From Mustelus asterias (lineage: Eukaryota): a stretch of 64,000 bases of DNA. The notes under the pieces were generated by a model. The model was given only the letters and a program-made list of their open reading frames with translations, did not search any database and had not been told where the DNA came from. The stretch lies in NCBI RefSeq assembly GCF_964213995.1, contig NW_027590119.1, positions 868,001 to 932,000 of the forward strand. Reading direction: 5' to 3'. The stretch's first letter is position 1, and every line of letters begins with the position of its first letter. Both the position numbers and the translations under genes were made by a program. This document shows positions 1 through 64,000 of this stretch, piece after piece.

Positions 1-330
1 GGCTTCTCGCTCTGGCCAGGGCCGTCAGCCGGTGCCTGGAAACCTTGGCTCGATGTGGTGTAGGGGGAGGGGAACAATGGGTGGGGGCGGGGCTCCCGGG
101 TCCGCGCGCCCGGGCCTGTGCACTGGAACCCGGAGACATCACCGCGGAGCACAGTGATTCCTATTGGCTGATTCAGGGAGGACTCTATCGTGGCGTCACA
201 ATGCGCAAGTTGTCCAATGAGCTTCAGAGTGAAACTTCCTCCTCTGGGCAACATCTGGGAGGAAATCAATGTTTCCCCCTTTCCATTTCTTTTCTCATTC
301 TGGGGGAAATTGGGGACTTGCAGCAACTGT
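1..330 (+). promoter_or_regulatory. CpG-rich ZNF promoter/first-exon block (inverted paralog of 23395-23716)
   Basis: Reverse complement matches 23395-23716; contains ATTGG/CCAAT and CGTCA motifs and runs into the shared ZNF intron module (270-471). Confidence 0.7.
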
Positions 331-470
331 AGGGAATGAAGTGAATTTGGTCTGTATATTCCACACATTTTTACTCCAGTAATGTAGACATTTATCTGTC
401 TGGCAGCCTGCATGGAGATTTTCAGCTCTCTGCGTCCAGGACAGGAAGCAGTGAGCATGGATCTGTCAAT

Positions 471-860
471 CACACATGAGGACAGCCTCAACCAGGATCT
501 TGGGTTCATGTCACACTATCTGTAACCCCCACGACTTGCCTGGGCTTGCAAAATCTCACCCACTGTCCTGGCTGGAGACAATATACATCACTTTAACCTG
601 TGCTTAACCCTCTCTCCACTCACATTGTCTGTGCCTTTAAGACTTGATTACCTGTAAATTCGCATTCGAACCATTATCTTGTAAATTGAGTTTGTGTCTT
701 TATATGCCCTGTTTGTGAACAGAACTCCCACTCACCTGATGAAGGGGCAGCGCTCCGAAAGCCTGTGGCTTATGCTACTAAATTAACCTGTTGGATTTTA
801 ACCTGGTGTTGTGAGATTACTTACTGTGCTTACCCCAGTCCAACGCCGGCATCTCCACAC
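471..860 (+). mobile_element. Penelope-like element 3' end (GIY-YIG C-terminus plus pLTR)
   Basis: Encodes THEDSLNQDLGFMSHY, similar to the minus-strand copy at 5040-5610; ends in the shared tail CTTACCCCAGTCCAACGCCGGCATCTCCACA. Confidence 0.75.
736..775 (+). ncRNA. Hammerhead ribozyme-like core in Penelope pLTR
   Basis: CUGAUGA, then stem II (GGGGC/GCUCC), then GAAA-GC; Penelope-like elements are known to carry minimal hammerheads. Confidence 0.6.
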
Positions 861-1049
861 TCTGAGTGGAAACAGAGACAAGTAGGAGAGGCCGGAGGTG
901 AGGAGAGAGATTTTATACATCTACAACTCAACAGGAACTTTGACAGAATTTCCAAACCCTGTGAACACCATCAGCTCCAAGTTCCTCTCCAACCCACACA
1001 CCATCCTGACTTGTCTGACATCCAGTACTGAAAGAACAGAAATTTATTT

Positions 1050-1650
1050 CATTTAAATACTGGGAAGACTGAACCCATTGTGTTCAGTCCCCACTACAAA
1101 CTCCACTCCCTCGCCAACAACTTTATCTCTCCTCCTGGCAACTGTCTGAGGCTGAACCCGACTGTTCACAACCAGGGTGAAATAGTTCATCCCAAGATGA
1201 GCTTCCAGCCACATGTCCACATCATCATCAAGACCACCTTCATTCATAGAAGCATTAATAGTAATTAATTAACAATAATGAATAATAAAGTACAGTGTAG
1301 AAGGAGGACATTCAGCCGATCGAGCCTGCACTGACAAAAATCCCATGCAGGCCCTATCCACATATTTACCTGTTAATCCCCCTGATACCAAGTGGCAATT
1401 TATCATGGCCAATCCGTCTAACCGGCACATCTTTGGACTGTGGAAGGAAACCGGAACACCCGGAGGAAACCCACACAGACACGGGGAGAATGTAGAAACT
1501 CTGCACAGACAGCAACCCGAGGCTGGAATTGAACCCGGGTCCCTGGCGCTGTTAGGCAGCTGCACTAACCACTGTGCCACCGGGCCACATGTCAGTGCCA
1601 TCGCCCGACTCCAGCCCAGTCTCAGCTCATCTGGAACCCTCACCCATTCC
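1050..1650 (+). mobile_element. L2-like LINE ORF2 fragment split by a SINE
   Basis: LNTGKTEPIVFSP...MSFQPHVHIIIKTTFIH before the SINE and AIARLQPSLSSSGTLTHSIVTS after it; typical L2 post-RT motifs. Confidence 0.6.
1290..1585 (-). mobile_element. HE1-like tRNA-derived SINE
   Basis: Minus strand GGTGGCACAGTGGTTAG...GGTTCAATTCC A/B boxes, V-SINE-like core GTGGGTTTCCTCCGGGTG, CR1-like tail. Confidence 0.85.
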
Positions 1651-1773
1651 ATTGTGACGTCACACTCTCAACCATTCCATTGTGACGTCACACTCTCACC
1701 CATTCCATAGTGATGTCACACTGCCACCCATTCCATTGTGACGTCACACCCTCACCCATTCCATTGTGACGCC
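1644..1773. repeat. 28-bp tandem repeat carrying CRE palindromes
   Basis: CCATTCCATTGTGACGTCACACTCTCAC x ~4.6; three perfect TGACGTCA. Confidence 0.9.
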
Positions 1774-1779
1774 AGGGCT

Positions 1780-2470
1780 TCACTCTCCGACAACAATCCC
1801 TGCCGGCCTCCCATATGCAGCCTCAATGGCGGCAGTCAGCCCGGGTCTAACACTACAAGCTGCCGCTCCATTTGGTACAAAGGGGGGGACCGGGAAGTTC
1901 ATTTCCGGGGTTTGGGTTTGAACAACATGTTTACAAAGTCTCTCCACCCACCCGCCACATTTATCATTCCCCGCGCGCCGCCCTCTACCTCGTATTGATC
2001 TCGCTTCCGAGTTAAAACCATCAGTCTGTCCGTCGCCATTACCCGCACTGCGCATGCTTCAGGTCGCGCCCCTCATCCACTCTGATTGGTTGGAGGACCA
2101 GCCGCTCCCGCTCGGTCCTCCAGTCCCGCCCCTCGTTCACGCCGATTGGTTGGAGGACCTGCCGCTCACGCTCGGTCCTCCAGTCCCGCCCCCTCTTCCT
2201 ATTGGTCGGGAGCTGCCGTCAATCAGTCCCCGGGCATTGTGATGTGGAGCATGCGCAGTGTCATTGCTGTCCTTGGCGCTTGTTTGTCTCGGAGAAGCGG
2301 AGTCAGCGTTAGGCGGTGGCTGGGAGGATTTGGAAACACTTTGTGGATCCGCAAACCCTTCAGAATCATTGTCAGCTCCCTGGTTTGCAGCTGCGGGGCT
2401 TCTCCCTCCCTCCCAGGAACAGGGCCAGGTGGGCGGGGAGGATTCATAAACACCCGCTGGAGGCCCCAAC
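1780..2470 (+). promoter_or_regulatory. CpG-island promoter, probably of ZNF gene 1
   Basis: High CpG; YY1-like AATGGCGGC (~1826), NRF1-like TGCGCATG (~2049) and GCATGCGCA (~2248), three ATTGG boxes in a 60-bp tandem duplication (2063-2200). Confidence 0.7.
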
Positions 2471-2550
2471 AGCCCCAGTAAAAAGCTGCAGCTCCCTGCA
2501 GTGACCAGGAGAGAAAATACCCATTAAAATAGCAATTCTCCCAATGTATT

Positions 2551-2865
2551 TCATAGAATCTCTACAGTGCTGAAGGAGGTTATTCGGCCCATCGAGTCTG
2601 CACTGGCAACAATCCCACCTAGGCCCTATTCCGGTAACCCCACATATGTAACCTGCTAATCCCTCTAACCTACTCATCCCAGGACACTAAGGGGCAATTT
2701 AGCATGGCCAATGCACCTAACTGGCACATCTTTGGACGATGGGAAGAAACCGGAGCATCTGGAGAAAACCCAGGCAGACATGGGGAGAACGGGCAGACTC
2801 CACACGGACAGTGACCCAAGCTGGAAATCGAGCTGTGAGGCAGCAGTGCTAACCACTGTGCCGCC
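2551..2865 (-). mobile_element. HE1-like SINE
   Basis: Same SINE consensus on the minus strand with (TTCTATGA) tail. Confidence 0.85.
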
Positions 2866-3849
2866 TACATTGCTGATGAGAATTTTAATTTACTGACTTG
2901 GGAATTAGTTCTCGGGAATAGTCAATCTGAAAATGACCATTAAAATGTGTTTTTAATTTACCCCATAATGCCAGATTTCAGTTTGCATTTCAAAATTGAA
3001 TTGAGAATGTCTGGGAGCAAATGGTAAAATGAGGTTTGAGACACCAGCTGCAATTATTTTCTGTGACTGATGATACCTTTGTGCCTGTGCAGGAGGTCAT
3101 TCCCCTGGTGTTGTGGCACAAATAAAATGGAGCCTTTCCTCGGAACAGGCCCATGTTAATGGTCACCGTGGTGTTTCATTGGTGAGCAGAGCACATGTGA
3201 CTATTGTGGTAACAACAGAGTCAGTGGGGCTGCACGTCCCCTGCCTTGGAAGGAAAATAATTGACTCCTTGATTGTACTCTCAATCTGTACATGGTCTGG
3301 AGGACTGAATCCAGCTGGAGGGAGAGGGAGCTGGGCTCAGAGTGGAGATGGGACAATGAGTTTGATTTCAGCTCAGGGACAATAGAGAGTGTGGGATGGG
3401 GATTACAGCTCAAGATAAATAAGATGGAGAAATGTTTCGTGGAAACTGAAATTGTCTGTTCTCAAGTAATTTTTTAAAACTCTTTTTGCAGGGAACTACA
3501 AGAGGAGGATTCACAGACAGGAAACTGAAACTAAACTTCAGATCAAAGTCTGACAGAGCCATTCGATTCATCATGACCTGAATATGATTGCTTTTGACAG
3601 TGGAGGGAGAAATCATTCCCTGTTTTGTCAGTGGGAGAAAATTTCAAAATTCAATGTGACAGAAAAAGAACTGAGACACACATACACACACACACTCCAG
3701 TGAACTGACTGTGAATCGAGCTTTAACCAGTAACACAGCCTGAAAAACATCACACCATTCACAGTGGGGAGAAACCATACACATGGTGTATATGTGGATG
3801 AGGCTTCAACTAATCATCCAACCTGGAGAGACAGAAGGACACCAGCACC

Positions 3850-4776
3850 GTGGACAAACCGTGGAAATGTGAGGATTGTGGTAAAGGATTCAATCATCCA
3901 TCCCGGTTGGAAACCCATCGACACGGTCACACTGGGGCTGGGAAAATGGAGAAACCATGGAAATGTGATGATTGTGGTAAAGGATTCAATTATCCATACT
4001 TGCTGGAAAACCATAGACACAGTCACACTGGAGAGAGGCCATTCATCTGTTCTGTGTGTGGGAAAGGATTCACTACCTCATCCCACCTGCTGTTACACCA
4101 GCGAATTCACACTGAGGAGAGGCCGTTCAGCTGCTCCACCTGTGGAAAGGGGTTCTCATGTTCATCCAACCTCAGTGCACATCAGCGAGTTCACACTGGG
4201 GAGAGATCGTTCACCTGCTCCTTGTGTGGGAAGGATTTTGCTGGGCCATCCGGTCTTTGGTCACACCAGCGAATTCACACAGGAGAGAAGCCATTCACCT
4301 GTTCTGTGTGTGGTAAGAGATTCACTCTGTCATCTAACCTGCTGTCACACCAGCGAGTTCACACAGAGGAGAGACCGTTCAGCTGCACTTCCTGTGGAAA
4401 GAGGTTCAGGTCTTCATCCAACCTCAGTGCACACAGGCGAGTTCACACTGGGGAAAGGCCGTTCACCTGTTCCACGTGTGGGAGGGAATTCACCAATTCA
4501 TCCGGCCTCCTGTCACATCAGTGAATTCACACTGAGGAGAAGCCATTTATTTGCACATACTGTGGAAAGAGTTTCAGGCAGTTATCAATCCTCACTGCAC
4601 ATCAACGCACTCACACTGGGGAGAGACCATTCACTTGCTCCATGTGTGGGAAGGGATTCACTCAGTCTGGCAGCCTGCATTTACACGAGCTCACCCACAC
4701 TGGGGAGAGGCCATTCACCTGCTCTGTGTGTGGGAAGGGATACACTCGGTCATCCCACTTGCTGACACATCTGTAA
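3850..4776 (+). pseudogene. C2H2 zinc-finger gene 1: 11 fingers, in-frame stops in fingers 8 and 11; ATG at 3946
   Basis: CxxC...HxxxH repeats with TGE(R/K)PF linkers; TGA at 4522-4524 (HQ*IH) and TAA at 4774-4776; the reading frame continues through the first stop. Confidence 0.85.
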
Positions 4777-5039
4777 GTTCACAATTGCCTGCAGGAGTTG
4801 GATTTTGCAGTTACTGCTGCTGTTAATCACATCCAGGATTGATAGTCTGACAATATTTGGTTTGTTTCTGCTGACATTAACAATCACTACAACTGGCTGA
4901 AGTTTAATGTTCTGAAATGTCACTGATTTTCAGGGTTGCTGTGTCCCTTTTTGAATGCACCATATGTGATTTTTTTAATTCAGGAACTCTCAACAGGACC
5001 CGGCACTGCACTGGCAAAGATATTCATAGTAAGAGATTG

Positions 5040-5610
5040 AACAACACCAGGTTAAAGTCCAACAGGTTTATTTGGTAGCAAATACCATTAGCTTTCGGAG
5101 CGCTGCTCCTTCGTCAGATGGAGTGGAAATCTGCTCTCAAGCAGGGCACAGAGACACGGAAATCAAGTTACAGAATGCTGATTAGAATGCGAATCTCTAC
5201 AGCCAGCCAGGTCTTAAAGATACAGACAATGTGAGTGGAGGGAGCATTAAGCACAGGTTAAAGAGATGGAGGGAGCATTAAGCACAGGTTAAAGAGATGT
5301 GTATTGTCTCCAGACAGGACAGCCAGTGAGATTTTGCAAGTCCAGGCAAGCTGTGGGGGTTACTGATAGTGTGATAAACCCAAGTTCCTGGTTTAGGCCG
5401 TCCTCATGTGCGGAACTTGGCTATCAGTTTCTGCTCAGCGACTCTGCGTTGTCGTGTGTCATGAAGGCCACCTTGGAGAACGCTTACCCGAAGATCAGAG
5501 GCTGAATGCCCGTGACTGCTGAAGTGCTCCCCCACAGGAGGAGAACAGTCTTGCCTGGTGATTGTCGAGCGGTGTTCATTCATCCGTTGTCATCGCGTCT
5601 GCATGGTGCT
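5040..5610 (-). mobile_element. Penelope-like element 3' fragment (GIY-YIG C-terminal region plus pLTR)
   Basis: Minus strand QRMNEHRSTITRQD...HFSSHGHSASDLRVSVLQGG...VAEQKLIAKFRT; hammerhead-like core CUGACGA-AGGAGCAGCGCUCC-GAAA at ~5117-5091. Confidence 0.8.
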
Positions 5611-6058
5611 GGCAGCTAATTAGTGGAAAGTATCACCCGTGTAACCACGACATAGTTGCAGAATGAAACAGATTAGTGTTCCCTCTGTTTTGTGCAGCCT
5701 TGTGATTGTGCTAAAGGCCATCACTTTCAGATCTGAAAAGTGCCTGGGTCAAGGTCAAATTACCCCAGAAAGGGACATTTTCTCTCAAATCTGAAGCAAC
5801 AGGTTAAACAAATCATTTCACACTGAAACACATCTTCAACGTTGCGGTAGTTTGTTCAGTTACACACTTGGTTGTCACGTGACTCTGGTTGGCGCATTCC
5901 TGAGCCTCATTGGAGGGATTCCTCACATGAGCCGAGTTTGAGGAGAGTATCTCAGGCCTCCAGTGATGCAGGCGCTGAATCTATTCCTGGAAAAAACACA
6001 TTTGGAATATTGTGATAATGCTGTCTGAATCCATCAGGACAATTTTGGATTCAAGTAT

Positions 6059-9000
6059 GGGGGCGATAATGTTCACTGTTTTATATTTCGGTCTGGGGGG
6101 GATAATGTTCACTGTTTTATATTCGGGTCTGGGGGGGATAATGTTCACTGTTTTATATTCGGGTCTGGGGGATAATGTTCACTGTTTTATATTCGGGTCT
6201 GGGGGATAATGTTCACTGTTTTATATTTGGGTCTGGGGGGGATAATGTTCATTGTTTTATATTTGAGTCTGGCGGGGATAATGTTCACTGTTTTATATTC
6301 GGGTCCGGGGGGGATAATGTTCACTGTTTTATATTCGGGTCTGGGGGATAATGTTCACTGTTTTATATTCGGGTCTGGGGGGGATAATGTTCACTGTTTT
6401 ATATTCGGGTCTGGGGGGATAATGTTCACTGTTTTATATTCGGGTCTGGGTGATAATGTTCACTGTTTTATATTCGGGTCTGGGGGATAATTTTCACTGT
6501 TTTATATTCGGGTCTGGGAGATAATGTTCACTGTTTTATATTCGGGTCTGGGGGGGATAATGTTCACTGTTTTATATTCGGGTCTGGGGGGGATAATGTT
6601 CACTGTTTTATATTCGGGTCTGGGGGTAATGTTCACTGTTTTATATTCGGGTCTGGGGGGGATAATGTTCACTGTTTTATATTCGGGTCTGGGGGGATAA
6701 TGTTCACTGTTTTATATTCGGGCCTGGGGGATAATGTTCACTGTTTTATATTCGGGTCTGGGGGATAATGTTCACTGTTTTATATTTGGGTCTGGGGAAG
6801 AATGTTCACTGTTTTATATTCGGGTCTGGGGGGGGGGATAATGTTCACTGCTTTATATTCGGGTCTGGGGGATAATGTTCACTGTTTTATATTCGGGTCT
6901 GGGGGGGATAATGTTCACTGTTTTATATTCGGGTCTGGGGGGGATAATGTTCACTGTTTTAAATTCGGGTCTGGGGGATAATGTTCACTGTTTTATATTC
7001 GGGCCTGGGGGGGATAATGTTCACTGTTTTATATTCGGGTCTGGGGGATAATGTTCACTGTTTTATATTCGGGTCTGGGGGGGATAATGTTCACTGTTTT
7101 ATATTCGGGTCTGGGGGGGATAATGTTCACTGTTTTATATTCGGGTCTGGGGGATAATGTTCACTGTTTTATATTCGGGTCTGGGGGATAATGTTCAGTT
7201 TTATATTCGGGTCTGGGGGGGATAATGTTCACTGTTTTATATTCGGGTCTGGGGGGGATGATGTTCACTGTTTTATATTCGGGTCTGGGGGGGATAATGT
7301 TCACTGTTTTATATTCGGGTCTGGGGGATAATGTTCACTGTTTTATATTCGGGTCTGGGGGGGATAATGTTCACTGTTTTATATTCGGGTCTGGGGGATA
7401 ATGTTCACTGTTTTATATTCGGGTCTGGGGGTGATAATGTTCACTGTTTTATATTCGGGTCTGGGGGGAATAATGTTCACTGTTTTATATTCGGGTCTGG
7501 GGGGGATAATGTTCACTGTTTTATATTCGGGTCTGGGGGATAATGTTCACTGTTTTATATTCGGGTCTGGGGGGGACAATGTTCACTGTTTTATATTCGG
7601 GTCTGGGGGGGATAATGTTCACTGTTTTATATTCGGGTCTGGGGGGGATATTGTTCACTGTTTTATATTCGGGTCTGGGGGTAATGTTCACTGTTTTATA
7701 TTCGGGTCTGGGGGGGATAATGTTCACTGTTTTATATTCGGGTCTGGGGGGATAATGTTCACTGTTTTATATTCGGGCCTGGGGGATAATGTTCACTGTT
7801 TTATATTCGGGTCTGGGGGATAATGTTCACTGTTTTATATTTGGGTCTGGGGAAGAATGTTCACTGTTTTATATTCGGGTCTGGGGGGGGGGATAATGTT
7901 CACTGCTTTATATTCGGGTCTGGGGGATAATGTTCACTGTTTTATATTCGGGTCTGGGGGGGATAATGTTCACTTTTATATTCGGGTCTGGGGGGGATAA
8001 TGTTCACTGTTTTATATTCGGGTCTGGGGGATAATGTTCACTGTTTTATATTCGGGTCTGGGGGATAATGTTCAGTTTTATATTCGGGTCTGGGGGGGAT
8101 AATGTTCACTGTTTTATATTCGGGTCTGGGGGGGATGATGTTCACTGTTTTATATTCGGGTCTGGGGGGGATAATGTTCACTGTTTTATATTCGGGTCTG
8201 GGGGATAATGTTCACTGTTTTATATTCGGGTCTGGGGGGGATAATGTTCACTGTTTTATATTCGGGTCTGGGGGATAATGTTCACTGTTTTATATTCGGG
8301 TCTGGGGGTGATAATGTTCACTGTTTTATATTCGGGTCTGGGGGGAATAATGTTCACTGTTTTATATTCGGGTCTGGGGGGGATAATGTTCACTGTTTTA
8401 TATTCGGGTCTGGGGGATAATGTTCACTGTTTTATATTCGGGTCTGGGGGGGACAATGTTCACTGTTTTATATTCGGGTCTGGGGGGGATAATGTTCACT
8501 GTTTTATATTCGGGTCTGGGGGGGATATTGTTCACTGTTTTATATTCGGGTCTGGGGGTAATGTTCACTGTTTTATATTCGGGTCTGGGGGGGATAATGT
8601 TCACTGTTTTATATTCGGGTCTGGGGGGATAATGTTCACTGTTTTATATTCGGGCCTGGGGGATAATGTTCACTGTTTTATATTCGGGTCTGGGGGATAA
8701 TGTTCACTGTTTTATATTTGGGTCTGGGGAAGAATGTTCACTGTTTTATATTCGGGTCTGGGGGGGGGGATAATGTTCACTGCTTTATATTCGGGTCTGG
8801 GGGATAATGTTCACTGTTTTATATTCGGGTCTGGGGGGGATAATGTTCACTGTTTTATATTCGGGTCTGTGGGGGATAATGTTCACTGTTTTATATTCGG
8901 GTCTGGGGGGGATAATGTTCACTGTTTTATATTCGGGTCTGGGGGGGATAATGTTCACTGTTTTATATTCGGGTCTGGGGGGGATAATGTTCACTGTTTT

Positions 9001-10967
9001 ATATTCGGGTCTGGGGGATAATGTTCACTGTTTTATATTCGGGCCTGGGGGGGATAATGTTCACTGTTTTATATTCGGGTCTGGGGGATAATGTTCACTG
9101 TTTTATATTCGGGTCTGGGGGGGATAATGTTCACTGTTTTATATTCAGGTCTGGGGGGGGATAATGTTCACTGTTTTATATTCGGGTCTGGGGGATAATG
9201 TTCACTGTTTTATATTCGGGTCTGGGGGGGATAATGTTCACTGTTTTATATTCGGGTCTGGGGGGCATGATGTTCACTGTTTTATATTCGGGTCTGGGGG
9301 GGATAATGTTCACTGTTTTATATTCGGGTCTGGGGGATAATGTTCACTGTTTTATATTCGGGTCTGGGGGGGATAATGTTCACTGTTTTATATTCGGGTC
9401 TGGGGGATAATGTTCACTGTTTTATATTCGGGTCTGGGGGTGATAATGTTCACTGTTTTATATTCGGGTCTGGGGGGAATAATGTTCACTGTTTTATATT
9501 CGGGTCTGGGGGGGATAATGTTCACTGTTTTATATTCGGGTCTGGGGGATAATGTTCACTGTTTTATATTCGGGTCTGGGGGGGACAATGTTCACTGTTT
9601 TATATTCGGGTCTGGGGGGGATAATGTTCACTGTTTTATATTCGGGTCTGGGGGATAATGTTCACTATTTTATATTTGGGTCTGGGGAAGAATGTTCACT
9701 GTTTTATATTCGGGTCTGGCAGATAATGTTCACTGTTTTATATTCGGGTCTGGGGGGGATAATGTTCACTGTTTTATATTCGGGTCTGGGAGATAATGTT
9801 CACTGTTTTATATTCGGGTCTGGGAGATAATGTTCACTGTTTTATATTCGGGTCTGGGGGGGATAATGTTCACTGTTTTATATTCGGGTCTGGGAGATAA
9901 TGTTCACTGTTTTATATTCGGGTCTGGGGGGGATAATGTTCACTGTTTTATATTCGGGTCTCGGGGATAATGTTCACTGTTTTATATTTGGGTCTGGGGG
10001 GGATAATGTTCACTGTTTTATATTCGGGTCTGGGGGATAATGTTCACTGTTTTATATTCGGGTCTGGGGGGGATAATGTTCACTGTTTTATATTCGGGTC
10101 TGGGAGATAATGTTCACTGTTTTATATTCGGGTCTGGGGGGGATAATGTTCACTGTTTTATATTCGGGTCTGGGAGATAATGTTCACTGTTTTATATTCG
10201 GGTCTGGGGGGGATAATGTTCACTGTTTTATATTCGGGTCTGGGGGGATAATGTTCACTGTTTTATATTCGGGTCTGGGGGATAATGTTCACTGTTTTAT
10301 ATTCGGGTGTGGGGGATAATGTTCACTGTTTTATATTCGGGTCTGGGGGATAATGTTCACTGTTTTATATTCGGGTCTGGGGGGGATAATGTTCACTGTT
10401 TTATATTCGGGTCTGGGGGGGATAATGTTCACTGTTTTATATTCGGGTCTGGGGGGAGAATGTTCACTGTTTTATATTCGGGTCTGGGGGATAATGTTCA
10501 CTGTTTTATATTCAGGTCTGGGGGGATAATGTTCACTTTTATATTCGGGTCTGGGCGGGGGGGATAATGTTCACTGTTTTATATTCGGGTCTGGGGGGGA
10601 TAATGTTCGCTGTTTTATATTCAGGTCTGGGGGATAATGTTCACTGTTTTATATTCGGGTCTGGGGGAGAATGTTCACTGTTTTATATTTGGGTCTGGGG
10701 GGGATAATGTTCACTGTTTTATATTCGGGTCTGGGCGGGGGGGATAATGTTCACTGTTTTATGTTCGGGTCTGGGGGATAATGTTCACTGTTTTATATTT
10801 GGGTCTGGGGGATAATGTTCACTGTTTTATATTTGGGTCTGGGAGATAATGTTCACTGTTTTATATTCGGGTCTGGGGGGGATAATGTTCACTGTTTTAT
10901 ATTCGGGTCTGGGGGGGATAATGTTCACTGTTTTATATTCGGGTCTGGGGGGGATAATGTTCACTGT
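6059..10967. repeat. Minisatellite, ~34-36 bp unit, ~140 copies
   Basis: Unit ATAATGTTCACTGTTTTATATTCGGGTCT(G)5-10, highly homogeneous. Confidence 0.98.
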
Positions 10968-11939
10968 CTGGGGTTTGTGAGCTCGGGTTGATTCTGCCGA
11001 CGGTGCATTCTCGGTTGTCAGAGCTCTCATTAAAAGCCCTAATTTCCAGTCAGTGACTGAGTTGTCTCTGATGGGATGGAGAATCAGAGTGGGGGTAATG
11101 TGCTTCATGGACAGCGATGGGTTGGAATGAGTATAAAATAAACCCGGACTACACCAGGTAATTGTGAGAATATTAAAACCATCACAAAAAAATCATAGCA
11201 CCATGTTGGAAAACAGAATACTTTGGCTCAATCTTTGATCAATTTTGTTTGATTCAATATTTTGAGTGGCTTGTTGGATTGCTGGTTATTTTCTAACGGC
11301 AGCTCAGCACCATCATTTTGACCATAAACTCGGCCCTGGCGACTGCTGCATTTTTCCAGCACCTTCTGTTTTAATTCTAAGTGGAACCTTAATATCTGCT
11401 TAGTACACAGGCCAATTTATCTTTCTGGGGTGAGTGTGTCTGAGAGGTATGCAACTGGAAAACATTTTCCATTCACCTCCTGCATTGCTGCAGTATATAT
11501 AGATTGTTCTCACTCTGCCAGCAGGGCTGTGGGATTAATTGGATAGATCTTAAAGACAGCCCGACTGGGCAGGATGAGCCAAATGGTTTCCATCTGTGAT
11601 GTATCATTCCATAAAACAGAATATTCAGCATCAGGAGAAAGAAAGTGAAAGAAACCAGTCTCTGTGGGATTTACCCAACCAGTGTGAGCACCTTCAGGAG
11701 AGCAAAGAGAGGGGAGGAAACCAGTGGGAAAAGTTTTAAAAACTCGGGGTATTCCCACAGGAGAACACTGGTTTAAATCAATTTTATAAATGGAGAATGG
11801 CAGCGCACAAATTCCGAGGAATGCATTTAAAAAAATTATTTGATCTTAATTGCACAAGATAATTTTCTATTATTGTCTTTGACAATGACGCCGTTAATTC
11901 CCAGGTGCCCCTGCGGGTATGAAAGTCCTATTCATTCCA

Positions 11940-12300
11940 CAGGAGTCCATTGCGCAGGCGCAATGCTATATCTGGAGCGTGCGCAGTGTCACTTTGCTTG
12001 GAGCCCTGTGAGTGCGGGAGCTGCTTTTTTCAACGGGTGAGTCGGTGGGGCTGCGGGAGAAATGGAGCCGGGAGTCGGGGGAGGGAGGGAGCTATGGCTT
12101 CACAAACATCCGCTGTAGGCCGCACGGCCCGAATAAGACCCTGCAGGTCCCGGGTTTACAGCTCCCAGGCTTTTATCCCGGGATCAGGCCCCAGTTATCG
12201 GCCGCCATCTTGTTTCAGCGGGGAAGGAGAGCGCATGCGCTGCTGTCGGTGGCGGGTCACAATGGGCGTGGTTTCAGGGGCTGGTTCAGAACCTCTGTCT
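11940..12300 (+). promoter_or_regulatory. CpG-island promoter-like region, probably of ZNF gene 2
   Basis: TGCGCAGGCGCA (~11951), YY1 GCCGCCATCTT (12201), NRF1 GCGCATGCGC (~12231), high CpG. Confidence 0.6.
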
Positions 12301-12311
12301 TCAGAGGGACA

Positions 12312-12548
12312 ATAGAATCATAGAAACCCTACAGCACAGAAAGAGGCCATTCGGCCCATCGAGTCTGCACCGACCACAATCCCACCCAGGCCCCAGCCCC
12401 ATATCCCTACATATTTTACCCACTGATCCCTCTAATCTATGTATCCCAGGACACTCGGGGGCAATTTTTTTAGCATAGCCAATCAACCTAACCCGCACAT
12501 CTTTGGACTGTGGGAGGAAACCAGAGCACCCGGAGGAAACCCTCGCAG
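12312..12548 (-). mobile_element. HE1-like SINE, 5'-truncated
   Basis: SINE core and tail on the minus strand. Confidence 0.8.
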
Positions 12549-12930
12549 AGAGGGGAGGGTCGGGATGGCGACCTCCTCGTGAACCTGGGCCTGGCGAAGC
12601 GTGCCATTTACCGGTCCAGGCAGCGGGCGATCGAGGGGGCCGTCCATCCTGACTGTCTGCCCCTCTACTGCGACTACGTTCACGGCCAGGTGTCCCTGGA
12701 GAGGGAATATGCGGTGTCTACAGGCACGGTTGACGCCTTCTGCCCCCGTTGGGCACCGCAGGGATTGGGGTGCGTTATCGACCCGAATAATCACACTATG
12801 ATTTGATGTTTTTAAGTTTCCTTTGTACTTTGATTTTTGTTCGGGCTGTTCCCCCTCTTTTTGGGGAGCTGCCCCTTTTACTTTGTCCTGATTTAACTTG
12901 AGTTTGTTCATTTGGTTTGACCTTAAAAAA
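12549..12930 (+). mobile_element. Tx1/L1-like LINE 3' end
   Basis: DLLVNLGLAKRAIYRSRQRA...AFCPRW resembles Tx1-clade ORF2 C-termini; the same T-rich 3' tail recurs at 41870-41960 and, diverged, at 23248-23390 (-). Confidence 0.55.
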
Positions 12931-12934
12931 GGCC

Positions 12935-13347
12935 AACATCTGTGAGTAAAATACTTTTTCTTTTCTCCCCCTTTCCATTTCTTTTCTCATTCTGGGGGAA
13001 ATTGGGGACTTGCAGCAACTGAAGGGAAAGGAAGTGAATCCAGTTGGTATGTTCCACACATTGTTAGTCCAGTCAGATAGACATATATCTGTCTGGGAGC
13101 CTGCATGGAGGTTTCCAGCTCTCTCTGTCCAGGACAGGAAGCAGTGAGCATGGATCTATCAATCAGCCTCAATCAGAGGGTGAATATTAGATACAGCAGA
13201 GTGACAATGGAGGGAGAGTGTGTGGGATGGAGATTTGCAGCTCTTGGGGAATGAGAGTGGAAAGAATGTTCCATAGAAACTAGAATTGTCTGTTCTGAAT
13301 TTCTATCCTGTATTGACAGTGATAACCTTTGTAAACTCCTTTTACAG
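12935..13347 (+). other. Conserved non-coding intron module of the ZNF family (donor GTGAGT 12942, acceptor TTTACAG 13347)
   Basis: Closely similar copies at 20465-20801(-), 23015-23247(-), 24000-24110 plus 25455-25625, 33630-33860(-), 34668-34890, 42015-42155 plus 44468-45180, 56290-56698 and 58660-59074. Confidence 0.75.
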
Positions 13348-13530
13348 GACATCAGAAGTTGAGGATTTTACAGACAGAAATCTCAAACCAAACATCACAT
13401 CAACATCTGACAGAGTCACTCAATTCATCGGGACCTGAATATCTTCGGTCTTTGAATCCAGAAGGAGAAATGTTTCTCTGTTCTGTCGGCTTTCGCAGTC
13501 TTTAAACATCAGTGTGACTGGAACAGGACT

Positions 13531-13562
<32 letters not shown>
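13531..13562. repeat. (CA)n microsatellite
   Basis: About 16 CA units inside the fossil leader. Confidence 0.95.
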
Positions 13563-13565
<3 letters not shown>

Positions 13566-13719
13566 AACTGAGATTTTCCCATGCAGTGACTGTGGAAAGA
13601 GCCTCCCAGTTACACAGCCTGAAAAAATATTGCACCATCACAGCAGGGCACTATAATCTTGTTCCGTGTGAGACTTCAACTGATGGTCAAACCTGGAGCA
13701 ACACAAGGACACCTGCACC

Positions 13720-14562
13720 ATGGAGAAACCGTGGAAATGTGGGGACTGTGGGAAGGGTTGCAAAACCCCCTCTGAGCTGCAAATTCATCGACGTATTCAC
13801 ACCGGAGAGAAGCCGTACACCTGTTCTGTGTGTGGGCAGAGATTCACTCGGTTATATCATCTGCAGCGACATCGGCTGGTTCACACTGGAGAAAGAGCAT
13901 TCATCTGCTTTGAGTGTGGGAACGGATTCGCTCATTTACCCGATCTGCAGAGACACCAGCGCGTTCACACTGGAGAGAGACCATTCACCTGCTTGGTGTG
14001 TGGGAAAGGATTTATGCAGTTATCCAATCTGTCGAAACACAAAGTCACTCACAGCAATGAGAAACCCTTTAAATGCTCTGACTGTGGAAGTGGTTTCAAA
14101 AGCTCTCGGGAACTGACGATCCACCAGCGGATTCACACTGGGGAGAGACCGTTCAGCTGCTCTCACTGTACAAAGACATTTAGAACATCATCCCACCTGC
14201 GGGAGCACCAGCGAATTCACACCAGGGAGAGACCGTTCACCTGCTCTGTGTGTGGGAAGGGATTCACTCATTCATCCAGCCTGCTGAGTCACAATCTCAC
14301 TCACACCCAGGAGAGACCCTTTAAATGCTCTGACTGTGGCAGTGGTTTCAAAAGTTCTCGGGATCTGGTTATCCACCAGCGCAGTCACACTGAGGAGAGA
14401 CCATTCAGCTGCTCTCACTGCACAAAGAGATTTAGAACATCATCCAGCCTGCGGGAGCACCAGCGAGTTCACACTGGGGAGAGACCGTTCACCTGCTGTT
14501 TGTGTGGGAAGGGATTCACTCAGTCATCCAGCCTGCGGAGACACCAGCGAGTTCACGAATGA
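13720..14562 (+). CDS. C2H2 zinc-finger protein (gene 2), 10 fingers, 280 aa
   Basis: Intact ORF MEKPWKC...HQRVHE with Kozak GCACCATGG. Confidence 0.92.
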   Translation: MEKPWKCGDCGKGCKTPSELQIHRRIHTGEKPYTCSVCGQRFTRLYHLQRHRLVHTGERAFICFECGNGFAHLPDLQRHQRVHTGERPFTCLVCGKGFMQLSNLSKHKVTHSNEKPFKCSDCGSGFKSSRELTIHQRIHTGERPFSCSHCTKTFRTSSHLREHQRIHTRERPFTCSVCGKGFTHSSSLLSHNLTHTQERPFKCSDCGSGFKSSRDLVIHQRSHTEERPFSCSHCTKRFRTSSSLREHQRVHTGERPFTCCLCGKGFTQSSSLRRHQRVHE

Positions 14563-14957
14563 TGACAGGGGTTGGATGCTGCTATTAATCACATCCAGGA
14601 CTGAACCATGTTCATTCTGACAGTTGGTGAAGTGGGAAGGTTGGACGGTTTCTTTTTGCTGGACTGGCCGGTCTCACGACTTTGCTTCCAGTGGCTGATG
14701 CTCTTTGAGCCTGGGAGAGCACATTTCCACTGAAATGATCCACAAAAGCTGATGAAGGACATTTATTTATCCTGGATAGTAAATAGTGTTTTTCCTACCA
14801 CTACAGGTCGATCTGAAATAAACACAGAAAGGACTGGAAAAATGCATTAGGTCTGGCAACATTTATGGAGAGAGAAACAGTGTTAATATTTCACACTACT
14901 GGATTGGGAATCAATCTAGTAAATCTCCTCTGAACTGCTTCCATGGTATTTATAAAA

Positions 14958-15268
14958 TGGGACAGCACGGCAGCACAGTGGTTAGCACTGCTGCCTCACA
15001 ACGCCAGGGACCCAGGTTCAATTCCAGCCCGGGTCACTGTCTGTTTGCACATTCTCCCCGTGTCTGTGTGGGTTTCCTCCGGGTGCTCCGGTTTCCTCCC
15101 ACAGTCCAAAGATGTGTGGGTTAGGTTGATTTGGCTGTGTTAAATTGACCCTTAGTGCCAGGCGGACTGGCTGGAGTAAATGCATGTGGTTATGGGAATA
15201 GGGCCTGGATGGGATGGTGTTTGGTACAGACTCGATGGACAGAACGGCCTCTGTCTGTACTGTAGGTA
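14958..15268 (+). mobile_element. HE1-like SINE
   Basis: A/B boxes and core; equivalent insertion at 60515-60835 in the duplicated segment. Confidence 0.85.
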
Positions 15269-15727
15269 TTCTCCAATCCTTTGTTTAATAGGAGACAAAA
15301 ACTGTACCCAGTGTTCAAGATGCAGTTCCAGCAACGCCCTGTATAACTGAAGCAGAACATCTTTACTTCTCTGTTCAATTTCTCTCAGAATAAAGGACTG
15401 CATTCCATATGTAAGAATTTTGATTTGTTTGAACTAAGATTTATGGGGTTCACTTGTTTACAACAACCTTCCTAATCATAACTCACCCAGGTTCCAGTGA
15501 CTTAACCATATGGCAAGAAAGAACACTTTAAATGGTGAATTCAGAAAGTTTATTCACCATTAAAAATGTAACAAGTCAGAAAGATTTAAAAAAGCAAAGT
15601 ATCGATCAACAGTAAAGGAGAAAGCTTAACTTTAACTTCTCTCCATCCCTCTCAGACCAGGACATGAAGTGGTGGCACTGAAAACACGGATAACTTGTAA
15701 AATCAACAGCTCCCAACACCTCTCTGG

Positions 15728-15990
15728 AGGACACAGTGGTTCGCACTGCTGCCTCACAGCGCCAGAGACCCGGGTTTGAGTTCCGCCTTGGGTCACTGTC
15801 TGTGCAGAGTCTGCATATTCTCCCCCTGTGTGTGGGGGTTTTTTCCCCAAAGTCCAAAGGACTTGCTGGTTAGGTACATTGAGCATGCTAAATTCTCCCT
15901 CAGTTTCCCCGAACAGGCACCAGTGTGGCGACTAAAGGATTTTCAGCGTAACTTCATTGCAGTGTGAATGTGTGACACTAATAAATAAGC
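15728..15990 (+). mobile_element. HE1-like SINE, alternative-tail subfamily
   Basis: SINE head plus tail ...GTAACTTCATTGCAGTG...CACTAATAAAT. Confidence 0.75.
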
Positions 15991-16317
15991 TTAAAAACAC
16001 CTTAAACTTTTAAAAACTTTTGCCAAATTGGTTTCTTGAATCCCCTTTTTTATACTTTCAAAATGTAGAAAGCCCAGCTCAGCCAATTGTTGGGAATTAG
16101 CCAATTGGTCTATAACTTGTCAATAATGAAACTCGTTTAGTTTTTAGCGAGTTGCACACATTGCCTGAATTTTAAGACAATTCTTTCTCTCAACCGATAT
16201 CTCTTAGCTTGGGGTAGCCTGAGTGTTGACCAATAATTGGTTAACATCAGTCATTCAATGTTGAGACATCTTGAACAGGAGACGATTCATTCCCTCCAGT
16301 CAAGGTTAACAAAGTAT

Positions 16318-16620
16318 TAAAGTTTATTTATTAGTGTCCCAAGTATGCTGACATTAACACTGCAATGAAGTTACTGGGAAAATCCCTCAGTTGCCGCACT
16401 CTGGCGTCTGTTCGGGTACACTGAGGGAGAATTTAGCATAGTCAATCCACCTAACCCGCACGTCCTTTGGATTTTGGGAACAAACTGGGGCACCCGGTGG
16501 AAACCCACGCAGACACGGGGAGAACATGCAGACTCTGCACAGTCGCCCAAGCCGGGAATCGAACCCAGGTCCCTGGCACTGTGAGGCAGCAGTGCTAACC
16601 ACTGTGGCACCGCGCCACGC
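16318..16620 (-). mobile_element. HE1-like SINE, alternative-tail subfamily
   Basis: Reverse complement of the same subfamily. Confidence 0.8.
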
Positions 16621-16848
16621 TAACAAGTCTTGTTATCTGTTTTTTTTCTATTCTGTTGGCCTCAGAAGGGAACGTCTTATAATCCCCACAGCATTTTAAC
16701 CATTCTTTATATCTTTATAATTCTAAACGTTATAAACTTTTGTGTTCAAATTTACATTTCCAGCCTAACATCTGTATTAATGAATCATTTATTCTTTAAT
16801 TGTCTCTCAATTCAGGCTGTCCATTTAACTAATCTCCTGCTTTACAAT

Positions 16849-17395
16849 TGTGGGAACGTCAGTCCACAAATAAGGTAGTAGAATGCATTGTTAAAAGCAG
16901 GATGTTCTTTATATAAATAAATAACAAAGTTTAAAAATCATTGGCAAACAAAAGGAAACAGGAGCATTGGAACCAGCCTGGACTTGCAGACTGAAACCCC
17001 GCCCAAAGCCCGCACGTGCTCAGGAGGGAGAAAGGTCTAGAAGAACACTCTGTAACACTTCTCCTCCCCTTAAATTTCAATCCCCCATTAGGACAGAAAT
17101 ACAACAAAGTAATGTCTTTAACAATACGGAAGTCTGTCAGGAGCTTTGTGGTTGCATTGCGACCTGTACAATACCACTGGTAAATCTTGTAATGGTGTTT
17201 CTGGAATGGGAGGTGAAGAGGTAGTTTGAGAATCTGTACATGAACATTCCTCTTCCACTCCCACAGCAGAGTCAACTGGCAAAGCTGGAACCATTTCCTG
17301 GTGAACATCCAAAGCAGCATGACCCTCTGCCATGTTCTCAGTAATGGTTGCTGACTCTGAAACTGTTCCTGACTCGGGGTCACACCGCAAGTGAA
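16849..17395 (-). mobile_element. Gypsy-like LTR retrotransposon 3' end (PPT 17071-17058, 3' LTR 17057-16849)
   Basis: Minus strand PPT AAGGGGAGGAGAAG directly followed by TGTTACA...TTCCCACA; nearly identical to 62098-62645, where it continues into integrase. Confidence 0.7.
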
Positions 17396-17849
17396 TATGG
17401 TCTTGGTGGCTATGCTTAAAATTTCCACATTTAACTGGTTCCCATAAATCCTCAATTATAAAGCAAAATAGACATAAGTTTCCGGGCGATTTAAAAACAA
17501 ATTAACTTTTCTACAGAACCTAAAGGGGTGGGGAGTGAGCAGAAAAAACCTTGGCCCACAATTACATCACTTTACATAATTTAAAAAATCTCTAACAACA
17601 AAACAATCTTAATTTTAAACTTCATCTATTATTCTTTTTGTTTTCTTCCTCAACCGAATAATTTTAATTTGATCAGTTTTTGTTAGGGATGGGTAACTTC
17701 TGTTCTTTATAAACTGATTCACTCATTTTGTTAGTTCTACATGAGAATCAGAACCCAGACTTTATCATCCTTATCCTTTTTCTCCTTCTGCCACCACTCC
17801 CTCTGTTTTACGGGAGGGTCGTGGGGATTCCAATCAGAACTAATCATTT

Positions 17850-18035
17850 TATCATAAAAGTAAAATACTGCGGATGCTGGAATCTGAAACAAAAACAGAA
17901 AATGTTGGAAAATCTCAGCAGGTCTGACAGCTTCTGTGGAGAGAGAATAGAGCTAATGTTTCCAGTCTGGATGAGCCTTCATAAGAGCTCTTCTGAAGTG
18001 TAATCCAGACTCAAAACATTGGCTCTATTCTCTTA
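17850..18035. mobile_element. Penelope-like pLTR fragment (second family) with inverted repeat
   Basis: AGAGAATAGAGCTAATGTTT..AGTCTGGAT versus ATCCAGACT..AAACATTGGCTCTATTCTCT; a related copy lies at 35165-35305. Confidence 0.55.
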
Positions 18036-18859
18036 ACATTGTATCAATAAGTTTCTTGTTCTTAGTTTCCAAATGGCAGGTAAGAGACCTGTCCGGTCCC
18101 CACTCGAGCTCTGATTTTTCACTGGCCATGCTTGGGTAAGATTTTAACCATTAGAATCTACTCTCAGAGGTCTGCTTTTCAGTCCAGTGCTACTTGGAGT
18201 ATACTGTCACCTCACCAACTATCAGGTCACAAATATATGATAAAATAATTTAAATAATGCCTGAGAACGCTCTGAACCAACTACCTATCATCGTTTGTTG
18301 ATTGGTCAGACCCCCTTTTTACAGATTCAGGAATCTCAGCCGCTGAACATCAGCCAGTCCTAGAATAAGTTTAATTCTAACTCATTCTGAGTAAATATTC
18401 TCACCAGCTCCTCTGTCGGGGCCCTGCTAAGCAGCTTTAATGGTCCGTGATTGCAGAAACTGAGCAGTCACAGGAATGTGGTCAAGATAGTCCAGTCCCA
18501 CAATGCCTCACATTCAATCTGCTGTCCTTCAATTATAACAGAATATGTGGCTGTCTGTAGCTGCCTCGGCCACGATCAGTGCCACCACTGCCTTCTTGAA
18601 CTGCTACAATGCCTGAGGTGTAAGTATACCCACAGTGCTGTTAGGGAGGGATTTCCAGCTACACATTCCAGACTTTCACTGGACTGTAAGTGGATACCAG
18701 ATTGATATATTCCATTCAACCACACCCAAGGGGAGTTATTGCAATTTCTTTATTGTCCAGGACAATATATTCACAATATCTTTAAAACAGAAATTAAACA
18801 TTCCCATTTAATTTCAGGTATTAACATATTCTGTTAGTTTGTTCTTTATTGTCGATGTC

Positions 18860-19148
18860 AGGCTGGGGTTGTTTCTTTTGGAGCAAAGGAGGTTGAGGGG
18901 AGATTTGATAGAGGTGGACAAGATTCTGACAGGTTTAGATAAGGTGGACAAAGAAAAGCTGTTCCCATTAGCTGATGGGACAAGGACGAGGGGGTCACAG
19001 ATTTATGGTTTTGGGTCAGAGATGCAGGGGGGATGTGAGGAAAAATATTCTGGTGCAGCGAATGGTAATGACATGGAACTCGCTGCCTACGAGGGTGGAG
19101 GAAGTGGAGACAATAAACAATTACAAAGGAAATTGGATGGGCATTTGG
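18860..19148 (+). mobile_element. CR1/HER1 LINE 3' fragment
   Basis: LGLFLLEQRRLRGDLIEVDKIL...TRG motif. Confidence 0.85.
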
Positions 19149-19348
19149 GGGGCTTTCAAACAGAAATGCTGACTAAATATCTCTTAACTTCCGAGCACCA
19201 GCCACTGGAGGCAAAATAGTGAGACCGGCCAGTCCAGCAGAAAGAAACCCTCCGACCCTCCCCATTGACCAACTGTGAGAATGAACAAAATGCAGTCCTG
19301 GATGTAATTGAGAGCAGAAACAATAACAGCAGAATCCAACCCCTGGAA

Positions 19349-20107
19349 TCACTCGTGAACTTGTTGGTGTCTCAGCAGCTGGGATGAAACTCTGAAACCC
19401 TTCCCACACTGAGAGCAGGTGAATGGTCTCTCTCCAGTGTGAACTCGCTGGTGTGTCTGCAGACTGGATGACTGAGTGAATCCCTTCTCACACTTAGGGC
19501 AGGTGAACGGCCTCTCCCCAGTGTGAACTCGCTGGTGTGTCTGCAGACTGGATGAGGCAGTAAATCCCTTCCCACACTGACAGCAGGTGAACGCTCTCTC
19601 TCCAGTGTGAACTCGCTGGTGTGTCCACAGGCTGGAAGAGTTAGTGAATCCTTTCTCACACTGAGGGCAGGTGAATGGCCTCTCTCCGGTGTGAACTCGC
19701 TGGTGTGTCTGCAGACTGGATAATTGATTGAATCCCTTCCCACACACAGTGCAGGTGAACGGGCTCTCCCCAGTGTGAACTCACTGGTGTGTCCGCAGGG
19801 TGGATAACTGACTGAATCTCTTCCCACACACACAGCAGGTGAATGGCTTCTTCCCAGTGTGAACTCGCTGGTGTTTCTGCAGACTGGATGACTGAGTGAA
19901 TCCCTTCCCACACACACAGCAGGTGAATGGCCTCTCCCCAGTGTGAACTAGTTGGTGTGTCCACAGTTCAGATGACTGAGTGAATCCCTTTCCACACACA
20001 CAGCAGCTGAATGGCCTCTCCCCAGTGTGACTGCGTCGATGAATTTCCAGCCGAGATGGGCACATGTATCCCTTCCCACAGTCCCCACATTTCCACGGTT
20101 TCTCCAT
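19349..20107 (-). pseudogene. C2H2 zinc-finger gene 3: 9 fingers with a premature stop in finger 4
   Basis: MEKPWKC start; TGA at 19783-19781 (HQ*VH); the same frame continues to HQQVHE*. Confidence 0.88.
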
Positions 20108-20801
20108 GGTTCGGGTCCTTGTGACTCTCCAGGTTAAACAATCAGTTAAATCTCACACAGAACACGGGTGCAGTCTCTCCCCGCTGCGAATGCTGCGATG
20201 TATTTTCAAGCTGTGTAACTGGTTAAAGCTCTTTCCACACTCAGTGCACTGGAACACTCTTGCTCAGGTGTGTGTGTGTCTTGGTGCTTTTCCAGTCACA
20301 CAGATGCTTAAAATCTTCAGAAGCTGACAGAACAGAGAAACATTTCCCCTTCTCGATTCAAAGGTCAGTGATATTCAGGTCCAGATGAATTGAATGATCC
20401 TGTCAGATTTGATGTGACATTTGGTTTAAGATTTCTGTCTGTAAATTCTCACTTTCTGATATTCTGTAAAAGGAATTTACAAAATTCATCAGTGTCAGCA
20501 CAGGATAGAAATTCAGAACAGACAATTCTAGTTTCTATGAAACATTCTTTTCTCTCTCATTCCCTGTGAATCTCCATCCCACACACTCTCCCTCCATTCT
20601 CACTCTGCTGTATCTAATATTCACCCTCCCAATTCTCCTGAAGGTGCTGATTGAGGCTGATTGACAGATCCATGCTCACTGCTTCCTGTCCTGGACACAG
20701 CTGGAAATCTCCATGCAGGCTGCCAGACAGATGTATGTCTATATGATTGGACCAACAATGTATGGATTATATAGACTGGACTCACTTCCTTTCCCTTCAG
20801 T

Positions 20802-22250
20802 GGCTAAGGGTGGACAAGTCACCAGGACCCAATGAACTGCACGCTAGCTTTTTAATGGAGGTTGCTGAAGAGATTGTGGAGAATTTTGTTGAAATTTTTC
20901 GTAACTTGCTAGATTCCGGGAGAGTATCAGAAGATTGGCAATCAGCCAATGTGACTCCCTTGGTCAAAAAGGGAGAAAGGCAGAAGGCAGGGAACTATAG
21001 GCCAGTTAGTTTAACATCTATTATTGGCAAGACGCTGGAGTCAATAATCAAAGAGCAAATAGCTAATCATTTAGGAAGGCTGAATATAATCAAACCTCGT
21101 CAACATAGTTCTATGAAAGATAAATCATGTTTGACAAATTTGCTTGAATTGTTTGAGGATGTAAGAAGGAGGGTAGATCGAGAGAAATCTGTACTTGTAG
21201 TTTATTTAAAAAGGGCGCCACGGCAGCACAGTGATTAGCACTGCTGCTTCACAGTGCCAGGTACCTGGGTTCAATCCTGGCCTTGGGTGACAGGCTGTGT
21301 GGAGTATGCGCATTCTCTCCATGTCTGTGTGGATTTCTGAGTGCTCCAGGTTCTTCCCACAGTCCAAAGATGTGCGGGTTAGATTGATTGGCCATGCTAA
21401 ATTGCCCCTTTGTGTCCCAGTAGAAGTAGATTAGGTGGATTAGTGGGGTAAAAATGTAGGGCTACAGGGATAGGGCCTGGGAAAGATGAGTCAAGAGTTG
21501 GGGAAGATGCAATAAAGTCACCCCTCTGTCTTCAAAACGTGGCAAATGGAGTTTAAAGTGGGGAAGTGTGAGGTCATGTATTTCAGTAGGAGGAATCAAC
21601 AGGGAGATTATCTAAATAGAGAGAGGCTGCCGGTGAGTGAAGTACAGCGGGATCTTGGTGTTCTTGTGCATGAATCACAAAAAGCTAGCAGGCAGGTTCA
21701 CACAATAGGTAAAAAGGAAAATGGCATTTTGGCTTTTGTTGCAAAGGGATTGGAGTTTAAAAACAGGGAGGTTTTGTTGCAACTGTACAGTGTGTTGGTG
21801 ATGCCTCACCTGGAATAGTGCATAGAGTTTTGATCCCCTTACCTAAACAAGGATTTAGTAACATTGGACATAGTCCAAAGGACATTCACCAGGCTAATTC
21901 CTGGATGGGAGGGTTGTCCTATCAAGAGGGAGTAAATTGTCAAGGTCTGAGTTCCTTGAAGTTTTGAAGACAAAGGGGTTACTGAAACATATAAGATCCT
22001 GAGGGGGCTTGACAGGGTAGATGGTGAGATATTTTCACGAGTGGGAGAGTCTCAAACAAAATAAATACCTCATTGAATGTTTTTAAGGCAAAGATAGATA
22101 CATTTTTGAACAGTTAAGGAATTAAGGGTTATGGTGAGCGGGCGGGTAAGTGGAGCTCAGTCTACGAAAAGATCAGCCGTAATCTTATTGAATGGCAGAG
22201 CAGGCTTGAGGGCCAGATGGCCTACTCCTGCTCCTAGTTCTTATGTTCTT
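20802..22250 (+). mobile_element. Decayed CR1/HER1 LINE with a nested HE1 SINE (21212-21495)
   Basis: KSPGPNE...WQSANVTPLVKKGERQKAGNYRPVSLTS, then MEFKVGKCEVM...RDLGVLVH; adjoins the ZNF intron module. Confidence 0.88.
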
Positions 22251-22403
22251 ATCAGCACTGATTCCAGATTGTTCAGTACTTCTAATTTGAATCGCTCTGC
22301 TTTCCTTCTCCCATATGTACTCTATGATGTACCGATCATGATGCCCTAACTAAACTAAAACAAAAAACCTTCTGACTCAACTAGGGATCGGTAATAAATG
22401 CTG

Positions 22404-22625
22404 TAAGAAGTTTAACAACACCAGGATAAAGTCCAACAGGTTTATTTGGTAGCAAAAGCCACACAAGCTTTCAGAGCTCCAAGCCCCCACTCACCTGAAG
22501 AAGGGGCTTGGAGCTCCGAAAGCTTGTGTGGCTTTTGCTACCAAATAAACCTGTTGGACTTTAACCTGGTGTTGTTAAACTTCTTACTGTGTTTACCCCA
22601 GTCCAACGCCGGCATCTCCACATCA
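22404..22625 (+). mobile_element. Penelope-derived hairpin mini-insertion with 12-bp TSD
   Basis: ~85-bp near-perfect inverted arms; TSD TAATAAATGCTG at 22392-22403 and 22626-22637; CUGAAGA...GAAA core at 22495. Confidence 0.8.
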
Positions 22626-22699
22626 TAATAAATGCTGGCCAGCCAGCGATGCCCATGTCCCACGAATGAATAAAATAAATCACAGAATTGTTTTGATTC

Positions 22700-23247
22700 A
22701 AAGTTGAGACCTCATCCACACACACAACACGAGTAGAGTCTCTCCCGCTGTGAATGCTGTAATATTTTTTCAGGCTCTGTAACTAGTTAAAGCTCTTTCC
22801 ACAGTCAGTGCACTGGAACACTCTCATTCGAGTATGTGTGTGTCTCGGTGATTTGCCACTCCCATTGATGTTTAAAACTTTCCGAAGCAGACGGTACAGA
22901 GAAACATTTCTTCTTCTGGATTCAAAGGCCGATGATAATCAGATCCCGATGAATTGAGTGAGGACAGGACGTTTGGTTTGAGATTTCTGTCTGTAAATCC
23001 TCATCTCCTGATATCCTGCAAAATAAGTTTACAAAAGTCATCACTCAGTACAGGATAGAAATTCATAACAGATAATTTTAGTTTCTAAGGAACATTCTTT
23101 CCCCTCTCATTCCACAAAAGCTGTGAATCTCCATCCCACACACTCTCCCTCCATTCTCACTCTGCTGTATCTAATTTTCACCCTCCCAATTCTCCTGAAG
23201 GTGCTGATTGAGGCTGATTGACAGATCCATGCTCACTGCTTCCTGTC
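22700..23247 (-). pseudogene. ZNF relic: intron module and fossil leader with no finger array
   Basis: Minus strand RVFQCTDCGKSFN*LQSLKK...YSCCVCG, homologous to the other leaders; ends before the MEKPW position. Confidence 0.7.
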
Positions 23248-23390
23248 AATCTCTTCGGTAAAACAATTAAACTAAATCAAATCAACTGAGGGACAAATAA
23301 ACATTCTGTTAATCTTTTTGGCAAAACAATTAAACCAAATTAAATTAAATGAGGGACAGATCAAAAGGGGCAGACCTCAAAAAGAAGGGA
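23248..23390 (-). mobile_element. Tx1-like 3' tails (two tandem)
   Basis: Minus strand CTGCCCCTTTT...TGTCCCTCATTTAATTTAATTTGGTTT...AAAAAGATT resembles 12868-12930. Confidence 0.4.
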
Positions 23391-23394
23391 ATCG

Positions 23395-24010
23395 CTTGCA
23401 AGTCCCCAATTTCTCCCAGAATGAGAAAAGAAATGGAAAGGGGGAAACATTGATTTCCTCCCAGATGTTGCAGAGGAGGAAGTTTCACTCTGAAGCTCAT
23501 TGGACAACTTCCGCACGGTGACGTCACAACGGTGTCCTGCCTGAATCAGCCAATAGACATCAGTCTGCTCTGCGGTGACGTCTTCGGGTTCCAGTGCGCA
23601 GGCTCGGGGCGCGGACACAGGAGCCCCGCCCCCACCAATTGTTCCCCTCCCCCTCCGCCACATCGAGCCAAGGTTTCCAGGCAACCGGCTGGCGGCTCCG
23701 GCCAGAGCGAGAAGACGCTCGGTTTGCTCCCCCTCCCCTCGGCCGGGGTCTGCGCATGTCCAAGGGAAGGGGAAATTGCGCATGTGCAGAGATCGGCCGC
23801 CGCCCCCCCACCTGAATGCTGAGGTGCTGACCAATGGAAAGAGTTGGAGGGCCGGAAGTACCTTTCTCCTCCAGCCAACCAGACCTTCCCCCATTGTCTG
23901 AATGCGGAAACCAGACAATGAGCTTGTTCACCCGGAAAGCTGCTGTTCTCTCTCTGAATGAAGATTGAGTACAGACAGACTCAAACTTCCTTCTGCCTCC
24001 CACATCTGTG
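23395..24010. promoter_or_regulatory. Bidirectional CpG promoter between the - strand relic/gene 3 and + strand gene 4
   Basis: CRE TGACGTCA (~23519), CCAAT boxes, NRF1-like TGCGCATG x2, ETS CCGGAAGT (~23852); the ZNF first-exon/intron module starts on both sides in opposite orientation. Confidence 0.75.
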
Positions 24011-24635
24011 AGTAAAACACTTTCTTTTATCCCCCTTTCCATTTCTTTTCTCATTCTGGGGGAAATTGGGGACTTGCAGCAACTGAAGGGAAAGAAAGTG
24101 AATCCAGGGAGGCTGCAGACTCTGGAAAGGTTGGCCCAGGTCTCTCTCTTTCTGACTGAAAGACATTGACATCCTTTGCTCCCTCAGCTTGACACATTGA
24201 TTTGTCTGGCTAAAAGGATGGTCCCTTTCCTAATGTTCACAATTAAAGGGCTGGTTTCCCCAGGAGATGGCTGACATTTAAGAGAACAATAAATTAATAC
24301 AGGACAGAGATATGCCTAGTGTTGTTATATTGTAGATTTGATATATTATTTATGGTTCTGTAACAAAGTACATTTATTATTATTTCTCATCTTGTAATGT
24401 AACACTGAAGCTATGTTATATATTTCCACTCATCGAGTCATTACAGCGCAGAAGGAGTCCATTCAGTAACTCGAATCCATGCTGACTCTCTGTAGAACAA
24501 TCCAGTCAGTCCCATTCCCCTTCTATATTCCCTTTCCCCTGCAAGTTTATTTCCTTCATGTGCTCATCTAATTTCTGAAATATATTAAAGGGGACAGTAA
24601 ACTAATATCGGACAGAGACATGTCTGATGTTGGGT

Positions 24636-24935
24636 TTTTTAAATTCATCCTTGGGACACGGGCATTGCAGGCTGGGCCAGCATTTATTGCCCATCCCTAA
24701 TTGCCCTTGAACTGAATGGCTCGCTGGCCCATTTCGGAGGATGGTTGAGAGTCAACCACATTGCTGTGGCTCTGGAGTCACATGTAGGCCAGACTGGGTA
24801 AGGACGGCAGATTTCCTTCCCTTAAATTCAAATTCCACCATCTGCCGTGGCAGGATTCGAACCTGAGTCCCCAGAGCATTAGCTAAGTTTCTGGATTAAT
24901 AGTCTAGCGATAATACCACAAGGCTATCAGCTCCC
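24636..24935 (-). mobile_element. Second SINE family (SacSINE1/Deu-like)
   Basis: CCAGCATTTATTGCCCATCCCT...ACATGTAGGCCAGAC..GGTAAGGA; related pieces at 28545-28920, 44560-44655 and a tail at 22381-22680. Confidence 0.6.
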
Positions 24936-25039
24936 CTGTTGTTATATGGTACAGATTAGATATATTATTTATAGCTCTGTAATAAAATACACTTATTATA
25001 TCTGGCTGTGTAATTTTGGACTGCAGCTATATTTTATAT

Positions 25040-25445
25040 TTCCAACAATCTCTTCCCTCAGAGAATTGTTAGTATCTAGATTTCTCTTCCATAGGGACCA
25101 GTGGAGGGATTGAATATATTCAAGGATGTTAGACAGTTTTCGAATGACAAGGGAGTCAATAATTATTGGGAACAGGCTGGAAAATGGAGAGAAAGCTCAG
25201 ATGAGGAAGGATTTCTTCACTCAAGGATGTGGTGATGTTTTGGATTCTCTACCCCAGAGGACTATAGAGCCTCAGTCATCAAAAATTTTCAAGAGAGGGA
25301 TTGATAGGTTTCTAGATAGTGAAGATATCGATGGATATGGGGGAAAGTGTGGGGAAAATAATGCAGAGGTAGATCAACCAATAATCTCAATGAATGGTTG
25401 AGCAGACTCGATGGGCTGAATGCTGACTGCAGCTCCTATTTGTTC
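25040..25445 (+). mobile_element. CR1 LINE 3' fragments
   Basis: MRKDFFTQ...LDSLPQRTIE...IFKRGIDRFL plus CR1 3'UTR. Confidence 0.75.
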
Positions 25446-26233
25446 TGATTTCTGTGCTGGACAGGAAGCAGTGAGCATGGATCTGTCAATCAGCCTCAAT
25501 CAGCACCTTCAGGAGAATTGGGAGGGTGAATATTAGATACAGCAGAGTGAGAATGGAGGGAGAGTGTGTGGGATGGAGATTTACAGCTTTTGGGGAATGG
25601 GAGAGGAAAGAATGTTCATTAGAATCTTAGAATTGCTGCATCTTATCAACCGTCCCTGAGCTTTCACAATGAATCCCACTTCTGAGGACACCCTTATCTC
25701 TGACTTGTCCGTACTGCCGGCAGTCTCACAAAGCAGCTGCCTGTGTGCTGATACGGGAGGCCCTGCTCGGCAAGTTTAATGCTCCATGACTGTGTCTTTA
25801 ATGAACGCTCCATAAACTAAAAATGTAGATTTGAATTTCGATCGTATTCTGAATTGCGATTTTTTTTCTAAATTGACTTACAGGATATTAGACAAGGAGA
25901 AATCAGACAAAAATCTCCAACATCACATCGAGATCTGACAGAGTGACTCGATTTCTTGGGACCTGAATATCATTGGCCTTTGAATCTAACAGGAGAAATG
26001 TTTGTTTGGCCTCTTGGCTTCAAAAGATTGTAAACATCGCTGTGACGAGAAATGCACTGAGATACACACACCCGAGTGAGAGTGTTCCAGTGCACTGAGT
26101 GTGGAAAGAGCTTTAACCAGTTATACAGCCTGAAAATGCATCACAGCATTCACAGCGGGGAGAGACTGTACCCGTGTTCTGTGTGAGATTTAACTGATTG
26201 TTTAACCTGGAGAGTCACAAGGACACCGGCACC

Positions 26234-27187
26234 ATGGAGAAACCGTGGAAATGTGGGGACTGTGGGAAGAGATTCGGGTTCCCATCTGAGCTGGAAATTC
26301 ACCACCGCAGTCACACTGGGGAGAGACCATTCACCTGCTCTGTGTGTGGGAAGGGATTCACTCATTTATCCAGCCTGCAGAAACACAATCTCACTCACAC
26401 CAATGAGAGACCATTTAAATGCTGTGACTGTGGGAGTGGTTTTAAAAGCTCTCAGTATCTGATGTCCCACCAGCGCATTCACACTGAGGAGAGACCGTTC
26501 AGCTGCTCTCACTGCTCAAAGAAATTTAGAACTTCATGCAACCTGCAGATTCACCAGCGAATTCACACCAGGGAGAGACCGTTCACCTGCTCTGTGTGTG
26601 GGAAGGGATTCACTCATTCATCCAGCCTGCTGAGTCACAATCTCACTCACACCAATGAGAGACCCTTTAAATGCTCTGACTGTGGGATCAGATTCAAAAG
26701 TTCTCAGGTACTTAGGGTCCACCAGCGCACTCACACTGAGGAGAGACCGTTCAGCTGCTCTCACTGCACAAAGAGATTTAGAACTTCATGCAACCTGCAG
26801 ATACACCAGCGAGTTCACACTGGGGAAAGGCCGTTCACCTGCTCTGTGTGTGGGAAGAGATTCACTCAGTTATCCAGCCTGCTGAAACACAAAGTCACTC
26901 ACACCAATGAGAGACCCTTTAAATGCTCTGACTGTGGGAGCGGATTCAAAAGCTCTCAGGGACTGGTGTCCCACCAGCGCATTCACACTGAGGAGAGACC
27001 ATTCAGCTGCTCTCACTGCACAAAGAGGTTTAAAACGTCATCCAACCTGCAGGAACACCAGCGAGTTCACACTGGGGAGAGACCATTCCCTTGCTCTGTG
27101 TGTGGGAAGGGATTCACTCAGTCATCCAGCTTGCTGAGACACAAAGCCACTCACTCCAAGGAGAGCCCCTTTAAATGCTCTGCCTGA
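26234..27187 (+). CDS. C2H2 zinc-finger protein (gene 4), 11 complete fingers
   Basis: Kozak ATG at 26234 (MEKPWKC); ORF ends at a TGA within finger 12. Confidence 0.88.
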
Positions 27188-27568
27188 GAGGCCGGCTTCA
27201 GAAGCTCTCAGGAACTGATGATCCCCGAGCACATTCACACCGGGGAGAGGCCATTCAGCTGCTCTCACTGTTCAAGGAGGTTTAGAATATCATCAACACT
27301 GCTGAAACACCAGTGAGTTCACACCGGGGAGAAACCATTCACCTGCTCGGTGTGTGCGAAAGGATTTACTCAGTTATCCAGCCTGCCCAGACACAACATC
27401 ATCACACCCAGGAGAGACCCTTTACATGTGGGCGTGGCTTCAAAAGCTCTCGGGAACTCATGTCCCACCAGTGAGTTCACACCAGGCAGAGGCTGGTCAC
27501 CTGCTCTGACTGGGAAGGAATTCACTCAGTCAGCAAACTTGGTGAAACACCAGTGAGTTCACAAGTGA
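27188..27568 (+). pseudogene. Decayed C-terminal fingers of gene 4
   Basis: FSCSHCSRRF...HQ*VH, CAKGFTQLSSL and FTQSANLVKHQ*VHK* with stops and indels. Confidence 0.8.
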
Positions 27569-27656
27569 TTACAGTTCTGGGATTATTCTTGTGAATCTTT
27601 CTTGCCCCTTCTCCAGTGTCTCTATTTCCTTTTTCTAAATGGAGATCACAAATAGA

Positions 27657-27902
27657 ACGCCACTAGTCACTGACTTCCAGTCAGAAAAACACCCTCACCA
27701 CTACTCTCTGACTTCTATGGGCAAGTCAGTTCTGAATCCAAGCGGCCAAGTCACCGTGAATCCCATGCATCTTAATCTTCTGGATGAGCCGACCATGAGG
27801 GACCTTGTCGAAAGCCTTTCTAAAATCCATGTTCACAACATCCACTGCTCTACCCTCATCGACCACCTTCGTCACCCCCTCGATAAAATCGATCAAGTCA
27901 GT
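27657..27902 (-). mobile_element. CR1 RT fragment; absent from the paralogous 3' flank at ~46965
   Basis: Minus strand VDVVNMDFRKAFDKVPHGRL; the flanks join directly in the gene 8 copy. Confidence 0.75.
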
Positions 27903-28544
27903 AAGATGTTGACGGTGCTCCCACTGCAGTCCTGTGATGAAAATATAGACTGGTTGGTGAAATGTAGATAACAGGTAGAATTGATATCTAATGAGGACTT
28001 TATACTTTAGAATTGAATACAGGGCTCATTGTTACTAACGGGGAAAGAAGGGTTAAAACCCTTACCCAGAACCCTTTTCACACACACGTGGACATCTCTG
28101 AATCTGACACACACCAAATGGAACGTTACACAAGGGACTGGAATTCACTGGAATTTCTTAACAACCTTTCAATAGAAATGTCCTGGTACCGACTGTGACA
28201 AAGGACACAACAGACAGCAAGAACCAGGAGGAACCTTTAACCCAGAGAATGTTAATAACCTTGTTCAGGACACCGGTGCCAGGCACAGGAGGATCCCAGG
28301 AAAAACGGAACATTTAATTTCTGTCTGTTTCACAATTCTAAATGACTGATTCTTTAACATAGGAATGTTTAAAAACAGCATTGTGATATTCCAAGGTCAG
28401 TGTGTCTGGGAAAGGGGCACACTGATGTGTTTTTATTTTAAACAGGAGGATCCATTGAAAAGCAGCTCTGGACGATACGAGCACCTCCTGACCTACTTTC
28501 AATTCATTTCAAATCACCCATCACTTTCCGTGGAATATTCTTTA

Positions 28545-28920
28545 TTCTTCCCTGGGATGTGAACACTGCTGGCAAAGCCCCAGCACACGTTGCTCATCTC
28601 CTAATTGCCCCTGAACGGAGTGACTTGCTCAGCCATTTCAGAGGGGCAGCTAAGAGTCACCCACATTGCTGTGTGGGTCTGGATTCACATGTAGGCCAGA
28701 CCGGGTAAGGATGGCAGATTTCCCTCCCTAATAGGAGCATTAATAGGGTGAACTGGATGGATTTTTACAACAGTCGATAGTTTCATGGTCACCGTTTCTG
28801 ACACTAACTTTATATAATTCCAGATTGATTCACTGAATTCAAATCCCACCAGCTGCCTGTCCCCAGATCCTTTGCTGGGTCTCTGCATTACTCGGCCAGA
28901 GACATTCCCACCACCTCCCC
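28545..28920 (-). mobile_element. SacSINE1/Deu-like SINE
   Basis: Similar to 24636-24935. Confidence 0.55.
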
Positions 28921-31900
28921 CGAATGGAATATTCTACACAACGCTTGAGTTAAGTGGGAAGTAGAAAAGAGAGAGGCTTTGACCTTAGGATGACCTCATC
29001 ACCAACTACAGAAACCTTAAAGCTGACCATTCTGTAAAAGTTTATAAACTTTATTTTTATAAAACACAGAGTAAGAAACAGGTGAAAAGTAACGATGGAC
29101 GTTCCGACTGACATCAGAAACATTGATTGACCGGATAAACACTCACTGCATCACAGAGCGATCCTCAACCATGAAAGAATTGACCCACTATAAGGAATGA
29201 GAGAGCCTTATAAAAAGGGGCAGGAGTTTACACTGAGAGGTGACACCCACAGCTGCTCAGGATGATGGCATTCAGTTCAGGAAGGGGATAAAGTGAGAAT
29301 CTTTTGTGATTCAAGACAGAAGTATTGAACAATCTGGAATCAGTGCTTCTCGAGCTTGCTGACCAGCCGAACACTTCAGTTAATCTCATCATAAAACCCC
29401 CCAGTGTAAATAACATGGATTTGACTGACAAATGTTGAAGTGTTGATTTAGACCCACAAGTTTTGACTTCCCATTTGAGCCTGGGGCACCTTTCTGTCTC
29501 TCTATTGCTCATGTCAATGACAGCCAGGCGACGGAGCTGAGGGCTGAATTTAGCTGAGAATAACGAGGCCTGCGCCCCAGTTTGGAAACTGCCCTGGGCG
29601 TTGCACTAATAGAGAGACAGGAAGCTGCTGGAGAACTGACTGGGAAATGGGCCTCCAACCAATCAGGGCACCGGAGGAGGTGACCGGGGCTGATGGTGAC
29701 GTGACCCCCGGGGTTCAGTGTCCCTGTGTCCAAAGCGGGGAGTCACAGGAACAGGGGACAGAGGAGCTGAAGAGAATCCAGTTGTGTCCAGAACATTGTG
29801 AACATCCCTTTACTCTGGTTGTCTTTGATCCTCAAGTCATTTTCTGTTTGTTTTAACCATGTTCTGTTTCATTAATAAACTTTTGTCAGTAAAAATATTT
29901 GATTGTTTTGGACTTTTCCTGATGAGATTGATGCACTTTAGGGAAAGTGGGTGAGAGGGGTTGGCAGGCTCTTTAACAGAAAGTGAGTCCCTCTGAGGTA
30001 ATTGGCAAAGGAGCCAGAGGGGGAGATGGGATTTTATTTTTGACTCAGTGATGTTAGAAAATGGGGTTCAGGGAATCAATTAACCCTTTCTCCCCTTTTC
30101 CCAAACTCTGAAATGATTCCCAGTGATAACTCTTATTGGTGACAGTGGTTAGATTTTATTCAGTATCAATAAGAGCTGACACAGGCTAATGTCTGAGCAG
30201 TCGTATCAAAGTGCAGCAGCATTACCATTACACTCTGGGTAGAAGCAGCATCTCCACGGAAATGCTCCCTGCTCTGCACCAGATGCCATGGCACCAGTCA
30301 ATGCAATATGTAAAACCTCGACTAATCTCTGTGCTCGGGGAATCCCCTCTTATACTTTGTTACATCACAAAGTCTATGGAGACTGATTTAACCCAATCAT
30401 TGCCCGGCTAACATTTGAATGAACCAATTACAAAACCTGTCATTGAACCATCTGTACTTGCCCAAGCCACGTCAAACTCTCAAACAATTGTCTTCCCACG
30501 CTCCGTCCCTGGTTCAGGGAGTCAGCATTCCCATGCCAAGCAGTGAAAACATGGTGGCCTTGACACACAGGTGTCATCCAGGATTCAAGGCACTCCTGTT
30601 TTCTCTGTCCTCTGGGAGCTGTTTATCTCCCTGCTCCCACACAGCAAGTCGTCTGTTCTCAGCTCTGCTGCATTTCTGCTGAAGTTTGGCCCCTTTTACA
30701 CCTTTTGGATCAATAAAACATTTGGTCAATGACCCAAACCACAACTTCCCATCCTGTCACCTGTCAACCATCCTTACCCAGAGCGTAATCACAACAGGAA
30801 TAAAAACAGGAGAAGTGTAACAATCAAATTCAAAATAAATGCACAGCCAGTCATAGAATCGAATATCATATTCACTAATTAGCAAGAAAACCCAAAGTAG
30901 GGGGTCCCCCAGGATTCTTACAGTCCACACCTTGAGGGGGAGGAGAACTTTCTCTCTGACCCCTCACTCAATTTCACTCCGTTATTTTCGAGTTCTATTC
31001 TGGTCCCACCTGGGGTAACATCTAATCAAACTTTTCTCCTGAAGGAACACCGTGAGTTCTCGGTTACTTGTACGTTAGGACAGGTCCTTCAATCAACAGA
31101 TCAACATGGATGTAAAAGATTCTCCAGCTCTCTCCTTACCCCTGTCCAACTGTGGACAGTTCTTACTCAGTATTATTTCTCCCAAGACCTCAATTGTCCC
31201 AATCTATAATATGACCCATTTTACTGTAATTTTCCTCACTTTGTGAGCATGTGCAGTGTGTTTAATTGGATCCTGATTGTTTTGAACTCAGTTTCTCTCT
31301 GGAGTGTGTGTCAGTGCCTTGATGATGTCACAATGTTGTCTCAATCCCCTGGCCACATTAACCATTTCATCTCCTGTTGTGTCTCAAGTAGCTGTGTGTG
31401 TTTGGGACCCGCTCTTCACTCCATCTCACCATGAATTTAGGCTTGCTATTTTTCACATGTAACAAATCACATCTACACACTCACTCCGGTATCCCAAAAT
31501 CATGTCACACATTCTTAACTCTCAGATGTATTGATGAAAAGTTCAAAATGAGTGTCTGTCTTTCTTATCTTCCCCTGTTATGGAGCTGATGTTTCATTGA
31601 GTGGCCGGGCTTTCAAATGTGGATTTCTTTAAAACAAAGTTCATGGACAAGGATGTAAATATCTCCCAGAGAAAGTGATCAACTTATTCATCCCATCTAC
31701 ACATTCCAGCCTTTCACTGGAATGTAGGTGGACACTAGATTGATATATTCCATTCAACCACACACAAGGTGAGTTATTCCAATTCCCTTATTGTCCTGTT
31801 GTGATGTATTTCTTCCAACTAACCACAGGAGACCCAGGGACATGTTACAATAGTTTATTCATGTTTCAAACCTGGAGGGAACAACCCCAGAGAAAGCTCT

Positions 31901-32435
31901 GGAAGACCACCCTCCTGTGATACAGCTCAAAGTCACAGCTCTGACACAGCTCTCTAATACAGTAATCACAGAGACATCACTCTAATACAACTCTCAGCTC
32001 CAAGTCACAGATACAGACAGCTTACACAGTTATTCAATAGTGAGAAATGCAAGGGTTGTGAGGAAGAATATTTTGGTGCAGCGAATGGTAATGACCTGGA
32101 ACTCGCTGCCTACAAGGGTGGTGGAAGTGGAGACAATAAACAATTACAAAGGAAATTGGATGGGCATTTGGGGAGTTTCAAACAGAAATGCTGACTAAAT
32201 ATCTCTGAACTTCCTCACAACCGGTCACTCTGTGATCCTTGTGAAATCTGAAACCAGATATTCACAACAAGACTCAAAGAGCATCAGCCCACTGGAGGCA
32301 AAGTTGTGAGACCAGCCAGTCCAGCAGAAAGAAACCCTCTGACCCTCCCCATTGACCAACTGTGAGAATGAACAAAATGCAGTCCTGGATGTAATTGAGA
32401 GCAGAAACAATAACAGCAGAATCCAACCCCTGGAA

Positions 32436-33278
32436 TCACTCGTGAACCTGTTGGTGTCTCAGCAGCTGGGATGAAACTCTGAATCCCTTCCCACACTGAG
32501 AGCAGGTGAATGGCCTCTCTCCAGTGTGAACTCGCTGGTGTGTCTGCAGATTGGATGACTGAGTGAATCCCCTTCCACACTGAGAGCAGGTGAATGGTTT
32601 CTCCCCAGTGTGAACTCGCTGGTGTCTCCGCAGGGTGGATGACAGAGTGAATCGCTTCCCACACTGAGAGCATGTGAACGGTTTCCCCCCAGTGTGAACC
32701 CGCTGGTGTATCTGCAGATTGGATGACTGACTGAATCCCTTCCCACACTGAGAGCAAGTGAACGGTTTCTCCCCAGTGTGAACTCGCTGGTGTTTCTGCA
32801 GGGTGGATGACTGAGTGAATCCCTTCCCACACTGAGAGCAGGTGAATGGCCTCTCCCCAGTGTGAACTCGCTGGTGTGACCGTAGGCTGGATAAGTCAGT
32901 GAATCCCTCCCCACACTGAGAGCAGATGAATGGCCTCTCCCCAGTGTGAACTCGCTGGTGTGTCTGCAGCTGGGATAACCGAGTGAATCCCTTCTCACAC
33001 TGAGAGCAGGTGAATGGTTTCTCCCCAGTGTGAACCTGCTTGTGTCTCCACAGAGCGGATGCCTGAGTGAATCCCTCCCCACACTTAGAGCAAGTGAACG
33101 GCCTCTCCCCAGTGTGAACTCGCTGGTGTTGCTTCAGGATGGATAACCGAGTGAATCCCTCTCTACAGTGAGAGCAGATGAACGGCCTCTCCCCAGTGTG
33201 GCTGCGCCGATGAGCTTCCAGCAGGGATGGGGTTCTGTATCTCTTCCCACAGTCCGCACATTTCCATGGTTTCTCCAT
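32436..33278 (-). CDS. C2H2 zinc-finger protein (gene 5), 10 fingers, 280 aa
   Basis: Intact ORF from Kozak ATG 33278 (MEKPWKC) to HQQVHE*. Confidence 0.92.
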
Positions 33279-34269
33279 GGTGCAGGTGTCCTTGCCTCTC
33301 CCTTGGGTGGACAATCAGTTGAAGCCTCGTTCAAACACAGAACACGAGTACAGTCTCTCCCCGCTGTGAATGGTGTGATATTTATTTAGGCTGTGTAACT
33401 GGTTAAAGCTCTTTAGTCAGTGCATTGGAACACTCTCACTCGAGTGTGGCAGTGTGTTGGTGCTTTTCCAGTCACACTGATGTTTGAAATCTTTTCAAAT
33501 CGACAGACTGGACAAACGTTTCTCCTTCTAGATTCAAAGGCCGATGATATTCAGCTCCCAAGGAATATGACTCTGTCAGATCTCGACGTGACATTTGAGA
33601 TTTCGGAATGCGATTCCTCTTTCAATATCCTGTAAAATGAGTTTATTAAAGCCATCACTGTCAGAACAGGATAGAAATTCAGAAGACACAATTCCAGTTT
33701 CTATGGAACATTATTTCCTCCCTCATTTCCCAAAAGCTGTAAATCTCCATCCCACACACTCTCCCTCCATTCTCACTCTGCTGTATCTAATATTCACCCT
33801 CCCAATTCTCCTGAAGGTGCTGATTGAGGCTGATTGACAGATCCATGCTCACTGCTTCCTCTCCAGCACATAGAAATCATAAGAAATCGGAGCTGCAGTT
33901 GGCCATTCAGCCCATCGAACTGCCTCAATCATTGATTGAGAATTGGCTGATCGACCTCAGCGTGGGGTGCATAATTCCAAAACTACGCACATACTTGAGT
34001 GAGGAAATCCCTCCTCATCTTAACTTTCTCTCCATTTTCCTACCTGTTCCCCATAACGCTTGACGCCTTTATCAATCAAAAATCAGTTTAACTCACCCTG
34101 GAATATATTCAATGACTCTCACCCTCCACTCATCCCTGTGGAAAAGAAATCCAAACACTAATGACTCTAATAGGCAAGAGACGAATGACTGGAAATATCT
34201 AAGGTAGATACAGTACAATATGAGTTCTGTCTGAAGTTCAATCTTCATTCAGAGAGGAGCAGCTTTGCT

Positions 34270-34665
34270 GGGCAACAATGGAGGAAGCTGCGTGCAGCCA
34301 TGCATACAAGTCCCGGACTTTGATTGGCTGGAGGACCAGCGCCCATCCGGTCCTGCACGGGTTGCCATTGGTCAATCTGCCGCATGTGGACAATGTGGGG
34401 GCGGAACCCGGGCCCACGTGGGGGGTGGGCGGGGCTTTGACCGCCAGCCGCGCTGAGCTGGTGTCCAATCCGCAGTGTTTTGCTTCTGTAACCAGTGATA
34501 TTGCTGCCAATGGGACACTGTGTGCTGGGAACGCCCCTCTGAGTCATTGTGACGGCACAATGGAGCCCTGCCTGAATCAGCCAATAGCATTCACTCTGCT
34601 CCGCGGTGACGTCTCCGGGTTCAGGCGCGCGGACCTGGGAGCCCCGCCCCCTCCCACTGTTCCCC
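34270..34665. promoter_or_regulatory. CpG promoter upstream of gene 5; the other side has a + strand intron module with no downstream gene
   Basis: ATTGG x2, GC boxes, CCAATAG, TGACGTC; paralog at 44070-44385. Confidence 0.7.
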
Positions 34666-35399
34666 CAGTCTGTACAGTCCACACATTGTTAGTCCAGTCA
34701 GATAGACATATATCTGTCTGGGAGCCTGCATGGAGATTTCCAGCTCTCTGTGTCCAGGACATGGATCTGTCAATCAGCTTGAATCAGCACCTTCAGGAGA
34801 ATTGGGAGGGTGAATATTAGATACAGCAGAGTGAGAATGGAGGGAGAGTGTGTGGGACAGGGATTCACAGCTTTTGGGGAATGAGAATTGCTACATCCAT
34901 CAACCATCCCTGAGCCTTCACAATGAATCTCTCTTCTCAGGACACTCTTATCTCTGACTTTGTCTCTACTTGTAGCTGTCTTACAAAGCAGCTGCCTGTC
35001 TGCTGATACGAGAGGCCCTGCTGGGCAAGTTTAATGCTCCATGATTGTGCCTTTAATGACTGAATAGCTATAGGAATGTGGTCAAGCCTGCTAAATCCCA
35101 TGATGCTTTATATATCAGTCAGTAATTCATTTGTTAACACAGTCCACAAGGATATATAAATACATTTAAAGGCAAAATATTGCGGATGCTGCGATCTGAA
35201 ACAAAAACAGCAAATGCTGGAAAATCTCAGCGGGTCTGACAGCATCTGTGGAGAACTCTTGACAAAAGGGTCATCCACACTTGAAACGTTGGTCTATTCT
35301 CTTTTTAAAATATATATCACACAGCTGCCTCAGCCTTGGCCCACTCTAACAAATACAATTGTGCAATGGTGACTGGCAGGTCAGACAACTGGTCAGAAT

Positions 35400-36245
35400 A
35401 TTAAAAATGGCCAAGAATGATGAAAAGAATGATAAGGGAGAAAAAATTTGAGTATGAGAGAAAGCTTGTTCGAAGTATAAAGACCGATAACAAATGGAGC
35501 ACTGGCCATAGAGCAATAAAGCACAGAAACAGGTCCTTGGCCCAACTGGTCCATGCCGACCACTGAACCTGTCCCTCAGAATTCTCTCCAGTCATTTATC
35601 CAGCACTGATGTCAGGCTCAGCGGCCTGCAATTACCAGGCTTCTCTTTGCTACTCGTCTTAAACAACGGAACAACATGAGCTTCAATCTTCCAGAACCTT
35701 GCCAGTGGAAGAGAAGAAGCAAATATCTCTGCAAGGGCCTCTGCAATTTCTTCCCTAGCCCCCCAAAAGATCCAAGAATACACTTGATCAGGCCCAGGGG
35801 ATTTATCCACCTTAAAGTGCATTCAGGCTGAAGATATTTCCACCCAAGTAACATGTGTGTGGCCCAATACATAACCTCTTATTTCTTTAGCACCCATGAT
35901 ATTCTCCTCAGTAAACATGGGGAGAAATATTCATTAAAAATCTCAGCCATCTCCTGTGGCTCCACACACAGACAGCTATGCTGATTTTTAAGAAGATCTA
36001 TTCTGTCTGTAGCCACACTTTTATTCTTAATATAGCTATAGAGCCTCTTGGGATTTTCTTTAACCTTACCTGCCAGATCTATATCATACCCTCTTTCTGC
36101 CCTCCTGATTGCTCTCTGAAGTGTTCTCTTACACTTTTTAATCACATCAAGTGATTCACTTGTCCCTGATTGCCTAAACCCAATGTATGCTTCCTTCTTT
36201 TACCTGACCAGAGCCTCAATGTCCCTTGTCAGCCAGGGATCCCTG
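35400..36245 (-). mobile_element. CR1 LINE fragments (mostly minus strand)
   Basis: KVKENPKRLYSYIKNK; KVDKSPGPDQVY...PGNCRPLSLTSV. Confidence 0.8.
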
Positions 36246-36490
36246 GCTACATGACCTGAGCAAAGATAACAAGCCTGTACTGTGTTGTCAGCCAGCAGGC
36301 TGCTGTGGAAGCTTTCTTCATAACAGAGCAAGAGCGAGCCCTTTCTATATATTTAATTCAAGATTTTATAAGAGATTAGAGGGCAATTTATTTCGTCCAT
36401 TACTTCAATTGGACTCGTCTCCATTCCCGGTATTTCTGGACCAGACGGGACCATTTCCCTTTTTTCTGGTGGATAATGGAAGTGTCACTG

Positions 36491-36905
36491 TGATTCTGAT
36501 TTGATTTATTATTATGTGTATTAGTATACAGTGAAAAGCATTGTTTCTTGCGCGCTATACAAAGCATACCGTTCATAGAGAAGGAAAGGAGAGGGTGCAG
36601 AACGTAGTGTTACAGTCTTAGTAAGGTGTAGAGAAAGATCAACTTAATGCAATGCAAGACCATTCAATAGTCTGTTGGCAGCAGGGAAGAAACTGTTCTT
36701 GAGTCAGTTGGTACTTGACCTCAGACTTGTGTATCTTTTTCCCGACAGAAGAGAGTATGTCTGGGGTGTGTGAGGTCCTTAATTATGCTAGCTGCTTTGC
36801 CGAGGCAGAGGGAAGTGTAGACAGAGTCAATGGATGGGAGGCTAGGTTGTGTGATGGATTGGGCTACATTCACGACCTTTTGTAGTTCCTTGTGGTCTTG
36901 GGCAG
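36491..36905 (-). mobile_element. Rex1/Babar-like LINE 3' fragment truncating gene 6
   Basis: QDHKELQKVVNVAQSITQPSLPSIDSVYTSLCLGKAASIIKD; (CAAAT)-type tail; same family as 43105-43687. Confidence 0.75.
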
Positions 36906-37286
36906 AATGAATCCCTTCCCACACACAGAATAGGTGACAGGCCTCGCCCCAGTGTGAACTCGATGGTGTCTCAGCAGGTGGGATGACCAAGTGAATCCCC
37001 TCCTACACACAGTGCAGGTAAATGGTTTCTCCCTAGTGTGAACTTGCTGATGTACAATGAGGTTGGATGAATACCTAAACATTTTCCCACAGGATGTGCA
37101 GCAGAATAGCTTAACCTCAGCGTGAGCTTGCAAGTGTGACTGGAGGCAGAATGAGTCAGCAAATCCCTTCCCACACATGGAGCAGGTGAATGGTCTCTCT
37201 CCTGTGTGACTGCGTCGATGCTTTTCCAGCTGGGATGGGTAATTGAATCCCTTCCCACAGTCCTCACATTTCTGTGGTTTCTCCAT
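36870..37286 (-). pseudogene. C2H2 zinc-finger gene 6: 4 fingers, fifth finger cut by a LINE
   Basis: MEKPQKC start; the array reads into LINE sequence at ~36905. Confidence 0.8.
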
Positions 37287-37451
37287 GGTATCAGGGTCCT
37301 TGTGTCTCTCCAGGTTGGATGATCAGTTGAAATCTCGTCCACACACAGAATAAGTGTACAGTTTCTCCTCACTGAATGATGTGATGTTTTTTTCAGACTG
37401 TGTAACTGGTTAAAGCTCTTTCCACAGTCAGTTCACTGGAACACTCTCACG

Positions 37452-37480
37452 TGTGTGTGTGTGTGTGTGAGAGAGAGAGA
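37452..37480. repeat. (GT)n(GA)n microsatellite
   Basis: Seen directly; same leader position as the (CA)n of gene 2. Confidence 0.9.
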
Positions 37481-37764
37481 CTCGGTGCTTTTCCAGTCAC
37501 ACGAATTCTTCAAATCTCTACCCAAGTCAAATCAGAACAAACATTTCTCCTTCCACATTTAAAATCTGATGATATTCAGATCCTGATGAATTGAGCCACT
37601 CTGTTTGATCTTGATGTGATGTTTGGTTTGAACTTTTGGCTGTAAATCCTCACTTCCAATATTCTGCAAAAGTTTACAAATTTAATCGCTGTCAGAACAG
37701 GATAGAAATTCTGAACAGACAATTCCAGTTTCTCTGGAACATTTTTTCCTCTCTTTTAAATGTC

Positions 37765-37917
37765 GGTCCCACACACTCTCCCTCCTCCTTGGGCTGAGGT
37801 CCCAGTTCAGATGCTGGTCCCACATTCTCTCTCTCTCTCCTCCCTGAGCTAAGATCCCAGTTTAGATGCTGGTCCCACACACTCACCCTCCTCCCTGGGC
37901 TGAGATCCCAGTTCAGT
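37765..37917. repeat. ~52-bp tandem repeat x3
   Basis: GGTCCCACACACTCTCCCTCCTCCYTGGGCTGAGRTCCCAGTTYAGATGCT. Confidence 0.8.
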
Positions 37918-37939
37918 GTTTGGATGAGTCTCTCTGTGT

Positions 37940-38505
37940 CCCCGGGCGGTGCATTGAGAATCCGATCGCCTTCATCCCGATACCGCACCGACACTGCGCA
38001 TGTTTCATTCTCAGCCCGACCCCGCCCCTCATTCAGTCCGATTGGTTGGAGCATCAGCCGCTCACCCTCTGACCTCCAGCATCTCCTCTTCCGATTGGTC
38101 CGGAATCGGTGTCAATCATTGTGTTGGCACATGCGCAGTCGGTAGAGACGGAAGGCAAGAGCTCGAGCGAGAGGTTTTAAAATGCGAGTTTTGCAAAGGG
38201 CGAGTGCGGATCCAGAGCCAAAAATAAATCCGTAAACATAAATAGAGCCAGCAGGTAAGTTAGAGAGGCTTCATAAGCTTACTGTGCGGTCACTAAACCC
38301 TCAATAAGCTTTCGGTCCCGCGTTTGCTCGGCGAGGCGATCTTTCTCCAGGAGAGACCCCAGATACCGGCCACCATCTTTATAGAGGCAATCTGCACCAA
38401 AGCGCATGCGCTGCTGCCACCTTTATACAGGGCAATGTGCACCAAAGGGCATGCGCTGCCGCCATCTTTATGCGGGGCAATGTGCACTCAAGTGCATGCG
38501 CAATC
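37940..38505. promoter_or_regulatory. Bidirectional CpG promoter between genes 6 (-) and 7 (+)
   Basis: Homologous to 2047-2260; NRF1-like and ATTGG motifs; candidate donor CAGGTAAGT (~38251); tandem NRF1/YY1 units at 38365-38502. Confidence 0.7.
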
Positions 38506-39335
38506 TCCATGCAATCGCAGAATGTGCAACATCTGCCTCTTTACCTGCTCATTGCCCAAGGAGAAATACTCCTTTCAGGTGATGCAGCATTTCACTTATA
38601 CTTCCTCCAACTTGGTGAATTATATTCACTGCTCCCTTTGTGGTCTCCTCTACATTGGGGATATTAAACATACACTGGGTGACTGCTTTGTGGAAACATC
38701 TTTCACTCCAGCCCCAAGCTTGACCCCAACCTTCCGGTCACTTACCATTTCAACTCAGCGTCTTGCTCTCATGCCCACATGTCCACCCTTGGTCTGCTGC
38801 AATGCTTCAGTGATACACAATGCAAACTGAATGAAAAACACCTCATCTTCCAATTGGGCAAGTTACAGTCTTCTGGACTCAACATTGCATTCAACATCTT
38901 TAGAATGTGAACTTTCCCTTCCATCTTCAGTCTCCTTTTTTGTTTTCTGTTATTCAGTTCCCCTTGGCTTGTCCCAACACAACTGCCCGACATGGCCACT
39001 GTCCCTTGTTGTTCAGTTTTGCTCCCACTGAGTACTGACCTCTGATCTTCCATTAACACATTCCGTATCTAACCTTTGCCACAGTCAACATTCTTCAATC
39101 CCTAATGATTCCATTAACACCCTCTTTTTTCTCAAGCCCCTGACATCATTGTCAATCTCTCCTTAACTCTGACCGATCACTAGCTTTCCATTCTGCCCCA
39201 CCCCTCTTCAAGTTTATCATTTATATCTTTTTTATGTTCTGTAGAAGGGCCACATGGACTCAAACATTAACTTTGTTTCTCTCCACAGTTGCTCCCATTC
39301 TTGCTGAGTTTATCCAGCATTTTCTGTTTTTATGC
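38505..39335 (+). mobile_element. Penelope-like element fragment (GIY-YIG endonuclease plus tail)
   Basis: PCNRRMCNIC...FTYTSSNLVNYIHCSLCGLLYIGDIKHTLGDCFVE: Cys-rich linker plus YIG motif. Confidence 0.75.
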
Positions 39336-39859
39336 ATGATCTTTATAGGTGGCAATGAGCCATTCATAAAATGTGTGCTCACTGGGACTTTCAGATCAGC
39401 AACAATGGAATTGTAAACCCATGGTCACTCAGTAGTATGGAATTTAAGTATTGCTGATTGAAAGAGATGTGTTTTTGAAGCTTTTCATCTTGCACTCATC
39501 CAGACAGATGCAGAAATACAATTTTTCAAAGCAAACAACAATTGCTGCTGCATGAGGAACATGTATTGACTGGTTCAACAGTCAGTTCTGATTGGTTAGG
39601 ATGTTGCCATGGAGAATGCACCAGGGAACTATCACTCCTGCCTTTGTTTCGTTTCAGAAAAGGCCCATTGCTTGGACATGTTCCTTCTACATGCAGAGGG
39701 CAGCTCCCTGTGTTTGACTATATATAGCTTCTCGCAAGTGTAAGTAAAACACTTCACAAGTCCAACTGATAATCTTTACAATTTGGTATTTTTGTGTCAG
39801 TCCGGATGAGTATAAGATACAAAAGGTTTTTAGCAATACTCCAGTGCCTTAAAGGACAA

Positions 39860-40090
39860 AAATATAGCAGCTAGAGGGAGAGGTGAAGGGGGAGGGTTTC
39901 AGAGTTTGGGGATGAGAGACTGAAGGCATGGTCTCAAATGGTGGAGCAATTAAATAGTGAGTGTACAAGAGGCCAGAATGAGAGCAGCACAGATATCTCA
40001 GCGGGTTGCGGGGCTGGAGGATAATATAGAGATAGGGAGGGATGAAGCCCTGGAGAGATTTGAACACAAAGAGGAGAATTTTAAACTAAA
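39860..40090 (-). mobile_element. L2-like LINE 3' fragment
   Basis: Minus strand FKILLFVFKSLQGFIPPYL...LRYLCCSHSGLL. Confidence 0.6.
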
Positions 40091-40567
40091 GACATGAGTG
40101 GGACAGGAATTTGCAACTTTGGGGATCAAGAGATCAAAGTGTTCCATAGGAACTAGTATTTCCTGTTCTTCCGGTGATGACTTTGTAAACTCTTTTTGCA
40201 GAGAATTAGAACGGGAGGATTTGCAGACGAGAAACTCAAACCAAGTATCACGTAAAGAGCCGACAGAGTCACTCGATTAATCAGGATTTGAATATCGTCA
40301 GTCTTCGAATGTGGAAGGAGAAATGATTGTCTGTTCTGCCCGTGGGAAAAGGTTTGAAATATCAGTGTGACTGGAAAAACACCGAGACACACACACACCC
40401 GAGAGAGAGTGTTCCAGTGAACTGACTGTGGAAAGAGCTTGAACCAGTTACACAGCCTGAAAAAACATCACACAGTTCACAGTGACGAGAAATTGTCCAC
40501 GTGTTCTGTGTGTGAATGAGGCTTCAACTGATCATCCAACCCGGAGGGACACAAGGACACCAACACC

Positions 40568-41326
40568 ATGGAGAAACCGTGGAAATGTGGGGAGTGTGGG
40601 AAAGGATTCAATTCTCCATCCCTGCTGGAAATTCATCAGCGCAGTCACACTGGGGAGAGGCCGTTCATCTGCTCAGAGTGTGGGAAAGGATTCACTCAGT
40701 CATCCCAATTGCTAACACACCAGCGGTTTCACACTGGGGAGAGGCCATTCATCTGCTTGGAGTGTGGAAAGGGATTCACTCAGTTATCTGACCTGCGGAG
40801 ACACCAGCGAGTTCACACTGGAGAGACACAGTTCACCTGCTCTGAGTGTGGGAAAGGATTCATTCAGTCATCCAATCTGCTGAAACACCAGCAAGTTCAC
40901 ATTGGGGAGAGACCATTCACCTGCCCTGTATGTGGGAAAGGATTCACTGGGCCCTCTGATTTGCTAAGTCACCAGCGAATTCACACTGAGGAAAAGCTGT
41001 TCAGCTGCACTTCCTGTGGAAAAAGATTCAGGTCTTCAGCCCAGCTCAGTGTACACCAGCGAGTTCACACTGGGGAGAAGCCATTCATCTGCTCTGAGTG
41101 TGGGAATAAATTTGCTCAGTTATCTCACCTGCAGACACACCAGCGAACACACACTGGAGAGAGACCATTCACCTGCTCTGAGTGTGGGAACAAATTCACT
41201 TCTTCATCGCACCTGAGGAGACACCAGCATGTTCACACAAGGGAGAGGCCATTCACCTGCTCCGAGTGTGGGAAGGGATTCACTCAGTCTGGCAGCCTGC
41301 TGAGGCACCAACGAGTTCACAATTAA
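40568..41326 (+). CDS. C2H2 zinc-finger protein (gene 7), 9 fingers, 252 aa
   Basis: Intact ORF MEKPWKC...HQRVHN. Confidence 0.92.
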
Positions 41327-41374
41327 CTGCAGGGATTGGATTCTGCTGTTAGTGCAGTTCAATACTGACAGTTC

Positions 41375-41660
41375 ATAAGACCATAAGACATAGGAGCAGA
41401 ATTAGGCCACTCGGCCCATCGAGTCTGCTCCGCCATTCAATCATGGCTGATTTTTTTTCTCATCCCATTCTCCTGCCTTTTCCCCATAACCCCTGATCCC
41501 TGATCTATCTCTGTCTTAAAGACACTCAATGACTGGCCTCCACAGCCTTCTGTGGCAAAGAGTTCCACAGATTCACCATTTCCTGGCTGAAGAAATTCCT
41601 CCTCATCTCTGTTTTAAAGGATTGTCCCTTTAGCCTGAGGTTGTGCCCTCTGGTTCTAGT
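41375..41660 (-). mobile_element. CR1 LINE 3' end
   Basis: TRTRGHNLRLKGQSFKTEMRRNFFSQEMVNLWNSLPQ plus (CATAAGAC)n tail. Confidence 0.85.
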
Positions 41661-42159
41661 TTTATCTGGTTTGGATTTTGTTTCGTTGATGTTAATAATC
41701 CCTGTAACTGGGCTGAAGTTTAAAATTCTAGATCTAGAGCTGATTGTGTTCTCAGGGCTGCAGCTTCCCTTTAAGAACCGCTGCCTCTGATCTTTCCCCA
41801 TAACTCAGCAACTCTCATCAGAAATTAGTTTACAACAAGATTCTGAACTTTTACTTCAATCCTAAATTGATCTTTGGTACAAACTCCTTTTTGGGGAGCT
41901 CCCCTTTTACTTTGTCCTGATTTAATTTGAGTTTGTTTACTTGGTTTGACCTAAAAAGAGGTCTCTCTGATTGAAGATTGATCTTCAGACAGACTCAAAC
42001 TTCCTCCTGTCTCCCAACATCTGTGAGTAAAACACTTTCTTTACTCCCCCTTTCCATTTCTTTTCTCATTCTGGGGGAAATTGGGGACTTACAGGAACTG
42101 AAGTAAAGGAAGTGAATCCAGGAAGGGTGCAGACTCTGGAAAGGTTGGCCCAGCTCCTT

Positions 42160-42725
42160 CGAGCCTGTTCTGCCATTCATTATGATCATTATGATCATGA
42201 CTGATTGTCAAATTCAATACTGAGATCCCGCTTCACTTTCCCCACCCCCTTCCCCACGACATCCATGTCTCTTGATCCCTTTAGCCCCAAGAGCTATGTT
42301 CAATTTCTTCTTGAAATCACACAACGTTTGTCTCTCAACTACTTTTCTGAGGTAGTGAATTCCGCACATTCACCACTCTGGGTGAAGAAATTTCTCCTCA
42401 CCTCATCCGAAAAGGTTCACCCCTTATCCTCAAACTATGAGCCCCAGTTCTGGACTGCCCCACCAGTGGGAACATTTCTGAATCTATCCTGTCTAATCCT
42501 GTGAATGTTTATAAATTTCTATGAGATTCCATCTCATTTTTCTAAACTCCAATGAATATAATCCTAAACAATTTAGTCTCTCCTCATATGACAGACCTGC
42601 TATCCCAGGAATCAGCCTGGTAAACTTTCACTGGACTCCCTCTCGAGTAAGACATCTCCTTCCTCACAAAAGGAGACCAAAACCATAAAAGGATACCAAA
42701 ACTGCATACAATACTCCAGGCGTAA
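42160..42725 (-). mobile_element. Decayed CR1 LINE 3' fragment
   Basis: Reverse complement of the CR1 C-terminal region (RRNFFTQ motif; LEYCMQFW). Confidence 0.7.
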
Positions 42726-42727
42726 CT

Positions 42728-43045
42728 CAGGGGCAGTATGGTGGCACAGTGGTTAGCACTGCTGCCTCACAGTGCCAGGAACTTGGGTTTGATTCCCGGT
42801 TTGGGTCACTATCTTTGTGAAGTTTACACATTCTCCCTGTGTCTGTGTGGGGTTCCTCCATCTGCTCCAGTTTCCTCCCACGGTCCAAATATGATTGGCC
42901 CTGCTAAATTGACCTTAGTTTTGGGAAGGGATTAGCAGGGTAAATATGTGGGGTTATGGGGATAGGGCCTGGGTGGGAATGTGGTTGGTGTAGACTCAAT
43001 TGGCCAAATGGCCTCCTTTTGTACTGTTGGGATTCTATGAAGTCT
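42728..43045 (+). mobile_element. HE1-like SINE
   Basis: Full head, core and tail. Confidence 0.85.
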
Positions 43046-43104
43046 ATGTCAATTCTCTGTGGAGCTATTCCCCCCCCCCCCCCCCACCACCCCCAGCATG
43101 CCGA

Positions 43105-43687
43105 CCCTATAGTTAAGAAAGCCCACTAATCCTCTACTTTCTCAGAAGGCGAAGGAAATTTGGCATGTCAGTTACAACTCTCACCAACCTTTCCAGATGC
43201 ACCATAGAAAGCATTCTGTCTGGCTGTATCATAACCTGGTATGGCTCCTGCTCTGTCCAAGACCGCAAGAAACTACAAAAGATCGTGAATGTAGCCCAAT
43301 CCGTCACTCAAACCAGCCTCCCATGCATTGACTCTGTCTACACTTCCCGCTGCCTCGGCAAAGCAGCCAGCATAATTAAGGACCCCATGCATCCTGGACA
43401 TACTTTCTTCCACCTTCTTCCGTGGCGAAAAAAATACAAAAGTCTGAGGTCACGTACCAACAGATTCAAAAACAGTTTCTTCCCTGCTGCCATCAGATTT
43501 TTGAATGGACCTATCTTGCATTAAGTTGATCTTTCTCCACACCCAGCTATCACTATAACATTACATGCTGCACGCTCTCATTTCCTTCTCTATGAACGGT
43601 ATGCTTTGTCTGTATAGCACGCAAGAAACAATACTTTTCATTGTATACTAATACATGTCACAATAATAAATCAAATCAAATCAAAAT
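43105..43687 (+). mobile_element. Rex1/Babar-like LINE 3' fragment
   Basis: LTNLSRCTIESILSGCIITWYG...RTNRFKNSFFPAAIRFLN; AATAAA then (TCAAA)n tail. Confidence 0.78.
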
Positions 43688-43855
43688 ATTCAATGACCCT
43701 CAGCCTCCAGTGATCCCTGTGGAAGAGAAATACAAAGACTAATGACTCTAACGAGTGACTGGAAATATCTAAAGTAGCTCCAGTATATTAGTCTGTCTGA
43801 AGCTCAATCTGCATTCAGAGAGAGAGAGGGACAGCAGCTTTGCTGGTCGAACAAT

Positions 43856-44060
43856 AATGTGTAGATGCCGGCGTTGGACTGGGGTGGGCACAGTAAGACA
43901 TCTCACAACACCAGGTTAAAGTCCAACAGATTTATCTGGTAGCACGAGCTTTCGGAGCGTTGCTCCTCGACTCATCTGATGAAGGGGCAATGCTCCGAAA
44001 GCTCATGCTATCAAATAAACCTGTTGGACTTTAACCTGGTGTTGTGTGACTTCTTATTGA
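43856..44060 (-). mobile_element. Penelope-derived hairpin mini-insertion with ~10-bp TSD
   Basis: Inverted arms; TSD GTC(G/T)AACAAT at 43846-43855 and 44061-44070; empty site in the paralog at ~34270; hammerhead-like core at 43976-44005. Confidence 0.8.
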
Positions 44061-44069
44061 GTCTAACAA

Positions 44070-44385
44070 TGAGGAAATCATGCGGCCATGCACACGAGGC
44101 TCGAACTCTGATTGGTTGGAGGACCAGCGTCCATCTGGTCCTCCACGCGTTACCATTGGTCAATCTCCCGCATGTAGACAATAAGGGGGTGGAAGTGGAA
44201 CCCACATGGGGGGGTGGGCGGGGCTTTGTCCGCCAGCCACTGGTGTCCAATCCGCAGTGTGCTGCTTCTGTAACCAGTGATATTGCTGCCAATGGGACAC
44301 TGTGTGCGGGGAACGCCCCTCTGAGTCATTGTGACGGCACAATGGAGCCCTGCCTGATTCAGCCAATAGCAATCACTCTGCTGGA
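44070..44385. promoter_or_regulatory. ZNF promoter copy (paralog of 34270-34600) upstream of gene 8
   Basis: Collinear similarity; ATTGG boxes and the palindrome are retained. Confidence 0.65.
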
Positions 44386-44656
44386 CTACCCTGAGGCAGC
44401 AAGTTCAAGATCCTCATCAAACACAACCCCCTGTATCTTAACCAACTGAAACAATCCTATCCGTTAAACACATTGTTAGTCCAGTCATATAGACATATAT
44501 CTGTCTGGCAGCCTGCATGGAGATTTTCAGCTCTCTGTCCAGGACAGGAAGCGGTGAGCATTGGAGGTGGTGGCATAGTGGTGTTGTCACAGACCCAGAG
44601 TAACGCACTGGGGACCGGGTTCAAATCCCACCACAGCAGGTGGTGAAATTTGAATT

Positions 44657-44978
44657 TAGGGTGACACAGTGGTACAGTGGTTAGCACTGCGGCCTCACAG
44701 CACCAGGGACCGGGGTTCAATTCCAGCCTCGGGTCTGTGTGGAGTTTGCACATTCTTCCCGTGTCTGTGGGGGTTTCCTCTGGTTGCTCCAGTTCTTCCC
44801 ACAGTCCGAAGATGTGCGGGTCAGGTGGATTGGCAATGCTAACTTGACTTTAGTGTCAGGGGATGAGCGGGGTAAATACATGGGGATAGGACCTGGGATA
44901 GTGGTCGGTGCAGATTCGGTGGGCTGAATGGCCTCCTTCTGCACTGTGGAGATTCTATGATTCTAATTGATTCTATGA
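44657..44978 (+). mobile_element. HE1-like SINE inserted in the intron module
   Basis: The module ...GTGAGCAT/GATCTGTCAATC is split by SINE sequence. Confidence 0.85.
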
Positions 44979-45536
44979 TCTGTCAATCAGCACCTTCAGG
45001 AGAATTGGGAGGGTGAATATTAGATACAGCAGAGTGAGAATGGAGGGAGAGTGTGTGGGATGGAGATTCACAGCTTTTGGGGAATGAGAGAAGAAACAAT
45101 ATTATAGAGAAAGTAGAATTGTCCATTCTGAATTTCTATCCTGTACTGACAGTGATTATTTTTGTAAACTCCTTTCACAGGATACCAGAAGGTGAGGATT
45201 TACAGACAGAAATCTCAAACCAAGCATTAAGTCAAGATCTCTCAGAGTCACTCGATTCATTGGGACCTGAATGCTATCGGCCTTTAACTCTCCAAGGAGA
45301 AATGTTTCTCTCTTCTGTCTACTTCTAAAGACTTTAAACATCAGTGTGACTGGGATGTTACTGAGAGACACACATCCGAGTGACAGTGTTCCAGTGCACT
45401 GAGTGTGGAAAGAACTTTAACCAGTTACACAGCCTGAAAATACATCGCAGCATTCACAGCGGGAGAGACTGTACCCGTGTTCTGTGTGAGATTTAACTGA
45501 CTGTTTAACCTGGAGAGTCACAAGGACACCCGCACC

Positions 45537-46805
45537 ATGGAGAAACCGTGGAAATGTGGGGACTGTGGGAAGGGATTCAGGTTCCCATTTCAGCTGGAAA
45601 TTCATCAACGCAGTCACACTGGGGAGAGACCATTCACCTGCTCTGTGTGTGGGAAAGGATTCACTCAGTTATCCACTCTGCGCGCACACAATCTCACTCA
45701 CACCCGGGAGAGACCCTTTAAATGCCCTGACTGTGGGAGTGGTTTCAAAAGCACTGCAGAACTTGTAACCCACCAGCGCATTCACACTGGGGAGAGACCG
45801 TTCACCTGCTCTCACTGCTCAAAGGGATTTAAAAGGTTATACACTCTGCAGAGACACCAGCGAGTTCACACTGGGGAGAGACCATTCACCTGCTCTGTGT
45901 GTGGGAAAGGATTCGCACAGTCATCCAGCCTGCTGAGTCACAATATAACCCACACCAATGAGAGACCCTTTAAATGCTCTGACTGTGGGAGCAGCTTCAA
46001 ACGTGCTGCGGATCTGAGGGACCACCGGCGCAATCACACTGAGGAGAGTCCGTTCAGCTGTTCTCACTGCACTAAAAAATTTAGAACATCATCCACACTG
46101 CGGAAACATGAACGAGTTCACACCGGGGAGACACCTTTCACCTGCACCATGTGTGGGAAGGGATTCACTCAGTTAAGCCATCTCTGGAGACACCAGCGAG
46201 TTCACACGGGGGAAAGGCCATTTACCTGCACTGTGTGTGGGCAGGGATTCACTCAGTTAAACAATCTCCTGAGACACCAGCGAGTTCACACTGGGGAGAG
46301 GCCATTCACCTGCACCATGTGTCGGCAGGGATTCACTCAGTCATCCGACCTGCAGATACACCAGCGAATTCACACTGGGGAGAGGCCATTCACCTGCTCT
46401 GTGTGTGGGAAAAGATTCAATGATTCATCCACCCTGCGGGCACACCAACATATTCACACCGGGGAGAGGCCATTCAAATGCTCTCTGTGTGGGAAGGGAT
46501 ACGTTCACTCTTCCGACCTGCAGACACACCAGCGAATTCACACTGGGGAAAAACCGTTCAGTTGCTCTCACTGCACAAAGAGGTTTAATAGGTCATCCGA
46601 CCTGCTGGCACACCAGCGAGTTCATACTGGGGAGAGACCGTTCAGTTGCTCTCATTGCACAAAGAGGTTTCATCGGTCATCTGACCTGCTGAAACACCAG
46701 CCAGTTCACACTGGGGAGAAACCGTTCACCTGCTCCATGTGTGGGAAGGGATTCACTCAGTCATCCAGCCTACGGGTACACCAGCGGGTTCACACCGGGG
46801 AGTGA
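45537..46805 (+). CDS. C2H2 zinc-finger protein (gene 8), 15 fingers, 422 aa
   Basis: Intact ORF; stop in the last linker (TGE*), followed by a residual 16th finger to 46883. Confidence 0.93.
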   Translation: MEKPWKCGDCGKGFRFPFQLEIHQRSHTGERPFTCSVCGKGFTQLSTLRAHNLTHTRERPFKCPDCGSGFKSTAELVTHQRIHTGERPFTCSHCSKGFKRLYTLQRHQRVHTGERPFTCSVCGKGFAQSSSLLSHNITHTNERPFKCSDCGSSFKRAADLRDHRRNHTEESPFSCSHCTKKFRTSSTLRKHERVHTGETPFTCTMCGKGFTQLSHLWRHQRVHTGERPFTCTVCGQGFTQLNNLLRHQRVHTGERPFTCTMCRQGFTQSSDLQIHQRIHTGERPFTCSVCGKRFNDSSTLRAHQHIHTGERPFKCSLCGKGYVHSSDLQTHQRIHTGEKPFSCSHCTKRFNRSSDLLAHQRVHTGERPFSCSHCTKRFHRSSDLLKHQPVHTGEKPFTCSMCGKGFTQSSSLRVHQRVHTGE

Positions 46806-47834
46806 CTGCTCACCAGCTCTGTGTGTGGGAAGGGATTCACTCAGTCAGCAAACTTGGTGAGACACCAGCAAGTTCACAAGTGATTACAGTTCTGGGATTA
46901 TTCTTGTGAATCTTTATTGTGCCTTTTCCTGTGTCTCCACTTCCTTTTTCTAAATGGAGATCACAAATGTTGACAGTGCTCCCACTGCAGTCTTGTGATG
47001 AAAATATAGACTGGTTGGTGAAATGTAGATAACAGGTAGAATTGATATCTAATGAGGACTTTATACTTTAGAATTGAATAAAGGGCTCATTGTTACTAAC
47101 GGGGAAAGAAGGGCTAAAACCCTTACCCAGAACCCTTTTCACACACACGTGGACATCTCTGAATCTGACACACACCAAATGGAATGTTACACAAGGGGCT
47201 GGAATTCACTGGAATTTCTTAACAACCTTTCAATAGAAATGTCCTGGTACAGACTGTGACAAAGGACACAACAGACAGCAAGAACCAGGAGGAACCTTTA
47301 TCCCAGGGAATGTTAATGATCTTGTTCAGGACACCAGTGCCAGGCTTGTATCTATCTTTATGAGCACATAAAACAGTCCAAAGATGTGTGGGTGAGGTGG
47401 ATTGGCCGTGCCAAATTGACCCTAGTATTAGGGGATTAGCAGAGTAAATGTGTAGGATTACGGAAATAGGGCTTTGGTGGGATTGTGGTCAGTACAGACT
47501 CAATGGACCAAATGGCCTCCTTCTGCACTGTAGGGATCCTATGATTCTATGAATACTATTAGACATGTTTCAGCTGGTGATTATCTGTGTTAGTCTGTAT
47601 TTATAAACCCATTAAATTCTGTTGTGGACTGAACAATATCCGCACAGTGTCAAAATACAAACATTTCTTTCCTCTCATTACATCCTAAACTACAACAGTT
47701 CTGATTTCCTGAAACATTTCAGGCCGAGGTCAGAGTGAAGATAATATAGCTGCAACATCGAGGTTCGGATAATGTTCAGCAACAAACTGCAACCATGCAG
47801 ACGTCCCTCGCCCTAAATGAGAAAGTTTGATTAA

Positions 47835-47907
47835 TGTTCCTGCCCGGTTTCAAACTGGGGACCTTTTGCGTGTTGGGTGAGCGTGATAACCAGTACACTA
47901 CAGAAAC
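47835..47907 (-). tRNA. tRNA-Val-AAC: tRNA-Val(AAC)-like, probable pseudogene
   Basis: GTTTCTGTAGTGTACTGGTTATCACGCTCACCCAACACGCAAAAGGTCCCCAGTTTGAAACCGGGCAGGAACA; the canonical vertebrate tRNA-Val with CpG decay, TTCG>TTTG in the B box and U33>C. Confidence 0.85.
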
Positions 47908-48551
47908 AACTAACTGCACCCGGGAGCCAATCGGCCTGTCTGCAATGTTCAACTCTGCTGTGTTGCTGCAGGGTCTGATGGTTCGACTGAGAACCCCTGT
48001 CACTTAATACAAGAAGACAACCGTTAATTTCCACCTAATGTCTCAACCTATCGTGAACTTCAAAATTTAAAAGCGTTCATCCAACAAATGTCTAAGGGAG
48101 CAATGATTTCTGCTCAATCATTAATGCATCATTCTCACCTTCGAATAATTTCAGCCAATTTTACCCAGTACTTGTTTCATTGAATCACAGAATTCCTACA
48201 GTGCAGAAAAGACCATTCTGCCCATCGAGTCTGCACCGGCCCTCTGACAGAGGCCCCTCCACCATCCTATCGCATAACACCACACTTTTCTCATGGCTAA
48301 TCTTGCTCACCTGAGGGGCAATTTAGCACGGCCAATCCACCGAACCTGTGCATCAGTATTCAACATTTAAAATCAATACATTTATTTAACAGATATGTCC
48401 TCATTCTGAACTGAACATCTCTGAATATGCAACATTGAATTGCAAATATGACTGACCAACAAAAGAAATCACGTCATTGGGTAATACACATCCCATGGTG
48501 CTTATTTGAGATTGGCCACAGTAAGCTTTTAACCAAAGTAAAATATCTTTT

Positions 48552-49665
48552 AGAAACATAGAAAAACTACAGCACAATACAGGCCTTTCAGCCCACAAAG
48601 TTGTGCCGAACATGTCCCTACCTTAGCGATTACTAGGCTTACCTATAACCCTCTATCTTACTAAGTTCCATGTACTTATCTAAAAGTCTCTTAAAAGACC
48701 CTATTGAATCCGCCTCCACCACCGTTGCTGGCAGCCCATTCCACGCACCCACCACCCTCAGTGAAAAACTTACCCCTGACATCTCTGTACCTACTCCCCA
48801 GCACCTTAAACCTGTGTCCTCTTGTGGCAACCATTTCAGCCCTGGGAAAAAGCCTCTGACTATCCACTCGATCAATACCTCTCAACATCTTATACACCTC
48901 TATCAGGTCACCCCTCATCCTTTGTCTCTCCAAGGAGAAAAGGCCGAGCTCACTCAACCTATCCTCATAAGACATGCTCCCCAACCCAGGCAACATCCTT
49001 GTAAATCTCCTCTGCACCCTTTCTATGGCTTCCACATCCTTCCTGTAATGAGGTGACCAGAACTGAGCACAGTACTCCAAGTGTGGTCTGACCAGGGTCC
49101 TATATAGCTGCAACATTATCTCACAACTCCTAAGCTCAATTCCTCGATTGATGAAGGCCAGTACACCATCCGCCTTCTTAACCACAGCCTCAACCTGCAC
49201 AGCTGCTTTGAGCTTCCTATGAACTCGGACCGCAAGATCCTTCTGATCTTCCTCTCTGCCAAGAGTCCTACCATTAACATTATATTCCGCCATCCTATTT
49301 GACCTGCCAAAATGAACCACCTCACAACTTATCTGGGTTGAACTCCATCTGCCACTTCTCTGCCCAGTCTTGCATCTTATCTATGTCTCGCTGCAACTTC
49401 TGACATCCCTCCACACTATCCACAACACCTCCAACCTTTGTGTCATCAGCAAACTTACCAACCCATCCCTCCACTTCCTCATCCAGGTCATTTATAAAAA
49501 TCACAAAGAGTAAGGGTCCCAGAACCGATCCCTGGGGCACTCCACTGGTGACTGACCTCCATGCAGAATATGACCCATCTATAACCACTCTTTGCCTTCT
49601 GTGGGCAAGCCAGTTCTGGATCCACAAAACAATGTCCCCTTGGATCCCATGCCCCCTCACTTTCT
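48552..49665 (-). mobile_element. CR1/HER1 LINE, 5'-truncated (RT C-terminal half plus 3'UTR)
   Basis: SGVPQGSVLGPLLFVIFINDLD...KFADDTK; RPHLEYCAQFWSPH; frameshifts. Confidence 0.95.
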
Positions 49666-50289
49666 CACTTTTAAGGGAAGAGATTTAACAATGATCTGTT
49701 CGTTATACTTGAAATCACTTTATTCTGGGTGTGAAACATTCTGGCGCCTAAATCCCGTTCATCTATAGGAAAGTCTAGCAGAACTGCACTGAGTCTCGAT
49801 TTCCTCATCTGCCTGAGTGGCTTTTCCAATTTCCTTATTATGATGAATGATTTTAAAAAGATGGTTTTGCACATTGTGCGCCATTTCCTCCAGTTCAGTT
49901 GAATTCTGTTCCTACATCTTATGGTCTTGACCTTCAACTTCTTCAACAAAAGTTGACTAGTTAACATTAAATTCTACAGAATATTTTCATTAAATGAGTT
50001 TAAGATAATTCATTGAAAAACTAACAATTTCTCATTAAATTGTACAAAACATTTTAATGGGTTTAAGTTACTTTTTAAAAGTTGGGAATTTTCCATATTA
50101 ATACTATCGAAAATTTACTTCTCAAAATGGTGAAAGTAGTTTCTAAAAAGGTGACCAATACTTGTCAAATTCTGTAGAAGAATTTCTGTTAAACATGTTG
50201 GTGGATTCTGTCCAATCGATTATAGAATGGAACCATTGGGTGTATTTCAGATTGATTGATTTCCCTGTCAAAACACTAATATCAACAAG

Positions 50290-50555
50290 AACAAAGAAAA
50301 TTACAGCATAGGAACAGGCCCTTCATCTCTCCAAGCCTGCACCGAACATGCTGACTGACTGAACTAAAACCCCCTACCCTTCCGGGGACCATATCCCTCT
50401 ATTCTCATCCTATTCATGTATTTGCCAGATGCCCCTTAAAAGTCACTATTGTATCTGCTTCCACTACTTCCACCGGCAGCAAGTTCCAGGCACTCACCAC
50501 CCTCTGTGTAAAAAAACTTGCCTCGAACATCTTCAAACCTTGCCCCTCACACCTG
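50290..50555 (-). mobile_element. CR1 LINE 3' tail
   Basis: Reverse complement of RGKFFYTEG..WNLL plus 3'UTR. Confidence 0.7.
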
Positions 50556-51367
50556 TCAAATATCTTCTCCTGGGAACTCTGATTTGGAGCTAAGCAGACT
50601 CAATTTTAATTTCAAGCATTTAAAATGGAAATTACCTGATGTTTAAGGGAAAGTACAAAGTTGATAATGCCTGGAATCAAACAGAAATGTTCGGTTTCTG
50701 TTTAAAGGTACTATGAGAATATTTGATGATTTATTTGACTCGAAAGATTCTCCAGAACTCCTGAAAGTGTAGTTTAAAGCAATCCATACATTTGGGTGTT
50801 TATGAGCATTTGAGTGAAAGGGAAGTCTAGATGAGATGAATGAGGTGGCAGTTTTCTCTTGGAGATATTTATTTCTTTGTCTATGAACAATTTGAGAGAA
50901 CTGACTTTCATAATCTGGCCACCACCTGACACAGGAGGAATTAAGCAATGATACTGAGATGAAGAACCCCTTTAATCTGACTTTTGACTTTCTTCTGAAG
51001 ATTCTGACAGAATTGTTGAATGGTGCATCCTTTATAAGACAGTGAAATCCAGGATGATGATTGGTAAAATACACAGCACAATCCCAAAAGACCTGATAAG
51101 CCTTCCACAAATGCAAGACAATGATTTGTGGGAGATGGCAGAGAGATTCCAACAAGCCTGACAAAAGAACACTGTCTGGTTTAAAATAGAATGAGAGACA
51201 ACATTTAACAGGGAGGGAAATGTATGAAGGTGGCTTATGAATGTGAGACTCCAACAGAGGATTAAAGATGGAATTGGAACAGTGATGTGAGATTACAGAG
51301 GTGGTTTGTAAATTGTGAATGAACTAACACCCAAGAGTACACTATGCAGCTGCACTGAAGAATGGAG

Positions 51368-51692
51368 TGTGGCATGGTGGCACAGTGGTTAGCATTGCTG
51401 CCTCACAGCGCCAAGGACCCGGGTTCAATTCCGGCCTCGGGTCACTCTCTGTGCGGAGTTTGCACATTTTCTCCATCTCTGTGTGGGTTTCCTCTGAATC
51501 CTCCAGTTTCCTCCCAAAGTCCAAAAATGTGTGGGTTAGTTTGATTGGCCATAGTAAATTGCCCCTTAGTGTCAGGGGGACTAGCTGGGTAAATACTTGG
51601 GGTTATGGGGATAGGGCCTGGATGGGATTGTGGTCTGTGCAGACTCGATGGGCCACATGGCTTCCTTCTGCACTGTAATGATTCTATGATTC
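51368..51692 (+). mobile_element. HE1-like SINE
   Basis: Full consensus. Confidence 0.85.
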
Positions 51693-51807
51693 AAATGGGA
51701 CTTGTTCAGCTACTTGACCAACAGCGCGACATAAAATGGTTAATATGGCCTGAAGAGTGAGAAATCATTTTGAAATGATCAAGGCACTGACACAGACTCC
51801 AGAGAAA

Positions 51808-52900
51808 CTGGATTGACGATTGGCTGTCAGACAGAAGGCAGAGAGTTGGGATAAAAGGTTCTTTCTCAGAATGGCAACCGGTGACAAGTGGTGTCCCGCA
51901 GGGTTCAGTGTTGGGACCACAGCTGTTCTCTTTATATATTAACGATCTAGATGACGGGACTGGGAGCATTCTGGCCAAGTTTGCCGATGATACAAAGATA
52001 GGTGGAGGGGCAGGTAGTATTGAGGAGGTGGGGAGGCTGCAGAAAGATTTAGACAGTTTAGGAGAGTGGTCCAAGAAGTGGCTGATGAAATTCAACGTGG
52101 GCAAGTGCGAGGTCGTACACTTTGGAAAAAAGAATAGAGGCATGGACTATTTTCTAAACGGTGACAAAATTCATAATGCTAAAGTGCAAAGGGACTTGGG
52201 AGTCCTAGTCCAGGATTCTCTAAAGGTAAACTTGCAGGTTGAGTCCGTAATTAAGAAAGCAAATGTAATGTTGTCATTTATCTCAAGAGGCTTGGAATAC
52301 AAAAGCAGGGATGTACTTCTGAGGCTTTATAAAGCACTGGTTAGGCCCCATTTGGAGTACTGTGAGCAATTTTGGGCCCCACACCTCAGGAAGGACATAC
52401 TGGCACTGGAGCGGGTCCAGCGGAGATTCACACGGATGATCCCAGGAATGGTAGGCCTGACATACGATGAACGTCTGAGGATCGTGGGATTATATTCATT
52501 GGAGTTTAGGAGGTTGAGGGGAGATCTAATAGAAACTTACAAGATAATGAACGGCTTAGATAGGATGGACGTAGGGAAGTTGTTTCCATTAACAGGGGAG
52601 ACTAGGACGCGGGGGCACAGCCTTAGAATAAAAGGGAGTCACTTTAGAACAGAGATGAGGAGAAATTTCTTCAGCCAGAGAGTGGTGGGTCTGTGGAATT
52701 CATTGCCACAGAGGGCTGTGGAGGCCGAGACGTTGAGCGTCTTCAAGACAGAAATTGATAAATTCTTGATTTCTCAAGGAATTAAGGGCTATGGGGAGAG
52801 AGCGGGTAAATTGAGTTGAAATCAACCATGATTGAATGGTGGAGTGGACTCGATGGGCCGAATGGCCTTACTTCCGCTCCTATGTCTTATGGTCTTATGG
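51808..52900 (+). mobile_element. CR1 LINE, 5'-truncated, open RT C-terminal ORF (51881-52819)
   Basis: SGVPQGSVLGP...KFADDTKIGG...RRLRGDLIE; (GTCTTATG)n tail. Confidence 0.95.
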
Positions 52901-54074
52901 TAAGAACGAATTAAATGGAATTTTCGATGAGGTCAAATGAAGGCGAGGGAGAAATTATACTTAATCAGAATTAATTACAAGATGGATACGGGTAAAGGGA
53001 CAGCTTGAGAATTTTTTCAGTCTATGAAATTTGTAAGGGAATTATATGTTATCACTGCTTTTATATCCGATTATACCACTTCAATTATATCTAAAAATTA
53101 GTTATGAGAAGAAGATTGTAAAGGGAAAGGAAATTGGCTACCTTGGACTAGGTCAATGAACAAAAGGGGGAAATGCCAGAGTGAATGAATAGATTGAGTA
53201 AAAGGGGTGATAGATGTAACACCCCTGCATTAGAGTAAAATCACATGTTAATCAAATGCTCAACATCAAGGTTCTAATATCAGCAAGGTTGTTTACTTGT
53301 TTGAGGAACAAAAAGTTTCTAGATTACAGACAAGCCTTGGGTGAAGTTTTAATAATAAACCTACATAGGAATTTTAGAACAATGTTTTGTGTTCTGACTA
53401 ACAGTACAGCATTGATATCTGTATTGCAGCTGAGAGCAGTGTTAGAATGCTCAGTGGGATTGGTGAATGAACTTGGGCTTTGCAGGTTGGACTCTAGATG
53501 TGAAGGTACTGAATTGATTTTGGGAAATCGCCTTTGGTTCAGGAATCTGAGGAAAATTCATATTTCAACAGGGGTGGTCGCCCAATTGAGGTGATGAAAG
53601 TCACTTGTGTAGTTCATCATTGTACCTTTTCTTAAAATAAACTTTCAAATCATTTGCTATTTCAGAGGCTTTTCTTGATAGTTAAGTCCCTTTCAAATTA
53701 ATGCAGTTAGAGGGTCAATTTGGAACTGAGTAACTAGGCACTTGCAACCATATCAAATTGAGTCTAAATATTATTAGCATGTCCTTTTAAAACTGACAGA
53801 AGAGCTCTAGAAAGTTCAAGAAAGATTCACAAGGATGTTAGCAGAGCTGAGTGTGTTTAAGTCAAAGGATATATTGAACAGGCTGGGGATAATTTCTCCA
53901 GGAAAGAGAAGGCTGACCTGATAGAGACTTTAATGGGTATGATAGGGTTGACATCATCAAGTCATCACTGTGATTTCAGGACAGAAATCCAGAACTGACA
54001 ATTCTTGTTGTCACAGAAAATCCTTCTTCATCTCAAACTATAAATCTCTGTCCCCACAGACTCCCTCCTTCCTA

Positions 54075-54248
54075 AAGTAAAGTTTATTTATTAGTCACAA
54101 GTAAGGCTTACATTAACACTGCAATGAAGTTACTGTGAAATTCTCCTAATCGCCACATTCCAGCGCCTGTTCGGGTCAATGCACCTAACCAGCACGTCTT
54201 TCAGACTGTGGGAGGAAACTGGAGCACCTGGAGGAAACTCATGCAGGC
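54075..54248 (-). mobile_element. SINE fragment, alternative-tail subfamily
   Basis: Matches 16318-16510. Confidence 0.7.
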
Positions 54249-54466
54249 CTATTGATACGATTGATTGTAACACTAATTCATCCTACAATCCTCCTCCTTC
54301 TTTTTCCCCAATTCTCCTCCCTGAAGGTGCTGACTCTCGGTTTCAGTTTCACACTCACCTATTACCCTCCCCAATACGTCACCCAGGTGTCTAAATCTTT
54401 CCACCTGAAGTTAACAAACTGCTTTGTAAAGGGGACACCCCAATCCAATCCAGCGACTCCCCACAT

Positions 54467-55932
54467 AGAACATAGAACATAGAACATTACAGCGCAGAAC
54501 AGGCCCTTCGGCCCACGATGTTGCACCGACCAGTTAAAAAAAAAACTGTGACCCTCCAACCTAAACCAATTTCTTTTCGTCCATGAACCTATCTACGGAT
54601 CTCTTAAACGCCCCCAAACTAGGCGCATTTACTACTGATGCTGGCAGGGCATTCCAATCCCTCACCACCCTCTGGGTAAAGAACCTACCCCTGACATCGG
54701 TTCTATAACTACCCCCCCTCAATTTAAAGCCATGCCCCCTCGTGCTGGATTTCTCCATCAGAGGAAAAAGGCTATCACTATCCACCCTATCTAAACCTCT
54801 AATCATCTTATATGTTTCAATAAGATCCCCTCTTAGCCGCCGCCTTTCCAGCGAAAACAATCCCAAATCCCTCAGCCTCTCCTCATAGGATCTCCCCTCC
54901 ATACCAGGCAACATCCTGGTAAACCTCCTCTGCACCCTCTCCAAAGCCTCCACATCCTTCCTGTAATGTGGGGACCAGAACTGCACACAGTACTCCAAGT
55001 GCGGCCGCACCAGAGTTGTGTACAGTTGCAACATAACGCTACGACTCCTAAATTCAATCCCCCTACCAATAAACGCCAAGACACCATATGCCTTCTTAAC
55101 AACCTTATCTACTTGATTTCCAACTTTCAGGGATCTATGCACACATACACCTAGATCCCTCTGCTCCTCCACACTATTCAAAGTCCTCCCGTTAGCCCTA
55201 TACTCAACACATCTGTTATTCCTACCAAAGTGAATTACCTCACACTTCTCCGCATTAAACTCCATCCGCCACCTCTCGGCCCAACTTTGCAACCTGTCTA
55301 AGTCTTCCTGCAAACTACGACACCCTTCCTCACTGTCTACCACACCACCGACTTTGGTGTCATCAGCAAATTTGCTAATCCACCCAACTATACCCTCATC
55401 CAGATCATTAATAAATATTACAAACAGCAGTGGCCCCAAAACAGATCCCTGAGGTACACCACTTGTAACCGCACTCCATGATGAATATTTACTATCAACC
55501 ACCACCCTCTGTTTCCTATCCGCTAGCCAATTCCTGATCCAATTTCCTAGATCACCCCCAATCCCATACATCTGCATTTTCTGCAGAAGCCTACCATGGT
55601 GAACCTTATCAAACGCCTTACTAAAATCCATATATACCACGTCCACTGCCTTGCCCCCATCCACCTCCTTGGTCACTTTCTCAAAAAACTCAATAAGGTT
55701 AGTAAGGCACGACCTACCTGCCACAAAACCATGCTGACTATCACCTATCAATTCATTACTCTCCAAATAACTATAAATCCTATCCCTTATAATTTTTTCC
55801 AACATCTTGCCGACAACAGAAGTGAGACTCACCGGTCTATAATTCCCGGGGAAGTCTCTGTTCCCCTTCTTAAACAATGGGACAACATTCGCTAACCTCC
55901 AATCTTCTGGTACTATACCAGAGGCCAACGAC
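54467..55932 (-). mobile_element. Young CR1 LINE, 5'-truncated, with an uninterrupted 457-codon RT ORF
   Basis: NYRPVSLTS, DFSKAFD, GVPQGSVLGP, FADD motifs; (TTCTATG)n tail. Confidence 0.97.
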
Positions 55933-55959
55933 ATGTACTTTGTGTCAGGGTGGGGTCAC

Positions 55960-56290
55960 TGCGCCCCCCACTCCCACTTTCCATCACAGTCCCAGGAGTT
56001 TAGAGACTGGGATCCGCATGAGTAATGGCGGCCGCAGCTCCCACAATCGCCCACGATGGAGAAACCACTCTATCCAGCATACGGGCGGGCCGTATGAGAC
56101 TGCGCATGTCCAGAGGAGAGGGGCAGCTGCGCATGTGCAACGAGAGCTCACCCCCTGACCTTCATGCTGAGGTGTTGACCAATGGAAAGGGTTGGAGGAC
56201 CGGAAGGACTCTGGTCCTCCAGCAATCAGAGGCGGGCTTTGTGTGAATGAAATGGAGATGCAGTCAGACAAAATCTTCCTTCTGTCTCTA
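55960..56290 (+). promoter_or_regulatory. CpG promoter of gene 9
   Basis: AATGGCGGC, TGCGCATG x2, CCAAT, palindrome at 56193-56221; homologous to 23750-24010. Confidence 0.7.
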
Positions 56291-57048
56291 ATATCTATGA
56301 GTAAAACACTTTCTTTTCTCATTCTGGGGAAAATTGGGGACTTGCAGCAACTGAAGGCAAAGGAAGTGAATCCAGTCTGTATATTCCACACATTGTTAGT
56401 CCAGTCAGATAGACATATATCTGTCTGGCAGCCTGCATGGAGATTTCCAGCTCTCTGTGTCCAGGACAGGAAGCAGTGAGCGTGGATCTGTCAATCAGCC
56501 TCAATCAGCACCTTCAGGAGAATTGGGAGGGTGAATATTAGATACAGCAGAGTGAGAATGGAGGGAGAGTGTGTGGGATGGAGATTCATGACTTTTGGGG
56601 AATAAGAGAGGAAAGAATGTTCCATAGAAACTAGAATTGTCTGTTCTGAATTTCTATCCTGTAATGATACTGATGATTTTTATAAACGTCTTTTACAGAA
56701 TATCAAAAGGTGAAGATTTATAGACAGAAATCTCAAACCAAACGTCACATCAATATCTGACAGAGTCACTCAATTCATCAAGTCCTGAACATCATCAGCC
56801 TTTGTATCTAGAAGGAGAAACATTTCTCTGTTCTTTTTGCTTCTGGAGATTTTAAACATCAGCGTGACTGAGAATTTACCAAGTTTCACGCACACACCTG
56901 AGTGAGAGTGTTCCAGTGCACTGACTGTCGAAAGAGCTTTAACCAGTGAAAAAAACATTGCGGCATTCACAGCGGGGAGAGACTGTACCCATGTTCTGTG
57001 TGAGATTCAACATTGTTTAACCTGGAGAGTCACAAGGACACCCGCACC

Positions 57049-58143
57049 ATGGAGAAACCGTGGAAATGTGGGGATTGTGGGAAAAGATTCAGGTTCCCAT
57101 CTCAGCTGGAAACTCATCGACGCAGTCACACTGGGGAGCGGCCGTTCACCTGCTCTGTGTGTGGGAAGGGATTCTCTGATTCATCCAACCTGCAGACACA
57201 CCAGCGAGTTCACACAGGGGAGAGACCATTCCCCTGTTCTGATTGTGGTACCGGATTTACTCAATTATGCCATCTGCAGTCACACCAGCAAATTCACACT
57301 GTGGAGAGACCATTTACCTGTCCTGTGTGTGGGAAAGGATTCTCTCACTGTCCCCATCTGCAGACACACCAGCGAGTACATTCCGGGGAGAGGCCGTTCA
57401 ACTGTCCTGTGTGTGGGGAAGGATTCACTTGGTTATCCAGCATGCGCAGACACAAAGTCAGTCACACCAATGAGAGACCCTATAAATGCTCTGACTGTGG
57501 AAGAGATTTTAAAAGTTCTCAGGTTCTGATGTCCCACCAGCGCATTCACACTGAGGACAGACCGTTCAGCTGCTCTCACTGCTCAAAGAGGTTCAGAAAG
57601 TCATCCAACCTGCGGGTACACCAGCAGGTTCACATCAGGGAGTGGCCATTTACATGCTCTGAGTGTGGGAAAGGATTCAGTACATCATCCCAACTGCTGA
57701 CACACCAGCGAGTTCACACCGGGGAGAGACCATTCACCTGCTCTGAATGTGGGAAGGGATTCACTCAGTTGCCCAATCTCCAGAGACACAAAGTCAGTCA
57801 CACCAATGAGAGACCCTTTAAATGCTCTGACTGTGGGAGCGGCTTCAGAAGCTCTCAAGATCTGATGTCCCACCTGCGCATTCACACTGAGGAGAGACCG
57901 TTCAGCTGCTCTCACTGCTCAAAGAGATTTAGAACATCATCCTATCTGCTGACACACCAACGAGTTCACACTGGGGAGAAACCATTCACTTGCTCTGACT
58001 GTGGGAAGGGATTCACTCAGTTAACCAATCTGCGGACACACCAGCGAGTTCACACTGGGGAGAGGCCATACAACTGTTCTCAGTGCGGGAAGGGATTCAC
58101 TCAGTCATCCCATCTGCTGAGACACCAGCGAGTTCACAAGTGA
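57049..58143 (+). CDS. C2H2 zinc-finger protein (gene 9), 13 fingers, 364 aa
   Basis: Intact ORF from Kozak ATG 57049 to HQRVHK*. Confidence 0.93.
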
Positions 58144-58199
58144 TCACAGGGGTTGGATGCTGCTGTTAATCACATCCAGGACTGGGTAAGATTGGGGGT

Positions 58200-58390
58200 G
58201 AGTTAATAGGTTGTGATGAACAAAGCATCGTAGCTGTGAGGGACAGCTCGGTGGATAGGATATTGGTATGTAGATAGGCTGGAAAATTGGGCGGGGATCC
58301 TGGCCTCAGGATTCAATCCTGGACCGGGGAGCGGCGCGGGCTTGGAGGGCCGAAGGGCCTGTTCCTGTGCTGTATTGTTCTTTGTTCTTT
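58200..58390 (+). mobile_element. CR1-type 3'UTR/tail
   Basis: GGGCCGAAGGGCCTGTTCCTGTGCTGTA..(GTTCTTT)n. Confidence 0.65.
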
Positions 58391-58574
58391 GTTCCTCTCT
58401 CCCTTGGACATGCGCAGCCCCGGGGCATGGGGGAGTGGACAGATTCAATCTTCCTCCTCTCTCCAACAGTGTTGTGTGTGTGTAGCAGCATTGAATTTGC
58501 TGCTGCAAATCATCAACATTTCTTTGCATGTGAAAGCACTGGTTGAAAGAACTGAGCAGTTTTCTCTCCCTTGA

Positions 58575-58646
58575 GTATTGGTGGTTCAGTGGTAGAATTC
58601 TCGCCTGCCCCGCGGGAGGCCTGGGTTCGTATTCCTGGCCAATGCA
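58575..58646 (+). tRNA. tRNA-Gly-GCC: tRNA-Gly(GCC)-like, probable pseudogene
   Basis: GTATTGGTGGTTCAGTGGTAGAATTCTCGCCTGCCCCGCGGGAGGCCTGGGTTCGTATTCCTGGCCAATGCA; canonical sequence with A37>C and a 1-nt T-loop insertion. Confidence 0.88.
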
Positions 58647-59432
58647 AAGCCTTAAAAGAGGCCAACATCTTTTCCTCCCCTTTCCATTTCTTTTCTCATT
58701 CTGGGGGAAATTGGGAACTTGCAGCAACTGAAGGGAAAGGAAGTGAATCCAGTCTGTACATTCCACACATTGTTAGCCCAGTCAGATAGACATATATCTG
58801 TCTGGCAGCCTGCATGGAGATTTTCAGCTCTCTGTGTCCAGGAGAGGAAGCAGTGAGCATGGATCTGTCAATCAGCCTCAATCAGCACCTTCAGGAGAAT
58901 TGGGAGGGTGAATATTAGATACAGCAGAGTGAGAATGGAGGGAGAGTGTGTGGGATGGAGATTTACAGCTTTTCGGGAATGAGAGAGGAAAGAATGTTCC
59001 ATAGAAACTAGAATAGTCTGTTCTGAATTTCTATCCTGTGCTGACATTGATGAATTTTTCAAACTCGTTTACAGGATATGAGAAGGTGAGGATTGACAGA
59101 CCAAAATCTTGAAACAAACATCACATCAGCATCTGACACCCTCACTCAATTCATCGGACCTGAATATTATCGGCCTTTGAATCTAGAAGGAGAAATGTTT
59201 CTCTGTTCCGTCTGCGAAAACAGGTCTTTAATATCAATGTGACTGGAAAAGCAGCAAGATACAGATACTCCCGAGTGAGAGTGTTCCAGTGCACTGAGTG
59301 TGGAAAGAGCTTTAACCAGTTACACAGCCTGAAAGTACATCGCAGCATTCACAGCAGGGAGAGACTGTACCCGTGTTCTGTGTGAGATTTAACTGATTGT
59401 TTAACCTGGAGAGTCACAAGGACACCTGCACC

Positions 59433-60158
59433 ATGGAGAAACCATGGAAATGTGGGGACTGTGGGAAGAGATACAGAGCCCCCTGTAAACTGGAAATTCA
59501 TCGACGCAGTCACACCGGGGAGAGGCCATTCACCTGCTCTGTGTGTGGGAAAGGATTTACGCAGTTATCTAACCTGTCAAAACACAAAGTCACTCACAGC
59601 CAGGAGAGACCCTTTAAATGCTCTGACTGTGGGAGTGGTTTCAAAAGCTCTCGGGAACTGATTATCCACCAGCGCATTCACACTGGGGAGAGACCATTCA
59701 GCTGCTCTCACTGCGCAAAGACATTTAGAGCATCATCCCACCTGCGGATACACCAGCGAGTTCACACTGGGGAGAGACCGTTCACCTGCTCTGTGTGTGG
59801 GAAGGGATTCACTCAGTCATCCAGCCTGCAGAACCACAATCTCACTCACACCAATGAGAGACCGTTTAAATGCTCTGACTGTGGGCGTGATTTCAAAAGC
59901 TCTCGGGAACTGATGCTTCACCAGCGCACTCACACTGGGGAGAGACCGTTCAGCTGCTCTCACTGCTCAAAGAGATTTAGAACATCATCCCACCTGCGGA
60001 TACACCAGCGAGTTCACACTGGGGAGAGACCATTCACTTGCTGTGTGTGTGGGAAGGGATTCACTCAGTCACCAGCCTGCGGGCACACCAGCAAGTTCAC
60101 AAGTGATGACAGGTTGGATTCTGCTGTTATTCCTGCCATTAATCACATCCAGGACTGA
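59433..60158 (+). CDS. C2H2 zinc-finger protein (gene 10): 7 fingers plus a frameshifted eighth
   Basis: MEKPWKC at 59433; 1-nt deletion at ~60071 (TCA-CC vs TCATCC) shifts the last finger. Confidence 0.82.
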
Positions 60159-60514
60159 ACCATGTTTATTCTTATAGTTGGTGAAGTGGAAGGGTAGGAG
60201 AGATTCTTTCTGCTGGACTGGCCGATCGCACGACTTTGCTTCCAGTGGGCTAATGCTCTTTGAGCCTGGGAGAGCACATTGCCACTGAAATGATCCACAA
60301 AAGCTGATGAAGGACATTTATTTTATCCTGGATAGTAAATAGTGTTTTTCCCCCCACTACAGGTAGATCTGAAATAAATACAGAAAGGACTGGAAAAACG
60401 CAGCAGGTCTGGCAGCATCTCTGGAGAGAGAAACAGAGTTAACATTTCACACTACTGGATTGGGAATCAATCTAGTAAATCTCCTCTGAACTGCTTCCAT
60501 GGTATTTATAAAAT

Positions 60515-60835
60515 GGGGCAGCACGGCAGCACAGTGGTTAGCACTGCTGCATCATAACACCAGGGACCCAGGTTCAATTCCAGCCTGGGTCACTGTCTGT
60601 GTGGAGTTTGCACGTTCTCCCCATGTCTGTGTGGGTTTCAGCCGGGTGCTCCTGTTTCCTCCCACAGTCCAAAGATGTGCGGGTTAGGTGGATTGGCCAT
60701 GATAAATTGACCCTTGTGTCAGGGGGATTAGCAGGGTAAATGTGTGGGGTTATGGGAATAGGGCCTGGGTGGGATGCTGTTTGGTACAGACTCGATGGGC
60801 AGAATGGCCTCTGTCTGTACTGCAGGGATCCTACG
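60515..60835 (+). mobile_element. HE1-like SINE
   Basis: Duplicate of 14958-15268. Confidence 0.85.
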
Positions 60836-61414
60836 ATCCTTTGTTTAATTGGAGACAAAACTGCACCCAGTGTTCAAGATGCAGTCTCAGCAACGCCCTG
60901 TATAACTGAAGCAGAACATCTTTACTTCAATGTTCAATTTCTCTCAGAATAAAGGATAGCATTCCATTTGTGAGAATGGTGATTTATTTGAACTAAGACT
61001 TATGAGGTTCTCTTGTTTACAATAACTCCATAACTGTAAATCACACCAGGTTCCAGTGACTTAACCATGTGGCTCGAAAGAATACTTTAAATGGTGAATT
61101 CAGGAAGTTTATTAACCATTAAAAATGTAACAAGTCAGAAAGATAAAAAAGGAAAGTATCGATTAACAGTAAAAGGAGAAAGCTCAGCTTTAACAATTGA
61201 ATGTATGAACTTATGAAATGTTATGGGGAGAAGCAGGAACTAGGGATGAGGAGCATATCAACCATGATCGAATGATTCGATGGGCCGAATGGCCTAATTC
61301 TGCTCCAAGATCTTATGAACAGATTTCTCTCTATCCTTTTCAGACCAGGACATGAAGTGATGGCTCCGAAAACATGGATAACTTGTAAAATCAACAGCTC
61401 CCAACACCTCTCTG

Positions 61415-61870
61415 TAGGGCACAGTGGTTTGCACTGCTGCCTCACAGCGCCAGGGACCTGGGTTCGACTCCCGGCTTGGGTCACAGTATGCACATTCTCC
61501 CCGTGTCTGCGTGGGTTTCCTTCGGGTGCTCCGGTTTCCTCCCACAGTCCGAAAGACATGCTGGTTTTCAGAGTAACTTCAATGCAGTGTTAATGTAAGC
61601 CGACTTGTGACACTAATAAATGAAGTTCCTGGGAAAATCTCCCAGTCACCGCACTCTGGCATCTGTTCGGGTAACACTGAGGGAGAATTTAGCATGGTCA
61701 ATGCACCTAACCAGCACATCTTTCGGACTGTGGGAGGAAACCAGAGCACCCGGAAGAAAACCAGGCAGACACAGGAACAACGTGCAAAGTCCACAGAGTC
61801 ACCCAAGCCGGGAATCAAACCCAGGTCTCTGGTGCTGTGAGGCAGCAGTGCTAACCAGTGTGCCACCAGG
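61415..61870. mobile_element. Two tail-to-tail alternative-tail SINEs
   Basis: + copy at 61415-61620 and - copy at 61620-61870; correspond to 15728-15990 and 16318-16620. Confidence 0.75.
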
Positions 61871-62097
61871 CCATCCTAACAAGTCTTGTCATGTTTTTTC
61901 TATTCTGTTGGCATCAGAAGGCAATATCTTATAATTCCCGCAGCATTTTAACCATTCTTATGTTTATAATTCTAAAAGTTAAAAACTTTTGTGTTCAAAT
62001 TTACATTTCCGTCCTAACAACTGTATTAATGAATCATTTATTCTTTAATTGTCTCTCAATTCAGGCTGTCCATTTAACTAATCTCCTGCTTTACAAT

Positions 62098-63510
62098 TGT
62101 GGGAACTTCAGTCCACAAATAAGGTAGTCGAATGCATTGTTAAAAGCAGAATGTTCTTTATATAAATAAATAACAAAGTTTAAAAATCATTGGCAAACAA
62201 AAGGAAACAGGAGCATTGGAACCAGCCTGGACTTGCAGACTGAAACCCCACCCAAAGCCCGCACGTGCTCAGAAGGGAGAGAGGCTGAGAAGAACACTCT
62301 GTAACACTTCTCCTCCCCTTAAATTTCAATCCCCCATCAGGACAGAAATACAACAAAGTAATGTCTTTAACAATACGGAAGTCTGTCAGGAGCTTTGTGG
62401 TTGCATTGCGACCTGTACAATACCACTGGTAAATCTTGTAATGGTGTTTCTGGAATGGGAGGTGAAGAGGTAGTTTGAGAATCTGTACATGAACATTCCT
62501 CTTCCACTCCCACAGCAGAGTCAACTGGCAAAGCTGGAACCATTTCCTGGTGAACATCCACAGCAGCATGACCCTCTGCCATGTTCTCAGTAATGGTTGC
62601 TGACTCTGAAACTGTTCCTGACTCGGGGTCACACCGCAAGCGAATATGATACTGGACCACTTTGGTTTAAAATTATTCCCGGTAACCACCTTTGGTTACT
62701 CCCAAAGTTTCTGATGTAAACCTGATCACCCGGTTTGAACTGCCTCTCTTTGGCGTGGCAGTCGTGTCCCTCCTTCTGCTTCTCTTGTCTCCTGCTCACT
62801 TTTGCTCTGAGATCTGGATGAAGCAGATCCAGATGAGACTTCAACCGTCGACCAAAAAATTCCACAGGAGAGTCCGGTTGTGGATTGTGGTGTGATGCGA
62901 AACTGGAACAAAAATCTTGAGAGCTTGTTCCTAAAGTATCGCCTGCCATTCTTTTCAATCCCTCCTTCAGACTTTGAACAGCTCTTTCTGCGAGACCATT
63001 TGTACAGTAAGAAGTTTAACAACACCAGGTTAAAGTCCAACAGGTTCATTTGTTAGCAAATGCCACGAGCTAACAAATGCATTTGCTAACAAATAAACCT
63101 ATTGGACTTTAACCTGTTGTTGTTAAACTTCTGACTGTGTTTACCCCAGTCCAACGCCAGCATCTCCACATCATGAAGACCATTTGTAGCCAGATGAAAT
63201 GGTGCAGTACGCACATGACGTAGACCATTCCTTTACAGGAATTCCTGAAACACCTCACTTGTAAACAGAGTGTTGTTATCTGAAACAAGCCAATCTGGTA
63301 ACCCAGGGCAAGTGAAAATTTGACAGAGCTTCTCTGTTGTCACAGGAGCTGGAATATTACTCATGATCTGTGCTTCCAACCATTTTGAATGCACATTTAC
63401 AATGACCAAACACATGTGATTCATGAAAGGCCCCCCAAAGGCCACATTTAGTCTGGACCACGGCCTATCAGGCCACTCCCAAGGATGAAGTGGTAATGTA
63501 CCCAGTGTGT
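62098..63510 (-). mobile_element. Gypsy-like retrotransposon remnant: integrase, PPT and 3' LTR (62306-62098)
   Basis: Minus strand GPFMNHMCLVIVNVHSKWLE, LVSDN, HVRTAPFHLATNG|LAERAVQSLKEGL, FKPGDQVYIRN...GPVSY. Confidence 0.85.
63005..63176 (+). mobile_element. Penelope-derived hairpin mini-insertion nested in the Gypsy integrase, 12-bp TSD
   Basis: Inverted arms; TSD AGACCATTTGTA at 62993-63004 and 63177-63188. Confidence 0.82.
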
Positions 63511-64000
63511 TGTGCCTGATTCAATCGACAAACAGTTTATTGAGCTAGGCCAGCGGGGAGAAGCCACAGGGGCTGACCATGTGCAACTCCATCCAACACA
63601 GAATATCATCAATTCTTATCCAGTTACTCAGCTCATCCTGGCTGGACATAATCCAATCAGAATGGTGATAGATTACATACATTATAGGTTCAATAAAATT
63701 AGTATCTGGGCATCATGGGGCTTTGTGATAATCTCATGGACAGGTGCCCCCATCATGATGCTTTCCAGACCCCCCTTGAGGGGGTCTTTCTTGGGCTTTC
63801 TTTGTCCATAGACTCCCTTAGTTAGAAATGGGGTGAATTAAAAGTTCTCAAATGGACGTCAGCACCCTTCCTTTGTTTTAATCTAATGACCACATGGTCT
63901 GGGAATCATTTCTATTTCATGCTCTCTCTTTTTAAACTCTTTTCTTCAGTATCCAATTCCAGAATTTTCCTTTTCTTTGTGTTACTTGCGTCAGGAATAA

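Follow-up and report, generated by a model that had tools for sequence, protein, structure and literature searches.

A shark zinc-finger gene family with a fossil coding leader and a predicted start codon in place of a linker glycine

The window analysed here, a 64,000-nt stretch of Mustelus asterias DNA, contains ten C2H2 zinc-finger (ZNF) genes with a [M/V][E/D]KP[W/Q]KC start. Their arrays consist of tandem C-x2-C-x12-H-x3-H fingers joined by HTGE[KR]P linkers, the pattern of poly-ZF proteins. A YAG splice acceptor is found 350–377 nt 5' of the start site in all ten genes. The homologous start site, which the first-pass annotation had read as ATG throughout, is ATG in nine of the ten; the gene at 3850 carries GTG and has a second MEKPW start at 3946. 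Two KPWKC fingers are present at 3850 and 3946, the second with its own ATG. The reference gene is the one with its ATG at 13720, in which the family-signature finger, with Pro at +1 and Glu at +5, comes first in the open reading frame (ORF). Feature coordinates are given in Table 1.

Table 1. Features of the 13720 gene and its paralogues, in window coordinates.
Feature	Position	Strand	Remark
Predicted splice acceptor AG, terminal exon	13346..13347	+	Same site as in the open relative
Fossil leader, predicted 5' UTR	13348..13719	+	Old 40-codon linker and three dead C2H2 fingers
Upstream ATG (old Met41 of the exon)	13470..13505	+	11-codon uORF, TAA at 13503-13505
Common stop TGA, old finger 1	13515..13517	+	Helix position +3; open relative TGG (Trp)
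Second common stop TGA, old finger 3	13681..13683	+	36 nt 5' of the ATG
Predicted new start, ACC-ATG-G	13717..13723	+	ATG in place of the linker Gly codon
ORF, 280 aa	13720..14562	+	10 C2H2 fingers, no other domain
CpG-rich candidate promoter	11930..12300	.	
GCGCATGCGC in candidate promoter	12231-12240		
AAGATGGCGG motif in candidate promoter	11930..12300	-	
Candidate donors GT for the 13720 gene	12037 and 12942		From sequence only
Paralogue, leader and GTG 3850	3492..4524	+	Second MEKPW start 3946
Paralogue, leader and ATG 20107	19349..20463	-	ORF ends after 3 fingers; further fingers in another frame
Orphan (eleventh) leader	22702..23014	-	No ATG or array
Paralogue, leader and ATG 26234	25884..27187	+	11 fingers
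Paralogue, leader and ATG 33278	32436..33629	-	10 fingers
Paralogue, leader and ATG 37286	36870..37663	-	4 fingers
Paralogue, leader and ATG 40568	40202..41326	+	9 fingers
Paralogue, leader and ATG 45537	45181..46805	+	15 fingers
Paralogue, leader and ATG 57049	56699..58143	+	13 fingers
Paralogue, leader and ATG 59433	59075..60158	+	7 fingers

The region between acceptor and start site, hereafter the leader, can be aligned among all ten genes. With stops read as X, the leader of the 45182 gene matches the Pfam zf-C2H2 family (E 2.7e-5), and a leader elsewhere in the genome (locus L060) contains three zf-C2H2 stretches (E 8e-11). The proposal that the ~350 nt between acceptor and ATG are a decayed coding exon in all ten genes is confirmed by the alignment and the Pfam matches. 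The finger-1 TGA is present in 10/10 window leaders and the finger-3 stop in 9/10. Copy-specific frameshifts, which the first-pass annotation had emphasized, are indeed present, but the key lesions are these common stops, to which the frameshifts were added; a single nonsense change held in common is taken as the founding event.

Several other elements were observed around the genes. A tandem array (35–36 nt unit, ~140 copies, 92% matches, strong GC skew) occupies 6058-10967, just 5' of the candidate promoter of the 13720 gene. The promoter motifs GCGCATGCGC and AAGATGGCGG are NRF1- and YY1-like. A SINE is located at 12310-12550 and a Tx1-like 3' fragment at 12490-12900. The 250 nt 5' of the acceptor (13080-13347 and its equivalents) are near-invariant in seven of the ten genes, and this block may contain a 66-nt exon (AG...GG/GTGAAT) in frame with the old linker. 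A CpG-rich stretch at 23045-24100, with the same conserved upstream block inverted on its two flanks, sits between the orphan leader (minus strand) and the 26234 gene (plus strand) in a head-to-head arrangement, and is likely a two-way promoter common to both. The cluster is interrupted by LINE reverse-transcriptase ORFs of up to 464 aa at 48649-55955 and 20747-21818.

An open relative of the family is present as a single-copy gene at G000:C1:169.14 Mb (the C1 gene); the flanking stretches searched contained no second finger gene. Its leader-equivalent stretch is open (376 codons), and the exon runs unbroken through the linker, fingers 1–3, AGEPLYQC and nine more fingers. It is colinear with all ten window genes at 67–72% DNA identity, which agrees with the description of the leader as a linker plus three former fingers. 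Codon 56 is TGG and codon 122 is GGG in the C1 gene, where the family has TGA and ATG. The similarity of the C1 gene to the family is highest in fingers 1–2 (152/171 columns) and lower in finger 3 (46/72 columns); because the C1 gene differs at the junction of fingers 3 and 4, it is a sister of the parent gene rather than the parent itself. Similarity of intron sequence between the family and the open gene continues for ~100 nt 5' of the acceptor (64/95 columns), and an origin as a retrocopy was rejected on this basis.

The glycine form of the junction, HT-GEKPWKC, occurs at 42 genome sites. Of the 30 sites fetched, three distinct sites lie in truncated-type genes as internal repeats; all others come from a sister subfamily, here labelled MEGKS-type, with linker DNA CAC-ACN-GGN-GAG-AAA-CCR-TGG. 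This subfamily, found in sharks and skate, shares the acceptor, linker, finger 3 and signature finger 4 with the truncated family; in contrast to the latter, its fingers 1–2 are deleted rather than decayed and the glycine is kept, so that it starts at the linker Met and proceeds through finger 3 to HT-GEKPWKC. The Gly form is also present in horn shark, basking shark, catshark and skate models, and its occurrence in these species and in the sister subfamily indicates that Gly is ancestral. The identification of the ATG with the linker Gly codon thus holds (GGG in the open gene, HT-GEKPWKC in the sister subfamily). The Kozak context ACC-ATG-G, also noted earlier, derives its -3 A and +4 G from the linker Thr and Glu codons. 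In a tree of finger 3–5 DNA (23 truncated, 7 sister and 1 open sequence; unrooted, trait columns included), a branch with 100/99 support sets the truncated copies apart from all others. The common TGA, the open relative and the Gly-type sister subfamily together support the descent of the family from an N-terminally truncated ancestor, as first proposed.

A subgroup of the sister subfamily, with ~45 copies (L242-L247; G000:C71:10116233-10118796), has kept the linker open and also has a candidate first exon of 33 codons, for which no Pfam match was obtained. The ATG of this candidate exon lies inside a AAGATGGCGG motif, and a related sequence is found in the window at 12104-12240 on the minus strand.

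The 3.68-Gb genome was searched for further copies. The exact new-start pattern occurs at no fewer than 2,067 sites, a count that may include haplotype duplicates on unplaced contigs and misses diverged copies, and 2,138 sites match with any triplet at the ATG position; reversed control patterns gave 0 matches. Two leader DNA searches returned 4,104 and 4,512 first-look candidates, of which the best 40 were scored in each. Copies are clustered on C71, C23, C12 and many unplaced contigs, and near-identical copies (94–100% identity) are numerous on the latter. An exact 23-mer around codon 56 carries TGA at 722 genome sites and TGG at 11, ten of which are otherwise broken (broken copies or a fragment). 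Stops were found in 148 of 150 scored matches to a read-through leader query, and likewise in 148 of 150 to the linker of the open gene, the exceptions in the latter case being the gene itself and one promoterless fragment. Two candidate open copies were rejected: the second stop-free match, at C23:3956447, retains the TGA and is open only when the frame is shifted, and the match on C11 is a promoterless fragment.

A sample of 74 full-length leaders was compiled from 864 kb of contiguous cluster DNA. None of these leaders is free of stops and frameshifts (0/74), whereas the next four fingers are free of both in 57/74; no open path from acceptor to ATG exists in either of two leader sets (0/74 and 0/83). 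Sampled copies retain the ATG in 62/74, the finger-1 TGA in 69/74, the acceptor AG in 68/74 and a finger-3 stop (TGA or TAA) in 62/74, while the old Met41 ATG is kept in 47/74 and lost in 27/74. The assertion that the arrays remain open thus applies to most copies but not to all, since in the window the 20107 ORF ends after three fingers and the 37286 ORF after four. At least five fingers follow the start site in 51/74 copies and fewer than five in 23/74. The 45 intact copies encode 5–22 fingers each, with five residues before finger 1, and their ORFs end within three residues of the last finger in 36/45. At the genomic level, the predicted products are bare finger arrays, in agreement with the first-pass annotation, and the family falls in the ZNF-only class, with neither an N- nor a C-terminal domain. 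That the leader is a molecular fossil of single origin is well supported by these comparisons.

The same start and stop can be followed into other sharks. MEKPWKC is found in models from Heterodontus, Carcharodon, Chiloscyllium and Mustelus, and only the Gly form in the single skate model examined; nine shark or skate models were picked by motif from 150 rows of a HMMER search that was dominated by long multi-finger proteins. Sharks are the source of the closest named proteins among the matches listed, and a search of the ESM Atlas gave generic chordate ZNF clusters only. Two sawshark models (P0218 and P0219) terminate at precisely FQTSV, which is the same stop, and horn shark model P0035 reads FKHQCDWKST in a shifted frame, which requires the TGA (the open gene would give QCGW). 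Sawsharks and horn sharks represent the two main shark branches. The finger-1 stop is therefore probably older than their split, and so likely predates the split of living sharks. On these models, the family ranges shark-wide, sharks being the group in which it was found. P0218 also fuses a histone H2A to the fossil linker, which suggests that family copies lie next to histone genes and that models were joined wrongly.

Substitution patterns differ between leader and array, a comparison that the first-pass annotation had proposed. For 15 of 22 independent pairs, those with a distance below 0.2, the leader dN/dS is 1.08 (0.83–1.43), compared with 0.86 and 0.91 in the other two frames as controls; an uncorrected value of ~0.7 was rejected as a transition-bias artefact. 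Leader divergence between paralogue pairs is 11% versus 13.5% in the adjacent intron. The Cys and His codons of the array have a dN/dS of 0.01 (0.01–0.04), indicating that the zinc ligands are frozen. The ratio of dN at helix positions -1, 3 and 6 to array dS is 2.9 (1.9–4.4), 3.3 (1.8–5.3) and 2.3 (0.89–4.8) at three filters, with the interval at the strictest filter including 1. Finger shuffling or conversion could inflate this pair estimate. By these measures the leader evolves neutrally and the base-contact sites change fast. The combination of lineage-specific clusters and contact-site positive selection described for KRAB-ZFPs is thus found here (ratio 2.3–3.3) and fits the first-pass suggestion that the family could be a counterpart of the KRAB-ZNF expansion, but two near-identical young subfamilies (9/30 and 17/17 fetched loci) show no contact-site excess.

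The open relatives bear on what the truncation removed. A CpG-rich stretch 1.75 kb 5' of the C1 gene contains a candidate first exon of 13 codons that would end in phase 2 and has no clear similarity to the window. Pfam searches of the coding strand over 25 kb upstream of the C1 gene identified LINE and LTR domains only, with no effector, KRAB or BTB domain, and a word-based protein search with its first 70 residues yielded no match at 206–658 aa and no orthologue in other species. An open-leader copy, of the kind that the first-pass annotation proposed to look for in chimaera and ray genomes, is thus present in this genome, though no Pfam effector was found within 25 kb upstream. Since the open relatives have only a short candidate first exon besides the linker, the truncation appears to have taken three fingers and a linker rather than a KRAB, SCAN or BTB domain, and the implied loss of such an effector is not upheld. 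Genome-wide, the KRAB profile PF01352 matched none of 76 candidates, although no positive control matched either. The SCAN profile gave at least 146 matches among 150 scored of 604 candidates; none of those listed lies on C71 or C87 or upstream within the C12 and C23 clusters, and on C68 a leader is followed 12 kb downstream by one match. The listed SCAN-like matches are scattered on large contigs, many with stops, and probably represent fragments of LTR gag, not SCAN-ZNF genes. For the window genes, an effector exon is judged absent by the frame argument below and these KRAB and SCAN searches only. A short acidic effector exon in frame, as in FiNZ or KRAB-like ZNFs, was not found, given the stops and the lack of a late acceptor.

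The first finger of the arrays differs from the remainder, with Pro at +1 in 98%, Glu at +5 in 91% and a helix charge of -1.2 versus +0.65 (44 versus 421 fingers). Positions -1 and +6 are mostly non-polar, and the same finger occurs in other sharks and in skate. It appears to be a poor fit for base reading; that it serves as a cofactor dock is a tentative suggestion, and rather doubtful. The signature finger is tandemly repeated in some copies, with up to five KPWKC fingers in L134 (G000:C16:92.886 Mb).

These data suggest the following history. The ancestral exon had the order linker-F1-F2-F3-HT-GEKPWKC-array. One copy would have acquired the F1 change TGG>TGA and the change GGN>ATG in the F3–F4 linker; both are the common state of the family, and their order is conjectural. 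The T-G-E linker already provides ACC at -3 and G at +4. A stop in a terminal exon escapes junction-dependent decay, and with both the stop and the array in the terminal exon here, the message would have escaped such decay. Ribosomes may then have reached the new ATG by leaky scanning or by re-initiation after short uORFs. The leader has since drifted neutrally, while the unit was amplified into clusters by duplication at the DNA level, with intron and acceptor kept. As KRAB and FiNZ families do, the arrays may have diversified at the residues that contact bases. In the absence of an effector, they would act by site occupancy or through a cofactor docked on the conserved acidic, Pro-containing first finger. 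An origin by truncation and Gly-to-ATG change is very probable. The complete reading, in which a shark family of ~2,000 copies, each with a fossil leader and a start at the linker-Gly ATG, encodes bare arrays that probably bind mobile-element DNA and dampen it, is given a probability of about 60%. For its functional part, in which the arrays act against mobile DNA, the basis is analogy together with the selection pattern, and the odds are roughly even. A bolder version, in which the nonsense and Gly-to-Met changes in the ancestor of living sharks produced their main transposon-silencing family, with the acidic finger 1 recruiting partners as KRAB does, is improbable.

The position of the start can be weighed against two other readings of the leader. 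In one, the leader is an intron that looks retained rather than 5' UTR, and a coding exon farther upstream, which might carry a new effector, joins in frame just ahead of MEKPW. RefSeq models P0012, P0013, P0115 and P0145 do join other exons in frame just before MEKPW; however, models of this kind chain several genes and LINE pieces, and other models (P0012, P0157 and P0179) begin at MEKPWKC. Such a splice would need an acceptor after the finger-3 stop; the final 40 nt of 45 leaders contain 157 AGs, none of which is a YAG with a pyrimidine tract, whereas the leader's own acceptor is YAG in 45/45. The ATG is kept at 2,067 of 2,138 sites, sawshark isoform models enter the leader start in the old frame, and two contigs bridge leader and array. 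These contigs, from two studies and other organisms and presumed to be RNA, span leader, ATG and array (X3 record 23, 13411-13905; X5 record 32, 13367-13865); four read runs of guessed RNA nature were compared, with splice joints masked by the SINE. This reading is accordingly very unlikely. In the other, the leader is retained as a regulator, such that the old N-terminus or the Met41 uORF, ending at the conserved TGA, tunes the output of finger protein. No other triplet of the leader is as constant as the TGA (69/74; median 46), leader divergence is slightly below that of the intron, and sawshark models translate upstream exons up to the TGA. Other triplets reach 62–66/74 among related copies, however, no codon-level selection is detected in the leader, and the Met41 ATG is lost in 27/74, leaving little room for this reading. 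Upstream ATGs occur in 42/45 leaders, mostly one to four each, with a median uORF of 11 codons; 16 uORFs overrun the main ATG, which could lower translation, and two extend the main ORF in frame. Initiation at ACC-ATG-G is highly probable.

A third alternative accepts the same origin and assigns the arrays another job (gene regulation, RNA binding, or a germ-line or antiviral role), or regards them as surplus from segmental duplication. The many near-identical copies on unplaced contigs, the fewer than five fingers in 23/74 sampled copies, the two young subfamilies without contact-site excess and the lack of an effector domain would fit this explanation. On the other hand, the zinc ligands are frozen (0.01–0.04), contact sites change at two to three times the silent rate among older paralogues, and ZNF and retroelement counts are correlated across animals according to the portion of PMC10547256 available. 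It is the less favoured explanation, although a real contender, and binding to mobile-element DNA by arrays started at the linker ATG is preferred.

Shark ZNF expansion and, in databases, MEKPWKC starts are already known; the fossil origin was not found in print. No description of the fossil leader or of the MEKPWKC start was encountered in the literature covered, to which most subscription papers did not belong. In the supplement of PMC10547256, in the part available, ORFs with at least five fingers number 703–3,586 per shark assembly, 1,223 in skate and 475 in chimaera; the main text contains no shark term, and supplement files 3–5, outside the present scope, may bear on shark families. Many shark RefSeq entries named "zinc finger protein 271-like", "850-like" or "uncharacterized" already begin or restart at MEKPWKC, and many shark RefSeq ZNF models are chimeras of several genes, in which no family definition or fossil-leader origin was found.

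Vertebrate poly-ZF expansions are usually explained by the gain of an effector (KRAB, SCAN, FiNZ). The present family of ~2,000 copies would have expanded after the loss of an N-terminus, with the event recorded in its 5' UTR. It offers a uniform target for the question of retroelement control in cartilaginous fish, which lack canonical KRAB-ZFPs, as one common start sequence could permit family-wide knockdown and one signature finger could serve as bait. A Kozak context is already built into any T-G-E linker, and the fossil leader and start may serve as a marker for mending chimeric shark gene models.

Like the KRAB-ZFPs of tetrapods (TRIM28/SETDB1 pathway), the shark family is clustered and lineage-specific, with fingers in one terminal exon; unlike them, it has no KRAB, and a fossil leader precedes its ORF, which begins within the finger exon. 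Fast change at helix positions -1, 3 and 6 is described for KRAB-ZFPs in the accessible part of PMC2604467, and KRAB-box families are reported as lost in cartilaginous fish in that of the whale shark paper (PMC8455134). The cyprinid FiNZ-ZNF (Wells et al. 2023, PMC10547256) and the ray-finned KRAB-like ZNFs (PMC11603059) also form clustered poly-ZF families of hundreds without canonical KRAB/TRIM28 and, as far as the available sections of these papers go, repress young transposons; they keep an in-frame upstream effector exon, whereas the common stops of the shark family cut off what lies upstream. The "ZNF-only" poly-ZF class, as presented in the sections of PMC3971581 and PMC2604467 available, resembles the shark family in having arrays without an annotated N-terminal domain, an absence attributed there to real lack, missed exons or deletions; neither main text mentions sharks. 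In the shark family, by comparison, the absence can be traced to one truncation common to ~2,000 copies.
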